A stretch of 64,000 nucleotides of DNA from Planctomycetota bacterium (GTDB lineage: Bacteria > Planctomycetota > UBA8108 > SXIK01), in contig CBDCXR010000004.1 of assembly GCA_965223845.1 (NCBI GenBank), forward strand, positions 4,128,001-4,192,000, read 5' to 3'. The notes beneath the pieces are model-generated. The model was given only the letters and a program-made list of their open reading frames with translations. It had not been told where the DNA came from and ran no database searches. Each line of letters starts with the position of its first letter. Positions within the stretch are counted from its first letter, which is position 1. A program made the translations under genes and the position numbers. Shown here piece by piece: positions 1 through 64,000 of the stretch.

Positions 1-84
1 GAAGAAGAAGAAGTGTGTCGGGTACGGGTACGGCTTCGGGACAGGATCGCAGGCTAGCGCGAAGCCCCGACCTCAGGACAAACC

Positions 85-1491
85 ATGCGACCAGCGGTGC
101 TCCTTAGCCACTCCGTGAGCGAAGCCATCGCGAGCCTCGGCCGCGAATGGCGCCGCCTTCTTCCGATGTCGCTCGGGATCGTCTGGGGGATGGCGTCGAT
201 CATGGTACTTCTCGCCGTCGCGACCGGTTTCGAACGGAGTCAGAAGCGAGCGCTCAGCGCGTACGGCGATCGCTTCGTTCTCCTCCGGGTCAATCGGGCC
301 GAGCTCGATCGCGCGGGTGCTCGGCGAATGCCGCGGCTGCGCATGGACACGCGGGACGTCGAGCGGCTCCGCCGCGGCGCTCCAGCGATTCGCCGACTGA
401 GTCCCATGGTGATGGCCTACCGCGCGCGCATCACCGCAGAGAGTGGGGCGGGAACGGGAGTCTTCGTCGCCGGAGCGCTGCCCGAGATCGCACAGCTTCG
501 CCATCTTCCTCTCGCCGAGGGTCGGTTCTACAACGAGATCGAGAACGCCGAACGCCGGCGAGTCATCGTGCTCGGGCCGACAGCCCGAAAGCAGCTCTTC
601 GGCACTCGACCCGCGATCGGCGAGAAGGTTCGCGTCGCGGGATTCGCGACGGCGGAGATTCCCCAGCGCTCCGCTCCGCCCTCGCCGGAGATCGCCGGAC
701 TCCGCGGCGCCGCGTCTCGCGGTTCGGCGGCGTCCGGCTCGCCCTCGAGCATCGTTCCGGTCGCACCCGAGACGGCGCGTGACGTGCAGATCACCGGCGA
801 GCTGTTCGAGGTGATCGGTGTTCTCGCCGATGTCGAGATTCAGCGCGAATCCTACGTCTCCGTCGCGCGCCTCGCGTTCGTTCCGTATGTGACTGCGTGC
901 GTCGTGTTCGACGACGACTTCAACACGATCTTCATCGAGCCCCGATCGACGGCGGAGCGCGATCTCGCGATCGAGCAGTTCCGCGAGGTCGTCGGCGCCC
1001 GCTACGGGTTCGAGTCCGACGACCGCAACGCGGTGCTCGTTTACTTCGACGCGATTTCGCGCGCGCAGAGCATCGAAGCGATCTTCGGCTCACTGCGGAT
1101 CTTCCTCGCCCTCGTCGGAGTCCTCATTCTGGGCATCGGTGCGATCGGCGTCATGAACGCGGTTCTCGTCACCGTCACCGCTCGCACGTACGAGATCGGC
1201 CTCCGGAAAGCACTCGGCGCGACGCCTCTCGCGATCTCGATTCAATTCTTCGTCGAGACCGTCGCCGGGTGCTTCGCGAGCGGTGCAGTCGGATTCGCCC
1301 TCGGCGCGAGCGGAATCGCTCTACTCAACGCCGTTCCTCTCCCCGACGGTTTCTCGCGCCCGATCCTCGATCTCGAGACGGCCGGAACGGCGTTCTTACT
1401 TCTCACCGGAGTGGCGATCGTCGTCGGTGTCGCGCCGGCGCGACGCGCGGCCGCCCTTCCGCCCGTAGAGGCTCTGCGAGCGCGGGGATGA
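85..1491 (+). CDS. ABC transporter permease, MacB/FtsX family
   Basis: N-terminal TM (LGIVWGMASIMVLLAV), LAEGRFY and VIVLG periplasmic motifs, C-terminal FtsX signature RTYEIGLRKALGA, ends PPVEALR. Confidence 0.9.
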   Translation: MRPAVLLSHSVSEAIASLGREWRRLLPMSLGIVWGMASIMVLLAVATGFERSQKRALSAYGDRFVLLRVNRAELDRAGARRMPRLRMDTRDVERLRRGAPAIRRLSPMVMAYRARITAESGAGTGVFVAGALPEIAQLRHLPLAEGRFYNEIENAERRRVIVLGPTARKQLFGTRPAIGEKVRVAGFATAEIPQRSAPPSPEIAGLRGAASRGSAASGSPSSIVPVAPETARDVQITGELFEVIGVLADVEIQRESYVSVARLAFVPYVTACVVFDDDFNTIFIEPRSTAERDLAIEQFREVVGARYGFESDDRNAVLVYFDAISRAQSIEAIFGSLRIFLALVGVLILGIGAIGVMNAVLVTVTARTYEIGLRKALGATPLAISIQFFVETVAGCFASGAVGFALGASGIALLNAVPLPDGFSRPILDLETAGTAFLLLTGVAIVVGVAPARRAAALPPVEALRARG

Positions 1492-2780
1492 TGCGGGAAG
1501 CGAGCTCGAGCGAAGGATTCCGTCCGTCGATGCCTACCGGTTCGCATGTCGAGCCGAAGAGCCTCCGGGCTCTCGACCTCGCGGCGATGGCGTGCGCCGA
1601 CTTGAGTGCGCGCCCCCTTCGTACGATCCTCACCACGGCGACCTTCGCGACGAGCCTCATCGTCGCGATCGTCCTCATCGCCGCGGGAACGGGACTCCAT
1701 TCCGCGGTGAGCGATATGCTACGCGATCTCGGCGAGGGACAGATCTCCGCCACGCCCGGCCGAACGACCGGCGTCGGCGGTGTTCGCCGTTCCGGACGGC
1801 CGATCCGCATCCGCTACCGGGATCTCGCGGCTCTCGCCCGAAGCTTTCCATCGTTTGACGGAGTCGCCGCCTACTACGATCTCCGCGGCGGCGGCGCTTC
1901 GTCCTACCGCTACTCGATTCCGTGGTCGCCGACGCGTGCCGTCGCGGCCGGATACCGGGATATCCGCGGAATCCCGCTCGCCGAAGGACGGTGGTTCTCG
2001 GCGGCGGAGGAGGAAGGCGGCGCCTGGGTCACCGTGCTCAACTTCGGTCTTCGTGAGATGCTCTTCCGCGACGAGGACGCCGTCGGGCAGTGGATCGAGT
2101 GGCGGGGACGCCGAATGCAGGTCGTCGGCGTCGTCCGTGACGAGGCCGTGTTTCCGTACCTCTTTTTCATTCCGTACGAGACCGTCACCCAGATGGCGGA
2201 CGCCCGCTACATCTCCGGGGTCATCGCGCGTCCGCGGCCGAGCGTCGACTGGAACGCGGCGACGACCGAGCTCAGACGCGCCCTCGCGGGCGTCGGCGGA
2301 TTCGATTGGCGCGACGAGAACGCGCTCGAGATCGAGAGCAATCACGAATTCACGCGTGAAGTGCGCACGCTCACCGGAGCGCTCCACCTCCTCGTTCTCA
2401 CCATCGCCGGCGTGAGCCTCGTCCTCGGGGGCGCTGGGATGGCGAACATGATCGCGATTGGCGTCACCGAACGAACGCGTGAGATCGGACTTCGCAAGGC
2501 ACTCGGAGCGCGGCCGCGTGATCTGTTCGCTCAGGTTCTCGCCGAATCCTCGTTCGTCATCGCGGTGGGCGCAGTTCTCGGTGTCGGCGGCGCCGTCGCG
2601 ATCTGTCGCGCGATCGGCGACGTCCCGATGACGGAGAGGTACTCGGCGAGCATCGAGGTCGGCACGATGCCGTCCGCTATCGCCATCGGCTTTTTGACCG
2701 CCGTCGGTTGGGCGTTTTCGTTTCTTCCTGCGAGGCGATGTGCGCGCCTCGAACCCGTCGACGCGCTGAGGTGGGAATGA
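1488..2780 (+). CDS. ABC transporter permease, MacB/FtsX family (second paralog)
   Basis: ATG 1488 overlaps the upstream stop (ATGA); LAEGRWF, VTERTREIGLRKALGA, EPVDALRWE; the ORF-track start at 897 is an overextension. Confidence 0.88.
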   Translation: MMREASSSEGFRPSMPTGSHVEPKSLRALDLAAMACADLSARPLRTILTTATFATSLIVAIVLIAAGTGLHSAVSDMLRDLGEGQISATPGRTTGVGGVRRSGRPIRIRYRDLAALARSFPSFDGVAAYYDLRGGGASSYRYSIPWSPTRAVAAGYRDIRGIPLAEGRWFSAAEEEGGAWVTVLNFGLREMLFRDEDAVGQWIEWRGRRMQVVGVVRDEAVFPYLFFIPYETVTQMADARYISGVIARPRPSVDWNAATTELRRALAGVGGFDWRDENALEIESNHEFTREVRTLTGALHLLVLTIAGVSLVLGGAGMANMIAIGVTERTREIGLRKALGARPRDLFAQVLAESSFVIAVGAVLGVGGAVAICRAIGDVPMTERYSASIEVGTMPSAIAIGFLTAVGWAFSFLPARRCARLEPVDALRWE

Positions 2781-3505
2781 ACGAAGCGTCTCACGATTCG
2801 ACGGAGCATCCGGTTCCTCTCATCGAGCTGCGCGGCGTCGCCAAAGACTATCCGATGGGAAACGAGACGATCGCAGCCCTCCACGAGATCGATCTCACGA
2901 TCGAGTCGGGCGAGTGGATCGCGATCATGGGTCCGTCCGGATCGGGCAAGTCGACGCTGATGAATCTCATCGGGTGCCTCGACGTGCCGACGCGCGGCTC
3001 GTACCGCATCGCCGGACGGGAAGTGAGCGGACTCGATGAGACCGAGCTCGCGAGGGTCCGCAACGCCGACGTCGGCTTCGTGTTCCAGAGCTTCAATCTG
3101 CTTCCGCGCGCGAGCGCGCTCGCAAACGTCGAGCTGCCGCTCGTCTACCGCGGTGTCGCTCGAGGCGAGCGGCGCGAACGGGCGCGCGCCGCGCTCGAGA
3201 CGGTGGGACTCTCCGACCGCGTCCGTCACCGGCCGTCCGAGCTTTCCGGTGGACAGTGTCAGCGCGTCGCCATCGCACGCGCGCTCGTCACGGAACCGCG
3301 GCTCCTTCTCGCCGACGAGCCGACCGGGAATCTCGATTCGGCGACGACGGAGGAGACTCTCGGCCTCTTCGAAGCGCTGCACGCTCGCGGCCACACTCTC
3401 GTGCTCGTCACTCACGAGAAGGACGTAGCGGAGCGCGCTCAGCGTGCGATTCTCCTTCGGGACGGCCGCATCGCCGATGACTCGAAAGTGGAGGGCTCGA
3501 ATTGA
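2777..3505 (+). CDS. ABC transporter ATP-binding protein (LolD/MacB-type)
   Basis: Walker A GPSGSGKST, signature LSGGQCQR, Walker B LLADEPTGNLD, H-loop VTHE; ATGA overlap with the permease. Confidence 0.95.
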   Translation: MNEASHDSTEHPVPLIELRGVAKDYPMGNETIAALHEIDLTIESGEWIAIMGPSGSGKSTLMNLIGCLDVPTRGSYRIAGREVSGLDETELARVRNADVGFVFQSFNLLPRASALANVELPLVYRGVARGERRERARAALETVGLSDRVRHRPSELSGGQCQRVAIARALVTEPRLLLADEPTGNLDSATTEETLGLFEALHARGHTLVLVTHEKDVAERAQRAILLRDGRIADDSKVEGSN

Positions 3506-4251
3506 TGCTCGCCGCTGGATCGAAGGGGAGGCGCGATTCCAAGTCCTGCTCGCCGCGAGGCGGGGACTTGGTTTCGGCGGCGTGGATGGCGGTGGCGATC
3601 GTTGCGACGCTCGCGGGCTGTCGCGCGTTCGACGCACCGATCGATGAGACGGCGCAGCTCGTAACACCCGAGCTCTCCGGGTGGCACGGCGACTTCGAGC
3701 AGTGGTCGGTCGGCGGCGCGACCGGCGGAAACACTACGATCACCGGCCGGATCGCGCCCGGATCGAACGCGCCACAGACGATCGTCGGTCCGATCGAGGT
3801 CCGCGATTTTTACTTCGCCGCGGAGATGCGCCTCACGCCGGCCAGTGCGCGCGGTGCGATCTACTTCCGCACCCGGCCGACGAGCACCGGCGAGCTACGC
3901 GGTTACCTCGTCGAGCTCGGCGAGGCGCGTCGGGGCGCGTTGAGCCACAGCAGTCGCGAAGTGGCGTCCTCGACCGGCGTCCGCGGAAGCGGCTGGAGCC
4001 GCATCGAGATTCTCGCCGTGGGAAACCGCCTCTGGACGGCTGTCGACGGACGCCTCGCCGCGATCGTCCTCGATCCCGGCGGCGAGCGCTCGGGGCCGAT
4101 TGCGCTTCGTCTCGAGGGGTCGGCCGGCGCGGAGCTGCAGGCGCGGCGCCTCGTTCTCGTTCGCAATCCAACGCTCGAGCTCGCGGGACTCGGGTCCGCC
4201 GAGCTCGAACGGCAACTTCGAGTTACGGTCGAGAAGGAGGCCCTGGACTAG
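3502..4251 (+). CDS. Putative lipoprotein with DUF1080 (3-keto-disaccharide hydrolase-like) domain, divergent
   Basis: Lipobox LAGC; GAIYFR, WSRIEI..GNR...VDG and SGPIALR resemble DUF1080; start uncertain. Confidence 0.55.
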   Translation: MMLAAGSKGRRDSKSCSPRGGDLVSAAWMAVAIVATLAGCRAFDAPIDETAQLVTPELSGWHGDFEQWSVGGATGGNTTITGRIAPGSNAPQTIVGPIEVRDFYFAAEMRLTPASARGAIYFRTRPTSTGELRGYLVELGEARRGALSHSSREVASSTGVRGSGWSRIEILAVGNRLWTAVDGRLAAIVLDPGGERSGPIALRLEGSAGAELQARRLVLVRNPTLELAGLGSAELERQLRVTVEKEALD

Positions 4252-4258
4252 CGACGCC

Positions 4259-4966
4259 TCAGGGAGCGTCAGCGGCAGGCTCCGAATCGGCGGCCCCGGG
4301 CGCGTCCGCGGACGGCTCGTGCGCGAGTGCGACCGAATTGATACAGTAGCGAAGCCCGGTCGGCGCTGGTCCATCGTCGAACACGTGCCCGAGATGGGAC
4401 TCGCAGCGGCGGCAATGCACTTCGGTCCGCACACTGAAGAAGCTGCGATCGATCTCCGTACCGATCGCACGCGCGTCGATCGGCTGATAGAAGCTGGGCC
4501 AGCCGGTTCCCGAGTCGAACTTCGTCTCGGAATCGAAGAGCTCATTGCCGCAGGCGACGCACTCGTAGACGCCCGGTGTTTTCGTGTTCCAGTACTCCCC
4601 CGTGAACGCGCGCTCCGTGCCCTGCTTGCGGCACACGCGATACTGCTCGGGTGTGAGCCTCGCTCGCCATTCCTCGTCGCTCAGCATGATCTTGTCCTCC
4701 GGTGGATGAGCCCCTCGAGACGGCGGGGCGCGGTCGAGCGCGCTCGAGCGCGGAGATGGGGCGACCTCGGGCGGAGACGGCGCTTCCTCACCGGAAGCGG
4801 ACGCCGTCGACGGGGGCGGCGACTCCTCGGCGCGTTCGGACTGCGAACATCCGACCGAAACGCCGAGAAGAGCGAAGAACAGAACGGCGTGCGTGAGCAC
4901 CCGCTGGGAGGTCGCCGGATCGTTCGTTCCCTTCGCCATCAGTCGTCTCCGCGTATCTCCTTCCAC
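4259..4966 (-). CDS. msrB: Peptide-methionine (R)-S-oxide reductase with lipoprotein-like N-terminal extension
   Basis: GTERAFTG, Zn-binding CVAC and [25 protein letters not shown]; start may be 4939. Confidence 0.95.
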
Positions 4967-5126
4967 GTCGCATCGATCTCGTGGATGTTCTCCGTGATCG
5001 GTTTCTCCGCGATGGGGCTGTCCGTGATTGTAACCCCGATTCGTCGGCCCGTTCTACTCCGCCCCGCGTCGTTGAGTGAACGAGTGAGCGCAGCGGAATG
5101 ATCCCGCGGCTCGAGAAAAACATCGC

Positions 5127-7508
5127 TTACCGGCCGGAGCGCGAGAACTCGAACCGGCGGACGTCGATCTCCTCGAGCGCCGAAGCTCCTTCGCGAACGC
5201 GGTACACGCGATCCGCGGCGACGTCTTTCCACTCGTCGACAGTGCCGCTCCCCGGCCAGCGCACCGTGAGCGAACGGATGCGCGCCGCGCGACCGAGTCC
5301 GATCTCCTGCTGGAGACTCGACGCACCGAAGCTACCCCCAGCCGAGACGAGCGAGTGAATCGTCCGGCGCCCACCGATCGCCGGGACGACCAGCTCGATG
5401 CGCGCACCGATTCCGTCGCGATTCGCGCGCACGCCTTCGAGGCGTAGCGTCACCCAGTGGTTCTCGTGTCCGGGGTTTTCGAAGAGCGCGTTTTGAAACG
5501 CGTCGCCCTCGTACGCTCCGCCGAAAACTGCGTACACGTCTTGATCGCCGTCGCCATCGATGTCGCCGAAGGCGATCCCGTGCCCCTTCTGAAGGTGTCC
5601 GAAGCCGCCTGCGGTGGTCACGTCGTCGAAGGTTTCGCCATCGCGGTTTCGAAACATTCGGTTCGGCATCAGAGCCGAGAGCGTCGGCTCGCCGGTCCCA
5701 AAGTAGGCGTCGAGGTAGCCGTCGCCATCGAGATCGCCGTAGTTCGCGCCCATCGCGATGAGGACGCGGTCGAGACGCGCTTCCGCGGTGACGTCCTCAA
5801 AAGTCCCGTCGCCTCCACCTCGGTAGAGGCGCGGCTTCGCGCCCGGATTCGCACGGCCGAGAGCATCGGCGGCGACATCCGCCACCGAGTCCTTCCAGCC
5901 GTAGGAAGCGACGAGGAGATCGAGATTTCCGTCGGCGTCGTAGTCCCAGAACCACGTGGGAAAGCTCGCGAGCGGCTCGGCGACACCGGCCGATTTCGTC
6001 ACATCGACAAACTGCCAGCGCCGAACGGATCCCGCGGCGCCGGCGACTCCGCGAGCGCGCGTCGCTGGTTCGGACTCTTCCGCGTCGGCCGGACCACCGT
6101 TTCGAAAGAGAACGTTGGGCGCGTCGAGAACGGAGAGGAAGAGGTCGGGACGGCCATCGTTGTCGATGTCGCCCGAGGCGACGCCCTTCACGAAACCGAC
6201 GTAATCGACACCTGCGAGCGACGCACACTCGGTGAACGTGCCGTCGCCGTTATTGTGAAAGAGCTCGCAGGGGTGTCGCTCGCCGTTTTGCGACTCGTTT
6301 CCGATGAACAGATCGAGCCAGCCGTCCCCGTCGTAGTCAACCCACGTCGCTGTTTGCGTCGGATGGTACGAGAGGACTCCGGCCTCGCGCGTGACGTCAT
6401 CGAAACTACCGTTCCCCCGGTTGCGGAGAAGCGAGTTGGGGTGGCGACCGTCTTCGCCCATCCACGCTCCGCGGAGAATGAAGAGGTCGAGATCGCCGTC
6501 GCCATCGTAGTCGGCGTGCACGAAGTTAAGTCCGCCGTTGATACCGTCGAAACCGGCGCGCGAGGAATCGTCGGCGAAGGCACCGTCGCCGCGATTGCGA
6601 AAGAACTTCAGCGGATCACGAAGCCCCCACGACGAGCAGACGATGTCGAGGAGCCCGTCGCCGTCGAAGTCGTCCATCGCGCTCCCACCCGACAGCCCGG
6701 CGACCGCGACACCCGCGGCCGGGGCGACGTCGACAAAGCGTTCGCACTTGCCCTCGGATTCCCAAATGCGCGGCGGAATCCGCCACTTCTCCGGGACGCG
6801 GTCCGGGTATTCACCGAGAGTCATGAACGCGAGGTTGAGGAGCCACATGGACGCGAGATCCTTCGCGTGGTGGCGGAGCGCCGCTTCGAGGTGCACGATC
6901 GCACCGCGCGATCCGCGGGATTCTCGATGAACGCCGCCGCCGCGAATCGGGACGAGACACGACTCGGCGGTGTGGTGCGCGATACAGTTCTCCTGCTCGG
7001 CGAGACGCAGGTGCGCGACGGCGAGAAGGTGCTGGAGCAGCCACTCGAGCGGCTCGCCCGGATGCGGAATCGACGGGAGAGCGGAGTTCGCCATCGTGAG
7101 GGATTCGATGGCGCCCGCAGTGTCGCCCGCGCGGAGAAGCTCTAGGCCGAGTGCGATGCGATCGTCGAGATCTTCGCGACTCCGCACTTCCGGCGCGATG
7201 CGAGAGCGTAGAAGAGCCGCCCGGGCACCGTTCAGGTAGATGTTCTCCTGCGGCCGCGCGGTGCGCGCGATGCGCGCGAGCTCCTCGACCATCCACTGAG
7301 TTCCCGGAGTCCGGGTGTGCGAGGTCGGATCCGCTGGCGCCGGCGATCGTCCGTCGTGCGCGCTCGGTGCGTTGTAGTAGACGACGGCGGCGCCGGCCGC
7401 GACGAGCGCAAGGATGGCGATGCTGAGAGACGCGGTACGGCGTGAGTTCACGTTTCGAGCTGGTCGAGCGAGGATCGTCCGAGAACCGTCCGCACCGGAG
7501 ACGGACAC
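5127..7508 (-). CDS. CRTAC1-like FG-GAP repeat protein with C-terminal ASPIC/UnbV domain
   Basis: Many DxDGDGxxD repeats; C-terminal NHWVTLRLEG..NRDGIGARI..EIGLG..VRWPGSG; N-terminal TM and helical region. Confidence 0.85.
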   Translation of the reverse strand: MSVSGADGSRTILARPARNVNSRRTASLSIAILALVAAGAAVVYYNAPSAHDGRSPAPADPTSHTRTPGTQWMVEELARIARTARPQENIYLNGARAALLRSRIAPEVRSREDLDDRIALGLELLRAGDTAGAIESLTMANSALPSIPHPGEPLEWLLQHLLAVAHLRLAEQENCIAHHTAESCLVPIRGGGVHRESRGSRGAIVHLEAALRHHAKDLASMWLLNLAFMTLGEYPDRVPEKWRIPPRIWESEGKCERFVDVAPAAGVAVAGLSGGSAMDDFDGDGLLDIVCSSWGLRDPLKFFRNRGDGAFADDSSRAGFDGINGGLNFVHADYDGDGDLDLFILRGAWMGEDGRHPNSLLRNRGNGSFDDVTREAGVLSYHPTQTATWVDYDGDGWLDLFIGNESQNGERHPCELFHNNGDGTFTECASLAGVDYVGFVKGVASGDIDNDGRPDLFLSVLDAPNVLFRNGGPADAEESEPATRARGVAGAAGSVRRWQFVDVTKSAGVAEPLASFPTWFWDYDADGNLDLLVASYGWKDSVADVAADALGRANPGAKPRLYRGGGDGTFEDVTAEARLDRVLIAMGANYGDLDGDGYLDAYFGTGEPTLSALMPNRMFRNRDGETFDDVTTAGGFGHLQKGHGIAFGDIDGDGDQDVYAVFGGAYEGDAFQNALFENPGHENHWVTLRLEGVRANRDGIGARIELVVPAIGGRRTIHSLVSAGGSFGASSLQQEIGLGRAARIRSLTVRWPGSGTVDEWKDVAADRVYRVREGASALEEIDVRRFEFSRSGR

Positions 7509-7654
7509 GTCGGTTCGCGTGTGCGCTCTCGCGCGAACGACGCGGTCACGACCGGCGGCGATCGGCGGAAATCGCTACCGGCAGCGATAGTGTCCCACAC
7601 GTCGGTCGACGGTGCGATGCTCGAATCCCCGCCGCGGTGTTGAAGCGTGGAGCT

Positions 7655-8617
7655 CTATCGCGCCGGCGCCGGGCGAAGCCGGTACTGCGCGAGCGCTTTC
7701 CGCAGCAGCGTCGGATCGGCGGTGCCGTTGAGTGGTCCGTGCGCGCGGACGCAAAGGCCGCCCAGCGTGCAGCCGAGCGATACCGCCTCGGCCGGCCCCA
7801 AGCCCTGGAGTCGACCGGCGAGGTATCCCGCGACAAAGCTGTCGCCCGCGCCCGTCGTGTCGACGGCGTTGACGCGCGGCGCGGGAAGCGACTGTATCCC
7901 GCCCTGCCAGGAGACGAGCGCGCCCTTCTCGCCCTGCTTGACGACGACTTCCTGGACGCCGCGCTCGTGAAAGTAATTGAGCACGGAATCGCGCTCGGCG
8001 CGGCCGCTGATGAGGCACGCCTCGTGCTCGTTCATGAACGCGATCTCGACGAGCTCGAGGAGAGGGCGGTGCTCCTTGACGTGCTGAGCCGTGGCCGCGC
8101 GCCCGTTCCCGGACGCGCAGATGTCGAGTGTCACCTTGCGCTTCGACGTCTTGAGGAGGCGGACGAGCTCAGCCGCCTTGACGGGCCAGATCCCCGTGAG
8201 CCTCTCCGGCGCTGCGAGGTGGAACATCTCGCACGGAATCCGGTGAATATTCGGCGGGAACTGATAGTTGCGGTTCACACCCGGTTGAAAGATGCGGCGC
8301 TCGTTCCCGTCCGCGTCGATCTGGGTGAGCCCGACGGGGGTCGACTCGCCCGCGACGAGCCGGAGTCGCTTCGTGTCGACCTTCTCCGCCTGGAGGGAAC
8401 TCTTGATGTTCTGCCCCATGAAGTCGTCGCCGAGGACACCAACGACGGCCGTCGAAATGCCGAGTCGAGAAGCGACCGTGCTCGTGTGCACGGCCGCACC
8501 GCCCACGACGAGGTGGAAGAGATCTTCGACGACGGAGAGTCCGCCCGCGCCGGACGACTCGTAGTGCGGCACATGCAGCTCGACGCCGGCATTTCCGATC
8601 ACGACCAACTTTGCCAT
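7655..8617 (-). CDS. PfkB-family carbohydrate kinase
   Basis: PfkB signature DTTGAGDSFVAGY, NEHEA, VVVKQGEKGA, GVLGDDFMG. Confidence 0.9.
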   Translation of the reverse strand: MAKLVVIGNAGVELHVPHYESSGAGGLSVVEDLFHLVVGGAAVHTSTVASRLGISTAVVGVLGDDFMGQNIKSSLQAEKVDTKRLRLVAGESTPVGLTQIDADGNERRIFQPGVNRNYQFPPNIHRIPCEMFHLAAPERLTGIWPVKAAELVRLLKTSKRKVTLDICASGNGRAATAQHVKEHRPLLELVEIAFMNEHEACLISGRAERDSVLNYFHERGVQEVVVKQGEKGALVSWQGGIQSLPAPRVNAVDTTGAGDSFVAGYLAGRLQGLGPAEAVSLGCTLGGLCVRAHGPLNGTADPTLLRKALAQYRLRPAPAR

Positions 8618-8900
8618 AGCAATTCGACCCCGTTCGGCTCTCGGACCGCGCGCCGACCGATCGCGGCTCTCTCACCGCCGGCACAGCGCCGCGAATCGAT
8701 CCCGGTCTCGCACCGGAGTTCCCGGCGTCATCCGGCCGTTCGCACGCGAACGAACCGGCTCTCTTAGCGAAGAGTACCATCGGGATCCAATCTCGGCCGG
8801 CGGAGACGTCTTCTTCCGAAAAAAGCGGTGAAACCGCACGTCGACTCGCGCGTCCATCCGTCCGAGAACTCGCTGGTGGCGTCCGCCCCACGCGCGTCGG

Positions 8901-8929
8901 TTGACTCGCGGCCGGCGCTCAACGAGAAT
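8901..8929 (+). promoter_or_regulatory. Candidate sigma70-type promoter for the PspA-like/AAA pair
   Basis: TTGACT-N17-GAGAAT about 70 nt upstream of the GTG at 9002. Confidence 0.4.
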
Positions 8930-9001
8930 CCGCTCTTGGCGTCAAGCATAGGCGCTTGTCGTACTTCCCTCTGACTTCCGCTTCTCTTCGAGGGTCCCGC
9001 C

Positions 9002-9835
9002 GTGTTCGCAGCCATCGGTCGCTACCTCCGCGCCTTCGGGTATCTGATCACTGGACGCATCGACGCCGCGCGCCGCACGCTCGCGCAGAGTCCCCACGTC
9101 ATCCGTGCGACGTACGACCGCGTCATCGAAGAAAAAACGAAACAGATCGGACAGTACAAAGAAGCCGTCGCGGGGATGATCGCTCAACAGGAGAAGAAGA
9201 TCAGTCGCGTGAAGACGCTCACGAGCGAGATCGAGAATCTGAACCAGCTGCGCGAAGGAGCGGCCGCAAAGGCGAAATCCGTCGTCGCCGAGCTCAAGGC
9301 GAAGGGCGTCTCGATGGAGGACATCAAGGCGAACGAGGAGTACATGCGCTGCTTGAGCGCGTTCAATGACTTTTCGCACTCCATCGAGGAAAAGACAGCC
9401 CACGCCTCCGAGTTCGAAGGGGACATCAACGAGCTCGGAGAGAACATCGGCGGGCACAAGGTTCAGCTCCAGCAACTTCTCCGCGACATCGAGAAGCTGA
9501 AGGAAGAGGCTCACCAGACCGTCGCCGACGTCATCACGGCGAAGGAGGAGCAGAAGATCGCCGACATGATTTCGGGGATCAGCGAAGACCGCTACTCGAA
9601 GGAGCTCCAGGAGCTCCGCGAGCTTCGCGACCAGCAGAAGGCGAAGGCCAGAATCTCTCGCGAAATCGCCGGAACGGACACGAAGCAGCAGGAGTCGGAG
9701 TTTCTCGAGTACGCTCGGAAGAGCGCGGCGTCCGACGAGTTCGATCGCCTGATCGGACTCGCCGACGAAGCGGAAAGCGAGACGAGCGAACCGGCCGAAG
9801 AGGCGAAGCGGCAGACACAGCTCCCCGAGGAGTAG
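9002..9835 (+). CDS. PspA/IM30-like coiled-coil protein
   Basis: 277 aa, apparently all helical; amphipathic N-terminus MFAAIGRYLRAFGYLI, Pro (QSP) at the position of PspA EDP, AVAGMIAQQEKK segment, C-terminal SDEFDRL. Confidence 0.6.
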   Translation: MFAAIGRYLRAFGYLITGRIDAARRTLAQSPHVIRATYDRVIEEKTKQIGQYKEAVAGMIAQQEKKISRVKTLTSEIENLNQLREGAAAKAKSVVAELKAKGVSMEDIKANEEYMRCLSAFNDFSHSIEEKTAHASEFEGDINELGENIGGHKVQLQQLLRDIEKLKEEAHQTVADVITAKEEQKIADMISGISEDRYSKELQELRELRDQQKAKARISREIAGTDTKQQESEFLEYARKSAASDEFDRLIGLADEAESETSEPAEEAKRQTQLPEE

Positions 9836-9961
9836 CGAACGTCGGGCGGCGTCGAAGCGAGCACTGGCACGCGGCCGCGCCGCCTGCGCGAGCTAGACGT
9901 CACGACTCGCCGCTTCCCTCACCGAATCGGGTGAGACATCCGGAAGAGGAATCGCACCACC

Positions 9962-11854
9962 GTGTCGGCACCACCGAGCTACGAATTCTTCAAGCAGCTC
10001 GCGCGCATCATCAATTCGGGACAGTCGCGCGGAGTCATCCTCCAGGGCAACGTCCAGGACCTCTATCACATCCCGGATCCCGTCTCCGAGCCGAGCGACG
10101 AGACGCGCGAATCCGAGACGGTTGTCGCCGCCCGCACGGGTGGGCGATACGCGCCTCTCGTCGAGTTTCTCTGCGAGAAGTGCCGCGTCGACGGCATCGT
10201 TCTCCTCGTCTACGAGATCAACGGTCCCGTGCGCGTCGTCAGCGAGAGCGATCGGCGGCAGCTTCGCGACGGTTGGGTCTCGTGGAAGAGTGGGATGGAA
10301 GCCGAGGAGATCGCGTTTCACAGCCTCGGCAGCCAGAAGCTCCGCAACGAACGGAACAGTCTCGAAGAAGAGTTCGATCGGAACTTCCACCGCTCGGTGG
10401 GGAAGCCGACGCTCGCGCTCGAGTTTCTCCGGCAGCTCGCGCTCTGCTCTCGGTCGCGGAGCCCGAAAGGGAAACCTCATATCGACGGGAATCTTCTCGT
10501 CATCATCGAAGCGGCGGATCTCCTCCTTCCCGTCGGAAGCGGCGACATCTCGAGCCTATCGCCGGTCGACCGACAGCGGGTGAGCATCGTCCACGACTGG
10601 TTCTCGGACCCGGGCTTCATGGACGCACACGACACGGTCGTCCTCCTCGCCGAGTCGTCGAGCAGCATCCATCCGCGCGTCGCCCGTCTCCCGCAGGTGC
10701 TCTCCGTCGAGGCGCCCGCGCCGGATCTCGCCTGCCGGCAGCACTACATCGAATGGTTCCTCGAGCGAACCCGCGCGGGGGACGAATCCGCCGCAGCGGA
10801 GCCGAAGCTGTGGGGAACGGTCGCGGATCTAGCCCGCTTCGCAGCCGGTCTCAGCATTCATGCGCTTCGCCAGCTCCTCATCGGCGCGGCTTACGCGGGA
10901 ACGCGACTCGAGCCGAACGATGTGATCGAGAAAGTCGAAGATTTCATCCGCCGGCAGATCGGCGACGACGTCGTCGAGTTCAAGAAACCGGAGCACACGC
11001 TCGACGATGTCGTGGGATTTCGGCGACTGAAGGAGTTCATCTCGGGCGAGCTCTTACCGCGCTTCAAGGCGAGTGACGCGCGCGCGCTCCCCGGCGCGGC
11101 AGTCGCCGGACCGATCGGCGGCGGAAAGACGTTTATCTTCGAGGCCGTCGCCGCGTCGCTCGACCTTCCGGTGCTCGTGCTCAAGAACATTCGCAGTCAG
11201 TGGTTCGGCCAGACGGACGTGATCTTCGAGCGACTCCGGCGCGTGCTCGAGGCACTCGTCAAGGCGGTGATCTTCGTCGACGAAGCGGACACGCAGTTCG
11301 GTGGCATCGGACCGGAGGTCCATGCAACGGAACGCCGACTCACGGCGCGCATTCAACAGATGATGTCCGATCCGACCCTCCGCGGACGGATGATCTGGCT
11401 TCTCATGACCGCGCGGATCCATCTCCTCTCGCCGGACATTCGCCGACCGGGGCGCGTCGGTGACTTGATCATTCCCGTGCTCGATCCGGCCGGCGAGGAT
11501 CGCCGCGACTTTCTGCGCTGGGTGCTCTCGAGCGTCCTCTCCGAAGACGTCACGGACGATGCGATCGACGACCTCGATTCGCTCACCGAAGGATATTCGG
11601 CGGCCGCGTTCGCTTCGCTCCGATCGCAGCTCAAGGCGAAAGCCGCCGAGGGGACGCTCACGTTCGACGACGTCCGCGCCGTCATCGCCGACCACCTCCT
11701 TCCCCCGATCGAGCTCACCCGGCGCTACCAGACTCTCCAAGCGCTCAGCAACTGCACGCGGCGGTCGCTCCTCCCCGACCCCGACATCGATGACGACGCT
11801 CGCTCTGAGTGGGAGCGTGAGCTCCGCGAGCTCGAAGCGCAGGGAATTCGCTGA
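9962..11854 (+). CDS. AAA+ ATPase (degenerate N-terminal plus active C-terminal AAA module, Ycf46-like layout)
   Basis: Walker A GPIGGGKT, pore loop SQWFGQT, Walker B VIFVDEAD, Arg finger IRRPGR. Confidence 0.85.
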   Translation: MSAPPSYEFFKQLARIINSGQSRGVILQGNVQDLYHIPDPVSEPSDETRESETVVAARTGGRYAPLVEFLCEKCRVDGIVLLVYEINGPVRVVSESDRRQLRDGWVSWKSGMEAEEIAFHSLGSQKLRNERNSLEEEFDRNFHRSVGKPTLALEFLRQLALCSRSRSPKGKPHIDGNLLVIIEAADLLLPVGSGDISSLSPVDRQRVSIVHDWFSDPGFMDAHDTVVLLAESSSSIHPRVARLPQVLSVEAPAPDLACRQHYIEWFLERTRAGDESAAAEPKLWGTVADLARFAAGLSIHALRQLLIGAAYAGTRLEPNDVIEKVEDFIRRQIGDDVVEFKKPEHTLDDVVGFRRLKEFISGELLPRFKASDARALPGAAVAGPIGGGKTFIFEAVAASLDLPVLVLKNIRSQWFGQTDVIFERLRRVLEALVKAVIFVDEADTQFGGIGPEVHATERRLTARIQQMMSDPTLRGRMIWLLMTARIHLLSPDIRRPGRVGDLIIPVLDPAGEDRRDFLRWVLSSVLSEDVTDDAIDDLDSLTEGYSAAAFASLRSQLKAKAAEGTLTFDDVRAVIADHLLPPIELTRRYQTLQALSNCTRRSLLPDPDIDDDARSEWERELRELEAQGIR

Positions 11855-11873
11855 CGCTCGCGACGTTGCCGGG

Positions 11874-11902
11874 TTGACTCCCCCCGCGGATCACTCGATC
11901 AT
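11874..11902 (+). promoter_or_regulatory. Candidate sigma70-type promoter upstream of the DUF1501 gene
   Basis: TTGACT-N17-GATCAT, implying a leader of about 190 nt. Confidence 0.35.
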
Positions 11903-12100
11903 CGAAGCTAGGGCGGTCGAGCGCGGTCAGCCCGGAAGTCTCCCCGGATTCGGTGAGCGAAGTGGCGAGACGCCGTACCGGGCCGTCTTCACGAAGGAGC
12001 CCGCTCCGGGCCGTGTTCGCAGCGTTCCGAGGATCGGCGCCGCGACGCATCCGATGCGCAACTCTCGTCTTACGGCGACGTAGTGAGGATGGGGTGAGAA

Positions 12101-13573
12101 ATGCGGGTTAGCGAACACCTACCTTCCCTCGACGGCGAGCACCCCACAGCGCCCTTACTGCGTCCGGCGACTCGGCGCGAGTTCTTCACGCGGTCGGGCG
12201 GCGGCTTCGGTGCCGTCGCTCTCGCGTGGCTCCTCCATGACGACGGCCGAGCCGCTCCGGACGATTCGTCGCCGCTGAGCGGACGAGCGGGCGCCTCACT
12301 CCACCACGCGCCACGGGCGAAGCGTGTGATCCATCTCTTCATGCACGGTGGTCCGAGCCACGTCGATCTCTTCGATCCGAAGCCCGCACTCGAACGGTAC
12401 GCGGGAAAGCCGCTGCCGGAGAGCTTCGGCGAAGTGATGACGCGACGGAAGGTCGCGAGCAATCCGCTTCTTCCCTCCGCTCGACCCTTCCGGCCGCGCG
12501 GCGAGTCAGGCCTAGAGATCAGCGATTTTCTTCCGCACATCGCGTCGTGCGCCGACGAAATCGCCCTTCTCCGCAGCTGTCACGGCGACAGCGTCAACCA
12601 TCCGCAGTCCGTGTACCAGATGAACACGGGAAGCACTCTGATGGGGAAGCCGAGCCTCGGGAGCTGGCTCAGCTACGGGCTGGGTACGGAGAACCGCGAC
12701 ATGCCGGCGTACGTCGTTCTCCCCGATCCGGGCGGTGCACCAAAGGGCGGACCGCCGGCTTGGGGAAGTGGATTCCTTCCGGCCGAACACCAGGGAACGC
12801 TCCTTCGTCCCGGTCCCGAGCCGCTCGCGCATCTCCGCCCGCCGCCGGCGCTCTCGCGCGTGGAGCAGCGCGCCGCGCTCGATCTCGCCCGCCGTCTCAA
12901 CAAGCGCCACCTCGCCGAGCGCGAGTTCGACCGCGATCTCGTCGCTCGCATCGAGGCGTACGAGCTCGCCTATCGAATGCAGAGCGCCGCGCCCGAGCTC
13001 GTCGCGATCGATCGCGAGAGCGCCGCGACGAAGCGGCTCTACGGGATCGACGAAAAGGAAACGCACGAATTCGGAGTGCGCTGTCTCCTCGCGCGAAGGC
13101 TCGTCGAACGCGGCGTTCGCTTCGTCCAGGTGTACTCCGGCGACACCGGCGGCTGGGACGCACACAAGAGCATCGAGAAGAACCACTCGCTCTACTGTCG
13201 CCGCACGGACCGGCCCGTCGCGGGACTCCTCCGCGACCTCGCCTCGCGCGGTCTTCTCGCCGACACGCTCGTGATATGGGGAGGTGAGTTCGGCCGCATG
13301 CCGATGAGCGAACAAGGAACGGGGCGCGACCACAATCCGTGGGGATACACGATTTGGATGGCGGGCGGCGGTGTGAGCGGAGGAATCGCCTACGGTGAGA
13401 CGGATGCCGTCGGTCTCCGCGCGACGGAGAATCCCGTCCACGTTCACGATCTCCACGCGACGGTCCTCCATCTCCTCGGGATCGACCACGAGCGCCTCAC
13501 CTTCCCGCACGCGGGTCGGGAGCAGCGCCTCACCGATGTCGCCGGGCGAGTCGTCCGCGAAATCCTCGCGTGA
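12101..13573 (+). CDS. DUF1501 domain protein (Tat-exported, planctomycete-type)
   Basis: TRREFF Tat motif, AKRVIHLFMHGGPSHVDLFDPKP, LLARRLVERGVRFVQ, WGGEFGRMP, GRDHNP. Confidence 0.92.
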   Translation: MRVSEHLPSLDGEHPTAPLLRPATRREFFTRSGGGFGAVALAWLLHDDGRAAPDDSSPLSGRAGASLHHAPRAKRVIHLFMHGGPSHVDLFDPKPALERYAGKPLPESFGEVMTRRKVASNPLLPSARPFRPRGESGLEISDFLPHIASCADEIALLRSCHGDSVNHPQSVYQMNTGSTLMGKPSLGSWLSYGLGTENRDMPAYVVLPDPGGAPKGGPPAWGSGFLPAEHQGTLLRPGPEPLAHLRPPPALSRVEQRAALDLARRLNKRHLAEREFDRDLVARIEAYELAYRMQSAAPELVAIDRESAATKRLYGIDEKETHEFGVRCLLARRLVERGVRFVQVYSGDTGGWDAHKSIEKNHSLYCRRTDRPVAGLLRDLASRGLLADTLVIWGGEFGRMPMSEQGTGRDHNPWGYTIWMAGGGVSGGIAYGETDAVGLRATENPVHVHDLHATVLHLLGIDHERLTFPHAGREQRLTDVAGRVVREILA

Positions 13574-15639
13574 GGGGAAGGAAGGACGCCACGATGAATC
13601 ACCGGCGAAGCCGCTCCCGGCCTCCTTCCCGGTTCCCGGACTACCTGCTGTCGACAGTCACGGTCGCGATGTGGATCGCGATCTTGGCGACCTCTCCGCT
13701 CCGAGCGGACGACGCAGCGGCGGCATTCGTCGAACGCCCACTCAAGAAACGAGATCTCGAGCACTGGGCATTTCGTCCGCTCGGTGACGGGTCACCGCCC
13801 GCGCGCGAAGATGTCGAGGGCGATGCGAACCCGATCGACCGGTTCATTCTCGCTGAGCTCCGTGCGCGCGTGCTCGAACCTCTTCCCTCGGCCGACCGGC
13901 GAACGCTGATTCGTCGCGTCAGCTACGACCTGGTCGGACTTCCACCGACTCCGCTCGAGGTGGAGGCGTTCCTTGAGGACGATCACCCGGAGGCGTACCG
14001 GCGACTCGTCGACCGCCTGCTCGCCTCGCCGCGCTACGGCGAACGCTGGGGACAACACTGGCTCGATCTCGCGCGCTTCGCGGAATCCGACGGCTACGAG
14101 CACGACAAACTCCGGCCGAACGCCTGGCGCTATCGCGACTGGGTGATCGGCGCGCTCGCGAGCGACCTTCCGTACCGGGAGTTCGTCGCCCTCCAGCTCG
14201 CCGGCGACCAGTTGCGACCGAACGACCCCGCGGCCGCGATCGCAACCGGATTCACGCTCGCCGGACCCGACATGCCGGACATCAATCTGCAGGCCGAGCG
14301 GCGCCACATGGTGCTCAACGATATCACGGCGACGGTCGGCGAGGTCTTCCTCGGCCTCAACATCGGGTGCGCGCAGTGTCACGATCACAAATCCGATCCG
14401 ATCAACCAGGCGGACTTCTACCGTCTCCGCGCGTACTTCGATGGCGTCGACATCTTTCGCGATCACCCGCTCGAACTCGCGCCCGAAGGGGCGAAGCCCG
14501 TCCACGGACGCGTCCTCCGCGAGAAAACGAAAATCGCGCCTAGCCGACTGATGATCCGCGGCGACTTTCGGCGGCCGGGCCCCGAGCTCGAGCCGGCGGT
14601 TCCTCGCGTTCTCGCCTCCAGCCTTCCCCAAGCTGCGAGTCCGTCGCACCCGGGCGATGTCTCGGCCTCTCTGCCTCGTCGCCTTGCGCTCGCGCGCTGG
14701 ATCACGCGATCGACGAACGCGCTCTCCTACCGCGTGATCGTGAATCGCGTTTGGCTCCATCACTTCGGGGAAGGCCTCGTCCGCACTCCGAGCCTCTTCG
14801 GGCGGGACGGCACGCCGCCCACGCATCGAGACCTTCTCGATTGGCTCGCGCGCGAGTTCGTTCACCAGGGCGGCAGCCTGAAGGAACTCCATCGCTTGAT
14901 CGTGACCTCCAACGCGTACCGCCGAGCGAGTCGCCCAGCGACGATCGAAGATCGCGCGCGCTATCGTCGTTCGCTCGACGTGGACCCCGAGAATCGGCTT
15001 CTCGCGCGTCAGAACCGCCGGCGACTGAGCGGCGAAGCCCTCCGCGATGCACTCCTCCAGATCGCCGGGAGACTGAGCGAGAAGCGGGAGGGCCCCGGCG
15101 TGATGCCGCCGCTTCCGCCCGAGGTCCGCCGGAGCATCCGGAAGGATCACTGGAAAGTGACCCCGGACGAGAACGAGCACCGCCGGCGCAGCATCTACCT
15201 CTTCGTGCGGCGCAATCTTCGTTACCCGTTCTTCGAGGTCTTCGATGCCCCCGATCGCCTCGTCAGCTGTGCTCGACGCGAGCGAACGACGATCGCGCCG
15301 CAGTCGCTCGCCCTGCTCAACTCGGAGCTGAGTCTCGAAGCGGCTCAGTTCACCGCGGGACGGGTGCTCGCGCGCGCCGGAAGCGATCGAAGCGCACAGA
15401 TCGACGCCGCATTCGAGCTCGTTCTCGGCCGACCGCCGCGGGAATCCGAGCGTGCGGACTGCCGGGAGAGCCTCGCCCAGATCGCAGCGCATCTGCGGGA
15501 ACGCATCGACGCGGCTGAAACCATCGCCGAGCCACTGCCCGCCGGGACGCGCGACGGAATCGCGCGCGCGGACGCCGCGGCGCTGACGTCGATCTGCCTC
15601 ACGCTTCTCAACACGAACGAGTTCGCGTACGTGGATTGA
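13570..15639 (+). CDS. DUF1549/DUF1553 (PSD1) domain protein with CxxCH
   Basis: HWAFRP, NPIDRFI, YGERWGQHWLDLARFAES, CAQCHDHK, NRVWLHHFGEG, RRSIY, ends NEFAYVD. Confidence 0.92.
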   Translation: MRGRKDATMNHRRSRSRPPSRFPDYLLSTVTVAMWIAILATSPLRADDAAAAFVERPLKKRDLEHWAFRPLGDGSPPAREDVEGDANPIDRFILAELRARVLEPLPSADRRTLIRRVSYDLVGLPPTPLEVEAFLEDDHPEAYRRLVDRLLASPRYGERWGQHWLDLARFAESDGYEHDKLRPNAWRYRDWVIGALASDLPYREFVALQLAGDQLRPNDPAAAIATGFTLAGPDMPDINLQAERRHMVLNDITATVGEVFLGLNIGCAQCHDHKSDPINQADFYRLRAYFDGVDIFRDHPLELAPEGAKPVHGRVLREKTKIAPSRLMIRGDFRRPGPELEPAVPRVLASSLPQAASPSHPGDVSASLPRRLALARWITRSTNALSYRVIVNRVWLHHFGEGLVRTPSLFGRDGTPPTHRDLLDWLAREFVHQGGSLKELHRLIVTSNAYRRASRPATIEDRARYRRSLDVDPENRLLARQNRRRLSGEALRDALLQIAGRLSEKREGPGVMPPLPPEVRRSIRKDHWKVTPDENEHRRRSIYLFVRRNLRYPFFEVFDAPDRLVSCARRERTTIAPQSLALLNSELSLEAAQFTAGRVLARAGSDRSAQIDAAFELVLGRPPRESERADCRESLAQIAAHLRERIDAAETIAEPLPAGTRDGIARADAAALTSICLTLLNTNEFAYVD

Positions 15640-15657
15640 CCCCGGTCCCGAACCGGG

Positions 15658-16929
15658 TCACTCGCTCAGAACCTTCCTCACGAGAAGCCAGCCGAAGAAG
15701 GCGAGCGCGAAGACGAGAACGATGACGACTACCGGCCCGTTCCGCGCTTTACCGCCCACCCAATCGCGACGCGAATTCATGACGAGAAGGGCGAGTGCGA
15801 GAAGCGGGATCACGGCGGCGCTGAGAATAGCGTAGAGCTTCTGCATCTCGGCGAACGACACGGTGAGCCCGAGCGCCGGAACCGTGGCGAGGAAGAAGAG
15901 AAAGCCGCGGTACGGCCGCGTCTCTTCGAGGGGGCGCTCGGCGCGAGCCTCACCGCCGCTCCGGTTCCGGTCGACGAACGCGCGCCGACAAAAGTCAGCG
16001 AACAGGTAGGGCACTGCCTGCCACACGCCGAGAAGACTGCTGAAGACGGCTCCCCACGCGCCGACGAGAAACGCCCACCGCCCCACCGGCCCGACGGGTC
16101 CCTCGAGTCGCTGGGCGAGGTCGACGACGAGCGTCGCTCCTCCGCCCGAGATTTCGACAGTGCTCCCGATGACGACCATCGCGAGGCCGAAGATGGCGGT
16201 CACGGTGTATCCGACGGCGAGATCGATCCGGCAAACGGCGAGATGGTCGATCGAGTTGCGTCCCTTCTCCCGGATCCAGTAGCCGTAGCAGAGGACCGTC
16301 ACGCTCCCCCCGACGCCCCCCATGAGAGCCACCGTCCAGGAGAGGTTCGGTGCTCGGAGCGTCGCGGGGTCGGGGACGACCGCACCGCGAACCAGCGCGC
16401 CCGCATCGGGAACCAAGAGCGCCGCCGTGGCGACGACGACGACGAACATCACCCCGATGAAGACGCTCATCGTTTTCTCGAAGAGAGCGAAGCCGCCGAG
16501 AAAGACGAGCGCGAGGCCGAGGAGGCTGTGGACGATCCCGAACACGATCTTCGCCGTCGCCGCGGATTCGAAGAGCGGGATCGCGGCGTGCGCCGTCACG
16601 CCGCATGCGCCCATGAGCGCGGTGGCGACGAAGAAGCTCCACACCGTGAGGTAGGGCAGAAACACGACGACCGCGACGAGGCCGAAGCGCTCCACCGCGC
16701 CCTCGAGAAACGTCGTTCCCGTGGCGAGCTGCCAGCGAGCGAGCCCCTCGTTGACCATCCACTTGAGGAAAGCCCCCACGACGACCGCCCAGAGGACGGA
16801 GAGGCCGACCTTGCTCCCCGCGAGGCTCGCCGCGGCGAGGTCGCCGGCGCCCACTCCCGTCGCCGCGACGAGAAGACCTGGGCCGATCACCCGCAGCCAC
16901 CCCCCCCGGCCTTGGCTCGCTCGATTCAT
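15658..16929 (-). CDS. Nramp-like (YcsG-type) membrane transporter
   Basis: IGPGLLVAATGVGAGDL motif; about 11 hydrophobic segments. Confidence 0.8.
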   Translation of the reverse strand: MNRASQGRGGWLRVIGPGLLVAATGVGAGDLAAASLAGSKVGLSVLWAVVVGAFLKWMVNEGLARWQLATGTTFLEGAVERFGLVAVVVFLPYLTVWSFFVATALMGACGVTAHAAIPLFESAATAKIVFGIVHSLLGLALVFLGGFALFEKTMSVFIGVMFVVVVATAALLVPDAGALVRGAVVPDPATLRAPNLSWTVALMGGVGGSVTVLCYGYWIREKGRNSIDHLAVCRIDLAVGYTVTAIFGLAMVVIGSTVEISGGGATLVVDLAQRLEGPVGPVGRWAFLVGAWGAVFSSLLGVWQAVPYLFADFCRRAFVDRNRSGGEARAERPLEETRPYRGFLFFLATVPALGLTVSFAEMQKLYAILSAAVIPLLALALLVMNSRRDWVGGKARNGPVVVIVLVFALAFFGWLLVRKVLSE

Positions 16930-17150
16930 CGTTCGCTCCGTGTCGGCTTACCGCCTCTCTCCACCGCCGAATCGACGCATTGGACTCGAACCCCAGCGCC
17001 CGAACAAGCCGAGTCCAGGCCTCAGGATTCGCCGCTCGAGTTTTTCACCCGGACGGACGGCTGAGGTACCATAGAGGCTTCCGACGTCCGGCGGACCGAC
17101 GCCGCGTCGCTTCGATCCGACCCCCGACCCACCGAGCTGGAACACCCTTC

Positions 17151-20100
17151 ATGTCCTCAGCCCCCGTTTCCGCCGACGCCGCTCTCGCTCCCCGAGGCGG
17201 GCGAAGTCTCCGAACGTTCGCGTTCGCGCTCGCGACCTCTCTCGTCGTTTCATCGACCGCCGCGGCTCAAGTCGTCATCAACGAGGTGCTCGCGTCCAAT
17301 CGCCTAACGAATTTCGACGAGGACGGCGATTCGGGCGACTGGCTCGAGCTCTACAACGCCGGCGACGCGGCGGTCTCGCTCGCTGGGTTCGGCGTCAGCG
17401 ACGACGAGGCGGAGACTCTGAAGTGGCAGATCCCCGAGCTCGTGCTCGAGCCGGGTGAGTTCGCGACTCTCTGGTGCTCCGGAAAGGATCGGATCGTCCC
17501 CGCGGCCGACACGATCTCGAGCGATTCGGTGATGTTCCGCCCCGAGGTCGTCGGCCTCGATGCGGAATGGAGTTATCTCACGGGAAGCCCGGAAGACGGA
17601 CCACCGCCAGACGGTTGGAACACTCTCGAGTTCGACGACGCGGCGTGGCCGACGGGGAAGCCCGGATTCGGTTTCGGGGACGACGACGACGTGACGATCC
17701 TCCCCGAGGATATCGGCGCGGTGTTTCTCCGGCACAGATTCGAGATCGACGATCCGAGCTCGCTCCCGAACCTCGTCATCCAAGCGAAGGTGGACGACGG
17801 CTTCGTCGCGTACCTGAACGGAGTTCGCGTCGCCAGCTTCAACTTCGATCCGAACGAGACGCCGGAGTTCGGCAGCCGGGCCACGCGCTCGCAAGAGGCG
17901 AGACGACACAATCGCGTCGACATCACTGCGTTCAGGGACGTTCTCGAGCCGGGACCCAATCTTCTCGCGATGGTCCTCCTCAATCAGCGCTCGACGAGCA
18001 GCGACCTTTCGCTGATTCCGGAGCTCGGCACGATCGAGGCCCCGCTCCATACGAATTTCAATATCGCGAGCGAAGGCGAAACGGTGTTTCTCTCGGCGCC
18101 CGACGGAACGATCGTCGACCAGGTCGAGCTGCCGCCGCAGGTGCGCGATCAATCGTTCGGGAGACTGACGGACGGCACCGGCGCGTTCGCGTACTTCCGC
18201 GTGCCGTCGCCGTCGGCTCCGAACACGGGACAGACGAGCGACTCGCCGATGATCGTTGCCGACACACGCTTCTCGATCGATCGAGGGTTCTACGACGAGC
18301 CGTTCGAAGTCGAAATCACGACGGAGACGCCGGACGCGACGATCCGCTACACCACGGACGGTTCACCGCCGTCGCCGACGGAGGGGACGGTCTACGACGG
18401 CCCGGTCCGGATCGAGCGAACGACGCCGCTCCGCGCGATCGCCTACAAGGATGGGCTCGACTCGACGAACATCGATACGCAGACCTACATCTTCCTCGAC
18501 GAGATCGTCCGCCAGGATCGTCAAGCGACGCTCGCGCGCGGCTTCCCGGCCCGCTGGGGTGGGACGACGGCCGACTACGGCATGGACCCACGGGTGATCG
18601 GGCAGGACGGGGACGATCGCTACGGCGGTAAATACGCCGAAACGATCCGAGCCGATCTGCTCTCGATTCCGACTCTCTCGGTCAGTCTCCCGACCGACGA
18701 TCTGTTCGGGGCTCAGGGAATCTACACGAACTCGAACGCGCGCGGCGTTCAGTGGGAGCGTTCGGCGTCGGTCGAGCTCATCGATCCGAGTGGGAGCGAG
18801 GAGGGCTTTCAGGTCAACTGCGGCCTCCGCATCCACGGTGGCGCATTCCGGAGCCACGGGCTCACGAAGAAGCACTCGCTGCGTCTTTTGTTCAAGGGTG
18901 TCCACGGCCCGACGAAGCTCCGCTACCCGCTCTTTCGCGGGACCCCGATCGAGGCCTTCGACTCGCTCGTCCTTCGCGCGAACTCGAACGACGGCTGGCA
19001 GTGGGCGGCGGCGAACGCCCAGCCCGTCTACATCCGCGACTCGTTCGGCCGCGAGACGGCGCTCGATGGCGGGCTCGTCGCATCGCACGAGCGATTCGTT
19101 CACGTCTACTTAAACGGCGTGTACTGGGGACTCTACAACTTCGTCGAGCGCCCGGACGCCTCCTTCAGCGCCAGCTACTTCGGCGGTCAGAAGGAAGAGT
19201 GGGACTCGATCTCGAACGACACCGCCTCGAACGGCTCTCTCGCGGCTTGGCAGCAGCTCGTCGCGCTCAGCCGCGGCGGATTCCGGGCCGAGGAGTCGTA
19301 CGAGGCCGCGCGCGGGAATCGCCCCGACGGCACGGACGACCCCACTCTCGAGACCTACTTCGACGCCGCGAACACGATCGACTACATGATCGTCAATCTC
19401 TACGTCGGGAACTCCGACTGGCCGCACAAGAACTATTGGATCGGCCGGCGTCGAGGCCCGGAGAGCACGGGATTCAAGTTCTACATGTGGGATTCGGAGT
19501 GGTCGCTCCTCTTGCGCTCACCACTCAACACGAACCGCACCACAGTGAACAATGGGGTCGCGATTCCGTACGGAGCGGCGCGAACGAACCCGGAGTTTCA
19601 GATTCAGTTCGCCGATCGGCTGCACCACTACTTCTTCAACGGCGGCCCACTCTACGTCGATCCGCAGAATCCGACTTGGAATCCCGAGCATCCGGAACGA
19701 AATCGGCCCGCCGAGCGCTTCATGCGCATCGCAGACAGCATCGAACGCGCGGTCGTCGCCGAATCGGCGCGCTGGGGTGATCAGCACTCCGGAACGCCCT
19801 ACACTCGCGACGAGCACTGGCAGCGCGAGCGCGATGCGATCGTCCGCGGATACTTTCCGACGCGATCGGCGATCGTACTCAGTCAGTTTCGCGGGATCGG
19901 CCTCTACCCGAACCTCGAGGCGCCGCGCTTCAATCAGCACGGCGGTCGCGTGGAAAAGGGGTTCTCGCTGACGATCCACGCCCCCCGCGGCGATGTCTAC
20001 TACACGCTCGACGGATCGGACCCGCGTCTCCGCGGCGGCTCCCTGAATGGGACGGCGACCCGCAGTGAGGCAGTAGAGAACTCGACCGTCATCTCCGAGG

Positions 20101-21506
20101 GTGCCGCAGCCAAGGCGTTCGTCCCGACCGACGACAGCTTCGGCCGCTCGTGGACCGAGTTCGAATTCGACGATGCGGACTGGGTCGCAGGGACGACCGG
20201 CGTCGGGTTCGAAGCGGGAACCGGCATCGAGGATCTCATCGGAACCGATGTCGGCGAGGCGATGCTCGACCGACAGACCACCGTGTACGTGCGCGTGCCG
20301 TTCAACGTCGAAAACGCGCGCAACGTCGCCTTCCTCACGCTGTCGATGCAGTTCGACGACGGGTTCGTCGCCTACATTAACGGTCGCGAAGTAGCGCGGG
20401 AGCGAGCCCCCGACGAGCCCACCTGGGACTCGCGTGCGGCAGGGTCGCACTCGGCGAGTCGAGCGTCGGAGTACGACATCTCGAACTCGATCGACGCCCT
20501 CCGGGAAGGTCCCAACGTCCTCGCCATCCACGGGATGAACGTGCGCCCGACCAGCGACGACATGGTCGTTCTCCCGCGGCTCGAAATCAGTGTGTCGCTC
20601 GGCGGCGGAATTCCGATCGAGAACACGATGCGCGTGAAGAGCCGCGCTCTCCTCAACGGCGTCTGGAGTGCGCTCAACGAAGCGACGTTCATCGTCGACG
20701 AGTCGAACGCGCTCCGCGTCAGCGAGCTCATGTACCATCCTCGCCGCCCGGAGGAAGGAAGCTCATTCTCGGACGACGACTTCGAGTTCCTCGAGATCCA
20801 AAACGTCGGCGCGGAAGAAGTCTCACTCGACGGCGTCCGGCTCGCCGGCGGGATCGAGTTCGAATTCGCGAACGGGGACATCCCCGCGCTCGCGCCTGGC
20901 GCGTTCGCCGTCGTCGTCGAGAACCGCGCGGCGTTCGAAGAGCGTTACGGGGGCGGAATCCCAGTCGCCGGCCAGTACTCCGGTCAGCTCAGCAACCGCG
21001 GCGAGGCGATCGAGCTCATCGGCTCGATCGGGGAGACGATCCTCGAGTTCTCCTATTCGGACGCCTGGCACGCGGAGACGGACGGCGGAGGCCGATCGCT
21101 GACGGTGGTCGATCCCGCGGCGTCCGTCGAGAGCTGGCTCACCCGCGACGGGTGGATGCCGAGCACCGCGATCGACGGCTCGCCGGGCGCGCCGGATGAG
21201 TCGCAAGAGGAACGCGGCGGGCTTCAGACTCCCGGAGACGCCGACCAAGATGGCGCACTCTCGATCGCCGATGCAACGACCGTTCTCAGTCGGCTCTTCC
21301 GCGGCATTCCCGCCGAGCTGCCCTGCGACGGACGATCTGCGCTCGACGGCGGGAACGCCGCTCTCTACGACGTAAACGGTGACGCGCGGTTCAACGTGAC
21401 GGACGGGATACACGTCCTTCTCTACCTCTTCGCGGACGGAGCGCCGCCCGCTCTCGGCACGGACTGCGTACGCGTCGAAGGATGCCCGGACGTTTGCGTT
21501 CGTTGA
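17151..21506 (+). CDS. Secreted lamin-tail-domain / CotH-kinase-like protein with C-terminal dockerin-like domain
   Basis: Signal peptide then QVVINEV..DWLELYN (LTD); IRYTTDGS (Fn3-associated); YLNGVYWGLY..ERPD and GNSDWPHKN..WDSE (CotH); second LTD (VSELMYHP); GDADQDG..DVNGD tail. Confidence 0.85.
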   Translation: MSSAPVSADAALAPRGGRSLRTFAFALATSLVVSSTAAAQVVINEVLASNRLTNFDEDGDSGDWLELYNAGDAAVSLAGFGVSDDEAETLKWQIPELVLEPGEFATLWCSGKDRIVPAADTISSDSVMFRPEVVGLDAEWSYLTGSPEDGPPPDGWNTLEFDDAAWPTGKPGFGFGDDDDVTILPEDIGAVFLRHRFEIDDPSSLPNLVIQAKVDDGFVAYLNGVRVASFNFDPNETPEFGSRATRSQEARRHNRVDITAFRDVLEPGPNLLAMVLLNQRSTSSDLSLIPELGTIEAPLHTNFNIASEGETVFLSAPDGTIVDQVELPPQVRDQSFGRLTDGTGAFAYFRVPSPSAPNTGQTSDSPMIVADTRFSIDRGFYDEPFEVEITTETPDATIRYTTDGSPPSPTEGTVYDGPVRIERTTPLRAIAYKDGLDSTNIDTQTYIFLDEIVRQDRQATLARGFPARWGGTTADYGMDPRVIGQDGDDRYGGKYAETIRADLLSIPTLSVSLPTDDLFGAQGIYTNSNARGVQWERSASVELIDPSGSEEGFQVNCGLRIHGGAFRSHGLTKKHSLRLLFKGVHGPTKLRYPLFRGTPIEAFDSLVLRANSNDGWQWAAANAQPVYIRDSFGRETALDGGLVASHERFVHVYLNGVYWGLYNFVERPDASFSASYFGGQKEEWDSISNDTASNGSLAAWQQLVALSRGGFRAEESYEAARGNRPDGTDDPTLETYFDAANTIDYMIVNLYVGNSDWPHKNYWIGRRRGPESTGFKFYMWDSEWSLLLRSPLNTNRTTVNNGVAIPYGAARTNPEFQIQFADRLHHYFFNGGPLYVDPQNPTWNPEHPERNRPAERFMRIADSIERAVVAESARWGDQHSGTPYTRDEHWQRERDAIVRGYFPTRSAIVLSQFRGIGLYPNLEAPRFNQHGGRVEKGFSLTIHAPRGDVYYTLDGSDPRLRGGSLNGTATRSEAVENSTVISEGAAAKAFVPTDDSFGRSWTEFEFDDADWVAGTTGVGFEAGTGIEDLIGTDVGEAMLDRQTTVYVRVPFNVENARNVAFLTLSMQFDDGFVAYINGREVARERAPDEPTWDSRAAGSHSASRASEYDISNSIDALREGPNVLAIHGMNVRPTSDDMVVLPRLEISVSLGGGIPIENTMRVKSRALLNGVWSALNEATFIVDESNALRVSELMYHPRRPEEGSSFSDDDFEFLEIQNVGAEEVSLDGVRLAGGIEFEFANGDIPALAPGAFAVVVENRAAFEERYGGGIPVAGQYSGQLSNRGEAIELIGSIGETILEFSYSDAWHAETDGGGRSLTVVDPAASVESWLTRDGWMPSTAIDGSPGAPDESQEERGGLQTPGDADQDGALSIADATTVLSRLFRGIPAELPCDGRSALDGGNAALYDVNGDARFNVTDGIHVLLYLFADGAPPALGTDCVRVEGCPDVCVR

Positions 21507-21535
21507 TCCATCTCTGCGAAGAGAGGCGACGGACG

Positions 21536-22636
21536 ATGGAGCGGACTTCGCTCAGCCGACACTCCCTGCGCGTCTTCGCGTGTGCGGCCGTAGCCCTGGC
21601 GGTCATCGGCTGCACACGGGAGCCCGAGCCTCGTGAAGTCGAAGACGCGGCGAGCTCAGCGGCGGAAACGGAGCCGGCGCCGCCTGCGACCGAGCGGACT
21701 TCCCGCGCCGACACTGGCGCGGTCGAGGGGACGCCTGCACTCAGCGCGGAGACCGACCCTCCCGAAGTCGTCGAGCAAAAGCTTCACCAGCTCCTCAAGG
21801 CGCGGAACACGGGCTACGAGAGTCAAGGACAGCTCCACTTCGAGGGCGGCCGACTCGTCGCGGCCTCGTTCGCGCGGCTTCCCGTCTCCGACCTCTCGCC
21901 GCTTCGCGGATTCCCGATCGTCGCCATCGATCTGACCGCGACGCGAGTCGTCGATCTGTCTGCGCTCACCGGAATGCCGCTCGAGCGCCTCGCCGCTGCC
22001 GGCACCGGCGTCTCGGACCTTTCGCCCCTCCGCGGGATGAAGATCGTCTCGCTCGACCTCCTTCAGACTCGCGTGCGCGACCTCTCGCCACTCGCCGGAA
22101 TGCCGCTCCGCGAGCTTTTTCTCGACGAGACTCCGGTCGATGACATCTCGCCGCTCAAGGGCGCTCCGCTCGAGAAACTCTATCTCAATAACACTCGCAT
22201 CAAATCTCTCGCCCCGCTCGCCGACGCGCCGCTCACCGAGCTCAACCTGTTCGGCACTCTCGTTCACGACCTCAGCCCGCTCCGAGACGCTCCCCTGCGA
22301 ATGCTGTGGCTGAACGAAACGCCGGTTCAAGACATCACTCCGATCTCGAAGGCGCCGCTCGTCAGTCTGACGCTCCACCGCACTCAGGTGCGCGACCTCG
22401 AGCCGCTCATCGGCAACTCGATTCAGCGGCTCCATATCGGGGACACGCCGGTGCGCGATCTATCGCCGCTCGGTCAGCTCCGTCTCTCGCGACTGATCTT
22501 CTCTCCGAGTCGCATCGAACGAGGGCTCGAGGAGGTCCGCTCGCTAACGACGCTCACCGAAGTCGGATCGACGTTCGAGGGGCGGATGCGCCCGGCCGAG
22601 TTTTGGGCGAAGCTCGACGCCGGCGAGGTGCGGTAG
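21536..22636 (+). CDS. Leucine-rich repeat lipoprotein
   Basis: Lipobox VIGC; about 10 repeats of LxxLxLxxTxVxDLSPL (about 21 aa each). Confidence 0.9.
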   Translation: MERTSLSRHSLRVFACAAVALAVIGCTREPEPREVEDAASSAAETEPAPPATERTSRADTGAVEGTPALSAETDPPEVVEQKLHQLLKARNTGYESQGQLHFEGGRLVAASFARLPVSDLSPLRGFPIVAIDLTATRVVDLSALTGMPLERLAAAGTGVSDLSPLRGMKIVSLDLLQTRVRDLSPLAGMPLRELFLDETPVDDISPLKGAPLEKLYLNNTRIKSLAPLADAPLTELNLFGTLVHDLSPLRDAPLRMLWLNETPVQDITPISKAPLVSLTLHRTQVRDLEPLIGNSIQRLHIGDTPVRDLSPLGQLRLSRLIFSPSRIERGLEEVRSLTTLTEVGSTFEGRMRPAEFWAKLDAGEVR

Positions 22637-22772
22637 GACGACGGCGTCGTCTCGGTCGCTCGATCCTTCGGCTCACCCGCTTGCAATCTCCGGGGAGAGG
22701 TGAACGATGGTCGAACTCCGGACGGCGATTCGTCTGTCCTCTCCACAACCTACTCCAATCGCGAGGTGATCG

Positions 22773-24206
22773 ATGCTCCTCTCCGGCTCGCGTGCGCTCG
22801 GATTCCTCGGCTGCCTGTTCGTCGTCGCCTTCGGCCTCGGCGGTTGTCTCCATTCGGAGCGAGCGTGGGAGAACCATCCGAACAGCGCCCTCGCGCACCT
22901 ACCGGCGAAGACGGCACTCGACGACTACGTGCAGCGCGAAGATCCGAGCTTCGCCTGGAGTATCGTGAACACGCATCGAGACCGCGGTTACACCGCGTTC
23001 GTCGTCGAGTTGACGTCGCAGACCTGGCGCACTGCCGATGAAGTGGATCGTACGCTGTGGAAGCACTGGCTGCGGGTCGTGAAGCCCGACGAGGTCTCAT
23101 CGAACACGGCGCTTCTCATCATCGGCGGCGGCAGCAATCGCGGCGGCGCCCCAAGCGCGCCGAACGAACGGACCATCGCGCTTGCGGCGGCTTCGAGAGC
23201 CGTCGTAGCCGAGCTCGGCATGATCCCGAATCAGCCGCTCCTCTTCTCGGACGGCGACCATCCGCGATTCGAAGATGATCTGATCGCCCACACGTGGAAC
23301 AAGTTCATGGATACGGGCGATCCGACGTGGGTCGCAAGAATGCCGATGGTAAAGGGCGCCGTGCGCGCGATGGACGCGATCACCGCGCTTCTTGCGAGCG
23401 AGCAGGGAGGGCAGCACGCGATTGACGATTTCGTCGTCGCGGGCGGTTCGAAGCGCGGGTGGACGACGTGGCTCACCGGAGCCGTCGAGCCGCGCGTGAA
23501 GGCGATCATTCCGATCGTGATCGATGTCGTCAACATGGTGCCGTCGATGAACCACCACTACTCCGCCTACGGGTTCTGGGCCCCCGCGGTGGGCGATTAC
23601 GTACGGAACGGGATCACCGACCGAAAGGATGAACCGGCCTACCAAAAGCTCGTCGAGCTGGTCGATCCGTACTACTACCGGCATCGGCTCACGATGCCGA
23701 AGTTCGTCCTCAATTCGGCGGGCGATCAGTTCTTTCTCCCCGACTCGTCTCAGTTCTATTACGACGACCTGGTCGGCGAGAAGCATCTCCGCTACGTCCC
23801 GAACTCGGATCATTCGCTCGACGAAACCGACGCGCTCGAAAGCATCGCCGCGTTCTTTCGCGCCGTAATCACGGACACTCCGCGTCCCGAGTACTCGTGG
23901 ACGTTCGAGCGCGACGGCTCGATCCGCGCTCGCGCCGAGGGCGAGGTCGCCGAAGCTCGCCTCTGGCAGGCGACGAATCCGGAGGCGCGCGACTTTCGCC
24001 AGGAGACGATCGGAAACGTCTGGACGAGCACGGTTCTCGCGCCCGACGAAGACGGCAGCTACGTCGGCAGGGTGGACGAGCCTGGGTCGGGATGGACGGC
24101 GTATTTTGTCGAGCTGACGTTCGCGGCGGGCGAAGATGCCAAGCTCAAGCTGACGACGGCGGTGCGCGTGACGCCGGATCGCGTGCCGTTCGACCCGCCG
24201 GAGTAG
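22773..24206 (+). CDS. PhoPQ-activated pathogenicity-related (PqaA-family) alpha/beta hydrolase
   Basis: LTSQTW, WKHW, PNQPL, EDDLIA, GGSKRGWTTW, DQFFLPD, PNSDH. Confidence 0.85.
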   Translation: MLLSGSRALGFLGCLFVVAFGLGGCLHSERAWENHPNSALAHLPAKTALDDYVQREDPSFAWSIVNTHRDRGYTAFVVELTSQTWRTADEVDRTLWKHWLRVVKPDEVSSNTALLIIGGGSNRGGAPSAPNERTIALAAASRAVVAELGMIPNQPLLFSDGDHPRFEDDLIAHTWNKFMDTGDPTWVARMPMVKGAVRAMDAITALLASEQGGQHAIDDFVVAGGSKRGWTTWLTGAVEPRVKAIIPIVIDVVNMVPSMNHHYSAYGFWAPAVGDYVRNGITDRKDEPAYQKLVELVDPYYYRHRLTMPKFVLNSAGDQFFLPDSSQFYYDDLVGEKHLRYVPNSDHSLDETDALESIAAFFRAVITDTPRPEYSWTFERDGSIRARAEGEVAEARLWQATNPEARDFRQETIGNVWTSTVLAPDEDGSYVGRVDEPGSGWTAYFVELTFAAGEDAKLKLTTAVRVTPDRVPFDPPE

Positions 24207-24372
24207 ACCTCGGTTGACCGGATCTTTCTAGGAAGACGTGGTACACGACGTGGACGAAGCACGACGAAGAAGAATGGATCCGCGGTCCGAGCGCGAGCCC
24301 CCGCTCGGAGAGACGATGGGCGGTAGCGAAGCACGACGTCGAGAGAACTCGCCGTGCCCCTACCCCAATCTC

Positions 24373-25419
24373 GTGCGTCGCATTCACGTCGTTCTCGCGG
24401 TCGCGTGCGCGGCGGTGCTCGCACCGACCTCGACCCGAAGCGACGAGGACGCTTCGAAGGCGCCCCCCGAGATTCGCGTCGGGATCATCGGACTCGACAC
24501 TTCACACGCGCCGGCGTTCACGAAGGCATTTCTCGATCCTCAGGATTCGAAGGATCTCGCGGCGTGCCGCGTCGTCGCAGCGTATCCGAAGGGGAGCCCC
24601 GATATCGAGTCGAGCGTCTCTCGCGTCCCCAAGTACACGGCGGAACTGCGTGAGCTCGGAGTCGACATCGTCGATTCGATCGCTGCGCTCGTCGAGCGCG
24701 TCGACGCGGTCCTCCTCGAAACGAACGACGGCCGCCCGCACCTCGATCAGATCGTTCCCGTGCTGGAAGCGGGAAAGCCCGTCTTCGTCGACAAACCCGT
24801 GGCGGGCTCGCTCGCCGACGCGATCGCGATCTATGAGCTCGCCTCGGCAAAGAAGGTCCCGGTGTTCAGCTCCTCGTCACTTCGCTACATGAAGAGCGCC
24901 CAGGAGATCCGCGGGGGCGCGATCGGCGACGTATTGGGCGCCGACGTCTACAGTCCCGCCTGGCTCGAGAAGACTCATCCGGATCTCTTTTGGTACGGAA
25001 TCCACGGCGTCGAGACGCTCTTCACCGTGATGGGTACGGGATGCGTTTCCGTCACCCGTACGACGACTCCAGGCGCGGATGTCGTCGTCGGGCACTGGGC
25101 GAACGGACGCATCGGGACGTTTCGCGGACTCCGAAGCGGAAAGACGGGGTACGGCGGGATCGCGTTCGGCGCGAAGGGAAATCGCGGCATCGGCCCCTAC
25201 GGGGGTTATCGCCCACTCGTCATCGAGATCGCGCAGTTCTTTCGCACCGGCACGAAGCCGATCTCGGATCGGGAGACCATCGAGATCTACGCGTTTATGG
25301 AAGCCGCCGACGAGAGCAAGCGGCGCGGCGGCGAGTCGGTGGAGCTGAAGAGCGTGATCGAGCGCGCCCGTCGCGAAGCGACGGAGCGACTGTCTCGGAT
25401 CAGTCGAATCGCCCAGTGA
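24373..25419 (+). CDS. Exported Gfo/Idh/MocA-family oxidoreductase
   Basis: VGIIGLDTSHA, NDGRPH, VFVDKP, SSSSLR, WYGIHGVE; GTG start chosen before the signal peptide (ORF track starts at 24238). Confidence 0.85.
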   Translation: MRRIHVVLAVACAAVLAPTSTRSDEDASKAPPEIRVGIIGLDTSHAPAFTKAFLDPQDSKDLAACRVVAAYPKGSPDIESSVSRVPKYTAELRELGVDIVDSIAALVERVDAVLLETNDGRPHLDQIVPVLEAGKPVFVDKPVAGSLADAIAIYELASAKKVPVFSSSSLRYMKSAQEIRGGAIGDVLGADVYSPAWLEKTHPDLFWYGIHGVETLFTVMGTGCVSVTRTTTPGADVVVGHWANGRIGTFRGLRSGKTGYGGIAFGAKGNRGIGPYGGYRPLVIEIAQFFRTGTKPISDRETIEIYAFMEAADESKRRGGESVELKSVIERARREATERLSRISRIAQ

Positions 25420-25469
25420 ACGGCGCAGCCGAGATGAGCGGCGCGAACGGAACGGGTTAGAATCCCTGC

Positions 25470-26864
25470 ATGAGACAATCGAGCCACCAGCATCGTCCGA
25501 GCCGCGCTGCCGCGATCACGATGCTCTCCGTGTCGCTCTCGCTCTCGGCGGCCGTCTCGGCACAGACGAAGAAACGCGACATCTCGCCTAGCGCGGAGAA
25601 ACGCTTTCGCCAGGAGCTCACTCGCGCTCTGGTCGCTCCGGCCGAGGCCCGCGGCCGCGCCGCGAAGAAGTTGAGCGCGACGGCGAAGAAGCTCGAAAAG
25701 AAATACTCCTTCGAAAGTCTCATTCGCGCCTTGCGCGCCGGACCGGTGCGTCCGAACGGAGTCCCGAAGCCGAGGCGCACCGCGAGTGGACGGCCCGAGA
25801 AGCTCACTCGCTACGGGAGCGTCGTCACGGGATTCGCGTTCGCGGTGGACGGCGCTAGCTACCGCTACGCGGTCGACGTTCCCGAAAGTTACACGGGCGA
25901 GGAGCCGGTCCCGCTGCTCATCGATCCGGGGCACGGGACGGGCGCGAAGAAAGATCAGAAGGGAAAGGCCGACTTCCTCCCCTTCTACCGCAACATGGCG
26001 ACGCGGGCGCCGAGCGGTGAACGCTGGCTGATCGCCCGCACGGAGATCGTCGAACAAATCGGTGCGGACGGGATCGGGCCGCAAGGTGCGCTCCCCGAGG
26101 ATGCGGTCGCTCGCGTCTTCGACGCCTTTCTTCACGACATCGCAGTCCGCTTTCACGTCGATCTCGATCGCATCTACGTCGCCGGTCTATCGCAAACCGG
26201 GTTTTGGGCTTGGTACCTCGCGAAGAGTCTGCCGGATCGCTTCGCCGGTGCCGCCCCCATGTCGTCCGTCACGTGGCAGGTGAATCGCTATCTACCCAAT
26301 CTGCGCCACGTTCCCGTCTCTATTCTCCACGGCGAGCTCGACCGCGTGTGCCCGGCTTCGCAGTCGCGGCGAACGTTCGAGCTGCTCGAAAAGCTCGAGT
26401 TTCCCGTGACCTACGAGGAGGTGAGCGGCGCGGCACACGACGGCCGCGTATGGGGTCGTCTCGGCGGTGTTCTGGGGAAGCTGTCCGAAACTCCGCGGAC
26501 TCTCTACCCGAAAAAGATCGAGAAGAACGTTCAGACGACGAAGACACCTTGGTGCTATTGGGTCCGCGTCGACAAGCTCGACAAGGTCGGCGATGGCAAA
26601 GCCGCCAGCCGACCGACCGCCTCACTGAAAGCGGAGATCGAGGGACAGCGAATCCTTGTGCAATCGGAAGGGGTCAAGAGGATGACCCTCGCCCTCTCGC
26701 GCGAGCTCCTCGACCTCGACGAGCCGATCCGAGTCGTGTGGAACGGGAAGACGAAACGAATCGACCGCCCGAAGCGTGACTTCGCCCGGTCGGTCGTGAC
26801 GGCCATCGAACGAGGTGACTGGGCGCGCACGTTCGAAGGATTCGTCACCCTCGGGGGACGCTGA
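25470..26864 (+). CDS. Secreted alpha/beta-hydrolase-fold protein (esterase/peptidase-like)
   Basis: Signal peptide; DLDRIYVAGLSQTG, PDRFAG, HGELD, GAAHD give a putative Ser-Asp-His triad. Confidence 0.7.
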   Translation: MRQSSHQHRPSRAAAITMLSVSLSLSAAVSAQTKKRDISPSAEKRFRQELTRALVAPAEARGRAAKKLSATAKKLEKKYSFESLIRALRAGPVRPNGVPKPRRTASGRPEKLTRYGSVVTGFAFAVDGASYRYAVDVPESYTGEEPVPLLIDPGHGTGAKKDQKGKADFLPFYRNMATRAPSGERWLIARTEIVEQIGADGIGPQGALPEDAVARVFDAFLHDIAVRFHVDLDRIYVAGLSQTGFWAWYLAKSLPDRFAGAAPMSSVTWQVNRYLPNLRHVPVSILHGELDRVCPASQSRRTFELLEKLEFPVTYEEVSGAAHDGRVWGRLGGVLGKLSETPRTLYPKKIEKNVQTTKTPWCYWVRVDKLDKVGDGKAASRPTASLKAEIEGQRILVQSEGVKRMTLALSRELLDLDEPIRVVWNGKTKRIDRPKRDFARSVVTAIERGDWARTFEGFVTLGGR

Positions 26865-26868
26865 CAGG

Positions 26869-27702
26869 GTGGCCGAGCTCCCCTTCGCCGATCTCAGCTT
26901 GGCGCGTCGTCTCGAGCGCGCCGAAGGCTCCAGCTGCGCCGGCTTCGTCGAAACGCGCCGCGAGATCGAGCCGAGGAGCGGCGCCGCGGTCTTCCGGCAA
27001 GCGGGGGCGCTCGCGATGTTCGACGGACCGGAGTCGCCGCTCACTCAGACCTTCGGGCTCGGAGTGTTCGATCCCGTCGGCGACTCGGATCTGGACGCGA
27101 TCGAGGCGTTCTACCGCGAGCGTTCGACGCCCGTCCAACTCGAAGTCTGTCCTCTCGCCGGAGTCGAGCTCACGGCGCGGCTCGTCGGGCGTGGCTACGC
27201 GCCCATAGAGATGAGCAGCGTCCTCTATCGCGACTTGACGGCGAGGATCGAGATCGAAGGCTCGCGCGACGAAGCGCTGCGGGTGCGTGCAGCCGATCAC
27301 GATGAAGCAAACCTCTGGGCCGAGACCGCAGCCCGCGGCTGGAGCGAGTTCGGCGACTGTCTCGAGCTCCTCCGTTTCGCAGCGACGGTCAACACTCGCC
27401 GCGAGGGCGCCCACTCGTTCCTCGTCGAAATCGACGGCGAGGCGATCGCCGCGGGCGCACTTTTTCTCGACGCGGACGGAACGATCCTCCTCGCCGGTGC
27501 GAGCACCGTCCCGAGCTTCCGCCGCCGCGGAGCGCAGCGAGCACTCCTCGAGCATCGACTCGAGTTTGCACGAGAGCGCGGCAGCGATCTCGTCATGATG
27601 GTCGCGGAACCCGGGAGCACGTCCCAGCGAAACGCGGAACGCAACGGCTTCCGCATCGCGTACACGCGAACGAAGTGGCGGCTCGACCACCCTCCAGCCT
27701 AG
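26869..27702 (+). CDS. GNAT-family N-acetyltransferase
   Basis: ASTVPSFRRRGAQRALL acetyl-CoA motif, SQRNAERNGFRIAYTR. Confidence 0.88.
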   Translation: MAELPFADLSLARRLERAEGSSCAGFVETRREIEPRSGAAVFRQAGALAMFDGPESPLTQTFGLGVFDPVGDSDLDAIEAFYRERSTPVQLEVCPLAGVELTARLVGRGYAPIEMSSVLYRDLTARIEIEGSRDEALRVRAADHDEANLWAETAARGWSEFGDCLELLRFAATVNTRREGAHSFLVEIDGEAIAAGALFLDADGTILLAGASTVPSFRRRGAQRALLEHRLEFARERGSDLVMMVAEPGSTSQRNAERNGFRIAYTRTKWRLDHPPA

Positions 27703-27741
27703 TCGTTGTTTGACCGCTCCGACGAGAGTACGCTCGGGCGC

Positions 27742-28590
27742 ATGGCTACTTCTCGCGGAACGAAAGCCGCGATCGCCGCCGGCGGACTCGTCCTCGCCGT
27801 CGCCGCTGCGACCGCTCTTCTTTGGAAGCCCATCCTGAGCGGGTACTACCTCCGCGAGTTCCGTTCCGAGCCGGAAACGGTTTTCGCTTGGCTGGACGCG
27901 CCGGCCGAAACCGCGCGGGGACGGGCCGTGCGAACTTTCCTCCGCGGCAAAGCAGGCGGTGCGGTCTTTTTTTCGGAGTTTCGCGACGTCGTGCTCGCGA
28001 CCGTACTCCCTCCCGGCGGCACAGACGCACTCTTCGAAGCCTTCGTGTGGACGACCGGCGACTACGTCTCGTTCTTTCAGTGGGGATCGACTTCGATCGG
28101 CCGCTACGGCGACCTCGGTGGATCGAACGGCGCGGGCTCGATCAATAGCCCACACGATCTCGCCGCGCGACGACGGCGGCTGCTCTCCGGATTCGACACG
28201 GTCGCCGGCCTCCGGTTCGAGCTCCCCGAGTACCCGGAGCTCTCGTTTGCGATTCTCTCCCGCGATGCGGCGTTCGAGGCGAGCGCGGCACCGCTTCGGC
28301 GAGAGATCTCGACTCGCCTTCCGGACGGAGTTTGGGTTTGCCACGTCCGCCGGGTCGGGGCCTCGCGGATTCCCAAGCTGGTCGAGCTCCTCGGCGATTC
28401 CTACGTAACGCATCGCATCGACGCCGCGAACCTGCTCGGTGAGTTGGGAGCGCGGGCGAGGGTGGCGATCCCTGCCCTCGAAGCCGTCACTCGCGAGGAG
28501 ATGATCGAGCTCTTCCCGCAGGTGGATCGAGCCGTGCGCGACGCGCTCGCAAGGATCCGCGGGGAAGACGCACCGAGTCACTCCGAGTGA
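27742..28590 (+). CDS. Membrane-anchored hypothetical protein with C-terminal HEAT-like repeat
   Basis: N-terminal TM; IPKLVELL..AANLLGELG..AIPAL..ALARI. Confidence 0.55.
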   Translation: MATSRGTKAAIAAGGLVLAVAAATALLWKPILSGYYLREFRSEPETVFAWLDAPAETARGRAVRTFLRGKAGGAVFFSEFRDVVLATVLPPGGTDALFEAFVWTTGDYVSFFQWGSTSIGRYGDLGGSNGAGSINSPHDLAARRRRLLSGFDTVAGLRFELPEYPELSFAILSRDAAFEASAAPLRREISTRLPDGVWVCHVRRVGASRIPKLVELLGDSYVTHRIDAANLLGELGARARVAIPALEAVTREEMIELFPQVDRAVRDALARIRGEDAPSHSE

Positions 28591-28591
28591 G

Positions 28592-29905
28592 CTAGACCGA
28601 AGGTCGAGAAGCGCACCACGCGGGTCCGCTGGGGTACTCGTACTCGTCGAGAGAAGCCGCGTGCATCTCGGTACTGTAGCCGGCGTCCTCCGGCGGTAGA
28701 TAGCGCTCGCCGCGCGTCCGGACCCGATGGACGAAGTGCTCATGCAAGTGGTCGACGAATTCGGCGACGCGGTTCTCGAGTGAACCGCTCACGCAGATGT
28801 AGTCCGCCAGCACGAGATGCTGGACGTGCTCACAGAGCCCGACGCCGCCAGCGTGAGGGCAGACGGGGACACCGAACTTCGCCGCCATGAGGAGAACGGC
28901 TAGGATCTCGTTCACTCCACCGAGTCGACAACTGTCGATCTGACAAAACTGGATCGCGTCAGCCTGGAAGAACTGTTTGAACATGACCCGATTGTGACAG
29001 CACTCGCCCGTCGCTACGCCGATCGGATGGAGCGCACGCGCGATCGCCGCGTGGCCGAGAATGTCATCGGGACTCGTCGGCTCTTCGATCCACCAGGGGT
29101 CGAACTCGGCGAGCACGCGCATGTGCTCGATGGCCTCAGGAACGTCCCAAATCTGGTTCGCGTCCATCATCAGCTTGCGATCGGGGCCGATCTCCTCGCG
29201 GATGATTCTCGCGCGCCTCACGTCCTCTTCGAGATCGCGGCCGACCTTGATCTTGAACTTCGACCACCCCGCGGCGAGGGCTTCGCGGCAGAGGCGGCGG
29301 AGCTCATCGTCGGAGTACCCGAGCCAACCCGTCGACGTCGTGTACGCCGGGTACCCGTCCCGCCGCATCTCCGCTTCGCGCTGCGCACGCGTCGGCTCCC
29401 ACTCGCGGAGCATGGAATAGGCCTCGTCGGGAGTGAGCGCGTCCGAAATGTGGCGAAAATCGATCGCGCGCACCCACTCCTCGGGGCTCAGATCGCTGAG
29501 GAGCTTCCAAAGCGGCTTTCCTTCGCTCTTCGCGTAGAGATCCCACACGGCGTTGACGACGGCCGCCGACGCGAGATGGACGACGCCCTTCTCCGGTCCG
29601 AGCCAGCGGAGTTGGCTGTCGCCGGTCACGGATCGCCAGAAGCCGGCCATGTCGTCCCGAATGTCGTCGAGCGAACGCCCGACCACGAACGGTCGCAGCG
29701 ACTCGATCGCGGCCGCACAGAGCTCGGTTCCGCGTCCGATCGTGAACGCGAGGCCGTTCCCGTAGAGTTCGCTGCGATCGGTGTCGAGCGTCAGATAGGC
29801 CGCCGAATAATCGGGATCGGGATTCATCGCGTCCGAGCCCGCGAGCGTTCGCGAGGTCGGGAAACGAATGTCCCGCACGGTGAGATCCGTGATCGTGAGA
29901 TTCAT
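28592..29905 (-). CDS. L-fuconate dehydratase (enolase superfamily, ENOSF1-like)
   Basis: GSDAMNPDPDYSAAY, SQLRWLGPEKGVVHLA, KIKVG, MDANQ, WIEEPTSPDD, TGE, CPHAGGVGLCE. Confidence 0.9.
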   Translation of the reverse strand: MNLTITDLTVRDIRFPTSRTLAGSDAMNPDPDYSAAYLTLDTDRSELYGNGLAFTIGRGTELCAAAIESLRPFVVGRSLDDIRDDMAGFWRSVTGDSQLRWLGPEKGVVHLASAAVVNAVWDLYAKSEGKPLWKLLSDLSPEEWVRAIDFRHISDALTPDEAYSMLREWEPTRAQREAEMRRDGYPAYTTSTGWLGYSDDELRRLCREALAAGWSKFKIKVGRDLEEDVRRARIIREEIGPDRKLMMDANQIWDVPEAIEHMRVLAEFDPWWIEEPTSPDDILGHAAIARALHPIGVATGECCHNRVMFKQFFQADAIQFCQIDSCRLGGVNEILAVLLMAAKFGVPVCPHAGGVGLCEHVQHLVLADYICVSGSLENRVAEFVDHLHEHFVHRVRTRGERYLPPEDAGYSTEMHAASLDEYEYPSGPAWCASRPSV

Positions 29906-29932
29906 CGTGCCGACGGCCGAACTCCCGCCGAC

Positions 29933-30874
29933 TCAGAGACCCAGCGCACGATCCATCCGCCCGGCGATCTCCTTCATGCGATTTCGGTCTCCGCCACCGA
30001 CCTCCGCCGTCGACCATCCGCTGAAGCGAATGTCCTTGAGCGCTCGCCGGACATCGGCCCAGTCGACGTCGCCGTCGCCGATCTTCGTCCAGCTCCCGCT
30101 CGGCCGATCACTCTTCTTCCAGTCCTTCACATCGAGCTTCACGATGCGCCGGCCGAGGGTGCGAATCCACTCCGCGGGCTTCCCGAAGCGCTGGTGATTC
30201 CCGATGTCGAAGTAGACGCCGACCCAGGGACTGTCGATCTCGTCGATGTAGCGCGCGAGCTGCTTTGCCGTCTGGTTGTCCGGTCCGTTCGGATCGTAGC
30301 AGAATCCGTTCCAGACATTTTCTATCAGGATGTGAATGCCCAGCCGCGACGCGAGTGGAAGCGCCTTACGAATCTCCACGATCGATCGATCCCAGACGTG
30401 CTGGTGGTTTTCCCGTTCCGGGTTTCGCACCGCTCCCGGTACGAGGAGAACGGCCGAACCTCCGAGGAAGCTCGTCTCCTCGATCGCGGTCTTGAGCCCG
30501 GCGAGCCCCTTGGCGCGCACTTCCTCGCTCGGATCCGAAAGTCGCGTTCCCCAGTGGATGCTGTCGACGACGCCGTGGATCGGAAGTCCGACTTCCGTGC
30601 TCGCCGCCCGCGCCTTCTTCTTGTCCGCGCCGCCGGGACTATTCATCTCGACGCCGTCGTAGCCGAGATCCTTGAGGATCTGAAACTTCTCCTTGATCGA
30701 AATCTTCTCGCCGAACATCCCGAACTTGACGGATTTATAGATCGTTCCGCGGTGCTCGCCCGTCGACTCGTCGGCGGCGAACGCCGCGCGCGCGCCGAAA
30801 CCAAATGGAGCGGCGATCGTCAACGCCGCGGCAGACTGCTGAAGAAACTCTCGGCGAAAGACTCGTCGGGACAT
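29933..30874 (-). CDS. Tat-exported sugar phosphate isomerase/epimerase (xylose-isomerase-like TIM barrel)
   Basis: RREFL Tat signal; GYDGVE, IENVWN, YFDIGN, KLDVKD, AEV. Confidence 0.85.
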   Translation of the reverse strand: MSRRVFRREFLQQSAAALTIAAPFGFGARAAFAADESTGEHRGTIYKSVKFGMFGEKISIKEKFQILKDLGYDGVEMNSPGGADKKKARAASTEVGLPIHGVVDSIHWGTRLSDPSEEVRAKGLAGLKTAIEETSFLGGSAVLLVPGAVRNPERENHQHVWDRSIVEIRKALPLASRLGIHILIENVWNGFCYDPNGPDNQTAKQLARYIDEIDSPWVGVYFDIGNHQRFGKPAEWIRTLGRRIVKLDVKDWKKSDRPSGSWTKIGDGDVDWADVRRALKDIRFSGWSTAEVGGGDRNRMKEIAGRMDRALGL

Positions 30875-30932
30875 CCGGGAACTCCTTTTGAGGTGAGAAA
30901 AGGTCGAAGTGGTCGAGCATCGAGGATCGGCC

Positions 30933-32381
30933 TCAGCGGGAGATTCGGCGCTCGAGCTGCGTGGGGCGAGGATTCAGCGTCTTCTTGTGTTTCGCGACGA
31001 GATCACGCAGCGACTCGATCACGTCGGCGTGGGACGCAGCGACATCGTACTTCTCCGACGGGTCGTGCTCGAGATTGTAGAGCAGCGGCGGATCGTGCTC
31101 GGTCACCGTACGGTCGCGACCGTAGGCTGGCTGCGTTTTGAAGTGAGCCTTGAAGGGACCGCTTCGCACGGCGTAGAGCTGCTGTCCGCGGTAGAAGAAC
31201 ATATCCTGCCGTGGGTTCGGTCCCTTTGCGGTCAGAAGGGGAGTGAGATCGACGCCATCGAGAACACGATCCGCGGGAGGCGCTCCACCGGCAAGCGAGA
31301 CGAACGTCGGCAACAAATCGAGCGTGCTCGCGATGCCGGTCGCGACGCTGCCCGCCGGAATCCTTCCCGGCCACCACGCGATGCACGGCTCGCGCATTCC
31401 ACCTTCAAACGTGCAGCCCTTCCCTTCGCGTAGGAGTCCGGCCGATCCGCCCTGGTCGCCGAAGATGAGCCACGGCCCGTTGTCGCTCGTAAATAGAACG
31501 AGAGTCCTCTCCGCGAGTCCCTCGGTTCGGAGGGTCGACAGGACCTCACCGACCGTCCAGTCGATCTCCTCGATCACGTCGCCGTAGAGCCCGCGGAGAC
31601 TCTTTCCGGCAAACGCATCCGACCGGAAGAGCGGAACGTGCGGGAGATTGTGCGCGAGGTAGAGAAAGAACGGCTTCTCCTTGCTCGCGCGAATGAACTG
31701 CACGGCCTCTTCAGCGAATCGCCGCGTGATCGTCGTTTGGTCGGCGGGACGCTCGACGATCTTCTCGTCGCGGATGAGCGGGACGTTCCAGTATTCAGAT
31801 TTGGGCTTTAAGAACGCCGCGCGTCCCTTCGGTGCGCTTGCAACGCGGTCCATGTCATTCGAGTACGGAATCCCGAAGTAGCGATCGAATCCGTGCCGCG
31901 GCGGCAGATGTTCGGGGAGATGACCGAGGTGCCACTTTCCGATCGCCGCGGTCGCGTAGCCGAGGGGCTTCAAGGCCTCGGCGATGGTGATCTCGGCGGC
32001 CGGCAATCCCCCCGCCGAGTCGGGAAAGAGCACGCGTCGACGATCGCTGCACATGCCACTTCGGATTGGAAGCCGCCCAGTGAGAAGCGCGGCTCGACTC
32101 GGAGTGCACACCGACGAGGCGGAATAGAACTGCGTCAGCTTCATCCCTTCGCGCGCCATCCGATCGAGATGCGGCGTACGAATCGTCGGATGGCCGAAGC
32201 ACGCGAGATCGCCGTAGCCGAGATCGTCGGCGAAAATCACAACGAAGTTCGGTGGCGGGGGAGCGGCGATCGTCGGGCCGGTGACGAGGCTACAGGCGAT
32301 CGATAGCGCCCACACCAACGCAGGCGTCACTCTCTCGCGACGGGGGCGTTCACGAGAACGCTCGGTGACTGGTGAATTCAC
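30933..32381 (-). CDS. Arylsulfatase A-like sulfatase
   Basis: PNFVVIFADDLGYGD, CTPSRAALLTGR, GKWHLG, PYSNDM, TSDNGP, EGGMREP. Confidence 0.95.
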   Translation of the reverse strand: MNSPVTERSRERPRRERVTPALVWALSIACSLVTGPTIAAPPPPNFVVIFADDLGYGDLACFGHPTIRTPHLDRMAREGMKLTQFYSASSVCTPSRAALLTGRLPIRSGMCSDRRRVLFPDSAGGLPAAEITIAEALKPLGYATAAIGKWHLGHLPEHLPPRHGFDRYFGIPYSNDMDRVASAPKGRAAFLKPKSEYWNVPLIRDEKIVERPADQTTITRRFAEEAVQFIRASKEKPFFLYLAHNLPHVPLFRSDAFAGKSLRGLYGDVIEEIDWTVGEVLSTLRTEGLAERTLVLFTSDNGPWLIFGDQGGSAGLLREGKGCTFEGGMREPCIAWWPGRIPAGSVATGIASTLDLLPTFVSLAGGAPPADRVLDGVDLTPLLTAKGPNPRQDMFFYRGQQLYAVRSGPFKAHFKTQPAYGRDRTVTEHDPPLLYNLEHDPSEKYDVAASHADVIESLRDLVAKHKKTLNPRPTQLERRISR

Positions 32382-32492
32382 GTCGCAGGTTCTTTCTCAA
32401 CGGTTTGCTTCGAAAAGTTCGGATGACCGACGAAACGAGTCGACCATAGTACCGCGCGGAGGCGCGGAGCGGACTTGATGATCTGGCCTCGC

Positions 32493-34301
32493 TCAGGGCG
32501 AGCGCTCGAGAACACAGCGGAGACCGACGGCGTCGTCCAGTGTCTCGGGGGCGATTCCTCGCCGCGCGAAGCTCGTCAGCTCCGCGGCGGGGTCCTTCCA
32601 GCTTCCACCGCGAATGACGCGTTTCGCCCCGTCGCCGTCTCGGGCCGAACCGTCGCGGGGCGCGCCGTCGTAGCTCGGGTGCCAAGAGTCGGCGCACCAT
32701 TCCCAGAGGTAGCCGTGGACGTCGTAGAGCTTCCACGGATTCGGCCGCTTGGCGCCGACGGGCGGATCGTTTCCCTTCGCGTTGCCCGAGAACCACGCGT
32801 AGTCTCCGAGATCGTCCGGCGCGTTGCCGAACGAGTAGGCGGTCGGGGTTCCCGCTCGCGCGCAGTACTCCCACTCCGCTTCCGTCGGAAGTCGGACTCG
32901 GTCTAGTCCGCCGATGAACCCGGCGGCGCGCAGGAGGTGCGTCGCGTTTCGGCTGAAGGACACGGCATCGTCAAACGAAAGACGCTCGACCGAGTTGCGC
33001 GGGCCCTTCCATCGACTCGGGTTCACTCCCATCGCGGCCTCCCATAGATTCTGGGGAACTTCGTAGGCGGCGATCTCGAATCTCCGAGGCATCGTCACTT
33101 CGCGAGCGGGCGCGAACGGACCGTCGCCTTCGGCTCCCATCCGAAACCGGCGCGGGAAGGGCGCCGTCCCCGGCTCGATCGCGACGAACTCGTCTACGAA
33201 TCGACGCAGAATCCTCGTTTGCGCTCGATTCGGCCGGCGAAAGCCGTCGGCGTGAAGCCGAATGCGATAGAGACCGAGAGCTGCGGTGACGTAGAGCCGA
33301 TTGCTCTCCACGCCGATTCCGAAGGTGCAGTTGCTCGGGAGCCCCCCCTGGGTCGCATCCTCACGCCCCGAACCGGTCGGCACAAATGCGAGCGTCGAGC
33401 CGTCCGGGCGGACGACGCGGATCCCGGGACGCTTGGGATCGCGGACGGCGAGGTAGAGATTCCCGCGGACGTCGATCGTCATTCCATCGCAACCGAAGTC
33501 TCCGCCGAAATCGACGATCGTCCTTCTCGGTCCGCCGACGAGACCGTCGACCCCGAGAGGGAACGCGTACACCTTCATCGCCCCGGGCTCGACGGGGGGG
33601 CCGTCCTCGAGGATGCGATCCGTGCCGTTGTTTGTATCGGCGACGTAGAGCGTGCGGCCGTCCGGGCTGAGAGCGATCCCGTTCGGTTTCTCGACTTCGC
33701 GGGTCACTTGGGCAACGCTCCCGTCGACATCGACCCGGTAGACGGCGCGATGCTCGAGCTCGCGCGTCTCCGGTCCGACGTAGCGCGGGTCCGTGAAGTA
33801 GACGCGGCCGGCGGCGTCCAAGCAGAGATCGTTCGGCGAGTTGAATCGCTTGGAGTCGATGCCCTCCGCGATCACTTCGCGCGCACCGGTCGCGACGTCG
33901 TAGCGGGCGATACAGCGACCGCCGTAGTCCGCCCCTTCGCAAGCGAGGAGGCGCCCGTCGAGGTCGAACGCGAGCCCGTTGCTCTTCCGGCTGTCGGCGG
34001 CGAAGACACTCGTTCGACCGGTGCGCGGATCGAAGCGGTAGATCGTCCCGCGATCTTCACCCGCGGCGATATCGGAAAAGAAGATCGTTCCGTCCGGCGC
34101 GGCGGTGGGACCCTCGGTCAATCCTCCCGCGACCGGCGCGGTCCGCGTGAACAAGCGCTCGAGCTTCGCCCCCGCGGGGACGATTTCCGACGGCTCCGGC
34201 GCCGGGATCTCCGCCGTCGAGGCGTCCGGCGAACTCCACCAGAGAAGCAGAACGCAGAGCCATAGCCGCCACCCGCCCTCCGCGAACCGCGCGCGAATCA
34301 T
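32493..34301 (-). CDS. SMP-30/gluconolactonase domain fused to an FGE-sulfatase (SUMF1-like) domain
   Basis: AAGGAGGT RBS before ATG 34301; TEGP, SPNDL, PNGIALSPD, DGMTID; then RLPTEAEWEYCAR, PNPWKLYDVHG..WEW, RGGSW. Confidence 0.85.
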   Translation of the reverse strand: MIRARFAEGGWRLWLCVLLLWWSSPDASTAEIPAPEPSEIVPAGAKLERLFTRTAPVAGGLTEGPTAAPDGTIFFSDIAAGEDRGTIYRFDPRTGRTSVFAADSRKSNGLAFDLDGRLLACEGADYGGRCIARYDVATGAREVIAEGIDSKRFNSPNDLCLDAAGRVYFTDPRYVGPETRELEHRAVYRVDVDGSVAQVTREVEKPNGIALSPDGRTLYVADTNNGTDRILEDGPPVEPGAMKVYAFPLGVDGLVGGPRRTIVDFGGDFGCDGMTIDVRGNLYLAVRDPKRPGIRVVRPDGSTLAFVPTGSGREDATQGGLPSNCTFGIGVESNRLYVTAALGLYRIRLHADGFRRPNRAQTRILRRFVDEFVAIEPGTAPFPRRFRMGAEGDGPFAPAREVTMPRRFEIAAYEVPQNLWEAAMGVNPSRWKGPRNSVERLSFDDAVSFSRNATHLLRAAGFIGGLDRVRLPTEAEWEYCARAGTPTAYSFGNAPDDLGDYAWFSGNAKGNDPPVGAKRPNPWKLYDVHGYLWEWCADSWHPSYDGAPRDGSARDGDGAKRVIRGGSWKDPAAELTSFARRGIAPETLDDAVGLRCVLERSP

Positions 34302-34323
34302 CGTCGTACCTCCTTCGCGAGCG

Positions 34324-35670
34324 CTACGAACGTTTCCTGAGTGAAGCCCGCCACGCGGTTTCGAGCGCATCGAACCGAACGTCGCGAAAGACGACGTCGA
34401 CGGCCTTCACCGGGTCGGTCCCCGACTGCAGCTCCCAGAAATAGTCCACGTAAAACCGGCGGACGCGGCGCTGGAGCGTCAAGTCGGTGTTCTTGTAGTT
34501 CAAGAGAAAGTAGACGAACGACCAGGCCTGCGCGTAGGCAATGCTCACTCGAGACGGATGATAGAAATCCGCTTGCGACATCTTGATGAGATCTCTCAGG
34601 TCGATCAATCGCCCCTCGCGGAGCGCCCACTGAACGACGCGTTCCCGCGACTCGTTGAAAAGCCGCTGGACGCCCGATCCGCGAACAACGCTCGGCGCGA
34701 CGATTTCAGCGAAGCCTTCGTCGAACCAGCGGGGGGCGTTCGGAATGTAGTAGTCGAAATACTGGTGCCAACCTTCGTGGTAGAAGCTGCGGAAGATGTC
34801 GCCTTCACGTTTGAAGCGCGGATTCGTCTGGTGGAATCCGACGAGGTGCTTCGATTGAGGATCGTAGTACGCTCCAGCCCCCGGCGAGCCGCCGCCGTGC
34901 TCGATGAATTCGTTCTGATTGCGCCAGAAGTAGACGATGTATTTGGTCTCGATCTTGTCCTCGAACTCGAAGGTCGGGTGATAGGCGCGCGCAGTCATGA
35001 TGTCCATGCTGCGACCGAGGCGGGCCGCGAGTTTCCGTTCGGCCGTCGAGAGCACGTGGTAGTACTTGGTCTCGATATGATGGCCCCGCTTCCCCCATCG
35101 CTCCGTGAAGGCGTCTATGGTCGCTCGATTGATCGCCGCCCAATCCTTGGGGACGCCGAGGTACTCGAGAAGGAGACGCATCGCAGGCTCGTACTTCTTC
35201 GTTCTTCCGCAGTAGTCGATCAGCTTGCCTGCGGTTCGCAGGTCGAGCGCGCGAAGCTTCGTTCGCCGAGTCGGCTTCTTTTTCCGCCGCTTCGACTTGG
35301 TCGATCCACTCTTCCTCTCGCCGTCCTTAGACCTTTCTTTCTCGGACTTCTTCTTGCGCAGAAACGCGTCCTTCAGGAGCTCTTCGACGTGCGAAAGCGA
35401 GACCGCTCGAACGGCGCTTCGTGAGCAGAGTAGCCAGAGAGAGTGCGAGTTTCGATTTTCGAGCACGTTCGCGACGTGCTCCTCCGTCGTCATGCGGAGC
35501 TGCTCCTTCCTCCGCCGCAGCTCTTCACGCCGATTCTTTCTCTCGCTCTCAGGTTTCGAAGCCTCCGTAGGAGGCGCCGGTTGCCCGGCCTCTAGTCCAA
35601 AGATCGGCGACACGCACAGCGCGACGACGGCTCGCCAGGCGAGATTCGATCGCTTGATTCGCACCCACAT
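34324..35670 (-). CDS. Secreted zincin-like (DUF1570/peptidase MA-like) protein
   Basis: HEGWHQY..PRWFDEGFAE, YAQAWSFVYFL; Lys-rich insertion; start chosen before the signal peptide. Confidence 0.7.
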   Translation of the reverse strand: MWVRIKRSNLAWRAVVALCVSPIFGLEAGQPAPPTEASKPESERKNRREELRRRKEQLRMTTEEHVANVLENRNSHSLWLLCSRSAVRAVSLSHVEELLKDAFLRKKKSEKERSKDGERKSGSTKSKRRKKKPTRRTKLRALDLRTAGKLIDYCGRTKKYEPAMRLLLEYLGVPKDWAAINRATIDAFTERWGKRGHHIETKYYHVLSTAERKLAARLGRSMDIMTARAYHPTFEFEDKIETKYIVYFWRNQNEFIEHGGGSPGAGAYYDPQSKHLVGFHQTNPRFKREGDIFRSFYHEGWHQYFDYYIPNAPRWFDEGFAEIVAPSVVRGSGVQRLFNESRERVVQWALREGRLIDLRDLIKMSQADFYHPSRVSIAYAQAWSFVYFLLNYKNTDLTLQRRVRRFYVDYFWELQSGTDPVKAVDVVFRDVRFDALETAWRASLRKRS

Positions 35671-35902
35671 ATCGATTCTCGTTCGAGTTCGCATCAAAGT
35701 CGGAATCGCCTTCAGATCAGAATCGGTCGGGACGGAAGACCCGATCGGAAGAGCCATTCTGAACGACGAGTTTGCGCTGTGTCCACCCAAGCTCGGCTTT
35801 ATCTGGAGAAGCCCGCATCGCTCGCGTACGATTTTCTACTCCGGCGATCAAAGAACGACGTTCGCCGTGCCTTTGGACCACTACCGGAGAATCCTCAGCC
35901 CC

Positions 35903-36382
35903 ATGGGAACTCTCATCCACACGAGCCGCTCGACGATTCGAAAGCACACCGGTCCCCACCGAACGGCGCAACTCGAGGCGCTCGAGGAACCGGTCCACTA
36001 CGGCATGCACGGTGGCATCCTCGAACTCTACCGCTCGAAGTACGGGATCGAAGTCGAGCGAGAGTACCCCGCAACGCTCGATCACATGGTCGCTGCGGTC
36101 GGCGGGTGACTGTGTGGCACGCTTGCCGCCGCGCTGGAGGCGCGACAGATCCCCACCACCGACAAGCTCTCCGCCCGCGTCGAGGGCGATATCGAGGACG
36201 TCGACGGAGTGATTCGCATCAGCACGATTCGCATGCACTACGAACTCGAGATCCCGCCGGGAACGAAAGACGCCGCGGAGCGTGCGCTCGCAACGTACGC
36301 CGATCGTTGCCCCGCGTACAAGTCGATCGAAGGGTGCATCAAGGTAGAATCGAGCGCGGCGTTCGCAGAGTCGAGTGCCTGA
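35903..36382 (+). CDS. OsmC-family protein with in-frame TGA at codon 69 (probable selenocysteine)
   Basis: GGAGA upstream of ATG 35903; frame reads ..DHMVAAVGG-TGA(36107-36109)-LCGTLAAALEARQI..ERALATYADRCPAYKSI.. to a stop at 36382; hairpin follows the TGA. Confidence 0.8.
36110..36148 (+). promoter_or_regulatory. Putative bacterial SECIS element
   Basis: CGCGC-TGGAG-GCGCG stem-loop at 36130-36144 with a loop G 27 nt after the UGA; CTGT/ACAG could close a lower stem. Confidence 0.55.
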
Positions 36383-36402
36383 ACCGACATCGAGCCGTCG
36401 CC

Positions 36403-39400
36403 ATGCGATTCGCTTTTGTCCTCATCGCCTTCGCCTCTTCGTTCGCGAGCCTCCGCGCGCAACCCATCGCGTCGCCGGGCAACCGCTGCACCTATCTCCA
36501 CGATCCGTCGCCGTTCTACGCCGGTCCATCGCTCCCGCGCGTGACCACGCCGATGTGGATCGGCGAAGAGAACGTCGACGCGGCGGTGATCCTCTCGATC
36601 GACGACCTCACGGAGGCTCGCGTCGACCACTACCGTGATTTTCTCGCTCCGATTCTCGCTCGACTAGACGAGATCCAGGGTTACAGCCCCCTCAATATCT
36701 TCACCAACCGCATCGATCCGAGCGATCCGCAGGTCCAGCGCTGGATCGATCAAGGCGTTCGGCTCGACGTCCACACGCGCACTCACCCCTGTCCCTTGAT
36801 GCGCCACGAGATTCCCGCCGCTACGAGCGAGGTGTTCGACTGTCTCTCGAACTTGAACGCCGTGCCGAATCACTTCGCGAATGCGTTTCGGATGCCGTGC
36901 ACGGACTCGATCAACTCGTCGACTCCGCTCTTCTTTCGCGAGATTCTCCCGCAGCGCACGAACGACGGACGATTTCTCGAAGTCGACAGCTCCGTGTCGA
37001 TGTTCCCGGACTCTTCCTACGAAGCCTACGCGCCGTTCCTCAATTACGCCGCGACGATCAGCGAGTATCCGTATCCGTACGTCGTCGGAGGGAACATCTG
37101 GGAGCTCCCGATCGTCGTGCCTACGGACTGGCAGGCACAGCATCGCCGCGGAGTGAATCACCCCCAGACGGTCGCCGAGGTCAAGCGCGCGTTCGACATC
37201 GTGATCGAAGCGAAGGGTCTCTACACGTGGTGCTTTCACCCGCACGGCTGGATCCGCAATACGCAGATCATCGAGGTGATCGACCACGTACGATCCCGCT
37301 ACGGCGCGCGGGTGAAGTTCCTCAATATCCAGGAGACGCTCGAACGACTGACGGAACACATGCTCGGTGGAGTCGCGCTCCGCGACGCCGATGGCTCCGA
37401 TGGCGGCGTCCGCCTCGTCGACATCGATGGCGACGGGAGGATGGACGTCGTCGTCGGAAACGATGCCCGCCGCGAGACGCGGGTTTGGCATTCGGAGTCC
37501 CGCACTTGGCGAACCGTGCCGTTTCCGTTTTCGATCGTCCGCGGACAAGGGTCGGCAAAGCGGGCGACGGGCGTCGAGTTCGGGGTTTTTCGCGCCGACG
37601 GAAAGATCTCGGCTCTGCTCGCGACGAAGAACGGCTCGACCTTCGCACACTTCGACGGGGAGCAGTGGACCCGTCAGCCGGCCCTCGGGCTCGTCGTCGA
37701 CGGAAAGCAGGTCGTCGGCAGAGACGACGGCCGTGACCGCGGGCTCCGCCTACGCGATGTCGACGGCGACGGGTACTCCGATGCGATCGTCAACAACGAC
37801 TCGCAAAACTTGATTTTTCGTTGGAACCCGCGGGAACGCGAATTCGAACGTCTCGCGAGTGTGCTCCCGGCGCTCGCTGCCGTCGTGGACGCCGAGGGAC
37901 GCGACGGCGGACTTCGCTTTTGGGACGTCGATCGAGACGGCGATGACGATCTCGTGCTATCGAACGATCGCGAGTACTTCGTCTATCTCTACGAGGATGC
38001 GACGAAAACCTGGTCGACGCGAGTTCTCCACGGGAGCTCCGGCGCTCCCGGCGCGCTACCGAAGATCACGAGTCGTGGCGAAGACCGCGGCGCTTGGTTC
38101 AAGGACACGACGCTCTACGTCGCCAACACCGCGACGGCCGGTCGGCCGAATCTCGTCGAGACTCGAGACTTCGCACAGCTCCTAGAGCACCGCGCGACTC
38201 CACCCAAGTCGCCCGAGGAGGCGCGCGCAACTCTCCGCGTTCCCGATGGATTCCGAGTCGAGCTCGTCGCCTCGGAGCCTCTCATCGCGGATCCGGTTTC
38301 CGTCGAGTTCGGTGCCGACGGGCGCGTCTGGGTTGCGGAGATGGGCTCGTACCCGCTCGGTCGCGGCGAAGAGGCGGACGGCCGGATCCGCGTTCTCCGC
38401 GATACGGACGGCGACGGCCGTCTCGACCAGAGCACTGTCTTCGCACACGGTCTCAGCTTCCCCGCCGGAGCGCTTCCGTTTCGCGGAGGTGTTCTCGTCA
38501 CGTGCGCGCCGAACATCTACTACTTCGAAGATCGAAACGGCGACGATCGAGCGGACTCGCGCGAGATCATCTTCTCGGGCTTCGGCGAAGGCAACCAGCA
38601 GCACCGGGTCAACGGCCTCCACTACGGAATCGACAACTGGATTTACGGTGCGAACGGCGACAGCGGCGGCACGATCCGCTCGGCGCGTGCCCCCGACCGT
38701 CCCGCGCTTCACCTCGGTGGACGCGACTTCCGCTTTCGCAAAGACCTCACCACCTTCGAAGCCGCGACCGGTCGCACGCAGTTCGGACTCGCGATGGACG
38801 ATTTCGGGCGGCGCTACGGTACGAGCAACTCGCGTCACATCCTCTACGCGGTCCTTCCCGATCGCTATCTCGGTCGAAATCCGCACGTCGCACCACCGAA
38901 CGCCGTCCTCGACATCGCGGAGCACGGCGCCATGGCGCGGATTTATCCGATCTCGAAACAGCTGATCTCGCTCAACTCGATTCACGTTCCGGGTCACTTC
39001 AGCTCTGCGTGCGGAATCTCGATCTACCGCGGCGAGCGATTCCCTCCGTCCTACCGCGGCTCGGCGTTCGTCGCGGATCCCGTCGCGAACCTCGTCCACC
39101 GCGACGTCCTCGTGCCGGACGGAGCCTCGGTGGTTGCACGCCGGAGCGAGAACGAAACGGACTCGGAGTTCCTCGCGTCGACGGACGCCTGGTTTCGCCC
39201 CGTTTACACGACGACCGGACCCGACGGCGCGCTCTACGTGGTCGACATGCACCGCTACATCATCGAGCATCCGGAGTACATCCCGGAGGACTTGCAGCAG
39301 ATTCTCGACTTCGCAGCCGGCCGGGACCGCGGCCGAATCTACCGGGTCGTCTACGCGAGCGCCGATCCGAGATCGGAGGTCGCGCGAATTCCGGTCGCGC

Positions 39401-41553
39401 CATCTCTCGACGCGGAGTCGGATCTCGCCGCGGCGCTCGCGTCCCCGAACGGATGGATCCGCGACACCGCGCAGCGTCTCATCGTTGAACATCGTCCCGC
39501 GGGGATCGCGACCGCGCTGCGCTCGCTCGCTCGCGCGAGCGAGCGAGCGGCGACTCGCATCCACGCGCTCTGGACGCTCGACGCGCTCGGTGCGCTGGAC
39601 GAGTCGATTCTACGGGCCAGCTTCTCCGACCCGAGCGCCGACGTCCGCGAGCACGCCGCGCGGCTCGCCGAATCGCGCATCGATGCGGAACCCGTCTTCA
39701 CCGATGTCGTCGCCCTCACTCGAGATTCGGCGGCGCGCGTTCGCGTGCAGGTCGCGTTCACGCTCGGCGCGTCTTCGCACCCGCTCGCCGGCGTCGCTCT
39801 CGCCGATCTTCTCCGTCGCCACGAGCAGGATCCGTGGCTTCGCGCGGCCGTCTTGAGCTCGAGCCGAACTCACGCCGGCGGGATCCTCGCGGAGCTCGCC
39901 GGGAGCGAAGACGGGCCCTGGACTCTCGAGACGAGCGGCGATCGCGCGGTGTTCAACGCCCTCGTCGCGACCGTGGCGCGCGAGTCGAGCGACGACGCGC
40001 TTCGGCATCTCCTCGCTCGGCTCGATCCGGGCGACGTTCGCCGCGGACATTTCTCGCTCCTCGGCACGCTCGCGACCGCCGCCGGAGCACGACTCGAGAG
40101 AATCGCGAGCGCGAATGCGGACGTGAGCGCCGCCATCGCCGGAACGCGGCGAGCGGCGCGCGAGAAGGCCATCGATCCCTCGGCCGCCCTCGCGCTCCGG
40201 GTCGAAGCGGTCCGAGCGCTCGGCGGAGAGGCTGCCGATCTCGTCGTACTCGAAGCGCTCGTCGCGCCACGAACGCCGAGCGATCTCCAGATCGAAGCTC
40301 TCCGGCTAGTCAAGTCGGCGTCCGAAGACCGTCGCGCCACCGCGGCCGAGTTCCTTCTCGCGCGGTGGGATGCGCTCGGTCCGCGGATCCGCGGTGAAAC
40401 GCTCGAGCTGCTCGTCTCCACTCCGAGCGGGGCCGACCGAATCGCGGCGGCGATCGACGCGCAGCGACTCGATCCCCGCCACGTGAGCTCACCGCTTCGC
40501 TCCCGTTTGCGCGCGAGCGCCTCGCCGGAAGTGCGCGCTCGCCTCGCACGTGCATTCGCGCCGCCGCGAGCATCGTCCCCCGAAGCACACGCGGAGTATC
40601 GCGCGCAAGTTCGCTCTCTCCGCGGAGAAGCGGAGAGCGGGCGCGCGGTGTTCGAAGAGCACTGCTCGAACTGCCATCGTCTCGACGGCCTCGGCTTCGA
40701 CGTCGGTCCGCGGATCGAAGACGCCGCCGTCAAAGGAATCGAGAGCGTCCTCGAAGCGATCTTGGCACCGGCCGAATTCGTCCCGCCGCGCTACACGCCC
40801 TACATTGTCGAGAGTTCCAGCGGACAGGTCGCCACGGGTCTCATCGCAGAAGAGACCGCGACGAGCGTCCGGCTCGTCCGTCCGGGCGGCGTCACCGAAA
40901 CGATCCTCCGGAGCGATCTCGAATCACTCACCGCCGACGAAGGTTCGCTGATGCCATCCGATCTCGCGGCAGCGATCTCGCCGCAGGCGATGGCGGATCT
41001 TCTCGCCTTCGTCGCGCAGCGACCCGCGAACCTCGACGCACTCGACCCGGAGGCGACTCGGGCCGCGAGTGCGATCGTCGAGGCGAACGCTCACAACGGC
41101 CTCGCGGAGGTGCTCGAGGCGACGGAGATCGCGGATCAGGCGAGCTGGGTCGGTCGCATTCGGATGTCGCTCGCACGCCAGCTCGACGGGAAGCACGCCG
41201 TCGCGTGGAAAACGGATGTGGTCCCCGACTCGCTCGAATCTGCGACGTACTCGTTTCACTTGCCGGTCGCGATGGGCTACGTCAGCCAGCCGAGCGGATC
41301 CTTCACCCTCCACGTCGGCGAGCGGCGTGTGCTCGAATTCAACGTCACGCTCGAAAGCGCGACGTGGAAGTCGCCCGGAGGCGCCGCGCGACTCGACTAC
41401 TCAGTCCGTGCGCGAAACAGCGAAGATTCGACCGGGATCTTGACCGTCACCGTGCCGATCGGTTGGCTCGAACCGGGCTCCCCCGCGACGCTCCGCGTCA
41501 CCGGATCCAGCACGGGGAGCCGCCGCTGGTTCGGCGTGCTGCCGCTCCGCTGA
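36403..41553 (+). CDS. Multidomain secreted protein: polysaccharide-deacetylase-like, FG-GAP repeats, PVC-type beta-propeller dehydrogenase, HEAT repeats, cytochrome c
   Basis: LSIDD, HTRTHP, FRMPC, FHPH; DIDGDG repeats; VPDGFRVELVASEP..GNQQHRVNG..WFRPV..GPDGALY; HEAT-like helices; CSNCH. Confidence 0.85.
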   Translation: MRFAFVLIAFASSFASLRAQPIASPGNRCTYLHDPSPFYAGPSLPRVTTPMWIGEENVDAAVILSIDDLTEARVDHYRDFLAPILARLDEIQGYSPLNIFTNRIDPSDPQVQRWIDQGVRLDVHTRTHPCPLMRHEIPAATSEVFDCLSNLNAVPNHFANAFRMPCTDSINSSTPLFFREILPQRTNDGRFLEVDSSVSMFPDSSYEAYAPFLNYAATISEYPYPYVVGGNIWELPIVVPTDWQAQHRRGVNHPQTVAEVKRAFDIVIEAKGLYTWCFHPHGWIRNTQIIEVIDHVRSRYGARVKFLNIQETLERLTEHMLGGVALRDADGSDGGVRLVDIDGDGRMDVVVGNDARRETRVWHSESRTWRTVPFPFSIVRGQGSAKRATGVEFGVFRADGKISALLATKNGSTFAHFDGEQWTRQPALGLVVDGKQVVGRDDGRDRGLRLRDVDGDGYSDAIVNNDSQNLIFRWNPREREFERLASVLPALAAVVDAEGRDGGLRFWDVDRDGDDDLVLSNDREYFVYLYEDATKTWSTRVLHGSSGAPGALPKITSRGEDRGAWFKDTTLYVANTATAGRPNLVETRDFAQLLEHRATPPKSPEEARATLRVPDGFRVELVASEPLIADPVSVEFGADGRVWVAEMGSYPLGRGEEADGRIRVLRDTDGDGRLDQSTVFAHGLSFPAGALPFRGGVLVTCAPNIYYFEDRNGDDRADSREIIFSGFGEGNQQHRVNGLHYGIDNWIYGANGDSGGTIRSARAPDRPALHLGGRDFRFRKDLTTFEAATGRTQFGLAMDDFGRRYGTSNSRHILYAVLPDRYLGRNPHVAPPNAVLDIAEHGAMARIYPISKQLISLNSIHVPGHFSSACGISIYRGERFPPSYRGSAFVADPVANLVHRDVLVPDGASVVARRSENETDSEFLASTDAWFRPVYTTTGPDGALYVVDMHRYIIEHPEYIPEDLQQILDFAAGRDRGRIYRVVYASADPRSEVARIPVAPSLDAESDLAAALASPNGWIRDTAQRLIVEHRPAGIATALRSLARASERAATRIHALWTLDALGALDESILRASFSDPSADVREHAARLAESRIDAEPVFTDVVALTRDSAARVRVQVAFTLGASSHPLAGVALADLLRRHEQDPWLRAAVLSSSRTHAGGILAELAGSEDGPWTLETSGDRAVFNALVATVARESSDDALRHLLARLDPGDVRRGHFSLLGTLATAAGARLERIASANADVSAAIAGTRRAAREKAIDPSAALALRVEAVRALGGEAADLVVLEALVAPRTPSDLQIEALRLVKSASEDRRATAAEFLLARWDALGPRIRGETLELLVSTPSGADRIAAAIDAQRLDPRHVSSPLRSRLRASASPEVRARLARAFAPPRASSPEAHAEYRAQVRSLRGEAESGRAVFEEHCSNCHRLDGLGFDVGPRIEDAAVKGIESVLEAILAPAEFVPPRYTPYIVESSSGQVATGLIAEETATSVRLVRPGGVTETILRSDLESLTADEGSLMPSDLAAAISPQAMADLLAFVAQRPANLDALDPEATRAASAIVEANAHNGLAEVLEATEIADQASWVGRIRMSLARQLDGKHAVAWKTDVVPDSLESATYSFHLPVAMGYVSQPSGSFTLHVGERRVLEFNVTLESATWKSPGGAARLDYSVRARNSEDSTGILTVTVPIGWLEPGSPATLRVTGSSTGSRRWFGVLPLR

Positions 41554-41668
41554 GGCCCGGGAACCCGTCCCGGAATCGCGCGAGGATGCGGAGATCCCCT
41601 ATAGCGGCGCGGCGCGGCGGGCGGCCAAATAGAGACGGTGCTTCGATGGACCGTGCTCCCGAGCTCCG

Positions 41669-42322
41669 CTAGGAGTCGAGGAACGTCAGCCCCTCACGCA
41701 CAGCGAACTTCGTGAGCTCGGGGAGGCTGTCGATCTGAAGCCGCTCCATGATGTGTTGGCGGTGCGTCTCGACGGTCTTCACGCTGATGTCGAGCACCAG
41801 GGCGATCTGCTTCGTCGTCTTCCCTTCGGCGAGGAGCTGGAGTACTTCGCGCTGACGATCGGTCAGTCCGGCGCCGGCCGTGGCGAACCGCGCCGCCAGC
41901 TTCTCGACGTACGCCTCAGCCCCATCTTCCGTGATGAGCGGACTCAGATAGATTCGACCCGAGAGAACGGTCGCGATGGCCTCGGCAAGCTCTTCGATGG
42001 CGCATTCCTTGAGGACATACCCGCGCGCCCCCGCCTCCATCATGCGATGGATCATCCGCTCTTCGGCATGCATCGAGAGGGCGATGATCTTGACGTGTTC
42101 GCAGGCGCCTCGGATCTGCGTCGTCGCCTCGACGCCGTTGAGGCCCTTCATGGCGACGTCCATGATGGCGACGTCGGGCGAGAGCCTACCTGTCAATTCG
42201 ACGGCCGTACGGCCGTCGGCAGCTTCGCCGACGATAGCGTACTCGTCGCGATCCTCGAACCAGCTCTTCAGCCCGTCGCGAACAATTGCATGGTCATCCA
42301 CCAGCAGGACTCGAGTCGTCAC
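41669..42322 (-). CDS. NarL/FixJ-family response regulator (REC plus LuxR HTH)
   Basis: LLVDDH, IMD phosphoacceptor, GYVLK, LTDRQREVLQLLAEGKTTKQIA..KTVETHR. Confidence 0.95.
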   Translation of the reverse strand: MTTRVLLVDDHAIVRDGLKSWFEDRDEYAIVGEAADGRTAVELTGRLSPDVAIMDVAMKGLNGVEATTQIRGACEHVKIIALSMHAEERMIHRMMEAGARGYVLKECAIEELAEAIATVLSGRIYLSPLITEDGAEAYVEKLAARFATAGAGLTDRQREVLQLLAEGKTTKQIALVLDISVKTVETHRQHIMERLQIDSLPELTKFAVREGLTFLDS

Positions 42323-42762
42323 TGCGCCGCTCCGTCATCTCTCGGTGGCTCTCCATCACGGATCCGCGCGATCTCGTGCCCACGCGAAGAGCACGCCGAT
42401 TATAGGCGACTGGTCCGTTATTTGCAGAGCGAATCGGAGTCGGCGCACCCCATCGATTTCCCGAACAACAACATCGCCGGCGGGCGTTCGGCGCTGTTCT
42501 CTCCGCCCTCTCTCGGCGGTTAGGCGACGGCCGCTCGAAGTCCCAACCCACGGCCTCGCGGACGACATCGCGAAGCGGACCAACGGAGATTCTGGACGAA
42601 TCGTCGATGATTCGCGACCGAGAAGCCGGCCGAAAGGATCGCCCGTGGTCCGCACCGACGGCCGATCCCGGCGACTTGGACAGGCTCCCATCCCGAGTTC
42701 CTGACGTACGATGTACGTCCTATCGTTCCCCTCGTAGACAAGACTCAAGCGAACGAAACGTC

Positions 42763-43218
42763 ATGCGACTCCCCGATTCCAGCTCAGACCAAAATGGCGT
42801 ACCCGCCGCGTCGCGGCCCGATTCCGAATCGGATCCCGGGAAGCTCGACCAAGTCCGGGACATCCTCCTCGGTCCGCTGATCGACTCGGTCGAGCGCCGA
42901 TTCGACCGTCTCGAAGATGGGATCTCTGAGCTACGGCGCGAAGCGGAAGCCCGGGCGAACGCGATCGAGATGGAGCTGCGCCGCGCCGTCGAGGAGCTGA
43001 GCGAACGCGCAAAGCGGGACGACGCGGATCTCGGCGATCGTCTGACTGCGCTCGGGAGAACGGTCGAGGAGAACCTGAACGCACTCCGAAGCGATCTCGC
43101 GCGTGATTGCGAGAAGATCCGCGCGGCTAAGGTCGATCGAGCTTCCCTCGGGACGCTTCTCCAGCGGGTCGCGGAAGAGGTCGCCCGCGCGGAGGAGCCA
43201 GAGGGTGGAGCGGAATGA
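42763..43218 (+). CDS. Coiled-coil hypothetical protein, first gene of the GTPase operon
   Basis: LDQVRDILLG then heptad-rich helix ending KVDRASLGTLL. Confidence 0.7.
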   Translation: MRLPDSSSDQNGVPAASRPDSESDPGKLDQVRDILLGPLIDSVERRFDRLEDGISELRREAEARANAIEMELRRAVEELSERAKRDDADLGDRLTALGRTVEENLNALRSDLARDCEKIRAAKVDRASLGTLLQRVAEEVARAEEPEGGAE

Positions 43219-43228
43219 GGACGACACC

Positions 43229-45598
43229 GTGAAACCGCTCCAGCCGAAACGACCGACCTCCCCGCGCGCCGAGGGCTCCACGCCGCCGCCGCGCGGCGTC
43301 GACTCGGGCGCGCGTGGGTCGACGCCGGACGCTCGCGGGTCCGCGGAGACGGACGCCGCGTTCGAGCAACTGAGAGAGCTCCTAGCTCCCGACGAACGCC
43401 CGCTCGAAGCCGAAGAGGTCAGCCGCGTTCTCCCCGAAGCCGTCCACCTCCGATCGAAGCGCGATGCGAAGTTGAATCGCGCGCTGACGCCGACGATCGA
43501 GGAGGCGATTCAAGCGTCCGTTCGACGCGATCCGCAGCAGATCGCGACGGCGATCTACCCGGCGCTCGGTCCGGCGATTCGGAAATCGATCACCGAGACA
43601 CTCGCCGGGATGATTCAGTCGCTCAACGAGGCACTCGAGCACAGCGTGAGCCCGCAAGGCATCCGCTGGCGCATCGAGGCGTGGCGAACCGGGCGCCCGT
43701 TCGCCGAAGTCGTGCTGCTCCACACTCTCGTCTATCGCGTCGAGCAGATCTTTTGGATCGAGAGGGCGAGCGGCGTCCTCCTTCAGCACCTCGTCGCTCC
43801 TTCCGTACGCGCGCAGAGCGGCGATCTCGTCTCGGGAATGCTGTCGGCGATCCAGAAGTTCATCGAGGATTCCTTCGACGTCGAGCAAGGCGACACGCTT
43901 CAGTCGCTTCGCGTCGGCGATCTCACGGTGTGGGTCGACGGTGGCTCCCAAACCGTTCTCGCGACGGTGATCCGAGGCAATCCACCGCTCTCGTTTCGAA
44001 GCAAGACCACGGCGACGCTCGAAACCCTCGAAATCGAGCACGGTGCCGCACTCGCGGAGTTCGACGGCGACACCTCGAGCTTCGAAGTCTCGCGCCACGA
44101 GCTGGCGGCGTGTCTCGAGGAGCAGAAGCAGGTCGGCGCCACCGCGAAGAAGGGAAAGATGAAATACGCGCTCGCGCTCATCGCGATCGTCGTCTTGCCG
44201 TTTCTTCTCTGGGGTTTCTTCTCCTGGCGCGAATCCGGACGCTGGTCAGAGCTCCTCGCCGCACTCGATCGAGAGCCGGGGATCCTCGTCACCGAAAGCG
44301 GAAGCGAAGACGGATCACGCTCCATCGCCGGACTCCGCGACCCGCTCGCGCGCGACCCAGCCGAGCTCGCGGCGGCCGTCGGGCTCGATCCGGATGAGAT
44401 TCACTGGCGGTGGATCGATCACGCCGCGAAGGAGTTCGACGAGACGCGCATCCGCGCGGCGCTCGAGTTGCCCCCCTCGGTCGAGATCTCGATCGTCGAC
44501 GGAGCCGTCACCGGCAGCGGCTCGGCGACATCGGACTGGATTCGCGCGGCGCGCGACCGCGCACTCGCCGCCGGCGCACTCAGCGTCGACTTGAGCGGAG
44601 TCGCGGAAAGCGACGCTCACGCGCGCACTCTCGCGCGAGCGCGAAACGTGCTCGATCCTCCCGCGTCGGTCGACTTGCAACTCCGAGAGAACACGCTCGT
44701 TCTCGCCGGACGCGCGCCCGAAGCATGGATCGCCGAAGCGAGCATTCTCGCGCGCGCGATCGACGGCGTCGGCGCGATCGACGCGACGGGGGTCGAGCCG
44801 GCCGATCGCGCCGAACGCATCCTCGCGCGCGTTCACACCGTGCTCCAGCCTCCCCCGAGTGTCACGCTCACGCTCGAGGGTGACGTCGTCGTGGCGTCGG
44901 GTGAGGCCGAGGACGCCTGGATCGAACGGGCGCCGTGGCTCGCGCGTTCGATCGAGGGCGTCAGGTCGTTTCGCGGCGAACGGTTGAGGAGCACCGACCG
45001 CAGCTCGCGCGTCGTGCGCGAGGCTCGACTCGCGCTGCGCGCACCCGCGAGCGTGACGCTCTCGTTCTCCGGGGGCGTCCTCTTCGCTCGTGGTCGCGCC
45101 GCGCACCAATGGATTCTCGAGAGCCGGCGTCTCGCGCCCTTCGTTGCACGGGTCGAGAGTTACGACGATGGTGCTCTCATCGACATCGACGCCGAGGAGT
45201 TCGCCGCGATCAAAGCCGCCATCGAATCGGTGGAGATCTACTTCGAGGCGAACACGATCCGCCTCGCCGAGGGAAGCGAAGCAGGGATTCCGGCGGTCGC
45301 CGCGCGCATCGCGGAGATCGTGCCCGCGGCGGAACGCCTCGCGCTCGAGTTCGAGATCGCCGTCATCGGCCATCTCGACAACGTGGACCAGCGCCCCGTG
45401 CGATCGGAGCTCAGCCGCGCCCGGGCGGCGAAGGTGATCGATCTCCTCGTCGAGACGGGTGTCCCGCGCGATCGGCTGAATCTGCTCGACGCCGGCGCGC
45501 GCCACGCGGCTTCGGCGGACGCCGACGCGAGTCGGCGACGACGGGTTTCTTTCGAGGTGTCGACGCGTGGAGCGACGGGCGACGCATCCCGGCCATGA
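43229..45598 (+). CDS. Single-TM protein: helical and longin-like cytoplasmic region, four BON-like repeats, C-terminal OmpA-like domain
   Basis: GAGG then GTG 43229; TM YALALIAIVVLPFLLWGFFSW; repeated LxP(P/A)xSVxL..GxAxxxWI; IYFE..IGHLD..LSRARA..RRVSF. Confidence 0.75.
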   Translation: MKPLQPKRPTSPRAEGSTPPPRGVDSGARGSTPDARGSAETDAAFEQLRELLAPDERPLEAEEVSRVLPEAVHLRSKRDAKLNRALTPTIEEAIQASVRRDPQQIATAIYPALGPAIRKSITETLAGMIQSLNEALEHSVSPQGIRWRIEAWRTGRPFAEVVLLHTLVYRVEQIFWIERASGVLLQHLVAPSVRAQSGDLVSGMLSAIQKFIEDSFDVEQGDTLQSLRVGDLTVWVDGGSQTVLATVIRGNPPLSFRSKTTATLETLEIEHGAALAEFDGDTSSFEVSRHELAACLEEQKQVGATAKKGKMKYALALIAIVVLPFLLWGFFSWRESGRWSELLAALDREPGILVTESGSEDGSRSIAGLRDPLARDPAELAAAVGLDPDEIHWRWIDHAAKEFDETRIRAALELPPSVEISIVDGAVTGSGSATSDWIRAARDRALAAGALSVDLSGVAESDAHARTLARARNVLDPPASVDLQLRENTLVLAGRAPEAWIAEASILARAIDGVGAIDATGVEPADRAERILARVHTVLQPPPSVTLTLEGDVVVASGEAEDAWIERAPWLARSIEGVRSFRGERLRSTDRSSRVVREARLALRAPASVTLSFSGGVLFARGRAAHQWILESRRLAPFVARVESYDDGALIDIDAEEFAAIKAAIESVEIYFEANTIRLAEGSEAGIPAVAARIAEIVPAAERLALEFEIAVIGHLDNVDQRPVRSELSRARAAKVIDLLVETGVPRDRLNLLDAGARHAASADADASRRRRVSFEVSTRGATGDASRP

Positions 45599-46095
45599 TC
45601 AAGAAGAAGATCTGCATGCTCGGGGCCTTCGCCGTCGGCAAGACGAGCCTCGTCAGCCGGTACGTGGAGAGCCTGTTTTCCGAAGACTACCTGACGACGG
45701 TCGGCGTCAAGGTCGATACGCGCCTTCTCGTAGTCCGCGGCATGGAGGTCCAGCTCGTCATTTGGGACATCGCCGGTGAAGATGACGTTCACCAGATCAA
45801 CCTCGCTTACCTGCGCGGAGCGAGCGGATACCTCGTCGTCGTCGACGGTACCCGCCCCGAGACGGTCGATGTCGCGCTCGAAATCCTCGAGCGGTCCGCC
45901 GACACGGTGGGTGCGCTCCCCCACATCGTGTGCGTGAACAAGAGCGATCTCGACGATGACTGGGCGATCGATCGCGACTCGCTCGCAGCAAAAGGCGTCG
46001 AGGACTTCGTTCGCGTGAGCGCGAAGACGGGCGAGGGCGTCGAGAGAGCGTTCGAACGTCTCGCGGAGCTCATGATCGAAGGGATGAGGTCGTGA
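45595..46095 (+). CDS. Rab-like small GTPase (prokaryotic Rup-type)
   Basis: G1 GAFAVGKTS, G2 YLTTVG, G3 WDIAGE, G4 NKSD, G5 SAK; 166 aa; ATGA-coupled to the upstream gene. Confidence 0.92.
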   Translation: MIKKKICMLGAFAVGKTSLVSRYVESLFSEDYLTTVGVKVDTRLLVVRGMEVQLVIWDIAGEDDVHQINLAYLRGASGYLVVVDGTRPETVDVALEILERSADTVGALPHIVCVNKSDLDDDWAIDRDSLAAKGVEDFVRVSAKTGEGVERAFERLAELMIEGMRS

Positions 46096-47273
46096 TCCAG
46101 TCGCACGAACCCCTCGCTCAGTTTCTCTCGCACCTCGCGGAACGTGATCGCTCGGTCGTCTACCTCCGCACCGATCGCGAAGGACGTCTCCGCGAGAAGC
46201 GAGGAGACGTCGAGCGGTACGGTCTCGCCGATCTCGAGGTCGGCACACCGGTTCAGTCGCGAGTCGCCGCGCTCCTCGGCTCCGTTCCGCTCGGCGGCGA
46301 GCCCGGGTGCCTGCCGCTCGTCGAGCTTCACCCCGGAGCGATCGTCGACATCCATCTGGTCCCGGATGTGCGAGACGACTGGATCGTCCTCATCGACTCG
46401 TCCACGGAGGCGCAGCGCCGGCGCGCGATCCAGCAGGAGCAGCACGACCTCGCGCTCGCGCGCGCGAAGCTGCGCCGACTCTCCGCGGAGCTCGATTCGC
46501 GCTCGGTCGACGAGGTCGGCGCCGGGTCGGACGCGCGTTCGCCGGGGCGAGAGTTCGATCGCGAAAGTGGAAGCGCGCCAGTGGAGAGCCCGGACGATTC
46601 CGACTCCGAGCTCCTCGCGTACGAACGCCGTCTCCGGCGCCTCGCGCTCGACCTCGCTCGAGCCGAGGAGGCGGAGCGACGGCGAATCGCGGTCGGTCTC
46701 CACGACGACGTCGGTCAGCTTCTCGCGGCGACGCGGATGAAGGTGTCGCTCCTCCGGGAACGCGCGTCCGAGGAGCGAGTGCGGTCTCTCGCCGAGGAGG
46801 TCGCGGATCTACTCTCGAGTGTCATCCGGCACACCCGCAGTCTCACGTTCGAACTCGGCTCGCCACTCGTTCGGGACGCCGGTCTTCGAGCTGGGCTGGC
46901 GAAGCTGGCCGCAGATGTGGACGAGCGCGGCCCGTTCTCCGTGACGTTCCATGCTCCCGGGGAGATCCCCGAACCGACCGAAGAGATCCGAATCCTCGTC
47001 TACCAGGCCGTCCGCGAGCTACTGTTCAACGCGACGAAACACTCGGAAGCGCGCCGCGCTGCGGTCGAGGTTGCCGTAAGCGCGGGGACGATCGAAATCT
47101 GTGTGAGAGACGACGGCGTCGGCTTTCGTCCTTCCCGCCTCGAGAACCGCGACACCCGCGGGTTCGGCCTCACATATCTCCGTGAACGGCTCGACGAGCT
47201 GAACATCGATTTCTCGGTCCGTTCGGCTCCCGGCGAAGGCACGCGCGCTCGTCTTCGGATACCGACCGACTGA
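46092..47273 (+). CDS. Soluble sensor histidine kinase (HisKA_3, NarX/DegS-like)
   Basis: ERRRIAVGLHDDVGQ H-box, ELLFNATKHS N-box, DDGVGF, GFGL; no clear TM. Confidence 0.9.
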   Translation: MIQSHEPLAQFLSHLAERDRSVVYLRTDREGRLREKRGDVERYGLADLEVGTPVQSRVAALLGSVPLGGEPGCLPLVELHPGAIVDIHLVPDVRDDWIVLIDSSTEAQRRRAIQQEQHDLALARAKLRRLSAELDSRSVDEVGAGSDARSPGREFDRESGSAPVESPDDSDSELLAYERRLRRLALDLARAEEAERRRIAVGLHDDVGQLLAATRMKVSLLRERASEERVRSLAEEVADLLSSVIRHTRSLTFELGSPLVRDAGLRAGLAKLAADVDERGPFSVTFHAPGEIPEPTEEIRILVYQAVRELLFNATKHSEARRAAVEVAVSAGTIEICVRDDGVGFRPSRLENRDTRGFGLTYLRERLDELNIDFSVRSAPGEGTRARLRIPTD

Positions 47274-47283
47274 GCGGGCGCCC

Positions 47284-49125
47284 CTAGGTGCCCGGAGTCA
47301 TCGGCTTCGATTTCGCGATCCACTCGCGGACCACGTCTCCCAGAATCTCGAGCGGAACGGGTCCGGTCGTCAGAACGAGATCGTGGAACGCGCGCAGATC
47401 GAACGCCTCCCCGAGCGCCGCTTCCGCCTCGCGCCGAAGCTTCTGGATCTCGAGCATTCCGATCTTGTACGCCGTCGCTTGCCCGGGCATCACGATGTAG
47501 CGCTCGATCGCCTTGACGCAGTCGCCTTTCGGGTTCGGAGTGTTCTCGAGGAGATAATCGATCGCTCGACCCCGCGTCCATTTGAACTCGTGAATTCCGG
47601 TATCGACGACGAGCCGACACGCTCGCCAAAGCTCCATCGCGAGCCGGCCGAAGTCGGAGTACGGATCCTCGTAAAAGCCCATCTCTTTCGGCACGAGCTC
47701 GGTGTAGAGCGCCCAGCCTTCGACGTACGCGGTGTAGCCGCCGTAGCGTCGAAATCGCGGCAGCGTCTCCTGCTCCTGTGCGATCGAGAGCTGCATGTGG
47801 TGTCCGGGAATCGCTTCGTGGTAGGCGAGCGCCTCGGCTTGGTAAATCGGCATCTCGCTCATCGCGTAGAGATTGGCGTAATAGACCCCGGGCCTCTTCC
47901 CGTCGGGCGAGCCGGTCTCATAGAACGCCTTTCCCGCCGACTTTTCGCGGTAGGCCTCGACGGGCTTCACGACGAGAGCGGCCGTCGGCTTCGTGACGAA
48001 CAGCTCGTCGAGCCGCTCCGCGATTCCATCGATGTACCTCTGCGCGAGGTCGAGGTACGCCTGGCGGCCCGCGGCGTCGTTCGAAAAGTAGAAACGCTCG
48101 TCTTCGCGGGTGTAGCGGAAGAAATCCTTGAGCTTCCCCTCGAACTCGACGCGCTTCATGATCGCGCGCATCTCGTCGTGAATCCGCCGGACCTCCTGAA
48201 GCCCAATCTCGTGCACGCGCTCGGCGCCGATCTCGAGTGTCGTCGCGCCCGCCAAGCGATGTTCGTAGTACTCCGCCCCGCGGGGCAGTTTCCAAACACC
48301 GTCGTCGGTCGTCGCGAGCGCCTGCTCGCGCTCGAGAACTCCGATCAGTCGCTCGTACGCGGGTCCCACGGATTCGACGAGAGCTCCGCGCGCGCGATCC
48401 GTCCACTCTTCCTGCTCCGCCTCGTCGAACTCGAGGGCTGCGATCTTCTTCGTGACGTCCGCGAAGATCGGCGACGGCGAACCGGAGCCATCGAACGGCG
48501 AACCGCGGAGTACGTTGCGGCAATCGTCGAGCACCATCGGGAAGACGAACTGCGGCGGACGCACGCCGAGCTCCGCACGCTTCTCGAGGCCGACGACGAG
48601 CTGGTCGAACAGCGATTCGATCCCCCGAAGGCGCGTGATGTACGCCGCGAGATCCTCCGTCGTCTCGACGCGATGCTGATTGATGAGAAAGGCCGGCACC
48701 TCCGCGTGAAGCCCGAACATCTGATTCACGGGATAGCTGTGAAACCGCCACTCGTGACTCGCGAGCTGGCGCTCCGCCGCGTACTCGAAGAGGCGGTAGC
48801 TGAGCTGATCGCGCGGGTGCAAGGACTCGAATGCGAACTCCGTTCGGAGCCGTTCGAGCTCTCGACGCCTCAGCGCCACGGTCTCGTTCTTGAACTCGTC
48901 GGACAAGTCGTCCCACTTGTCGTAGTTCGTTTTGATGCCGAGCCGAGTCTGGAACATCGGACTCCGAGCGAGTCGCTGCTCGAACGACGTTTCGAAAAAG
49001 GCGGCGAGCCGCTCGCGTTCACTCTCCGGCGACGCCGAAGAGAGGAGCTGACAACCTGCGAGCAAGAAAGATGCGACGGCAGTGCCGCCGGCGGAAACGA
49101 GACACGCGCGCAGTGGCGAGTTCAT
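47284..49125 (-). CDS. DUF885-family lipoprotein
   Basis: Lipobox LAGC; HEAIPGHHMQ, EGWALYTE, WRACRLVVDTGIH, PGQATAYKIG. Confidence 0.92.
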   Translation of the reverse strand: MNSPLRACLVSAGGTAVASFLLAGCQLLSSASPESERERLAAFFETSFEQRLARSPMFQTRLGIKTNYDKWDDLSDEFKNETVALRRRELERLRTEFAFESLHPRDQLSYRLFEYAAERQLASHEWRFHSYPVNQMFGLHAEVPAFLINQHRVETTEDLAAYITRLRGIESLFDQLVVGLEKRAELGVRPPQFVFPMVLDDCRNVLRGSPFDGSGSPSPIFADVTKKIAALEFDEAEQEEWTDRARGALVESVGPAYERLIGVLEREQALATTDDGVWKLPRGAEYYEHRLAGATTLEIGAERVHEIGLQEVRRIHDEMRAIMKRVEFEGKLKDFFRYTREDERFYFSNDAAGRQAYLDLAQRYIDGIAERLDELFVTKPTAALVVKPVEAYREKSAGKAFYETGSPDGKRPGVYYANLYAMSEMPIYQAEALAYHEAIPGHHMQLSIAQEQETLPRFRRYGGYTAYVEGWALYTELVPKEMGFYEDPYSDFGRLAMELWRACRLVVDTGIHEFKWTRGRAIDYLLENTPNPKGDCVKAIERYIVMPGQATAYKIGMLEIQKLRREAEAALGEAFDLRAFHDLVLTTGPVPLEILGDVVREWIAKSKPMTPGT

Positions 49126-49374
49126 ACGAGTACGTCCTCTTGCTGACGAACGAATCCGACTCGACCGAGCGTTGCGGACCGGAACGAGCACGGGGGAGCC
49201 CGCTTGACGGGTGGCGGACAGTGTCTCCGATGCCGCTCGCGCGTCCAGAGCAAATCATGCCGCGCGACGATTCCGGCGCGACGAGACCTTCGCTCCGCGG
49301 CAAGAGTCTGTTACGGTCGGGAGGCTCTCCTCCACCGCCCGCGCGATTCCTCGGTTTTTCTTGTGAGACCAGCG

Positions 49375-51453
49375 ATGATCCGATCCTCCTTCACTTTGGC
49401 GATTCTGCTCGCCGCATCCGTCTTGAGTGTGCCTTCGAGCGCGCGTGAACGAGGCGAGGCGCGACAGCCGAACATCGTGTTTTTCCTCGCCGACGATCTC
49501 GGCTGGACGGATCTCGGCTGCTACGGAAGCACGTTCTACGAGACACCGAACCTCGATCGGATCGCCGCCGAGGGAATGCGCTTCACCGACGCGTACGCCG
49601 CCTGCCAGGTCTGCTCGCCCACCCGCGCGAGCATCCTCTCGGGAAAGTATCCGGCTCGCCTCGACACGACCGATTACTTCGGCGGTGCGAGGCGAGGGAA
49701 ACTGCTGCCTGCGCCCTACCACCGGCAGCTCCCGCTCGAAGAGGTCACCCTCGCCGAAGCCCTTCGGGACGCGGGATACAAGACGCTCTTCCTAGGGAAA
49801 TGGCACCTTGGAAGCGCGCCGTTTCTTCCGGAGGCACAGGGATTCGACGTCAACGTCGCCGGACACGGAGCCGGGATGCCGGCGTCCTACTTCGCGCCGT
49901 ACCGTCGAAAGAACCGCTCGTACTTCGACGTTCCCGGTCTCGAAGGGGCGGCGGAAGGCGAGTACCTCACGGATCGCCTGACGAGCGAGGCGCTCCGGCT
50001 CATCGATCGCCATCGCGACGAGCCGTTTCTCCTCTACCTCTCTTTCTACTCCGTCCACACCCCGCTTCAGTCGAAGCCGGAGTACGCGGCGAAGTACCGA
50101 AAGAAGGCGGCCAAAGTGCGCTCCTCCTCGCTTGCGAAGTTCGTTCCGGAAGGACGACGTGAAGCGCGACAAGTGCAGGATCACGCCGTGTACGCGGGGA
50201 TGGTGCAAAGCCTCGACGAGAACGTCGGTCGCGTTCTCACGCGTCTCGATGATCTCGGTCTCGCCGACAAGACTGCCGTCTTCTTCACGTCGGACAACGG
50301 CGGACTCTCGACCTCGGAGGGATCGCCGACGGCGAACGTGCCCCTTCGCGCCGGCAAGGGGTGGATCTACGAGGGCGGGATCCGCGAGCCGCTGCTCGTC
50401 CGCTGGCCGGGAACGATTCGCGCGGGAAGCGTGTCGCCGGTCCCGGTGACGAGCACGGACTACTACCCCACGATTCTCGACCTCGCGGGCCTCCCGCCGC
50501 GTCCGGATCAGCACGTCGACGGTCGAAGCTTCGCCGGAGTGCTTCGCGGGGGCGAAGCCGTCGAGCCGCGCGCGCTGTTTTGGCACTACCCGCACTACGG
50601 GAATCAAGGTGGATCTCCGAGCGGTGCGGTTCGTCTCGGCGACTACAAGCTGATCGAGTTCTTCGAAACGGGTCGCGCCGAGCTCTACAACCTTCGCTAC
50701 GACATCGGCGAAAGCCGCGACCTCGCGGCGAATCAACCGGCGCGCGCGCGGGAGATGCTCGATCTTCTCCGAAACTGGCGGAAATCGGTCGATGCGAAGA
50801 TGCCGACACCGAATCCGGAGTACCGGCCGCCGGTGCCGCGTGTTCTCCTCATCGGCGATTCCATCGCGCAAGGCTACGCGCCAGGAGTGAAGACACTCCT
50901 CAAGGGAAAGGCCGACGTCCACACGATCCCGATGAACGGCGGTGCGACGAGTCGCGGGCTCGAACGGCTCGAGGCCTGGGTGGGGAATGGAGAGTGGGAT
51001 GCGATCCACTTCAATTGGGGTCTCCACGATCTCTGCTATCGACGCGACGGCGCGCCCGCGTACGGTAACCGCGATAAGCAGAGCGGTGTCCTCACGACGA
51101 CTCTCCTCGAGTACGAGCGAAACCTGAGTACGCTCGCCGCTCGGCTGAGCTCGACTGGCGCGAAGCTCATCTGGGCGACGACGACCCCCGTTCCGGAAGG
51201 AGAGGCCGGACGGTTTCACGGCGACGCGGCGCGCTACAACGCGGTCGCCCAGCGAGTGATGGATCGATTCGGAATCCCAACGAACGACCTCTACTCGCTC
51301 GTGCTTCCACGTCTCGGCGAGTTGCAGAAGAAGAGCGACGTCCACTTCACGGGCGACGGATCGCGAGTCCTCGCGCGAGCCGTCGCCGAAGCTCTTGCGA
51401 ACGGACTCGGGCTCGAGCTCGACCCGACGCCGACGAGCAGTGCGGCGAAGTAG
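49375..51453 (+). CDS. Sulfatase fused to a C-terminal SGNH/GDSL hydrolase
   Basis: DDLGW, CSPTRAS, GKWHLG, TSDNGG; then LIGDSI, FNWGLHD, DVHF. Confidence 0.9.
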   Translation: MIRSSFTLAILLAASVLSVPSSARERGEARQPNIVFFLADDLGWTDLGCYGSTFYETPNLDRIAAEGMRFTDAYAACQVCSPTRASILSGKYPARLDTTDYFGGARRGKLLPAPYHRQLPLEEVTLAEALRDAGYKTLFLGKWHLGSAPFLPEAQGFDVNVAGHGAGMPASYFAPYRRKNRSYFDVPGLEGAAEGEYLTDRLTSEALRLIDRHRDEPFLLYLSFYSVHTPLQSKPEYAAKYRKKAAKVRSSSLAKFVPEGRREARQVQDHAVYAGMVQSLDENVGRVLTRLDDLGLADKTAVFFTSDNGGLSTSEGSPTANVPLRAGKGWIYEGGIREPLLVRWPGTIRAGSVSPVPVTSTDYYPTILDLAGLPPRPDQHVDGRSFAGVLRGGEAVEPRALFWHYPHYGNQGGSPSGAVRLGDYKLIEFFETGRAELYNLRYDIGESRDLAANQPARAREMLDLLRNWRKSVDAKMPTPNPEYRPPVPRVLLIGDSIAQGYAPGVKTLLKGKADVHTIPMNGGATSRGLERLEAWVGNGEWDAIHFNWGLHDLCYRRDGAPAYGNRDKQSGVLTTTLLEYERNLSTLAARLSSTGAKLIWATTTPVPEGEAGRFHGDAARYNAVAQRVMDRFGIPTNDLYSLVLPRLGELQKKSDVHFTGDGSRVLARAVAEALANGLGLELDPTPTSSAAK

Positions 51454-51502
51454 ATCTTGCTCCGGTCGAGCAAACGTTCGCCCCGAACGAGAGAATCGCG
51501 CG

Positions 51503-51862
51503 ATGACGGCACCCGTTCGAGCTCGGATCTATCACAATCCACGCTGCAGCAAGAGCCGAGGAGCGCTCCTGCTCCTCGAGGAGCGCGGCGTCGACGTCGA
51601 GGTCGTGCGGTACCTCGAGCACCCGCCGGAGGTCGGTGAGCTGCGCGAGATCTGCGCTCGAATCGGCCTGTCGCCTCGGGATCTCGTGCGCAGAAAGGAG
51701 CCCCGTTTCGGCGAGCTCGGACTCGATTCGCGCGACCTCAGCGACGAGGAATGGCTCGAAACCTTGGCGGCGAATCCCGTCCTCATCGAGCGTCCTCTCG
51801 TCCTCATCGGGAGGCGCGGGGTCATCAGGCGCCCACCGGAGAACGTCCTTTCTATTCTCTGA
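51503..51862 (+). CDS. arsC: ArsC-family (glutaredoxin-type) arsenate reductase
   Basis: IYHNPRCSKSR and NPVLIERP motifs. Confidence 0.8.
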   Translation: MTAPVRARIYHNPRCSKSRGALLLLEERGVDVEVVRYLEHPPEVGELREICARIGLSPRDLVRRKEPRFGELGLDSRDLSDEEWLETLAANPVLIERPLVLIGRRGVIRRPPENVLSIL

Positions 51863-51968
51863 GGCCGGCGGACGGGGCGGGTCGCGCGTCGCGGGCAACC
51901 GCTAACTCATTTTCTTCAAAAGAGTTAACGCCGATCCACCGCGCGCTCTCGAGCCTTCGCGGCGCTCA

Positions 51969-52011
51969 CGTTGCTGCCGGCGACCCGGCGGCCGGATCGC
52001 CGGCAGCAACG
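51969..52011. repeat. Perfect 15-bp inverted repeat (strong hairpin)
   Basis: CGTTGCTGCCGGCGA ... TCGCCGGCAGCAACG with an inner CCGG/CCGG; no U-tract. Confidence 0.7.
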
Positions 52012-52275
52012 AATGCGAAAACCCTGACGGCGAATTGGATTAGATTCGCGCGTGGATGCGTCTTTCATCGGCGTGGGCGTCGCTCGTGCCCGCGGGAAGT
52101 TCTTTCCTCACGCCGAGTTCGCGACGAGAATCGGCTTCGGCTGAGCAGTCGTCCGCCGGTCCAATCTCTCGAGATTGTGAAGTCGCGGCGGCGTACCGTC
52201 TCGATCGGATGTGTCGTAGGAAGGTGTCGTAGAAAGAACGTTCAGCCAATTCACACGCGTCATTGGGGGATATCG

Positions 52276-54858
52276 ATGTTTACGCGTAGCCCTGGGGCTC
52301 TCCGGATCGCCGTAGCGATCCTCGTCACCGTCTCGTCGGGATTCGTCTCGTCCACCTGGGCGATCGAGCCGATCGTTTACGTTTCGCGTTCGTTCGAAAG
52401 CGTACCGCAGGCCGACAGGAGGGCGAGCGCGGTCGAGCGCGCCACCGACGGCATTTTGTACATCAAGCGAGACGGCGAGCAGCCGGTCGTCCTCGTCAAC
52501 GAGGATTCTGAACCGGTGACGGGAACAGCTCCGCTCGACGTCTCCGACCCGAGCGTCTCCTACGACGCGCAGCGCATCGTCTTCGCTGGCTATTCGCCCG
52601 TCGAAGAGGCGTGGCGAATCTACGAAGTCGGCGTGGACGGAAGCGGGCTCCGCCAGCTCACGACGAGCGATCGAGAAGAGATCGACCTCACTCGTTACGG
52701 TGAGGAGCTCGGCGGTGAGTTCGCGACCTACGACGACCTCGATCCGTGCTACCTCCCCGACGGAAGAATCTGCTTCGTCTCGACCCGCTACCCCGGGAGC
52801 GCACCGGGCGGACGTGTTCGCGCGACGAATCTATACGTAGCGAACGCCGATGGAACAGACGTCCACCGAATCACTACCGAACGATTCGGCGCCGACACGC
52901 CCGCGGTCGATCCGATGACGGGGCAGATCGTCTACTCCCGCTGGTGGCTCACGGAAGAGGGGAACGCGCCCCCGACCGGAGGACTCAGTCCGACGAGCGC
53001 TCCGCCCTACTACGGCCCGGTCACGAATACCGCACTCAGCACGATTCCGCTGCGCGGTCTCGCGGACCCCGACTTCGTCGGCGTGAACAATTGGTCGCTC
53101 TCCTCGGTGAACCCTGACGGGACCGGCCTCCAGCAGTTCAGTGGATCGGGACTGTTGAGCGAGCTGACGATGGCGTACCGGCCGGCGTTCTTCGAGGACG
53201 GACGCGTCACCGGTCTCTTCATTCGCCAGAGTCCGTTCCTCGGCTACCCGGGATCGCACGGAATCCGGATGTACTCGCGCGGCATCGGCTACCCGGAAGC
53301 GGTCGCCGGTCCTCAGTCGTTCTTCGGGAGCGCGGTCCCGGCCGACCCGAATCCCCTCGTATTCGCCTCGTTCACCGAGCCGAGATTCGCGTACGGCAGC
53401 GCGGAGCCGCTCGCCGACGGAAACCTCCTCGTTACCGGTCACCCGTGGGGAAACGGCGATGGCAGCCCGGCGGACTTCGACGTCTACGTTCAAACCAGGA
53501 GGAGCAACTCTCCAGTCGGCGCCCCCCTCGTCAACTCGAACCGGATGTTGCTCGATGCGGTTCCGGTTTACCCGAGAGATGTGCCTCCGATCATCGAGGA
53601 CGAGTTCCGGCCCGAGTTCCGCGAGGATGTACCGCAGACCGTCGAAGAGGCGATCGCGATGCACGGCACGTTCAAGTTCGTGTGCGAGAACATCCACACG
53701 AACGGAGCCGTCGACTTGGCGATTCCGAACGCTCCGCCGGTCGGACAAAATCTCACGATCGAGTTCTACATGCATCCGCAGGGTGACAGCGACGCGCCGA
53801 ATCCGATCCTCATCGAAAGCCAGGAGATCGGTCCCGACGGTCGCGTCGAGATGGAGCTTCCGGCGGGAGTACCGCTGTTCGAGGTTCTCCGACGAACGGA
53901 CGGTCGCATTGCGCTCGGACGCGACGGCCAGGTGTTTCATGTCGGCGGGATGAATTTCGGCAACGCGGGGACCGAAGCGAAGTGCGTCGGCTGCCACGCC
54001 GGTCACAGCCGCCTCGAAGTTCCCGCCGATCCGAGCTGGACGAACATCGCTTCGAGTGCGACGGTCACGGCGAGTTCCGTCTTGAGCGGTCGCGTGCCCG
54101 GCACGCGATTCTTCGCGGTGTTCAGCCCGGCCTCACTCGTCGACCGAAAGACGCTACCGATCGCGTCGGAGTGGGCGGCACAGCCGTTTGAAAACGACGC
54201 AGAGCCGTGGTTCCGCCTCAGGTGGCAGCGTCCCGTCGAAGCGAAGGAGCTCGTTCTCTACGGGATTCAGACCGGGTCCACCCGCGACTTCGGCCGCCGC
54301 ACGACGACGGTGAACTCCTTCGACGTCGAGCTGCTTCTCGACGGCGAGAGGGTCGACGCGTGGCGTGAGAACCAAAAGATCCAGCCCGCACCCGAAGGGA
54401 CTCGAATTCAGTTCGAGGCACTCCGGACGATCGACGAAGTCGTGATCCGCTTCGGGAGAGAATCCGTTACCGGCGAGCTACTCGATATGAGTGTCGCGGC
54501 CGCGTCCGAGATCGAGGTCGTCGGACGCGCGCTTTCCGTCGACGGGCCGGCGACCGCGATCTTCGTCCGCGGCGATGCGAACTGCGATGGGTTCGCCAAT
54601 CTGAGCGACGGGATCTCGATGCTGAACGCGCTCTTCCTCGGGGGACCGATGGCTCCGAGCGGCAACTCGGCGCCGCTGTGCTGCGTCGCGGCCGGGGATG
54701 TGAACGACGATGATTCGCTCAACATGACCGACATCATCTACTTCCTCAATCACCTCTTCCGCGGAGGACCGGGACTCGCCCCACCGGAGCGCGAGTGTGG
54801 GCGCGCAGAGATGCGATCGCTCACCTGCGACCAAGAATCCGCCTGTCCGCCGCTTTGA
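52276..54858 (+). CDS. Secreted protein with hydrazine-synthase-alpha-like propeller/middle region, CxxCH, discoidin-like and dockerin-like domains
   Basis: GGGGA RBS; DPSVSYD..RIVF..GLRQLT, DDLDPCYLPDGRICFVSTR, LPAGVPL, CVGCH, FVRGDANCDG..DVNDD. Confidence 0.7.
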   Translation: MFTRSPGALRIAVAILVTVSSGFVSSTWAIEPIVYVSRSFESVPQADRRASAVERATDGILYIKRDGEQPVVLVNEDSEPVTGTAPLDVSDPSVSYDAQRIVFAGYSPVEEAWRIYEVGVDGSGLRQLTTSDREEIDLTRYGEELGGEFATYDDLDPCYLPDGRICFVSTRYPGSAPGGRVRATNLYVANADGTDVHRITTERFGADTPAVDPMTGQIVYSRWWLTEEGNAPPTGGLSPTSAPPYYGPVTNTALSTIPLRGLADPDFVGVNNWSLSSVNPDGTGLQQFSGSGLLSELTMAYRPAFFEDGRVTGLFIRQSPFLGYPGSHGIRMYSRGIGYPEAVAGPQSFFGSAVPADPNPLVFASFTEPRFAYGSAEPLADGNLLVTGHPWGNGDGSPADFDVYVQTRRSNSPVGAPLVNSNRMLLDAVPVYPRDVPPIIEDEFRPEFREDVPQTVEEAIAMHGTFKFVCENIHTNGAVDLAIPNAPPVGQNLTIEFYMHPQGDSDAPNPILIESQEIGPDGRVEMELPAGVPLFEVLRRTDGRIALGRDGQVFHVGGMNFGNAGTEAKCVGCHAGHSRLEVPADPSWTNIASSATVTASSVLSGRVPGTRFFAVFSPASLVDRKTLPIASEWAAQPFENDAEPWFRLRWQRPVEAKELVLYGIQTGSTRDFGRRTTTVNSFDVELLLDGERVDAWRENQKIQPAPEGTRIQFEALRTIDEVVIRFGRESVTGELLDMSVAAASEIEVVGRALSVDGPATAIFVRGDANCDGFANLSDGISMLNALFLGGPMAPSGNSAPLCCVAAGDVNDDDSLNMTDIIYFLNHLFRGGPGLAPPERECGRAEMRSLTCDQESACPPL

Positions 54859-54918
54859 GAGACTTTCCGACAAACTCGAAGTAACTCGACGCGCTCAGGC
54901 GCGGCTCCGAGCTTGCAG

Positions 54919-54965
54919 AAGCCCTCCGGGATCGGTCGGACCGATGTCGGAGGGCTTTTTTATTT
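54919..54965 (+). terminator. Rho-independent terminator
   Basis: AAGCCCTCCG..ATCGGT/ACCGAT..CGGAGGGCTT stem followed by TTTTATTT, 60 nt after the stop at 54858. Confidence 0.85.
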
Positions 54966-55031
54966 CGGCGATGCACCACCGCGATCGACCGACTGGCGTG
55001 ATCCCCGTCGGAAGACTCGATGGAGTGTGAT

Positions 55032-58000
55032 ATGCGTGACGTTCTCCGCTACGCGTTGCTGGGGCTTTTGCTCTGCCTCCAGTCCGTGCCGCTCCCGGCG
55101 CAGCTGGAAGAGTGCGACGATCGCCCGGTCGGCCGCGACGAACTCGATCGCGCGGGCGAATCCGACTTGAATGGAAACGGGATCCCCGATCGCTGCGACC
55201 TCGCCGGCGCGTTCTACACGCTACGACCGGGCTCTCGCGTCGAGCTTGAACACCCGTCCGCGCCGATCGTCGTCGATCTCGACTCCGACGCATATCTCGA
55301 CATCGTCGCCGCTCGCGACGCGGAAAACTCCCCGGGAGAGATCGTCATCGTCGCCGTTTTCGGCGACGAAAGCGCGACGCTCGAGCGCCGCACTACGACC
55401 AGTATCGCGGGAGGCTGGATCTCGGCCGCGACCCTCGATCTCAGCGCCGGCGATTTCGATGGCGACCGCGTTCCGGATCTCGCCGTCGCGGGAAGAACGC
55501 TCGCCGGAGCGACCGTCGTTCTCGCGCTCGGGGATCGCGAGCGGTTTAACGTCGCAAGCCGACACGTCGTCGCAGGATCGTTGATCCGCGATTCCGGCAG
55601 CTTCGTCGACATCGACGGCGACGGTGATCTCGACTTCGCTCAGTTCCTCGCGCGCGCCGCCGGCTCTCCGTTCGGCGGGAGCACGGGGGTTGGATTCCTG
55701 CTGCGAAACGTCGAGGGAGTCGCCCGTGAAGAAGCGTTCCTCGGTGCGACGGCGGAGGTGATGAGTCCGGTGTGGGGGGACTTCGACGGCGATGGTCTCG
55801 TCGACCTGGTCGCGCTCAATTCGCGCACGAACATGATTTGGACCCGGGATTCGCGCGGCGGCTTCAGGACGCCGCGCGTCCTTCCGCGCATCTATTTTTC
55901 AACCGCGACGGCCGCCGATCTGGACGGCGACGGTGATCTCGATCTGGCCTACGCCGTCGGAAGCAGCCGCGCCTATTCGGTGGCGTGGAACGACGGCGAC
56001 GGCTTCCGCGACCAACCGGCGTTTTCACGCATCGCCCTCCCGGAGGGCGTCGCACCGGAACTCGCGGTTTCCGCGATCGACGTCGACGGCGACGGTCGTG
56101 TCGATGTCTGCGGCGGCGTCCGCCGGCACTGTGCTGCGACGGATGGCCGAGCCTGGTTCGCGAAAAACCACGGCGAGGGCGACATCTCCGCCGGCGCCCG
56201 TCTCGTGACGGCCGCGGGACGCGCGGCGCGGAGCGCGCGACACTCGGCTTTCGGCGACGTCAACGGCGACGGCATCGTCGACGTCGTCCAAGCGGACGAG
56301 GATGGAATCGGCGCTTACCTCGGAACGCTGGGACCGATCAGCCGCGATTGCAATGGGAACGGCGTCCCGGACGAATCCGAGCTCGACGATTGTGATGGCG
56401 ACACGATTCCGGACGACTGCGAACCGGATGCGGACGGAGACGGCTTTCCCGACGGCTGCGGATTCGACTGCAACGAAAACGGAATCCGAGACGAGCAGGA
56501 CATCGCGGCGGGTCACGCAGCCGACTGCGACGAGAACGGCGTCCCGGACGAGTGCGAGCTCGAGCTCGGCGACCGCAATCGCGACGGAACGCTCGACGCG
56601 TGCCAGATAGGGGAACACGGCTCTCCCGATTGCAACTCGAACGGCATCCCCGATCCGATCGACCTCCACACGAGGACTCGTTTCGGGTCCCCGCTCGCCA
56701 TCGAGCTTTTGGGAGAGAACCTGAGCCGCACCGAAGCGTCCGTCGGTGCGATCGCCGCGGGCGACGTCGACGGCGACGAATGGACCGACGTTCTCGTCGC
56801 TCGGACGGGAAACTGCTGTCCTCCCAGCTCGGGAACGATCGAGATTCTCTCGAACCTGGAAGGCCGGCTCGTCGCTCGCGGCGTCGTCGTTCGCAGGGAG
56901 GCGCTGATGACGAGCTTCGCCGCGGGTGATCTCGATGCGGACGGCGATCTCGATGTCGTCGTCGGCATCACTCCTTGCCTCGGAACGGGGAGCTCGCGCA
57001 TCGAGTCGCTCGTCAACACCGGGAACGGAGAGACCTTCGTCGAGCGCGATTCTCACGCTTCGCTCGGGACGGTGACCGAATCCGTGCTCGAAGATTTCGA
57101 CGGGGATGGCGACGCGGATCTGGTCACGACGGCGACGATGGATTCGGCGACGATCGTTCAGATCTGGTGGAACGGCGGATCGGGAGTGTTCTCGCCGGGA
57201 ATCGACCATCTTCTGACGGAGGAGTGTTCTGGGATCGACACTCCGGATCTCGACGACGACGGCATCGCCGACATCGTCGTCGGCACGAGCGGCGACCGCC
57301 ACGCCTGGATCCTTCTCAGCACGCAGGAGTTCGACTCGGGACGACAAACGCCGTCCGTCTCCTCGATGGCGCAAGTCGGGCTCGCGTTTGCGGACTTCAA
57401 CCGCGACCAGAAGACGGACGTGCTCGCGATCCCCGTTCGAGACCCCGATCGCGGCTGGATCCACGAGCGAAACGACGACGGGACTTGGATCACGACCGAG
57501 ATCGGAGTCGAGGGTGTCGAGGGCATCCCACTCGCTCTCCCTCGCGAAGAAGATCGGATCCCGGACGTCGCGTTTTTTTCGAGCCAACGCTCCGCCGTGT
57601 TGTTGACGGTTGGAAGTTTCTCGCGCGCCGGGCACCTCGAGGGAGGATCGATCTACGGCCTGAGGGGGCCGCTCGTCGAAGATCCGATTCCGGTGGACCT
57701 CGACCGGGACGGACGCGACGAGCTCCTCATCGCGACGGCCGATTCCCTCTCCGTCGTCGGGCGCACTTCCAACGGTGCGTGGAGCGCTCCGAGGCAACAC
57801 GACGTCGATTGGGCTACGACCTACCCCATCGTCGCCCGAGATCTCGACGGCGATGGCGACCTCGACCTCGCCTCCGTGCGGCAGGGATCGCCGCTCAACA
57901 TTCTTCGTACGGGAAGTCAGGTGATTTGGAACACTCCGGACGGACTCGTACGCGCGAACTCCGCCGCTGCGGGGTCGGAGATCCTGGCGATCGGCGCAGT

Positions 58001-59162
58001 CGACCGCGATCGATCACTCGATTTCGTGGTGCGATCATTCTTGGATCTCGGATACGCGGCGGGTCGCGCCGCCGGAGATCGACGGGCCGCCAGAGCCCAG
58101 ATCTTCGCACCGGAGTTTCGGCCATCGGCCGCCGTGGTCGCGGATCTAACCGGTGATGAACGCGCCGAAATCGTCGCCGCATCCGAGCTGACGCGCGCAC
58201 TTCACACTTTCTTCGTGCGTCCGGACGGGGACGCGAACCTCGCGTTCGAGCCGGGTCCCACGATTCGGCTCGGAAACTTCGCGACCTTTCTCCGATCGGC
58301 GGATTTCAACGCGGACGGGTTCTCCGACATCGCCGTCATCGCGCGAGAGACTACCGATCCAGTGAGCGCCTCAGTGGGAATCCTCCTCGGACGTGGCGAC
58401 GGTTCGTTCGAAGGACCGCGACGGTACGCCGTACGGACCAATGCGCACGCCTTCGTCGTCGATGACTTCGACGGCGACGGGAACGCAGATGTCGCCGTGG
58501 GCGGTCCCGAACGCACGCTCGTCTTCGCGGGCGTCGGCGATGGACGACTCATCGAGTCCGTCGAATGTCGGGACGGACCGCAGACCGGACTCGCTGTCGC
58601 GGACTTTAGCGGTGACGGCCTCGCCGAGCTGGCCATCGGCTATCCGGGTCGCATCGACGTTTCGCGCGGTCTTGGCGCGATGACGTTCGGTCCACCGAGG
58701 CGCTACGCTGTGACCGATGAACTCCACGCGCTGGCTCCTATCGACATCGATGGAGACGGAGACCACGATCTCGCCGCGATGGATCTCGCCGCGAGGATGA
58801 TCAGCGTCTTCGAGACGACCGAATCGGTCACGAGTCTCGACACGGATCGAAATGGCGTCCCAGACGAATGCCAGGACGTCCCCCGCTTCATCCGCGGCGA
58901 GGTCAACGCGACGAGCGGTCGAGATATTTCGGACGCCATCGCGATCCTCAATCGCCTCTTCGGCGATGGCAGGCCGATCGCGTGCCTCGACGCCGCGGAC
59001 GTGAACGACGACGGAGGCGTCAACATCGCCGACCCGATCGCGCTTCTCAGCCACCTCTTCGGCACGGAGTGGCCGCAGCTCCCGGCGCCCGCGGCGACGT
59101 GCGGATTCGACGCGACGCAAGACGAACTCGATTGTTTGGAGTCTCCATCATGTCCCGAGTAG
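55032..59162 (+). CDS. Large secreted FG-GAP repeat protein with DCNxNGxPD repeats and C-terminal dockerin-like domain
   Basis: GGAG RBS and signal peptide; many DxDGDGxxD repeats; DCNGNGVPD cluster; FIRGEVN..CLDAADVNDDG..CGFD tail. Confidence 0.85.
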   Translation: MRDVLRYALLGLLLCLQSVPLPAQLEECDDRPVGRDELDRAGESDLNGNGIPDRCDLAGAFYTLRPGSRVELEHPSAPIVVDLDSDAYLDIVAARDAENSPGEIVIVAVFGDESATLERRTTTSIAGGWISAATLDLSAGDFDGDRVPDLAVAGRTLAGATVVLALGDRERFNVASRHVVAGSLIRDSGSFVDIDGDGDLDFAQFLARAAGSPFGGSTGVGFLLRNVEGVAREEAFLGATAEVMSPVWGDFDGDGLVDLVALNSRTNMIWTRDSRGGFRTPRVLPRIYFSTATAADLDGDGDLDLAYAVGSSRAYSVAWNDGDGFRDQPAFSRIALPEGVAPELAVSAIDVDGDGRVDVCGGVRRHCAATDGRAWFAKNHGEGDISAGARLVTAAGRAARSARHSAFGDVNGDGIVDVVQADEDGIGAYLGTLGPISRDCNGNGVPDESELDDCDGDTIPDDCEPDADGDGFPDGCGFDCNENGIRDEQDIAAGHAADCDENGVPDECELELGDRNRDGTLDACQIGEHGSPDCNSNGIPDPIDLHTRTRFGSPLAIELLGENLSRTEASVGAIAAGDVDGDEWTDVLVARTGNCCPPSSGTIEILSNLEGRLVARGVVVRREALMTSFAAGDLDADGDLDVVVGITPCLGTGSSRIESLVNTGNGETFVERDSHASLGTVTESVLEDFDGDGDADLVTTATMDSATIVQIWWNGGSGVFSPGIDHLLTEECSGIDTPDLDDDGIADIVVGTSGDRHAWILLSTQEFDSGRQTPSVSSMAQVGLAFADFNRDQKTDVLAIPVRDPDRGWIHERNDDGTWITTEIGVEGVEGIPLALPREEDRIPDVAFFSSQRSAVLLTVGSFSRAGHLEGGSIYGLRGPLVEDPIPVDLDRDGRDELLIATADSLSVVGRTSNGAWSAPRQHDVDWATTYPIVARDLDGDGDLDLASVRQGSPLNILRTGSQVIWNTPDGLVRANSAAAGSEILAIGAVDRDRSLDFVVRSFLDLGYAAGRAAGDRRAARAQIFAPEFRPSAAVVADLTGDERAEIVAASELTRALHTFFVRPDGDANLAFEPGPTIRLGNFATFLRSADFNADGFSDIAVIARETTDPVSASVGILLGRGDGSFEGPRRYAVRTNAHAFVVDDFDGDGNADVAVGGPERTLVFAGVGDGRLIESVECRDGPQTGLAVADFSGDGLAELAIGYPGRIDVSRGLGAMTFGPPRRYAVTDELHALAPIDIDGDGDHDLAAMDLAARMISVFETTESVTSLDTDRNGVPDECQDVPRFIRGEVNATSGRDISDAIAILNRLFGDGRPIACLDAADVNDDGGVNIADPIALLSHLFGTEWPQLPAPAATCGFDATQDELDCLESPSCPE

Positions 59163-62100
59163 TGGCGTCGATGGAACGGCGAGCTGGGCCGAAGTTCGGA
59201 GCTCGCTCTCGCGCGATCTTGGCCTTCGTCGCATCACTCGCTGGTTCTTCCTCGGTCGCGCAAGTCCCCGACTGCGCCGACCGCCCGCGGGTCCTTTCGG
59301 AGATCGAGAACGCCGGTGAGAGCGACTGCAACCGAAACGGGATTCCGGACCGTTGTGATCTGAGCGGCGAGCTCTACACGCTGAGTACCGCGTTCGTCGC
59401 CCCCCTCGATCGAACGTCACGCGCCCTTCTTCTCGACGCGAATGCCGACGAACATTTGGACATCGTCTACCTGCGAAATCTCGCGAGCGGGGCGCTCGCG
59501 CTGGTCACTCGCTTTGGCGACGGCGAGGGAGCGTTCGAAAGGTCGGCGGAGAAGTTGGTCACCGGGTCGTGGCTCGCGGCCGACGGTCTCGCTCTCTCTA
59601 CCGGCGATATCGACGACGACGGTGAGCCAGATCTCGCGATCTTCGGTCGGACTCTCAGCGGTTGGTCGATCGCGTTCGCGCTCGGGGATTCGGAGCGGGG
59701 CTTCGAGATCGCACACACCCACGACGGATCGCCGGCGACGTCGCTCTCTCACGGGAGCTTCGTCGACTTTGACGGCGACGGCGACCTCGACTTCGCTTGG
59801 TTCGTGCGCGACTTTAGCGGTGGACCGAGATCAAGAATCGAGTGGCTGCACTACGACGACGGTGTTCCCCGAGTCGAAGCAGTTTCTGATTTCTCCGCCG
59901 ACGTGCGGGGGGCGGCATGGATCGATGTCGACGGCGACCAACGATCTGATCTCGTGTGGACCGAAATCGGAGCGAGCTTCGTTTCCGTCCGCGAACCCGA
60001 CGGATCGTTTCGGACGGCGACGAGTCTGCCCTTCGCCTTCCAAAGTGCGACGGCGGCGGATGTGGACGCGGACGGGGCGACGGACCTCGTGTTCGCTCGT
60101 TCCGCCTTGCGCGTCGTCACCGTGGCGTGGAACGATGGCCAGGGCGGTTTCACCGAGCGCGAGCGGACGGACATTTCGATCCCGGTCGGCGACGTGTCCC
60201 AGTCACAACCGTTCGCGTTCGACGTCGATCGCGATGGAGATGTCGACATCGGCGCCGGGATTCGCCATTCGTGCGGACTGGGTTCCCGTCAGATGTGGCT
60301 CGCGACGAACCACTCGGACCGAGACTTCGCCGCGATCGCGCGGGCGATGGGGCCGCCGGATCCGCTCCGTCCGGCTCCACTCCACATCGCGGTCGGCGAC
60401 GTCAACCACGACGCGATTCCCGACGTCGTGGCAACGGGATCGCGGGAGCTCGGCGTCTATCTGGGACGGATCGGCCCCGTGAGTCTCGACTGCAACGGGG
60501 ACGGCGTTCCGGACGAGTGCGACGACCGCGACTGCGACGCGGACCTGATCCCCGATGAGTGCGAACTCGACTCGAATGGGGACGGTATTCCCGACGACTG
60601 CGGACACGACTGCGACGGGAACGGCGTCGTCGACGCGTTCGAGCTCGCGAACGGAGAGGCGGAGGATTGCAACGACAACGGCGTTCCCGATGCTTGCGAG
60701 CTCGACGCCGCGGATCGAGACCGAGACGGGCGCCTCGACGAATGCGAGATCGCGGACGGTGACGACCGCGACTGCAACGCGAACGGCGTTCCGGACTCGG
60801 CGGATCTGGCGCCCTCGGTACGGTTTCGACTCACGCCCACGATCGATCTCGAGACGTCGGCGAGGATCATGGCGTTCGCGTCGGCCGATATCGAGGAAGA
60901 CGGTTGGGCGGATGTCCTCGTCGCTCGCCGGGGTTCGTGCTGCCCGGAGAAGCCGGGACAGATCGAGCTACTCTCGAACGTAGAGGGCAGCTTCGTGAAC
61001 CAGGGCGTCGTCGCGCGGACACGCCCATCCATCAACAGCTTGAGTGCCGGCGATGTCGATGGCGACGGGCGGGTCGACGTTCTGGTGGGAAGCACCCCGT
61101 GCTCGACGAGCGCGTGGCGGCCGCTCGAGATTCTCCTCGGATCTGAGGGTGGAACCTTCTTCGGGGAACGCCGCGAAGTTCCCGCGCCGGCCGAAGTGAT
61201 CGGCACGGTTCTCGATGATCTCGACGGAGACGGCGACCTCGACATCGCGGCCGCGGTTCGACGGACGACCGACACTCGCATATCGTTCTGGTGGAACGAC
61301 GGTGGTGGTCGTTTCCAGTTCGGCCATGAACTCTCCACGCTAGGAGCGCCGCTGCTACGGGCCGCAGAGTTCGACGGGGATGGCATCCTCGACCTCGCCG
61401 TCACCGGCCGGGCGGAGCAACCGTTTTGGGTGTCTCTCAGCAGCGAAAAGTTTCGGTCACTGAACGCCGCCCCGGTCCTTCAGGCCTCGCGTTTCCCCGC
61501 GCACGCGTTCGGGGACGTCGACGGCGACGGTGATACCGATGCGATCGCGGTGTCCGCCACGACTCCGAACGAAGGCGGGCTCCTCCGCAACAACGGAGAC
61601 GGAACGTTCGATGCGTCTCCACTCGCGATCGCCTCCCCCGCCGGGATTCCGGTTCTCGGTCCGGTCAACGCCGACGGCGAGCACCAGCTTGCGATCTTCG
61701 TTTCGCGCTCCTCGTCGACACGTCTGACGCCGGCCGTTCTCTCCGGCCTGGACGTGCGCTCTACCGGACCTCTCTACGAAATTCCGGGCGGCCTGATCGG
61801 CCGCCCGATCGTCCTCGATGTCGATCGCGACGGTCAGACCGAATACGTCGTCGGGTCCAACGAAGGCTTAGCGATCGTCGACTCCCCGAGGTTCGGGGAT
61901 TGGGACGGCGGAAGGTGGCTCGCTTCTGTGCGGTCGGTTCAGCTCCAATTCGAGTCGATCGATCTCGATGCGGACGGCGATCTCGACCTCGCTGCCATCT
62001 ATCACGGCGAAAACGCCCGCGCTGCGTCGAGAGGTACGGACGTGCTGTTCAACGAGAACGGCACGTTTTCCCAAACCGACCCCTTCGATCGCGGTTTGTA

Positions 62101-63286
62101 CACGCTCGCGGCCGGAAACGTCGCCGGCGATGCGCGCCTCGACCTCGTCGCACGCGACCGCGAGAGGCTCGTACTCCGAGTCGGCGATGGGGCGGAACCG
62201 CTCCGTTTTCGCGAGCCGATCGTCGTGTCCGAGGACTTTTTGCCTTCGGCAGCGGCCGTCGTCGATTTCGACGGCGACGGGCAAACCGAAATCGTCGCAG
62301 CCTCCGATCGCACTCGCAGGATCCAAACGTATCTCGTGAGAGAAGGAAGGGACGAGATCCAATTCACCGCGGGGCCCAGCTTCGCGCTCGGAACGGTTGC
62401 GACCTACGTTCGAACGGCCGACTTTAACGCCGACAGCGTTCCCGACCTCGCGGTTTACTCGTTCACCCCCGGTCAGCTCATCGGCCAGACGGTCTCCATC
62501 GTCTCGGGTCGCAGCGACGGTTCGTTCGGAGAGTTTCGACAGTACGTGGTTCAGACGCCGGCTCACTCGCTGATCGCCGAGGACCTCGACGCGGACGGAA
62601 AAGTGGACGTCGTCGTCGGAGGTACCGATTTCACGACGATCTTTCCCGGACTCGGGAACGGACGACTCGCGGCTGCGCTGCGAATCCCCGGGGAGCGTTC
62701 CGCGGCCACCGTGGCCGCCGATTTCGATGGCGACGAACTCGTCGATCTCGGCGTGCTCCGTCGCGGTCGGTTGAGAATCCTTCGTCACGCGAGCGCGTGG
62801 AACTTCGAGCCGGCCGCGAGCTATCGAACCTCGACGGGTTTCGCATCCATGGTGGCGGCGGATGTAGATCGCGACGGCGACGCCGATCTCGTCGCGACGG
62901 ACAACTTCACCGCGTCGATCGTCCTTGTCGAGAACGCGACGCGAGGATCGAGCGTCGATACGAACGCAGACGGAGTACCCGATGAGTGCGACGACGGTCG
63001 CCCACGCTTCCTCCGCGGCGACACCAACCAGTCGAGCGGTCGCAACATCTCCGACGCGATCGCGCTACTCAATCGACTGTTCGGTGACGGAGGAACCAGC
63101 CCCTGCCTCGACGCGGCCGACGTCAACGACGATGGATCGGTCGATGTAGCCGACCCGATCGCTCTCTTGAGTCACCTCTTCGGCCACGACTGGCCGAGGT
63201 TGCCTCCGCCCTTCGACGCCTGCGGTGTAGACTCGACGGACGACGAACTCGATTGTCGAGCGTTTCCGGGGTGCGAGATCCAATAG
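59150..63286 (+). CDS. Tandem paralog of the preceding FG-GAP/dockerin-like protein
   Basis: Colinear motifs (AGESDxNxNGIPDRCDL, GxCCP, LSNxEG, CLDAADVNDDG, DPIALLSHLFG); start 59150 or 59171. Confidence 0.85.
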   Translation: MSRVVASMERRAGPKFGARSRAILAFVASLAGSSSVAQVPDCADRPRVLSEIENAGESDCNRNGIPDRCDLSGELYTLSTAFVAPLDRTSRALLLDANADEHLDIVYLRNLASGALALVTRFGDGEGAFERSAEKLVTGSWLAADGLALSTGDIDDDGEPDLAIFGRTLSGWSIAFALGDSERGFEIAHTHDGSPATSLSHGSFVDFDGDGDLDFAWFVRDFSGGPRSRIEWLHYDDGVPRVEAVSDFSADVRGAAWIDVDGDQRSDLVWTEIGASFVSVREPDGSFRTATSLPFAFQSATAADVDADGATDLVFARSALRVVTVAWNDGQGGFTERERTDISIPVGDVSQSQPFAFDVDRDGDVDIGAGIRHSCGLGSRQMWLATNHSDRDFAAIARAMGPPDPLRPAPLHIAVGDVNHDAIPDVVATGSRELGVYLGRIGPVSLDCNGDGVPDECDDRDCDADLIPDECELDSNGDGIPDDCGHDCDGNGVVDAFELANGEAEDCNDNGVPDACELDAADRDRDGRLDECEIADGDDRDCNANGVPDSADLAPSVRFRLTPTIDLETSARIMAFASADIEEDGWADVLVARRGSCCPEKPGQIELLSNVEGSFVNQGVVARTRPSINSLSAGDVDGDGRVDVLVGSTPCSTSAWRPLEILLGSEGGTFFGERREVPAPAEVIGTVLDDLDGDGDLDIAAAVRRTTDTRISFWWNDGGGRFQFGHELSTLGAPLLRAAEFDGDGILDLAVTGRAEQPFWVSLSSEKFRSLNAAPVLQASRFPAHAFGDVDGDGDTDAIAVSATTPNEGGLLRNNGDGTFDASPLAIASPAGIPVLGPVNADGEHQLAIFVSRSSSTRLTPAVLSGLDVRSTGPLYEIPGGLIGRPIVLDVDRDGQTEYVVGSNEGLAIVDSPRFGDWDGGRWLASVRSVQLQFESIDLDADGDLDLAAIYHGENARAASRGTDVLFNENGTFSQTDPFDRGLYTLAAGNVAGDARLDLVARDRERLVLRVGDGAEPLRFREPIVVSEDFLPSAAAVVDFDGDGQTEIVAASDRTRRIQTYLVREGRDEIQFTAGPSFALGTVATYVRTADFNADSVPDLAVYSFTPGQLIGQTVSIVSGRSDGSFGEFRQYVVQTPAHSLIAEDLDADGKVDVVVGGTDFTTIFPGLGNGRLAAALRIPGERSAATVAADFDGDELVDLGVLRRGRLRILRHASAWNFEPAASYRTSTGFASMVAADVDRDGDADLVATDNFTASIVLVENATRGSSVDTNADGVPDECDDGRPRFLRGDTNQSSGRNISDAIALLNRLFGDGGTSPCLDAADVNDDGSVDVADPIALLSHLFGHDWPRLPPPFDACGVDSTDDELDCRAFPGCEIQ

Positions 63287-63289
63287 TCG

Positions 63290-63652
63290 GGAGTCCTCGG
63301 CGGCGAGGGAACGCCCTGAGTCTCGTCGTCGACTCCGAGGTCGACGACCCGTTCGCACAGCGGCGGACTAACGAGTATCGCCGACGTGACCGCGCTCCTC
63401 AGCCATCTCCTCACAGGGGAGTGGCTGCGGCTTCCTCCGCCTTACGAGGAATGTGGCGTCGACTCCACTCACGACGATTTCGATCGTTCTGCGTTTTCGC
63501 AATGTCCTCGGAGCTGGCTAGACGAAATAAGCTCGAAGCTGCGGACAAACTCGACCTTAGCCGGAGTGCTCTACACGCTGCGCCCTGACGCGCGATTCCC
63601 AGATCCAGCATTCGTGGTTATCGCGTTGCTCGAGGCCGAACTGACTACTTGA
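63290..63652 (+). pseudogene. Decayed relic of further FG-GAP/dockerin-like paralog(s)
   Basis: SIADVTALLSHLLTGEWLRLPPPYEECGVDSTHDDFD matches the paralog C-termini; LAGVLYTLRP matches their N-terminal LAGAFYTLRP; in-frame TGA upstream. Confidence 0.65.
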
Positions 63653-63826
63653 CTCGACTTGACGCACGGCGTCCAATCTTTGCAATGGGAGCGGCGTACG
63701 TCTATGTCGCCCCGAGAGAGCAAGGTCCCGCGATAGGCGTCTCCGATTCGGAGCGTCTCGGTGTCGTCGATCATCCCGGAGCGCACTCGACGAGGGCCTC
63801 GCGGATCAGGCCGAAAGGAGACACTC

Positions 63827-64000
63827 ATGTCAGGTCGTCCGATCGCCATCGCACACGTTGTCTCGTTCCTCGCTCTGTCGCTGCCGATCTCCGAAAACCG
63901 CTTAGCCGCGCAAACGCTCTACGAGCGAACACACGGGTTTGCGGACGGGAGCGTGAGAGCGACAACTGCGCTTCAACTTTCAGATGGCAGCGCGGTCGTC
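63827..64000 (+). CDS. Partial CDS running off the window, probably secreted
   Basis: AAAGGAG RBS, ATG 63827, signal-like MSGRPIAIAHVVSFLALSLP, open to the window end. Confidence 0.65.
   Translation, partial: MSGRPIAIAHVVSFLALSLPISENRLAAQTLYERTHGFADGSVRATTALQLSDGSAVV

Follow-up and report, generated by a model that had tools for sequence, protein, structure and literature searches.

A divergent PspA/IM30-family protein encoded beside a two-domain classical AAA+ ATPase in a planctomycete genome

A 64,000-nucleotide stretch of planctomycete DNA (the window) was found to carry a two-gene locus encoding a divergent, Pfam-negative member of the PspA/IM30 family and a two-domain classical AAA+ ATPase. 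The linkage and co-occurrence of the two proteins are conserved among the genomes analyzed. It appears somewhat probable that this pair represents a minimal bacterial module in which an ESCRT-III-like polymer is served by a dedicated AAA+ remodeller. For the disassembly of bacterial ESCRT-III-type polymers (PspA, Vipp1), a conserved dyad of a PspA-family protein and an AAA+ ATPase is the candidate mechanism that most readily suggests itself, and the two genes of the window are the simplest version of such a dyad for reconstitution. As Ravi et al. (2024) have already published the pairing in predicted form, the value of the locus is that of an experimental entry point rather than a discovery. 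What the window adds is that the partner in the dyad can be a PspA subfamily invisible to Pfam, with its own hairpin-tip insertion and an invariant tail, that the occurrence of the two proteins coincides exactly across a sample of the phylum and that the pair outlasts repeated loss or gain of transporter genes.

The locus and its PspA-like protein

The locus consists of the following elements.

8901..8929, + strand: candidate sigma-70-like promoter 5' of the PspA-like gene (TTGACT-17-GAGAAT, 9/12, consensus match only)
9002..9835, + strand: PspA-like gene (277 aa, GTG start in the ORF listing), divergent PspA/IM30-family protein of the ESCRT-III superfamily
9836..9961, + strand: intergenic spacer of 126 bp between the PspA-like and the ATPase gene, free of terminator-like sites on the + strand
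9962..11854, + strand: ATPase gene (630 aa, GTG start in the ORF listing), two-domain (type II) classical AAA+

The earlier note had described a two-gene unit with its own candidate promoter and without pspBC or pspF nearby, and this description holds. Both ORFs are present on the same strand at a distance of 126 bp, and the promoter is found as a consensus match only; two sigma-70-like sites are detected in the 3.9 kb between 8400 and 12300, with 0.3 expected from shuffles. The sole terminator-like site at the spacer is located on the - strand (9971-9954), and co-transcription of the two genes is plausible. The neighbours of the pair encode a PfkB kinase, an FG-GAP/ASPIC protein, a DUF1501 protein and PSCyt2/PSD1, and no partner of the classical Psp regulon (pspF-pspABC) is among them. 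Genome-wide, the source assembly (91.7% complete) contains no match to PspC (PF04024), Snf7 (PF03357) or canonical PspA (PF04012).

The 277-aa protein is a member of a divergent, Pfam-negative PspA/IM30 subfamily. Direct family searches pass it by: no Pfam family was matched at E<=0.01, and PspA is missing from the 13 families that come up at a relaxed threshold of E<=10, which leaves the protein below the PF04012 gathering score and the locus at 9002..9835 undetected in a genome-wide PF04012 search. Among 54 diverse members of the family, eight do match PF04012 at E<=0.01 (best 7e-6). When the alignment of these 54 sequences was compared by hhalign with 12 canonical, PF04012-positive planctomycete PspA proteins, a match of 97.3% (E 1.7e-11) was obtained over 213 collinear columns spanning alpha0 to the C-terminal helices; reversed template and reversed query controls reached 1.3% and 1.5%, and an alignment of the 30 close homologs alone gave 77.7%. 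A PDB profile search retrieved Vipp1 (6zvr_B, E 1.7e-8) in the same register as hhalign. This match required the diverse 54-sequence profile and was not significant with the 30 close homologs alone (E 1.6). The two best matches of the diverse profile were coiled-coil coronavirus spike constructs (7e-9 and 1.4e-8), and a coiled-coil bias is therefore present in this search. Both profile comparisons, hhalign and the Vipp1 match, thus show homology to genuine PspA along the full length.

The AF2 model of the protein (pLDDT 77, ~90 or more over residues 31-170) contains helices at residues 2-16, 19-28, 31-100 and 112-241 and displays the ESCRT-III layout of an N-terminal helix, a long alpha1/alpha2-3 hairpin and further helices. 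Vipp1 structures occupy ranks 1-3 of the Foldseek comparison with ~250 aligned columns at E values of 1.4e-3 to 2.8e-3, and no structure was matched at E<=0.001. The PspA-like features that had been proposed for this protein were therefore borne out by the profile and fold comparisons the earlier note had called for (hhalign to canonical PspA, Vipp1 as top Foldseek matches), not by direct family searches. The hydrophobic moment of alpha0 (0.35) lies within the range of shuffled sequences (0.28 +/- 0.13, reached by 28% of shuffles) and therefore lends no support to an amphipathic membrane anchor. Matches to ASRP (NCBIfam, 0.0017), JetC (PADLOC, 0.0029) and an SbcC-like family (PHROGs, 0.0015) were rejected as weak coiled-coil noise.

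Two regions set the subfamily apart.

9290..9364, + strand: hairpin-tip insertion of ~25 residues (about 97-121) at alpha1/alpha2, family-specific and unaligned with canonical PspA in hhalign
9737..9763, + strand: conserved EFDxLIGLA motif near the C-terminus (residues 246-254), preceding an acidic tail modelled at low confidence
9821..9829, + strand: near-terminal L-P-E (residues 274-276; L274, P275 and E276 invariant in the 30-sequence alignment)

The conserved stretch with the insertion contains the invariant residues G102, I108, Y114, C117, A120, N122, D123 and F124 in 30 sequences, and a short helix (105-109) is modelled between the two long helices. E246, F247, L250, I251, G252 and A254 of the C-terminal motif are likewise invariant. 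Residues 251-277 contain 9 D/E and 2 K/R, and residues 252-275 are modelled with pLDDT < 50. We hypothesize that this tail may be the docking site for the ATPase; a complex prediction that combined the whole ATPase with residues 200-277 of the PspA-like protein, run without controls, scored 0.25, below the mark of 0.32, and carries no weight for or against such docking.

Architecture of the AAA+ ATPase

The ATPase (630 aa) belongs to the classical AAA+ type and comprises two domains, a degenerate D1 and a Cdc48/VAT-like D2. Its assignment to the classical clade, as made in the earlier note, was upheld by the PF00004 match (E 1.1e-12) and by matches to VAT and p97.

9962..10981, + strand: D1, degenerate AAA-like domain (residues 1-340), presumably nucleotide-free
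10982..11641, + strand: D2, classical AAA domain that looks active (residues about 341-560; PF00004 over residues 381-500)
11108..11131, + strand: Walker A GPIGGGKT (residues 383-390; G383, I385, G386, G388, K389 and T390 invariant in 30 sequences)
11192..11218, + strand: pore loop 1 RSQWFGQTD (residues 411-419; R411, S412, W414, G416, Q417, T418 and D419 invariant)
11270..11290, + strand: Walker B IFVDEAD (residues 437-443; I437, D440, E441, A442 and D443 invariant)
11405..11455, + strand: sensor-1 region MTAR (residues 482-485) and second region of homology (SRH) with R494, R495 and R498
11642..11854, + strand: helical extension at the C-terminus (residues about 561-630; RxYQxLQA..NCTR..LLP invariant)

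The AF2 model of the ATPase (pLDDT 86.8, pTM 0.78) aligns over 500-690 columns with tandem AAA proteins in Foldseek, led by Rix7 (7swl_D, 1.1e-15) and MSMEG_0858 (5e7p, 1.5e-15) and including p97, NVL and Drg1 as further full-length matches. D1 has no sequence match in PDB or Pfam and lies within these full-length fold alignments to D1-D2 ATPases. A P-loop (GxxxxGK[ST]) is found in the D1 part of none of 30 homologs and as the Walker A of D2 in all 30; conserved D1 stretches are SGQSRS...GN.HDL and LLIxIEAAD. The presence of a degenerate AAA domain in the N-terminal 340 residues had been overlooked in the earlier note. Profile matches of D2 in PDB (positions 350-555) are to VAT (5vc7, 6.3e-25) and p97 D1 (about 1e-22).

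All of the motifs named previously (GPIGGGKT, SQWFGQT, MTA and RRPGR, the last at residues 494-498) are present and invariant in the 30-sequence alignment. Walker A and B, an aromatic pore loop 1, which we take to resemble the SKW.GES of Vps4/Cdc48-type proteins, and an SRH with two arginines are the hallmarks of the classical AAA clade, and the key residues K389/T390, D440/E441, W414 and R495/R498 are found in 30/30 homologs. The exception is sensor-1, where the asparagine of the classical clade is replaced by Ala484 in all 30 homologs. This residue presumably occupies the usual Asn position, as judged by eye from an alignment to the consensus ATNRPD...RPGR of classical AAA proteins. In the HMMER alignment to VAT, 'mtarihllspdirrPGr' stands opposite 'ATNRIDAIDPALRRPGR', with 'tar' opposite 'TNR'. 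Across the sensor-1/SRH region M482, T483, A484, R485, R494, R495, P496, G497 and R498 are invariant. An Asn-to-Ala exchange in sensor-1 weakens hydrolysis in other AAA proteins. The C-terminal extension contains invariant columns from R587 to P605 and modelled helices at 568-577, 584-596 and 611-626. A reading as a defence system was rejected for lack of support, as only generic AAA matches to IetA (PADLOC, 6e-6) were obtained.

Conservation of the pair and its proposed function

Synteny was analyzed at 80 loci from named genomes, 11 of which are too short to tell. Among the 69 informative loci, the ATPase gene lies 3' of the PspA-like gene on the same strand in 56, and the PspA-like gene has no ATPase gene within at least 8 kb in 13. 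Adjacent pairs account for 33/80 loci; at another 23/80 the ATPase gene follows on the same strand at a distance of 2.9-6 kb, separated from the PspA-like gene by ABC transporter genes, and genes for an OmpA-domain protein and a 2-TM coiled-coil protein mostly lie 5' of the PspA-like gene. Relatives carry a seven-gene operon (OmpA-domain, 2-TM coiled-coil, PspA-like, lipoprotein solute-binding protein, ABC permease, ABC ATPase, AAA+), of which the two-gene locus appears to be a reduced form. The ABC importer between the two genes and the upstream OmpA and TM coiled-coil genes of many relatives had escaped the earlier note. In a sample of 201 planctomycete genomes, strong matches to the PspA-like protein (E<=2e-99) and strong orthologues of the ATPase (E<=6.5e-226) are confined to one and the same set of eight genomes. 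The view of the pair as a conserved unit is thus supported by 56/69 linked loci and 8/8 co-occurrence. Six further planctomycete genomes encode more distant ATPase paralogs within 6 kb and on the same strand of canonical PF04012 PspA genes, and some genomes (G023, G115) contain canonical PspA in addition to the PspA-like subfamily.

The PspA-like gene is present in only 9/201 genomes of the phylum sample, and members of the family are found in Verrucomicrobiota, Hydrogenedentota, Desulfobacterota and Acidobacteriota as well. Because it is patchy within the phylum and present in four others, the proposed tie to planctomycete membrane invaginations was abandoned. Horizontal transfer of the module is possible given this distribution.

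Based on gene context and on the analogy to ESCRT-III and Vps4, ATP-driven disassembly of a PspA-like polymer by the ATPase is the function that we infer. The PspA-like protein would presumably form polymers on the cytoplasmic membrane or beneath it, and the ATPase hexamer would engage its subunits by their C-terminal tail, which is conserved, acidic and disordered. Having presumably lost nucleotide binding, the D1 ring is probably a scaffold or substrate-docking ring, while the D2 ring, with its Walker A/B motifs, aromatic pore loop and arginine fingers, would thread or pull subunits from the polymer for recycling and thereby drive its turnover or remodelling. Polymerisation, membrane binding, contact between the two proteins and the direction of action are all predicted steps in this scheme, and the action of the ATPase would be analogous, not orthologous, to that of Vps4. 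Weighing against the scheme are the sensor-1 alanine, the missing MIT domain and MIM, the 13/69 informative loci with no ATPase gene nearby and the opposite direction of the PspA-PspF relation in E. coli, as well as, for the polymer protein, the absent Pfam match, the lack of a Foldseek match at E<=0.001 and the coiled-coil bias of the PDB profile search. More tentatively, the Cdc48-like tandem AAA+ could be a functional bacterial counterpart of Vps4 with an origin separate from that of the archaeal Vps4 line, with D1 docking the EFDxLIGLA...LPE tail and D2 threading subunits in an ATP-driven ESCRT-III-type cycle. If true, some bacteria would possess an ATP-driven membrane-remodelling cycle of the ESCRT-III type.

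A regulatory or adaptor role of the PspA-like protein, which would hold the ATPase inactive or recruit it to stressed membranes where other proteins, e.g. damaged membrane proteins, are the clients, has an established precedent in E. coli PspA, which binds and inhibits the AAA+ PspF (review PMC7619361, available text). Conserved linkage fits this reading as well as it fits the substrate model, the atypical Ala484 could point to an ATPase that needs activation, and the ATPase resembles general unfoldases (Cdc48/VAT) and not Vps4. PspF, however, is a bEBP-type AAA+ of another clade fused to a DNA-binding domain, whereas the ATPase analyzed here has no HTH; its pore loop is that of a threading enzyme, the disordered acidic tail with its invariant tip looks like an engagement tag, and no third-party client candidate is conserved in the two-gene form (33 bare pairs). 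A regulatory role is hence judged rather unlikely. Quite improbable is a reading in which the module ancestrally assembled or maintained a trans-envelope solute-uptake complex of OmpA-domain protein, lipoprotein solute-binding protein and ABC importer, and in which the pair of this genome is what is left of it, its function diminished or altered. In its favour are the 23/80 loci at which genes for a solute-binding protein, a permease and an ABC ATPase intervene, the clustering of the window protein with a long-operon relative (SH-aLRT 82) and the link to solute transport drawn in the available text of Ravi et al. (PMC11237479), and in the genome of the window tblastn at E<=1e-5 detected nothing homologous to the OmpA, TM coiled-coil, solute-binding or permease genes. 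Yet 33/80 loci are bare pairs, the tree of 81 PspA-like proteins shows 'pair' and 'long operon' forms interchanging at least 9 times while PspA-like protein and ATPase stay together, and both genes of the window are intact with all invariant residues kept; the pair is therefore argued to work without the transporter. The notion that the protein is a generic coiled coil with a meaningless neighbour, to which the missing Pfam match, weak matches to SMC/JetC/SbcC-type models and homolog names such as 'chromosome segregation ATPase' or 'Zn-ribbon protein' in some sources might point, is disfavoured and hardly credible in view of the full-length collinear PspA profile match (reversed controls 1.3-1.5%), Vipp1 as best fold match, and the linkage and co-occurrence counts. 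Remodelling of a PspA-like polymer by its dedicated ATPase is retained as the preferred reading.

Relation to known systems

The novelty implied for the pairing did not survive comparison with the literature. In the available text of Ravi et al. 2024 (mSystems, PMC11237479), PspA is paired in silico with an 'inactive-Classical-AAA+Classical-AAA' protein, the Snf7/VPS4 analogy is drawn, ATP-dependent membrane remodelling is proposed for the dyad and the operon extension is described as optional. Examples given there are one Clostridium and one Handelsmanbacteria genome; 'Planctomycet' is absent from the available main text and occurs once, in another context, in the supplement. The locus described here shares with this dyad a PspA-family gene beside a two-AAA protein with an inactive N-terminal AAA. 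Its relatives (23/80 loci) share the long operon with ABC ATPase, permease, solute-binding protein, OmpA domain and 'TM+Snf7' coiled-coil protein, which is absent from the window and its genome. Differences concern the gene order, as the AAA gene precedes PspA in the available description of the Clostridium example whereas the PspA-like gene comes first here, the encoding of solute-binding protein and OmpA domain by separate genes in the relatives, and the PspA protein itself, which represents here a Pfam-negative subfamily marked by its insertion at the hairpin tip; the likeness is one of architecture and description. Searches of the openly accessible literature turned up no experiments on a bacterial AAA+ that acts on PspA.

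Canonical PspA/Vipp1 proteins (IM30, PF04012) share the overall helical layout and collinear profile homology with the window protein. In contrast to them, it has no PF04012 match, carries the ~25-residue tip insertion and a distinct C-terminus (EFDxLIGLA ... LPE), and is encoded without pspBC/pspF-type partners. The inhibition of AAA+ PspF by PspA in E. coli is opposite in direction to the relation proposed here (PMC7619361, available text).

A Vps4-like ATPase 'appears absent in bacteria' according to the available text of a 2025 review (PMC7619361). With the ESCRT-III/Vps4 system (CdvB/CdvC) the locus shares an ESCRT-III-superfamily protein encoded with a classical AAA+ bearing an aromatic pore loop and arginines in the SRH. 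Within the superfamily, PspA and Snf7 represent separate branches, and the genome has no Snf7 match; the tail of the PspA-like protein contains no demonstrated MIM. Vps4/CdvC consists of an MIT domain and a single AAA domain, whereas the ATPase has two AAA-fold domains; because the MIT domain is absent, it is not a Vps4 orthologue. The CdvC NCBIfam model matches it weakly, with 39 bits (3.2e-10) against a cut-off of 650, and the best PDB matches are Cdc48, VAT and p97, with no Vps4 among the best 60 listed. The tandem D1-D2 fold is shared over the whole length with Cdc48/VAT/p97, Rix7, NVL, Drg1 and MSMEG_0858, and the sequence of D2 is nearest to D1 of VAT and p97. Compared with Cdc48-type ATPases, no N-terminal substrate-recognition domain precedes D1, the D1 P-loop is missing (0/30), sensor-1 carries alanine, and the C-terminal helical extension is specific to the ATPase family described here.

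Gene pair and its surroundings

The ORF listing confirmed two same-strand open reading frames where the earlier note had placed them, separated by a spacer of 126 bp.

Features of the locus
8901-8929: candidate promoter, a consensus match to a sigma-70-like site (TTGACT-17-GAGAAT)
9002-9835, + strand: gene of the 277-aa PspA-like protein
9290-9364: hairpin-tip insertion, about 25 residues long (residues about 97-121), absent from canonical PspA and specific to the subfamily
9962-11854, + strand: gene of the 630-aa AAA+ ATPase

The 3.9-kb region contained two sigma-70-like sites where 0.3 were expected from shuffles, and a site scan of this region placed nothing resembling a terminator on the + strand of the spacer. 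The neighbouring genes are unrelated to the pair: those upstream, on the opposite strand, encode a PfkB kinase and an FG-GAP/ASPIC protein, and those downstream encode DUF1501 and PSCyt2/PSD1 proteins. A promoter-like site (TTGACT-17-GATCAT, 11874-11902) lies immediately past the ATPase stop and before the DUF1501 gene, which together with the following PSCyt2/PSD1 (DUF1549/DUF1553) gene occupies 12101-15639; these two genes form a common pair in planctomycetes.

Family and fold of the PspA-like protein

Searches of the 277-aa protein against Pfam returned no family at E<=0.01, and relaxing the cut-off to E<=10 brought up 13 weakly matching families, none of them PspA. Matches in NCBIfam, PADLOC and PHROGs were rejected as coiled-coil noise. 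The family is large and tightly conserved, with 841 proteins at E<=0.001 in a word-indexed database (57-71% identity to the query among the best 120 matches) and 582 representatives at 50% identity in an exhaustive search. Three of the best 120 matches carried a precomputed PF04012 domain, and one source calls eight of the 120 'phage shock protein A'; other names among them included 'Zn-ribbon protein' and 'chromosome segregation ATPase'. Profile support for a kinship with PspA rose with alignment diversity: against the PDB, a 30-sequence alignment of the family (A1) reached Vipp1 at E 1.6 only, and a diverse 54-sequence alignment (A2) detected Vipp1 (6zvr_B) at E 1.7e-8 along with a dozen further Vipp1/PspA chains. 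Caution over compositional bias is warranted in the A2 search, because its two best matches were coiled-coil coronavirus spike constructs. PF04012 itself was matched at E<=0.01 by 8 of the 54 A2 members.

The decisive test was an hhalign comparison of A2 with 12 canonical, PF04012-positive PspA proteins from other planctomycete genomes, which gave 97.3% probability (E 1.7e-11) over 213 collinear columns running from the N-terminal helix to the C-terminal helices; with template or query reversed, the probability was 1.3% and 1.5%. An AF2 model of the protein (pLDDT 77) contained helices at residues 2-16, 19-28, 31-100 and 112-241, and Foldseek ranked three Vipp1 structures highest in the PDB, with about 250 aligned columns (E 1.4e-3 to 2.8e-3, none reaching 0.001). 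The PspA-like features first read from the sequence were thus borne out by the controlled hhalign comparison, the PDB profile search and the Foldseek matches, and the 277-aa protein is a divergent PspA/IM30 subfamily member. The stretch around the hairpin-tip insertion is conserved (invariant C117, A120, N122, D123 and F124, with an AFNDF motif), and the insertion could be a contact site for a partner or lipid. An invariant EFDxLIGLA motif occupies residues 246-254, and the tail is acidic, modelled at low confidence and ends in an invariant LPE. The N-terminal helix was not measurably amphipathic by hydrophobic moment.

Architecture of the ATPase

Residues 381-500 of the 630-aa protein match PF00004 (E 1.1e-12), and the family profile matched VAT (6.3e-25) and p97 D1 (about 1e-22) in the PDB over profile positions 350-555 only; the NCBIfam models for CDC48, CdvC and PAN matched far under their cut-offs. 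The Walker A GPIGGGKT, the pore loop RSQWFGQTD, the Walker B IFVDEAD and the RRPGR arginines are invariant in 30 homologs, as is an alanine at the usual sensor-1 asparagine position, and the motif observations of the earlier note were therefore correct. No match by sequence was obtained for the N-terminal 340 residues. The AF2 model (pLDDT 86.8, pTM 0.78) aligned over 500-690 columns with the tandem D1-D2 ATPases Rix7, MSMEG_0858, p97, NVL and Drg1 (E about 1e-15), and a P-loop pattern was found in none of the 30 first-domain parts (D1, residues 1-340) and in all 30 second-domain parts (D2, about 341-560). By this tandem fold and P-loop distribution, the protein is a type-II classical AAA+ ATPase in which D1 is degenerate and D2 looks active. 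Neither an MIT domain nor any other N-terminal domain precedes D1, and a C-terminal helical extension is conserved.

Conserved linkage and the minimal form

In a sample of 201 Planctomycetota genomes, a PspA-like match was found in nine, eight of them strong and one distant. The eight strong cases were exactly the genomes with a strong ATPase orthologue, and in each of them one strand of a single contig carried both genes no more than 6 kb apart; G049, which has the distant match, encodes a distant ATPase on a different contig. One genome per species was scanned, which yielded 185 relatives among pattern matches, and the best 80 loci were analysed. These belong to Planctomycetota, Verrucomicrobiota, Hydrogenedentota, Desulfobacterota/Thermodesulfobacteriota, Acidobacteriota and one 'Proteobacteria' MAG.

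Position of the ATPase gene in the best 80 of 185 loci
33 loci: adjacent pair
23 loci: solute-binding, permease and ABC-ATPase genes intervene, with the ATPase 2.9-6 kb downstream on the same strand
13 loci: ATPase absent from at least the next 8 kb downstream
11 loci: too short to tell

The two genes were linked at 56 of the 69 informative loci among these 80, which, with the coincidence of both strong orthologues in eight genomes, upheld the claim of a conserved pair. Six other sampled genomes have more distant ATPase paralogs no more than 6 kb from canonical PF04012 PspA genes and on their strand, and the PspA-AAA+ association therefore reaches beyond the subfamily of the window. These paralogs lie at G144:C184, G191:C18, G081:C11, G116:C57, G187:C23 and G123:C4 (genome:contig), and the family profile matches them at E 1e-40 to 1e-62. 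Two pair-bearing genomes encode a second, more distant ATPase paralog elsewhere (G115:C15:29484-30782, with 34% identity over residues about 160-628, and G100:C174:1585-2898). One ATPase orthologue (G005:C57:10237-12048, locus L012) contains an in-frame TAG, which may reflect an error in sequencing, pseudogene formation or read-through.

At the head of the long form of the operon there are usually two further genes, one coding for an OmpA-domain protein and one for a protein in which a long helical region follows two hydrophobic segments. The latter is exemplified by a 281-aa protein (L021:9150-9995, - strand; segments at residues about 45-90), and most long operons encode an equivalent directly ahead of the PspA-like gene. 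It is probably the counterpart of the 'TM+Snf7' protein described by Ravi et al. 2024 (mSystems, PMC11237479). A Phycisphaeraceae chromosome (OY763327.1) carries two PspA-like copies (L107 and L038), one in a full seven-gene operon and the second without an ATPase within 9 kb. In a tree of 81 PspA-like proteins, pair and long form interchange at least nine times, and a weakly supported branch (SH-aLRT 82) unites the window protein with a long-operon relative. Searches of the window's genome (91.7% complete) for the OmpA, TM coiled-coil, solute-binding and permease genes returned no homolog, and canonical PspA, Snf7 and PspC were likewise not found; the module in the window therefore appears to be a reduced, minimal one.

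Family membership of both proteins, the ATPase domain architecture and the conserved linkage are established here, and to that extent the interpretation in the earlier note stood. Its tie to planctomycete membrane invaginations is unsupported, because so few of the phylum's sampled genomes have a PspA-like match and other phyla carry the module too. As to mechanism, we lean towards an ATPase that extracts PspA-like subunits from a membrane polymer. The PspA-like protein would polymerise at the membrane and offer its conserved, disordered tail to the ATPase hexamer, which would then draw subunits out through the D2 pore in a Vps4-like function. The reverse relation, in which the PspA-like protein regulates or recruits a general unfoldase, appears less probable and has a precedent in E. 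coli, where the AAA+ protein PspF is held inactive by PspA (PMC7619361). A role in assembling a transporter/OmpA envelope complex, of which the window pair would be a remnant, is improbable; chance adjacency of a generic coiled-coil protein is very hard to credit with the genes linked at most informative loci.

For extraction by the ATPase, a comparison is already at hand: Ravi et al. suggested from a dyad of PspA and an 'inactive-Classical-AAA+Classical-AAA' protein an ATP-dependent membrane remodelling comparable to Snf7/VPS4, with one Clostridium and one Handelsmanbacteria genome as examples and, in the portion of that article available to us, no mention of planctomycetes for the dyad. A full-text literature search found no experimental study of a PspA/tandem-AAA dyad. 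The kind is thus already described computationally, and the window adds a Pfam-invisible PspA subfamily in minimal two-gene form, of moderate interest as a clean system to test for an ATP-driven ESCRT-III-type cycle in bacteria. According to passages of a 2025 review (PMC7619361), a Vps4-like ATPase appears absent in bacteria; the 630-aa ATPase resembles Cdc48/VAT and is not an orthologue of Vps4.

Follow-up and report, generated by a model that had tools for sequence, protein, structure and literature searches.

A single gene for a selenoprotein of the OsmC superfamily was found to occupy positions 35903-36382 on the plus strand of the window (the whole 64,000-nt stretch of planctomycete DNA that was analyzed), and the probability that it is genuine is put at about 0.95. 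The fuller proposal, in which the product is both a genuine selenoprotein and a hydroperoxide reductase, is considered very likely when the two parts are taken jointly and the first is given the greater weight. A first-pass annotation of the window had already proposed an OsmC-type selenoprotein, and this reading is supported by conservation of the UGA, by alternation of Sec and Cys among homologs, by a covarying hairpin and by Sec machinery in the genome. The features of the locus are as follows:

35903..36382, plus strand: complete selenoprotein gene of the OsmC superfamily, 159 codons and a terminal TGA
35960..35962, plus strand: codon of Arg20, candidate active-site Arg, invariant in 147/147 members of the family alignment and in 100% of the distinct ORFs
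36080..36082, plus strand: codon of Asp60, acidic residue nine residues before Sec, invariant in 147/147 members
36107..36109, plus strand: UGA codon 69, predicted Sec at the peroxidatic position, aligned with the catalytic Cys of OsmC
36130..36144, plus strand: predicted SECIS hairpin, from the sequence, its MFE fold and covariation in homologs
36134..36136, plus strand: CUG codon of Leu78, with invariant synonymous sites inside the predicted SECIS, third base G in 157/157 ORFs
36308..36310, plus strand: TGC codon of Cys136, presumed resolving Cys, aligned with the second catalytic Cys of 1ukk and with the Cys of 'RCPV' in YhfA-type proteins
36380..36382, plus strand: true stop, again TGA, not followed by a SECIS in the sequence

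The reading frame opens with the ATG at 35903, and the start Met of the window protein coincides with the starts of its homologs in the alignment. The first in-frame TGA is codon 69 (36107-36109), and the ORF table ends the frame at 36109. As the first-pass annotation had described, and as the coordinates confirm, 90 more sense codons follow in the same frame up to the TGA at 36380-36382, and 20 nt separate the gene from its downstream neighbor, which starts at the ATG at 36403. Translation with TGA read as U likewise returned the protein of 159 aa, containing AAVGG-U-LCGT and DRCPAYKSI, that had been described. Homologs terminate at the same place as the window gene, by TGA or TAG; three of the four complete relatives, like the window gene itself, end with TGA. 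Public gene calls break the gene into two fragments, of 68 aa (P0157) and 57 aa (P0167). Two antisense ORFs on the minus strand (35717-36238 and 36238-36630) had no Pfam match and were taken as spurious.

Homologs with Cys or TGA at codon 69 had been named as a check on the reading, and both were found. Genome and metagenome collections yielded 387 relatives confirmed by tblastn, of which the best 160 made up the DNA-level set; TGA was present at the codon-69 column in 160/160 of the loci examined, the other 227 being relatives that could include TGC or TGT. These best 160 loci show 44–67% identity and carry the labels of eight phyla. Among the distinct full ORFs from the same best 160 of 387, TGA was found at the column in 157/157, and all five genome relatives that carry the gene have it as well. 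Identity to the window protein averaged 55.9% before the UGA and 53.3% after it. At the protein level, 67 of the 155 top predicted proteins have Cys at this column (P0004 and P0006, for example), and these Cys forms are single uninterrupted chains. A further 27 of the 155 end exactly at the Sec column and 30 begin just after it, so that 57 in all are fragments from one side of the UGA or the other. The Cys two residues after U, which had been singled out as notable ('UxC'), turned out not to be a trait of the family, since only 4 of 147 members have Cys there and the usual residue is Thr, Met or Leu.

The expectation that Sec machinery would be present elsewhere in the genome was borne out. 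Profile searches identified selA (536.2 bits), selB (320.2 bits, or 352.7 bits with the adjoining stretch) and selD (307.8 bits) above their curated cut-offs, and a tRNA-Sec was found above its cut-off at 68.1 bits and was also called by ARAGORN as tRNA-SeC with anticodon tca. A second Sec gene is present in the same genome, namely that of FdhA (L198), in which an in-frame TGA (context CSRA-U-H) is followed by a stem of 6 bp closed by a GGUCU loop. The selA gene is present in 5/5 of the relatives carrying the OsmC-type gene, but its co-occurrence has no discriminating value because 58 of 61 relatives overall have it anyway.

In bacteria the SECIS is usually spaced 16–37 nt from the UGA, and the SECIS of E. 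coli fdhF is an intragenic hairpin shortly 3' of the UGA with a G/C-rich stem and GG in its apical loop. In the window, a CGCGC stem strand (36130-36134), an apical loop UGGAG (36135-36139) and a GCGCG strand (36140-36144) follow the UGA, with the first base of the stem being the 21st nt after it and the loop beginning 26 nt after it. The FdhA hairpin of the same genome is likewise intragenic and soon after the UGA, both having a G/C-rich stem of 5–6 bp and a 5-nt loop containing GG; they differ in the distance from UGA to stem (12 nt in FdhA, 20 nt in the OsmC-type gene) and in the loop sequence (GGUCU and UGGAG, respectively). PMC1088965 describes bacterial SECIS elements as stem-loops that closely follow the UGA and carry a G in a small apical loop, and such a structure is found at 36130-36144. 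An Rfam scan of 35800-36500 returned noise at E 3–4 (Acido-Lenti-1, sR39) and no match to a bacterial SECIS family. The MFE fold also contains a mini-hairpin upstream of this stem (36114-36129), which by eye was not conserved in most relatives and was dropped.

The first-pass annotation had proposed this stem and loop as SECIS-like. The hairpin is present and it covaries among relatives; the fold of the single sequence did not reach significance. Folding the 64 nt that follow the UGA in the window gave a z of -0.02 against shuffles, 92 of 200 of which folded equally well, so that in this single GC-rich sequence the hairpin is indistinguishable from chance and support for a SECIS is comparative. 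In the 97 distinct sequences of the group with Leu at +1, 96.9% of cells in helix columns 23-28/34-39 are paired, compared with 16.7–64.3% when the register is slid. Both-sided changes occur at three of the six helix pairs of this group: pair 27:35, for instance, alternates between GC (51) and AU (40), and pair 23:39 between CG (70) and GC (14). None of 500 shuffles reached the observed pairing and covariation values. In the window sequence itself, the outermost position of the helix (23:39) is mismatched, with C opposite A. A second clade has a shifted helix with 96.1% paired against at most 54.1% in slid registers, which shows no double-sided change and therefore could be mere sequence conservation, and a third clade of six sequences has a shifted hairpin as judged by eye from MFE folds only. 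U29-G30-G31 is unchanged in 136/136 distinct segments. As to the fixed third base of the Leu78 codon, Leu59 is equally invariant as a residue, and its third base varies among the 157 ORFs (C in 93, G in 49 and T in 15).

For decoding, we infer that the ribosome would not take the UGA at codon 69 as a stop, and that the in-coding hairpin at 36130-36144, 20 nt downstream, may act as a bacterial SECIS. By binding SelB, the hairpin would bring SelB-GTP-Sec-tRNA(Sec) to the ribosome, where selenocysteine would be inserted. Sec69 would then take the place of the peroxidatic Cys of OsmC/Ohr proteins, with Cys136 as the counterpart of their resolving Cys. The likeliest chemistry would be a two-step hydroperoxide reduction, in which attack of the selenolate on ROOH yields a selenenic acid that Cys136 resolves into an intramolecular selenenylsulfide, and this would presumably be reduced by some thiol reductant.

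Membership of the OsmC superfamily was indicated by Pfam PF02566, which the window protein matches with an E-value of 5.2e-15 (56.1 bits, cut-off 27.5) over residues 56-150, covering profile positions 6-99 of 100. OsmC and Ohr proteins are domain-swapped dimers whose active site lies at the interface, and have a Glu approximately 9–10 residues before the first Cys. The UGA had been placed at the catalytic Cys position, and the alignments agree: U69 and C136 line up with both catalytic Cys of Thermus thermophilus OsmC (1ukk), and hhalign against YhfA-type OsmC proteins (probability 95.4%, E 1.9e-8, 18% profile-profile identity) matched U69 and C136 to the two Cys of those proteins and placed Asp60 opposite the conserved Glu of their 'NPxEYLL' motif. 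Both U69 and Cys136 are invariant in the 147-member alignment (A5), with Cys136 unchanged in 147/147 of these members and in 157/157 distinct ORFs; G72, T73, L78 and P137 are also invariant in the family alignment. Arg20 may be the counterpart of the catalytic Arg of OsmC/Ohr, and it is not mapped on that residue because alignments to solved structures stop short of the Arg20 region. The protein resembles OsmC (1ukk, TIGR03562) and Ohr (TIGR03561) in its size class of ~140–160 aa and, for 1ukk, in both catalytic Cys columns, but it has Sec rather than Cys at the peroxidatic site, and its N-terminal region has no alignment with 1ukk.

By analogy with these proteins, hydroperoxide reduction is the probable function of the window protein. 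Peroxidase activity is an extrapolation, because similarity to experimentally characterized OsmC is weak (E 1.8e-4 to 8e-4) and scores lie far below the OsmC/Ohr subfamily cut-offs. The window protein reached 20.5 bits on OsmC TIGR03562 (cut-off 85.8; best E 4e-7 among the 147 members) and 19.5 bits on the SACOL1771 model (cut-off 166), and five of the 147 members matched Ohr TIGR03561 at E ≤ 0.01 (best E 2.1e-4). These low scores are also what favors the alternative of a genuine selenoprotein that is no peroxidase. Its Sec/Cys pair would instead work in redox or chalcogen chemistry of a different kind, for example as a disulfide/selenenylsulfide oxidoreductase, as a carrier of persulfide or selenium, or as a redox sensor. 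To our knowledge, many OsmC-superfamily proteins of the YhfA type have no known activity. The catalytic Arg being unmapped favors this alternative too, as does the neighborhood, where all-against-all clustering of flanking ORFs at 161 loci, swamped as it was by spurious GC-rich ORFs, found no conserved neighbor gene indicating a pathway, the largest credible cluster covering 12 of the 161. Against it, the family retains without exception the two catalytic Cys positions and the acidic residue of the OsmC/Ohr active site, and the top NCBIfam matches of family members all carry the name peroxiredoxin. Thiol peroxidases and oxidoreductases moreover account for most Sec-for-Cys replacements according to PMC1088965. 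A role other than peroxidase is regarded as a tentative and rather less likely reading than the hydroperoxide reductase.

OsmC-like selenoproteins had rightly been said to be known already (PMC1088965). In that source, published in 2005 (Zhang, Fomenko and Gladyshev), the protein was described from the Sargasso Sea with the motif UxxT, and PF02566 is given as its superfamily in PMC2398784 and PMC13188914. The published family (COG1765/YhfA) is rare, with three sequences from the Sargasso Sea and five from GOS, and it recurs in GOS 2008 and in reviews of 2022 and 2026. The NCBIfam model NF041052, 'OsmC-related (seleno)protein', probably represents this 2005 family. It is doubtful that the window protein is merely another member of it with nothing new, even though the two share PF02566, Sec at the first catalytic Cys column, Cys homologs and a bacterial SECIS after the UGA with G in a small apical loop. 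The window clade has the motif U-[L/M]-x-G-T, with Gly at +3 and Thr at +4 each in 147/147 members, which is not UxxT because Gly stands at +3 and Thr at +4. The printed UxxT may be loose, as the NF041052-type protein L188 also reads G-C-x-x-G-T. On NF041052 the window protein scored 20.2 bits against a cut-off of 95, and 73 of the 147 members matched at E ≤ 0.01, the lowest E-value being 3e-8. Ordinary proteins of the YhfA type from the same phylum scored 45–95 bits, with the window locus not among them. Beyond the profile identity of 18%, the N-terminal half (HTSR..I.KH.GPHRTA ... HGGI..FY) is distinct, being unmatched in the hhalign alignment to YhfA-type proteins, where it faces a 10-column gap.

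A search of the window's genome with NF041052 gave no match over the cut-off, and among the matches checked no Sec member of the NF041052 type was seen. Two candidates for this comparison were set aside: G215 is a Cys form whose in-frame TGA is the terminal stop, and L188, the sole match above the NF041052 cut-off, has an in-frame TAG. Taking the motif together with the 20 bits against 95 on NF041052, the window clade is probably a separate, uncatalogued subfamily, set apart from the published family by motif description and by this model. The clade was not found in the literature on OsmC and planctomycete selenoproteins to the extent of the text available, a scope which leaves aside supplementary lists (e.g., S9 Table, PMC4807772).

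Decoding of the UGA by other means, whether through a Trp or Gly genetic code or by near-cognate read-through to Trp, Cys or Arg, is very improbable. What speaks for it is that four of the 155 top predicted proteins have W and three have G at the Sec column, which is the output of gene callers that use tables 4 and 25. In the tree the W proteins group within a clade made up of 97 Sec rows and two W rows, and neither TGG nor GGN was found at the column in any of the DNA loci (0/160, best 160 of 387). For P0002, P0003 and P0007, no exact coding locus was found among the fetched loci, the closest having 23 mismatches, so that it is tree position only which points to a TGA origin of the W proteins. 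The carriers are labeled as eight phyla using the standard bacterial code, and the terminator is itself TGA in the window and in three of four complete relatives. The covarying hairpin and the full Sec machinery also argue against other decoding.

A check for base-call error had been recommended as well, and over 35803-36482 the contigs of four public runs (DNA or unknown type) showed zero differences, the TGA being present; these runs are two samples of one study and are not independent evidence, since they may be the assembly's own source. A nonsense pseudogene, two small genes or a base-call error, as the 68-aa and 57-aa public calls and the stop at 36109 in the ORF table might suggest, is scarcely credible in view of the TGA in 160/160 loci (best 160 of 387) at 44–67% identity, the equal conservation on both sides, the Cys forms as single chains, the codon after the UGA in the window's clade, which is a CUN Leu and not a usual start, and the agreement of the run contigs.

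Within the phylum the selenoprotein family is patchy: of 401 genomes sampled, a protein search at E ≤ 1e-8 matched two, G003 and the genome of the window itself. Members come from metagenomes of soil, sediment and freshwater and from MAGs labeled with eight phyla. At the level of the family, we lean towards an uncatalogued prokaryotic selenoprotein family: a distinct clade of the OsmC superfamily, near-obligate for Sec (in the best 160 of 387), spread over MAGs of eight phyla, invisible to annotation and with a SECIS register that is shifted between clades. As part of this reading, the spread over eight phyla would most simply be due to horizontal transfer, and the SECIS loop would have moved ~4–6 nt between clades around a fixed, frozen CUG-G core.

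The gene shows a systematic annotation error, in which catalogs cut the protein at the UGA and label it "hypothetical protein". Thirty nine short matches were found in protein collections, and all eight names given by the sources are "hypothetical protein". No NCBIfam model captures the family, and model-dependent annotation should therefore overlook the Sec; many database records could be mended with a model derived from alignment A5. The understanding of the Sec decoding mechanism is unchanged by the finding. The list of bacterial selenoproteins gains a well-supported, apparently uncatalogued clade, and the clade-specific SECIS registers within one conserved frame offer a compact case of co-evolution between RNA structure and protein sequence. 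With its near-obligate Sec at an OsmC-type site and rarer Cys relatives, the family provides a system for asking what benefit selenium brings to a Cys-based peroxidase.

The OsmC-type gene was found to carry an in-frame TGA at codon 69, beyond which the frame continues for 90 more sense codons up to a second TGA, 20 nt before the start codon of the next gene. With the first TGA read as selenocysteine (Sec, U), the product has 159 residues. A hidden OsmC selenoprotein with a SECIS-like hairpin had been proposed in the first-pass annotation; its description of the frame, the UGA position and the hairpin position and sequence was exact in the window sequence, and its interpretation proved right overall. 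On comparative sequence evidence, 35903–36382 is judged, with a probability of about 0.95, to be a bona fide, unannotated selenoprotein gene with a SECIS element in a Sec-competent planctomycete genome.

Features in the window and in its own genome (G000)
35903–36382, plus strand: OsmC-type gene (ATG start; TGA codon 69 at 36107–36109; terminal TGA at 36380–36382)
36130–36144, plus strand: putative SECIS hairpin, from sequence (stem CGCGC 36130–36134, loop UGGAG 36135–36139, stem GCGCG 36140–36144)
36403–41550, plus strand: neighbouring gene, DUF7133/FG-GAP/HEAT/cytochrome c protein of 1716 aa (domain matches)
34324–35790, minus strand: neighbouring gene, DUF1570 protein (domain match)
G000:C4:4982933–4984936 (fetched locus L198:1501–3504), minus strand: formate dehydrogenase alpha gene (TIGR01591, 731 bits; one in-frame TGA)

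Across the searched protein collections, the gene is represented by 68-residue fragments, with all eight source-given names being "hypothetical protein"; the window's own genome has two fragment calls for it, and no full-length NCBI-sourced record was found in a near-length protein search. The Pfam model PF02566 (OsmC) covers residues 56–150 (E 5.2e-15; 56.1 bits against a cut-off of 27.5). The solved structures matched by the window protein sequence were OsmC proteins only, 1ukk (E 8e-4; E 1.8e-4 with the family profile) and 1lql, and in these alignments the UGA column is the catalytic Cys of "...AAHAGC..." and Cys136 is the second catalytic Cys. No conserved partner gene was found in the flanks of the other loci, nor are the window's two neighbours kept there.

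A base-call error or a private nonsense mutation was excluded as the origin of the TGA. Contigs of four public runs, from two samples of one study that may be the assembly's own source, keep it and show no differences across 35803–36482. A homolog with 53–68% identity was identified in 5 of 60 related genomes, each with TGA at the same column within AAV[G/A]G-TGA-L-x-G-T. Relatives were also collected by pattern-plus-tblastn (115 confirmed in species-representative genomes, 272 in metagenomes), and among the best 80 of each, codon 69 was TGA in 160/160 loci and never TGC, TGT or TGG. With duplicates and incomplete genes removed and the window's included, TGA was present in 157/157 distinct full ORFs.

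Mean identity of 146 relatives to the window was 55.9% over residues 1–68 and 53.3% over residues 70–150, with R20, Y43, L59 and D60 invariant before the UGA and G72, T73, L78, C136 and P137 after it. The family profile, run against 1.84 billion representative proteins, gave 988 matches at E <= 0.001, of which the best 150 were inspected together with five from the near-length search. Homologs with Cys or TGA at codon 69 had been named as a point to check; in addition to the TGA of the DNA loci, Cys occupies the Sec column in 67 of these 155 proteins. The chain ends exactly there in 27 and begins just after in 30, fragments of the kind that gene callers make of a Sec gene; the remainder have W (4), G (3), R (3) or other residues (12). 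On a FastTree tree of 209 rows, two W rows fall within a starred clade of 97 Sec rows, and the Sec label requires five changes, at least three of them forced by starred branches; Sec and Cys have therefore been swapped a few times. At the sequence level, UGA conservation, coding beyond the UGA, Cys forms and fragments together form the Sec/Cys signature that is classic for a true selenoprotein family.

TGA is printed as W or G under translation tables 4 and 25. The Trp (P0002, P0003, P0007, P0120) or Gly (P0073) at the Sec column of public calls from short contigs is most simply a TGA so translated by a metagenomic gene caller, and such calls bring spurious "Trp" variants into protein databases. 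In six full-length homologs (P0037, P0062, P0080, P0098, P0110, P0112), which have probably lost the redox pair, the Sec/Cys column is Ser, Gly or Asp, the Cys136 column is Ser, or the two changes occur together.

Sec machinery elsewhere in the genome had been predicted, and the 7.93 Mb assembly (4 contigs, 91.7% complete) holds selD (307.8 bits), selA (536.2), selB (320.2; 352.7 with the C-terminal stretch) and tRNA-Sec (68.1), each above its curated cut-off; ARAGORN also identified a tRNA-SeC with anticodon tca. The formate dehydrogenase alpha gene is a second selenoprotein gene, with its TGA in the canonical context C-S-R-A-U-H and a SECIS-like hairpin starting 12 nt past it (GUCGCC-GGUCU-GGCGGC; 6-bp G/C stem, loop GGUCU) of the same architecture as that of the OsmC-type gene. 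With the machinery and a Sec-type FdhA in one genome, the Sec system appears to be in use. The selA gene occurs in 5/5 relatives with the OsmC-type gene but also in 58/61 relatives overall, so this co-occurrence says little. The selD match (L001, G000:C4:5317241–5318161, minus strand; profile length 311) lies within a stop-free frame of 809 aa, the usual SelD being much shorter, and this frame may encode a fusion protein.

Folded alone, the window's own 64 nt after the UGA gave z = -0.02; this being uninformative, the case for the SECIS rests on comparison, which bore the proposed hairpin out. The 48 nt from the UGA (column numbers count from it) formed a gap-free alignment of 136 distinct sequences, grouped by the residues after U and not by stem bases. 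In the Leu(+1) group (n = 97), to which the window belongs, helix columns 23–28/34–39 are paired in 96.9% of 582 cells, with both-sided changes in 3/6 pairs, including 27:35 (GC 51, AU 40, GU 2, other 4) and 23:39 (CG 70, GC 14, GU 5). None of 500 shuffles matched these values for pairing or covariation, and shifting the 3' arm 1–3 columns left 16.7–64.3% paired. The switch at 27:35 combines a synonymous substitution (Ala GCG to GCA) with an amino-acid replacement (Ala GCG to Val GUG), and stem upkeep thus bends the protein sequence. Synonymous sites are frozen within the hairpin: Leu78 is CUG in 157/157 ORFs, while the third base of the equally invariant Leu59 is C (93), G (49) or T (15).

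In the "xM" group (n = 33) the hairpin lies 7 nt further upstream (columns 16–22/29–35, loop CGGUGC) and is 96.1% paired, a figure that falls to 54.1% or less on sliding; having no both-sided change, it is conserved and not covarying. MFE folds alone gave GCCGCC-GGUCU-GGCGGC for a third group (n = 6). The loop register differs by clade (columns 29–33, 23–28, 25–29 or 23–27, within columns 16–39, window 36122–36145), and U29-G30-G31, invariant in 136/136, is loop in one clade and 3' arm in another. Every variant has a small G-containing loop ~20–30 nt past the UGA, and no Rfam family matched the region. Such a loop is described for bacterial SECIS elements in the Sargasso Sea paper (PMC1088965).

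That OsmC-like selenoproteins had been reported before was correctly stated in the first-pass annotation. An "OsmC-like protein" family was described from the Sargasso Sea in 2005 (three sequences, COG1765, motif UxxT; PMC1088965), found again in GOS (five sequences) and still entered in the same way in reviews of 2022 and 2026. The motif of the window's family differs from this, with Gly at +3 in 147/147 members and Thr at +4. Against the NCBIfam model NF041052 ("OsmC-related (seleno)protein", cut-off 95) the window protein scored 20.2 bits, and the best of the 147 members reached only E 3e-8; YhfA-type proteins of the same phylum score 45–95 bits, the window locus not being among them. At least one NF041052-type protein, at locus L188, also reads G-C-x-x-G-T, which makes the printed UxxT motif weakly discriminating. 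On these comparisons, the family is rather likely a subfamily distinct from the published one. L188 (G418:C198:5892–6290; 95.5 bits) is the only above-cut-off NF041052 match in 401 phylum genomes, and its in-frame TAG ~25 residues before the second Cys could reflect a pseudogene, an assembly error or a recoding event. A candidate Sec comparator of NF041052 type proved to have Cys instead. The "UxC" thought notable at first is less so, since Cys at +2 is limited to 4 of 147 members, the window's and those of three near relatives, and is a lineage-specific residue outside the redox motif; the other members have Thr (74), Met (46), Leu (17), Val (5) or Ala (1) there.

Sec69 aligns with the peroxidatic and Cys136 with the resolving Cys of OsmC/Ohr proteins, and Asp60 falls in the column of the conserved Glu of "NPxEYLL" in YhfA-type OsmC proteins (hhalign 95.4% probability, E 1.9e-8, 18% identity); the invariant Arg20 lies outside the reach of every alignment obtained. 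Neither the window protein nor the 147 members came near the cut-offs of the NCBIfam models for the characterised OsmC, Ohr and SACOL1771 subfamilies, all scoring far below. By analogy with the established OsmC/Ohr mechanism, the selenolate of Sec69 would attack a hydroperoxide, Cys136 would resolve the product to a selenenylsulfide and a thiol system would reduce it, hydroperoxide reduction being the most likely role.

The gene probably stands for an uncatalogued clade of OsmC-superfamily selenoproteins, in which the MAG labels are Planctomycetota, Myxococcota, Actinomycetota, Acidobacteriota, Thermodesulfobacteriota, Deferrimicrobiota, Pseudomonadota and Gemmatimonadota, and its decoding mechanism would be wholly conventional.

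What the first reader, a model, noticed from the sequence alone, without database searches (positions are those of the whole stretch)
41669..47273. Envelope-anchored Rab-like GTPase module linked to a two-component system
Seen: four co-oriented genes (10-nt gap, then ATGA and GTGA overlaps) encode a coiled-coil protein, a single-TM BON-like/OmpA-like protein, a 166-aa GTPase with all five G motifs and a soluble HisKA_3 kinase. A NarL-type regulator, the class that pairs with HisKA_3 kinases, lies divergently. No MglB-like gene is present. Known: prokaryotic non-MglA Ras-superfamily GTPases (Rup family) have been noted near two-component genes, but to my knowledge their function is not established. 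Inference: the TM protein senses the cell wall and controls the GTPase, which gates the kinase and regulator.
Basis: partly seen in the sequence, partly recalled or inferred. Interest (0 to 1): 0.88.

Follow-up and report, generated by a model that had tools for sequence, protein, structure and literature searches.

The report
Bacterial Rab-like GTPase signalling module
This is a real, widely conserved bacterial gene cluster that couples a Rab-like GTPase and a membrane protein anchored to the cell wall to a histidine kinase and its regulator; the cluster type was predicted by computer in 2014 but nobody has yet shown what it does.

Summary
In detail: the genes, junctions, G motifs and domains are as described. 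The module is not new. It matches all five context features of the "Group 1 Rup" neighbourhood that Wuichet & Søgaard-Andersen predicted in 2014 (PMC4316618, passages read). These are a coiled-coil protein, an unknown domain + TM + OmpA protein, a Ras-like GTPase lacking the G3 glutamine, and an output protein whose N-terminal region carries an invariant Gln. Gene order is conserved. Of 80 related loci from many phyla, 69 have the GTPase directly downstream and 77 have the coiled-coil gene upstream. A NarL-type regulator is adjacent in 4 of 4 relatives that carry the module.

Three things are added here:
- The membrane protein's "unknown" cytoplasmic domain is predicted to have a Roadblock/longin fold. 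"No MglB-like" therefore holds at the gene and Pfam level only.
- The kinase's N-terminal domain is PAS-like, with an invariant QQ, and is fused elsewhere to cyclases, HD-GYP, sigma-54 activators and other kinases.
- The extracytoplasmic part is variable.

The mechanism remains inferred. I found no experimental work.

The parts
41669..42322 (-). NarL/FixJ-type response regulator (receiver + GerE/LuxR HTH), divergent from the operon. It is the likely cognate regulator of the HisKA_3 kinase.
   Evidence: Pfam Response_reg 7.5e-29 and GerE 1.4e-19. DD 9-10, D55, S83 and K105 were read from the sequence. A 54-56% identical regulator is adjacent to the module in 4 of 4 relatives.
42607..43218 (+). 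Cytoplasmic coiled-coil protein. The conserved core starts near aa 79 (motif VRDILLGP at aa 83-90). An alternative start at M53 (42763) is possible.
   Evidence: No Pfam family above cut-off. A homologue lies directly upstream of the TM gene in 77 of 80 loci by iterated HMM and in 65 of 80 by tblastn.
43229..45598 (+). MotB-like bitopic membrane protein. It has a cytoplasmic conserved region, one TM helix, four ~64-aa BON-like repeats and a C-terminal OmpA-like peptidoglycan-binding domain.
   Evidence: The N-domain is about 50% identical across phyla (2406 hits at E<=1e-5 among 8000 candidates scored).
43700..44056 (+). Predicted Roadblock/longin-fold core (aa 158-276 of the TM protein; alpha-beta-beta-alpha-beta-beta-beta-alpha). 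It is preceded by a conserved helical region (aa 58-157) holding the motifs YPALGPAIRK (110-119) and RWRIEAWRTG (146-155).
   Evidence: AF2 model on 44 sequences: mean pLDDT 75.7, core blocks 80-96. Foldseek against PDB: Mon1-Ccz1 1e-4, AP-1 sigma 6e-4, MglB 2e-3, LAMTOR, and Sec22b longin with TM 0.76.
44168..44224 (+). Single transmembrane helix (aa 314-332), with a Lys-rich stretch on the N-terminal (cytoplasmic) side.
   Evidence: Kyte-Doolittle 19-residue maximum 2.45; sequence.
44453..45223 (+). Four tandem ~64-aa periplasmic repeats (P[PA]SV motif at aa 415, 478, 542 and 606), BON-like.
   Evidence: Motif spacing. Weak BON hit at aa 529-579, E 0.004, below cut-off. BON is significant in 4 of 44 relatives.
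45305..45544 (+). OmpA-like peptidoglycan-binding domain (aa 693-772; GHLD 714-717, LSRARA 728-733).
   Evidence: Pfam OmpA 3.9e-8, above cut-off. The family profile matches solved OmpA-like domains down to 2e-13.
45595..46095 (+). Rab-like small GTPase (Group 1 Rup type). It has all the G motifs, but G3 is DIAGE (Glu in place of the catalytic Gln) and Phe sits at the Ras Gly12 position. It has no C-terminal lipidation tail.
   Evidence: Pfam Ras 5.1e-28. The family profile best matches Rab23 (1e-39) and Rab1. At the G3 position, 48 of 74 have E and only 3 of 74 have Q; 54 of 74 have F at position 12.
46092..46505 (+). N-terminal PAS-like input domain of the kinase (aa 1-103; the last strand ends in LIDSS, which aligns with the family's LLDAT). 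It is followed by a long signalling helix (aa 104-138) carrying the invariant QQ (aa 114-115, 46431-46436).
   Evidence: AF2 model, pLDDT 86.2. Foldseek gives weak PAS hits (FlrB PAS 2e-3, TM 0.5-0.65). Q114/Q115 are invariant in 28 of 28. Q115 is invariant and Q114 at least 90% in 100. The family has 1042 representatives at E<=1e-3.
46674..47267 (+). HisKA_3 dimerisation/phosphoacceptor domain (aa 195-255, His204 in GLHDD) and HATPase_c (aa 301-392; N box FNATKH 312-317, DDGVGF 340-345, GFGLTY 357-362). It is joined to the input domain by an acidic low-complexity linker (aa 136-190).
   Evidence: Pfam; motif positions.

Best explanation
This is a Group 1 Rup ("Rup1") signalling module: a five-gene unit built round a Rab-like GTPase.

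Shown by sequence and comparison:
- A coiled-coil protein, a MotB-like membrane protein, the GTPase and a soluble HisKA_3 kinase form one tightly packed, co-oriented set whose order is conserved across phyla.
- A NarL-type regulator travels with the HisKA_3 variant.

Predicted from models:
- The membrane protein holds a Roadblock/longin-fold domain in the cytoplasm, just inside the membrane.
- The kinase starts with a PAS-like domain. Its exit helix carries an invariant QQ, and in other genomes the domain is fused to many different signalling outputs.

Inferred mechanism:
- The membrane protein is fixed to peptidoglycan by its OmpA-like end and carries BON-like repeats in the periplasm.
- It uses its Roadblock/longin domain as a platform that sets the nucleotide state of the GTPase, as MglB, Ragulator and Mon1-Ccz1 do for their GTPases.
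- The GTPase has Glu for the catalytic Gln and Phe at the Gly12 position, so it cannot switch off efficiently on its own.
- The GTPase then binds the PAS-like domain of the kinase.
- That binding shifts the kinase/phosphatase balance through the signalling helix, and so shifts phosphorylation of the NarL-type regulator and transcription.
- The coiled-coil protein is an obligate accessory, either a scaffold or a co-regulator.

My confidence that this is a Rup1 module is about 0.9. My confidence in the stated order of events is about 0.45.
For: Identity:
- All five context features listed in PMC4316618 (passages read) are met.
- The junctions are a 10-nt gap and ATGA/GTGA overlaps.

Conservation:
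- Among the best 80, the GTPase lies downstream on the same strand in 69, elsewhere in the locus in 5, and was not found in 6. Four of those 6 have less than 2300 nt of contig left.
- A coiled-coil homologue lies upstream in 77 of 80.
- The regulator is adjacent in 4 of 4 relatives with the module and in L069, the other HisKA_3 case.

Roadblock/longin fold:
- The AF2 core has high confidence.
- All of the top Foldseek hits belong to the longin/Roadblock class, many of them from GTPase regulators.

Modular input domain:
- Domain A lies directly downstream of the GTPase in 27 of 69 loci, a second companion domain B in 33 of 69, and either one in 52 of 69.
- In 100 representatives, domain A is N-terminal to HisKA kinases (27), class III cyclases (22), sigma-54 activators (4), SpoIIE/PP2C (4), HisKA_3 (3) and HD-GYP (1).

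Impaired GTPase: 48 of 74 have Glu and only 3 of 74 have Gln at G3.

Competence: the kinase and regulator keep their catalytic motifs.
Against: - No interaction, nucleotide effect or phosphotransfer was measured or validly predicted here.
- The Roadblock/longin call rests on one AF2 model (pTM 0.51; the helical region before the core has pLDDT 51-69).
- The Foldseek E-values are modest (1e-4 to 1e-2).
- There is no sequence-level link: 0 of 44 members match Robl_LC7 or any Pfam family there, and the PDB profile search found only OmpA-like chains.
- PAS, GAF, Roadblock and longin are similar alpha/beta sandwiches.
- The PAS-like call for the kinase domain is weak (best E 2e-3), and LAMTOR5 Roadblock chains also appear.
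- The QQ lies in a helix that in PAS kinases usually forms a dimeric coiled coil. Its conservation may therefore be structural.
- The extracytoplasmic part is absent in two Dehalococcoidia loci, so wall sensing cannot be the universal input.
- 17 of 69 loci have neither companion domain downstream. Several of these are at contig ends; others encode PP2C or amidohydrolase proteins.
- Co-transcription is untested.
Confidence: 0.6

Rival explanations
1. The flow is reversed. The kinase's N-terminal domain is the GAP of the GTPase and supplies the missing catalytic glutamine in trans from its invariant QQ, as Wuichet & Søgaard-Andersen suggested. On this view the two-component or other "output" protein is an input or timer that switches the GTPase off. 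The GTPase's real effector would then be the coiled-coil protein or the envelope protein.
For: Group 1 Rup GTPases lack the G3 Gln (3 of 74 have Q). Q115 is invariant in 100 of 100 and Q114 in at least 90%. The idea is stated in PMC4316618 (passage read). The coiled-coil and membrane proteins are more constant partners (77 of 80) than any one output type.
Against: The QQ sits about 11 residues into a long helix leaving a PAS-like sheet. That is the usual place of a dimeric signalling helix, not of a catalytic finger loop. Fusion of one N-terminal domain to many enzymatic outputs is the hallmark of an input domain that controls the output. Being a GAP and being an effector are not exclusive.
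Confidence: 0.2
2. The module is mainly a spatial device, like MglA/MglB. The peptidoglycan-anchored membrane protein marks a site in the envelope, and the GTPase cycle recruits or releases the kinase and the coiled-coil protein there. The OmpA-like end is an anchor and no periplasmic signal is sensed.
For: The topology is MotB-like, with a peptidoglycan-binding end. The extracytoplasmic part varies from 0 to about 476 residues after the N-domain while the cytoplasmic domain stays about 50% identical. Roadblock/longin domains act as localisation platforms for GTPases in the hit structures (this last point is from my knowledge of those systems).
Against: The constant pairing with transcriptional and second-messenger outputs fits signal transduction better than pure localisation. 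Nothing here bears on localisation.
Confidence: 0.12
3. The genes are neighbours without a shared function, or the cluster is an anti-phage defence island.
For: There are only weak PADLOC matches to generic parts: the regulator's HTH to a CARF-HTH model (1.6e-9) and the coiled coil to LmuB (1e-4).
Against: Order is conserved across phyla. There are no PADLOC matches for the GTPase, the membrane protein or the kinase. The flanking genes are unrelated housekeeping or degradative genes.
Confidence: 0.03

Closest known systems
Group 1 Rup (Rup1) gene neighbourhood, predicted by Wuichet & Søgaard-Andersen, Genome Biol Evol 2014 (PMC4316618)
   Same: The four components are the same: a coiled-coil protein, a conserved unknown domain + TM helix + OmpA, a Ras-like GTPase without the G3 Gln, and an output protein (a histidine kinase is one of the two named types) with an N-terminal region holding an invariant Gln. 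All were checked here.
   Different: The paper left both conserved domains unassigned. Here they are predicted to be Roadblock/longin-like and PAS-like.

The paper names GGDEF/EAL or kinase outputs. Here the kinase is the rarer HisKA_3 type (3 of 100 representatives) with a NarL regulator, and the range of outputs seen is wider (cyclases, HD-GYP, sigma-54 activators, PP2C, Hpt hybrids). No GGDEF or EAL family is among the 24 families or the 25 of 32 families shown.

The window's membrane protein has four periplasmic repeats and is about 200 aa longer than typical members.
Actinobacterial conservon (CvnA histidine kinase, CvnB Roadblock/MglB-like, CvnC, CvnD GTPase)
   Same: It works like it in composition: a small GTPase, a Roadblock-fold partner, a histidine kinase and a small accessory protein in one operon. 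The 2014 paper itself draws the analogy.
   Different: The conservon GTPase belongs to the MglA family, the Roadblock protein is a separate soluble gene, the kinase is the membrane component, and no response regulator is included (PMC4316618 passages). Here the GTPase is Rab-like with a G3 Asp, the Roadblock-like domain is fused to the membrane anchor, the kinase is soluble, and a regulator is present.
MglA/MglB of Myxococcus xanthus and Thermus
   Same: A small Ras-superfamily GTPase is paired with a Roadblock-fold regulator. MglB chains are among the fold hits (3t12_C 2e-3, 3t1s, 1j3w).
   Different: According to PMC4316618, MglA lacks the G3 Asp, while this GTPase has D58. MglB is a free-standing Pfam Robl_LC7 protein, while here no Pfam match exists. 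The genome has a separate Robl_LC7 pair with a weak GTPase hit 3.3 Mb away.
Eukaryotic longin-domain Rab GEFs (Mon1-Ccz1/Ypt7, Fuzzy-Inturned/Rab23) and Ragulator/Rag
   Same: The best fold hits of the cytoplasmic domain are Mon1-Ccz1 chains (1e-4). The Fuzzy-Inturned/Rab23 and LAMTOR/Rag complexes are also listed. The GTPase profile's best solved relatives are Rab23 and Rab1.
   Different: There is no sequence similarity. It is a single domain fused to a bacterial membrane anchor, not a tri-longin heterodimer. GEF activity is untested, and common descent is not shown.
MotB / Pal / YiaD type OmpA-like peptidoglycan anchors
   Same: There is a C-terminal OmpA-like domain above the Pfam cut-off. 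The topology is N-in with a single TM helix, as in MotB.
   Different: There is no MotA partner. The cytoplasmic part is a large conserved domain rather than a short tail. BON-like repeats are inserted.

Membership tests
Group 1 Rup system (PMC4316618) | Small single-domain Ras-superfamily GTPase with eukaryote-like G1-G5 motifs (G3 Asp present, unlike MglA) | tested here: met
   PF00071 5.1e-28. The G1-G5 motifs were located and D58 is present in 73 of 74 aligned sequences, the other being a gap. The best solved relatives are Rabs.
Group 1 Rup system (PMC4316618) | Catalytic Gln of G3 absent | tested here: met
   The window has DIAGE. In the family, 48 of 74 have E and 3 of 74 have Q.
Group 1 Rup system (PMC4316618) | Neighbouring gene for a cytoplasmic coiled-coil protein | tested here: met
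   42607-43218: helical, with no hydrophobic segment. A homologue lies upstream in 77 of 80 loci.
Group 1 Rup system (PMC4316618) | [quoted passage not shown] | tested here: met
   OmpA was found in 39 of 44 aligned family members.
Group 1 Rup system (PMC4316618) | Signal-output protein whose N-terminal region has an invariant Gln | tested here: met
   Q114/Q115 are invariant in 28 of 28. Q115 is invariant in 100 of 100. I cannot confirm that the paper's logo shows the same Gln, because the figure and supplements were not available.
Group 1 Rup system (PMC4316618) | Placement inside the Group 1 clade in a tree with the paper's reference sequences | not tested
The only evidence is 42-56% identity to GTPases that share the same gene context.
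MglA/MglB | GTPase of MglA type (G3 without Asp) with a stand-alone Robl_LC7 MglB gene next to it | tested here: not met
   D58 is present. There is no Robl_LC7 match in the window, and the genome's two matches lie at C4:7.53 Mb.
Roadblock/longin fold superfamily | alpha-beta-beta-alpha-beta-beta-beta(-alpha) sandwich with significant structural similarity to solved members | tested here: inconclusive
   The predicted model has the right topology. All of the top Foldseek hits are of this class, but only 3 have E<=1e-3. It is a prediction only, with no sequence-profile support.
HisKA_3/NarL two-component pair | Kinase with a HisKA_3 H box and an intact ATPase; regulator with a receiver Asp pocket and a GerE HTH; the two genes adjacent | tested here: met
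   Pfam; motifs; adjacency conserved in 4 of 4 relatives. Phosphotransfer cannot be tested with these tools.
OmpA-like peptidoglycan-binding domain | Pfam PF00691 above the gathering score | tested here: met
   34 bits against a cut-off of 27.2. That the GHLD Asp and the LSRARA Arg are the diaminopimelate-binding residues is my recollection, not a test.

The most novel reading that the evidence does not exclude
The conserved cytoplasmic domain of the membrane protein is a genuine bacterial Roadblock/longin-type exchange factor (or GAP platform) for a Rab-like GTPase, tethered to the inner membrane. Bacteria would then already pair a membrane-bound longin/Roadblock regulator with the GTPase lineage closest to eukaryotic Rab/Ras/Rho/Ran. 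This would be a prokaryotic counterpart, and possibly an ancestor-like state, of Mon1-Ccz1/Rab7 and Fuzzy-Inturned/Rab23. It would be used here to carry an envelope signal into two-component, cyclic-nucleotide and sigma-54 outputs.
Probability: 0.3. Interest if true: 0.8.

Novelty: new member of a known kind. Interest (0 to 1): 0.5.

Why it matters
Rup1 GTPases are the bacterial proteins that group most closely with eukaryotic Rab/Ras/Rho/Ran. This is stated in PMC4316618 and in the Asgard Arf preprint 10.1101/2024.02.28.582541 (passages read). In the searchable literature I found no experiment on what they do.

The family is large: at least 572 species genomes, more than 2400 protein clusters of the membrane partner, and 1042 representative clusters of the input domain. 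A mechanism would therefore open a whole class of bacterial signalling.

This window offers one of the simplest read-outs, a soluble kinase plus one DNA-binding regulator. The fold predictions also turn a vague model into three testable pairwise interactions:
- the Roadblock-like domain with the GTPase,
- the GTPase with the PAS-like domain,
- the QQ helix with hydrolysis.

As a discovery of the module itself, however, the finding is a rediscovery.

Tried and rejected
**Complex prediction.** I sent three protein chains plus GTP: the cytoplasmic domain (A1, residues 14-262), the kinase N-domain (A3), and the GTPase (A4) as partner.
- The verdict was "no answer". The scores were 0.84, 0.82 and 0.82.
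- The controls with the partner replaced scored 0.00 and 0.00. The control with chain 1 replaced scored 0.80, so the mark of 0.20 above every control was missed.

**Homology between companion domains A and B.** hhalign gave probability 3.7% and E 0.011. This is not significant and I make no claim, although the alignment is collinear.

**Word-based search with the kinase N-terminus.** It found only the window's own protein. The family was reached instead through neighbourhoods and the profile search.

**Protein atlas for the cytoplasmic domain.** It returned only unnamed "hypothetical protein" clusters, with scores of 0.91-0.94.

**Sequence-profile search of PDB with A1.** It returned only OmpA-like chains and nothing for the N-domain.

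**Expression.** No RNA holder was listed, and read laying was not used. Co-transcription is therefore untested.

**Promoter and terminator scan.** It found 0 promoter-like sites and 1 terminator-like hairpin, fewer than in shuffles. This is uninformative in a 65% GC genome.

**Defence reading.** PADLOC gave only generic weak hits.

**Taxon.** The organism's taxon was not established. A Planctomycete-like gene content is my inference and from the names of the nearest homologues.

**Supplements.** Those of PMC4316618 (table S2, with locus lists) could not be seen. They may already list close relatives of this locus or the wider range of outputs.

**Rows dropped**
- A1 used the window plus 43 of the 120 listed hits, picked at intervals.
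- A2 used 59 of the 69 downstream ORFs. Ten had no ORF or an ORF under about 145 aa and were left out: L030, L034, L041, L044, L046, L048, L049, L060, L065 and L075.
- A4 used 66 of the 73 GTPase matches. L020, L058 and L065 were left out from the first. L019 was removed after the stop-codon error, and L044, L034 and L054 were removed with it as a precaution.
- A5 used the 100 of the best 150 representatives that are at least 250 aa long.
- The group B alignment used 22 of the 23 clustered members; L083, which is N-terminally truncated, was left out.

Full report
**What is there.** The window is about 65% GC. ORF listing and translation give five genes in 41669-47273.
- A regulator on the minus strand, 41669-42322, 217 aa.
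- A 203-aa protein on the plus strand, 42607-43218.
- A 789-aa protein, 43229-45598.
- A 166-aa protein, 45595-46095.
- A 393-aa protein, 46092-47273.

I read the junctions directly. The stop at 43216-43218 is followed by ten bases and GTG at 43229. There is an ATGA overlap at 45595-45598 and a GTGA overlap at 46092-46095.

Pfam gives the following:
- Response_reg + GerE for the regulator.
- Nothing above cut-off for the 203-aa protein.
- OmpA (34 bits against a cut-off of 27.2) and a sub-threshold BON hit for the 789-aa protein.
- Ras family (5.1e-28) for the 166-aa protein.
- HisKA_3 + HATPase_c for the last protein.

NCBIfam agrees and adds no specific name. The 789-aa protein has one hydrophobic helix (aa 314-332) and the kinase has none. 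The flanking genes are unrelated: a 1924-aa DUF7133/FG-GAP protein, DUF885 on the other strand, a sulfatase and DUF1570.

**It is a published kind of module.** Wuichet & Søgaard-Andersen 2014 (PMC4316618; I read passages of the sections on Rup classification, catalytic mechanism and links to signal transduction) describe "Group 1 Rup" GTPases.
- They have eukaryote-like G motifs but lack the G3 glutamine.
- They are encoded with three conserved neighbours. The first is a cytoplasmic coiled-coil protein. [quoted passage not shown] The third is a signal output protein, typically GGDEF/EAL or a histidine kinase.
- The output protein's N-terminal region has an invariant glutamine, which they speculate could be supplied in trans.
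- They state that no Rup protein had been characterised experimentally.

Every one of these features is present here (see the membership test). I ran six full-text searches. They found only that paper and later phylogenetic uses of "Rup1" as a reference group (10.1101/2024.02.28.582541, passages read). I saw no experimental study. The library lacks most subscription journals, so this is not proof of absence.

**Conservation.** The cytoplasmic part of the membrane protein (aa 40-350) finds 2406 proteins at E<=1e-5 among 8000 scored. The best are about 50% identical, typically about 585 aa long, and named only "OmpA family".

Of these, 572 were confirmed, and I examined the best 80. They come from Acidobacteriota, Cyanobacteria, Nitrospira, Desulfobacterota, Gemmatimonadota, Chloroflexota, Verrucomicrobiota, Gamma- and Zetaproteobacteria and others.

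In those 80:
- The GTPase lies downstream on the same strand in 69.
- It lies elsewhere in the locus in 5.
- It was not found in 6, of which four have less than 2300 nt of contig left.

The coiled-coil gene lies upstream in 65 of 80 by tblastn and in 77 of 80 by an iterated HMM. Among 41 genomes related to the window's genome, the GTPase was found in 5, including the window's own, so the distribution is patchy. All four other carriers have the membrane protein, the GTPase, a HisKA_3 kinase and a regulator 54-56% identical to the window's. The regulator's position varies. The Verrucomicrobial HisKA_3 locus L069 also has such a regulator directly downstream.

**The GTPase.** In 74 aligned sequences, G1, G4 and G5 are near-invariant and the G3 Asp is kept. 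The residue after DxxG is Glu in 48, Ala in 9, Thr in 4, Gln in 3 and Leu in 3. The Ras Gly12 position is Phe in 54. From general knowledge of Ras-family enzymes, both features argue for poor intrinsic hydrolysis and a non-Ras type of GAP. The family profile best matches solved Rab23 (1e-39), Rab1 and a Thorarchaeota Rab. There is no C-terminal Cys tail.

**The membrane protein.** An AF2 model of aa 45-352, built on 44 sequences, has mean pLDDT 75.7. It shows a helical region, then helix-strand-strand-helix-strand-strand-strand-helix (model residues 114-232, which are protein aa 158-276; the blocks over the strands and helices score 80-96, the connecting loop 53-66). A long helix that includes the membrane segment follows.

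Foldseek against PDB returns only longin/Roadblock-class chains at the top:
- Mon1-Ccz1 with Ypt7 (about 1e-4, two chains)
- AP-1 sigma (6e-4)
- MglB with MglA (2e-3)
- LAMTOR/Ragulator, Rag C-terminal domains and FLCN-FNIP
- Sec22b longin (TM 0.76 on the target, rmsd 3.2)
- Fuzzy-Inturned with Rab23

Only three hits are below 1e-3, and there is no sequence-level support. I rate the fold as likely rather than established.

The two most conserved motifs, YPALGPAIRK and RWRIEAWRTG, lie just before the core in a region modelled with low confidence.

Outside the membrane there are four ~64-aa repeats and the OmpA-like domain. Typical relatives have a shorter region. Two Dehalococcoidia loci end right after the membrane helix. 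The constant part is therefore the membrane-tethered cytoplasmic domain.

**The kinase input.** The first ~135 residues find relatives directly downstream of the GTPase in 28 of 69 loci. The aligned set has invariant G38, G63, L74, W97, Q114, Q115 and L122.

The AF2 model (pLDDT 86.2) is a five-stranded sheet with a long exit helix. Foldseek gives weak PAS-domain hits (FlrB, VC2136, phytochromes, WalK; best 2e-3) and some LAMTOR5 chains. The last strand ends in LLDAT (LIDSS in the window). I recognise this from memory as the position of the D-x-T motif of PAS kinases. The QQ lies about 11 residues into the helix.

A profile search of 1.84 billion representatives finds 1042 members at E<=1e-3 and 749 at 1e-10, almost always at the N-terminus. 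Of the 100 that are at least 250 aa long, the Pfam tallies are:
- HATPase_c 33
- HisKA 27
- class III cyclase 22
- sigma-54 activator 4
- SpoIIE 4
- HisKA_3 3
- HD-GYP 1

A second companion domain, B, of about 170 aa and ending in a QKAR-type helix, is found in 33 of 69 loci. Domains A and B occur together in 8, and either one occurs in 52. Relatives G003 and G007 have A + B + HisKA_3, and G025 and G021 have B + HisKA_3. The window has A followed by an acidic low-complexity linker. One N-terminal domain fused to many outputs is the signature of an input domain.

**How it most likely works.** The following is shown by sequence and comparison:
- The components, their order and their co-inheritance.
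- An impaired catalytic site in the GTPase.
- Intact kinase and regulator motifs.

The two folds are predicted. The following chain of events is inferred:
- The membrane protein, held to peptidoglycan, controls the nucleotide state of the GTPase through its Roadblock/longin domain.
- The GTPase binds the PAS-like domain and changes kinase output.
- The NarL-type regulator changes transcription.

The main rival is the 2014 idea that the QQ domain is the GAP. The two roles are not exclusive. A localisation-only reading and a defence reading are less likely.

**What could not be settled.** The single complex job gave "no answer" and counts for nothing. No RNA run was listed. The paper's supplements were closed.

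**Verdict.** This is a real and well-conserved member of a known but experimentally untouched kind. The remaining interest lies in the open function of Rup1 systems and in the fold assignments made here.

Noticed in passing
G000:C4:7528700-7530478 (outside the window; locus L002): The same genome has a separate MglA/MglB-like locus. Two Robl_LC7 (PF03259) matches (1.3e-10 and 8.1e-7) flank a weak small-GTPase match (30% identity to the window's GTPase).
   Followed up: partly
L087 9186-11060, L088 4297-6177 (-), L089 8489-9940, L090 8773-10080; also 33 of 69 related loci: A second conserved companion domain, B, of about 170 aa and ending in a QKAR-type helix, occurs in Rup1 output proteins. 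It can stand alone, lie in tandem after domain A, or sit in a second gene after an A-only protein. The window's kinase lacks it and has an acidic low-complexity linker (aa 136-190, 46497-46661) in its place.
   Followed up: partly
L068 6400-7284 and L080 1026-1910 (Dehalococcoidia MAGs): Here the Roadblock-domain protein ends right after its membrane helix, with no extracytoplasmic region and no OmpA domain. From memory, this class lacks a peptidoglycan wall, which would fit.
   Followed up: partly
window 42853-42876 (coiled-coil protein aa 83-90) and the N-terminus of the membrane protein (about 43361-43450): Both proteins carry a similar N-terminal helix motif. It reads I-R-d-I-L-F-G-x-Q in the coiled-coil family and E-L-R-x-L-L-x-G-P-E in the membrane-protein family. 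This hints at a shared binding site or an old duplication.
   Followed up: no
window 44453-45223: The window's membrane protein has four tandem ~64-aa periplasmic repeats, whereas the typical ~585-aa relative appears to have about one. Its extracytoplasmic part is among the longest of the 80 loci.
   Followed up: partly
window 35779-41553 (+): A 1924-aa ORF with DUF7133 (1.1e-140) and FG-GAP repeats lies directly upstream of the regulator. Together with sulfatases, a sulfatase-modifying-enzyme fusion, DUF1570 and DUF885 nearby, the gene content looks Planctomycete-like. This is an inference, and the taxon is not established.
   Followed up: no
window 51751-54858 (+): A 1035-aa ORF has no Pfam family at E<=1e-5.
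   Followed up: no
L029, L067, L079 (Gemmatimonadota) and L024, L039: In these loci the gene after the GTPase encodes a PP2C-type phosphatase without domain A or B. In L024 and L039 it is a secreted amidohydrolase, which is probably outside the module.
   Followed up: no
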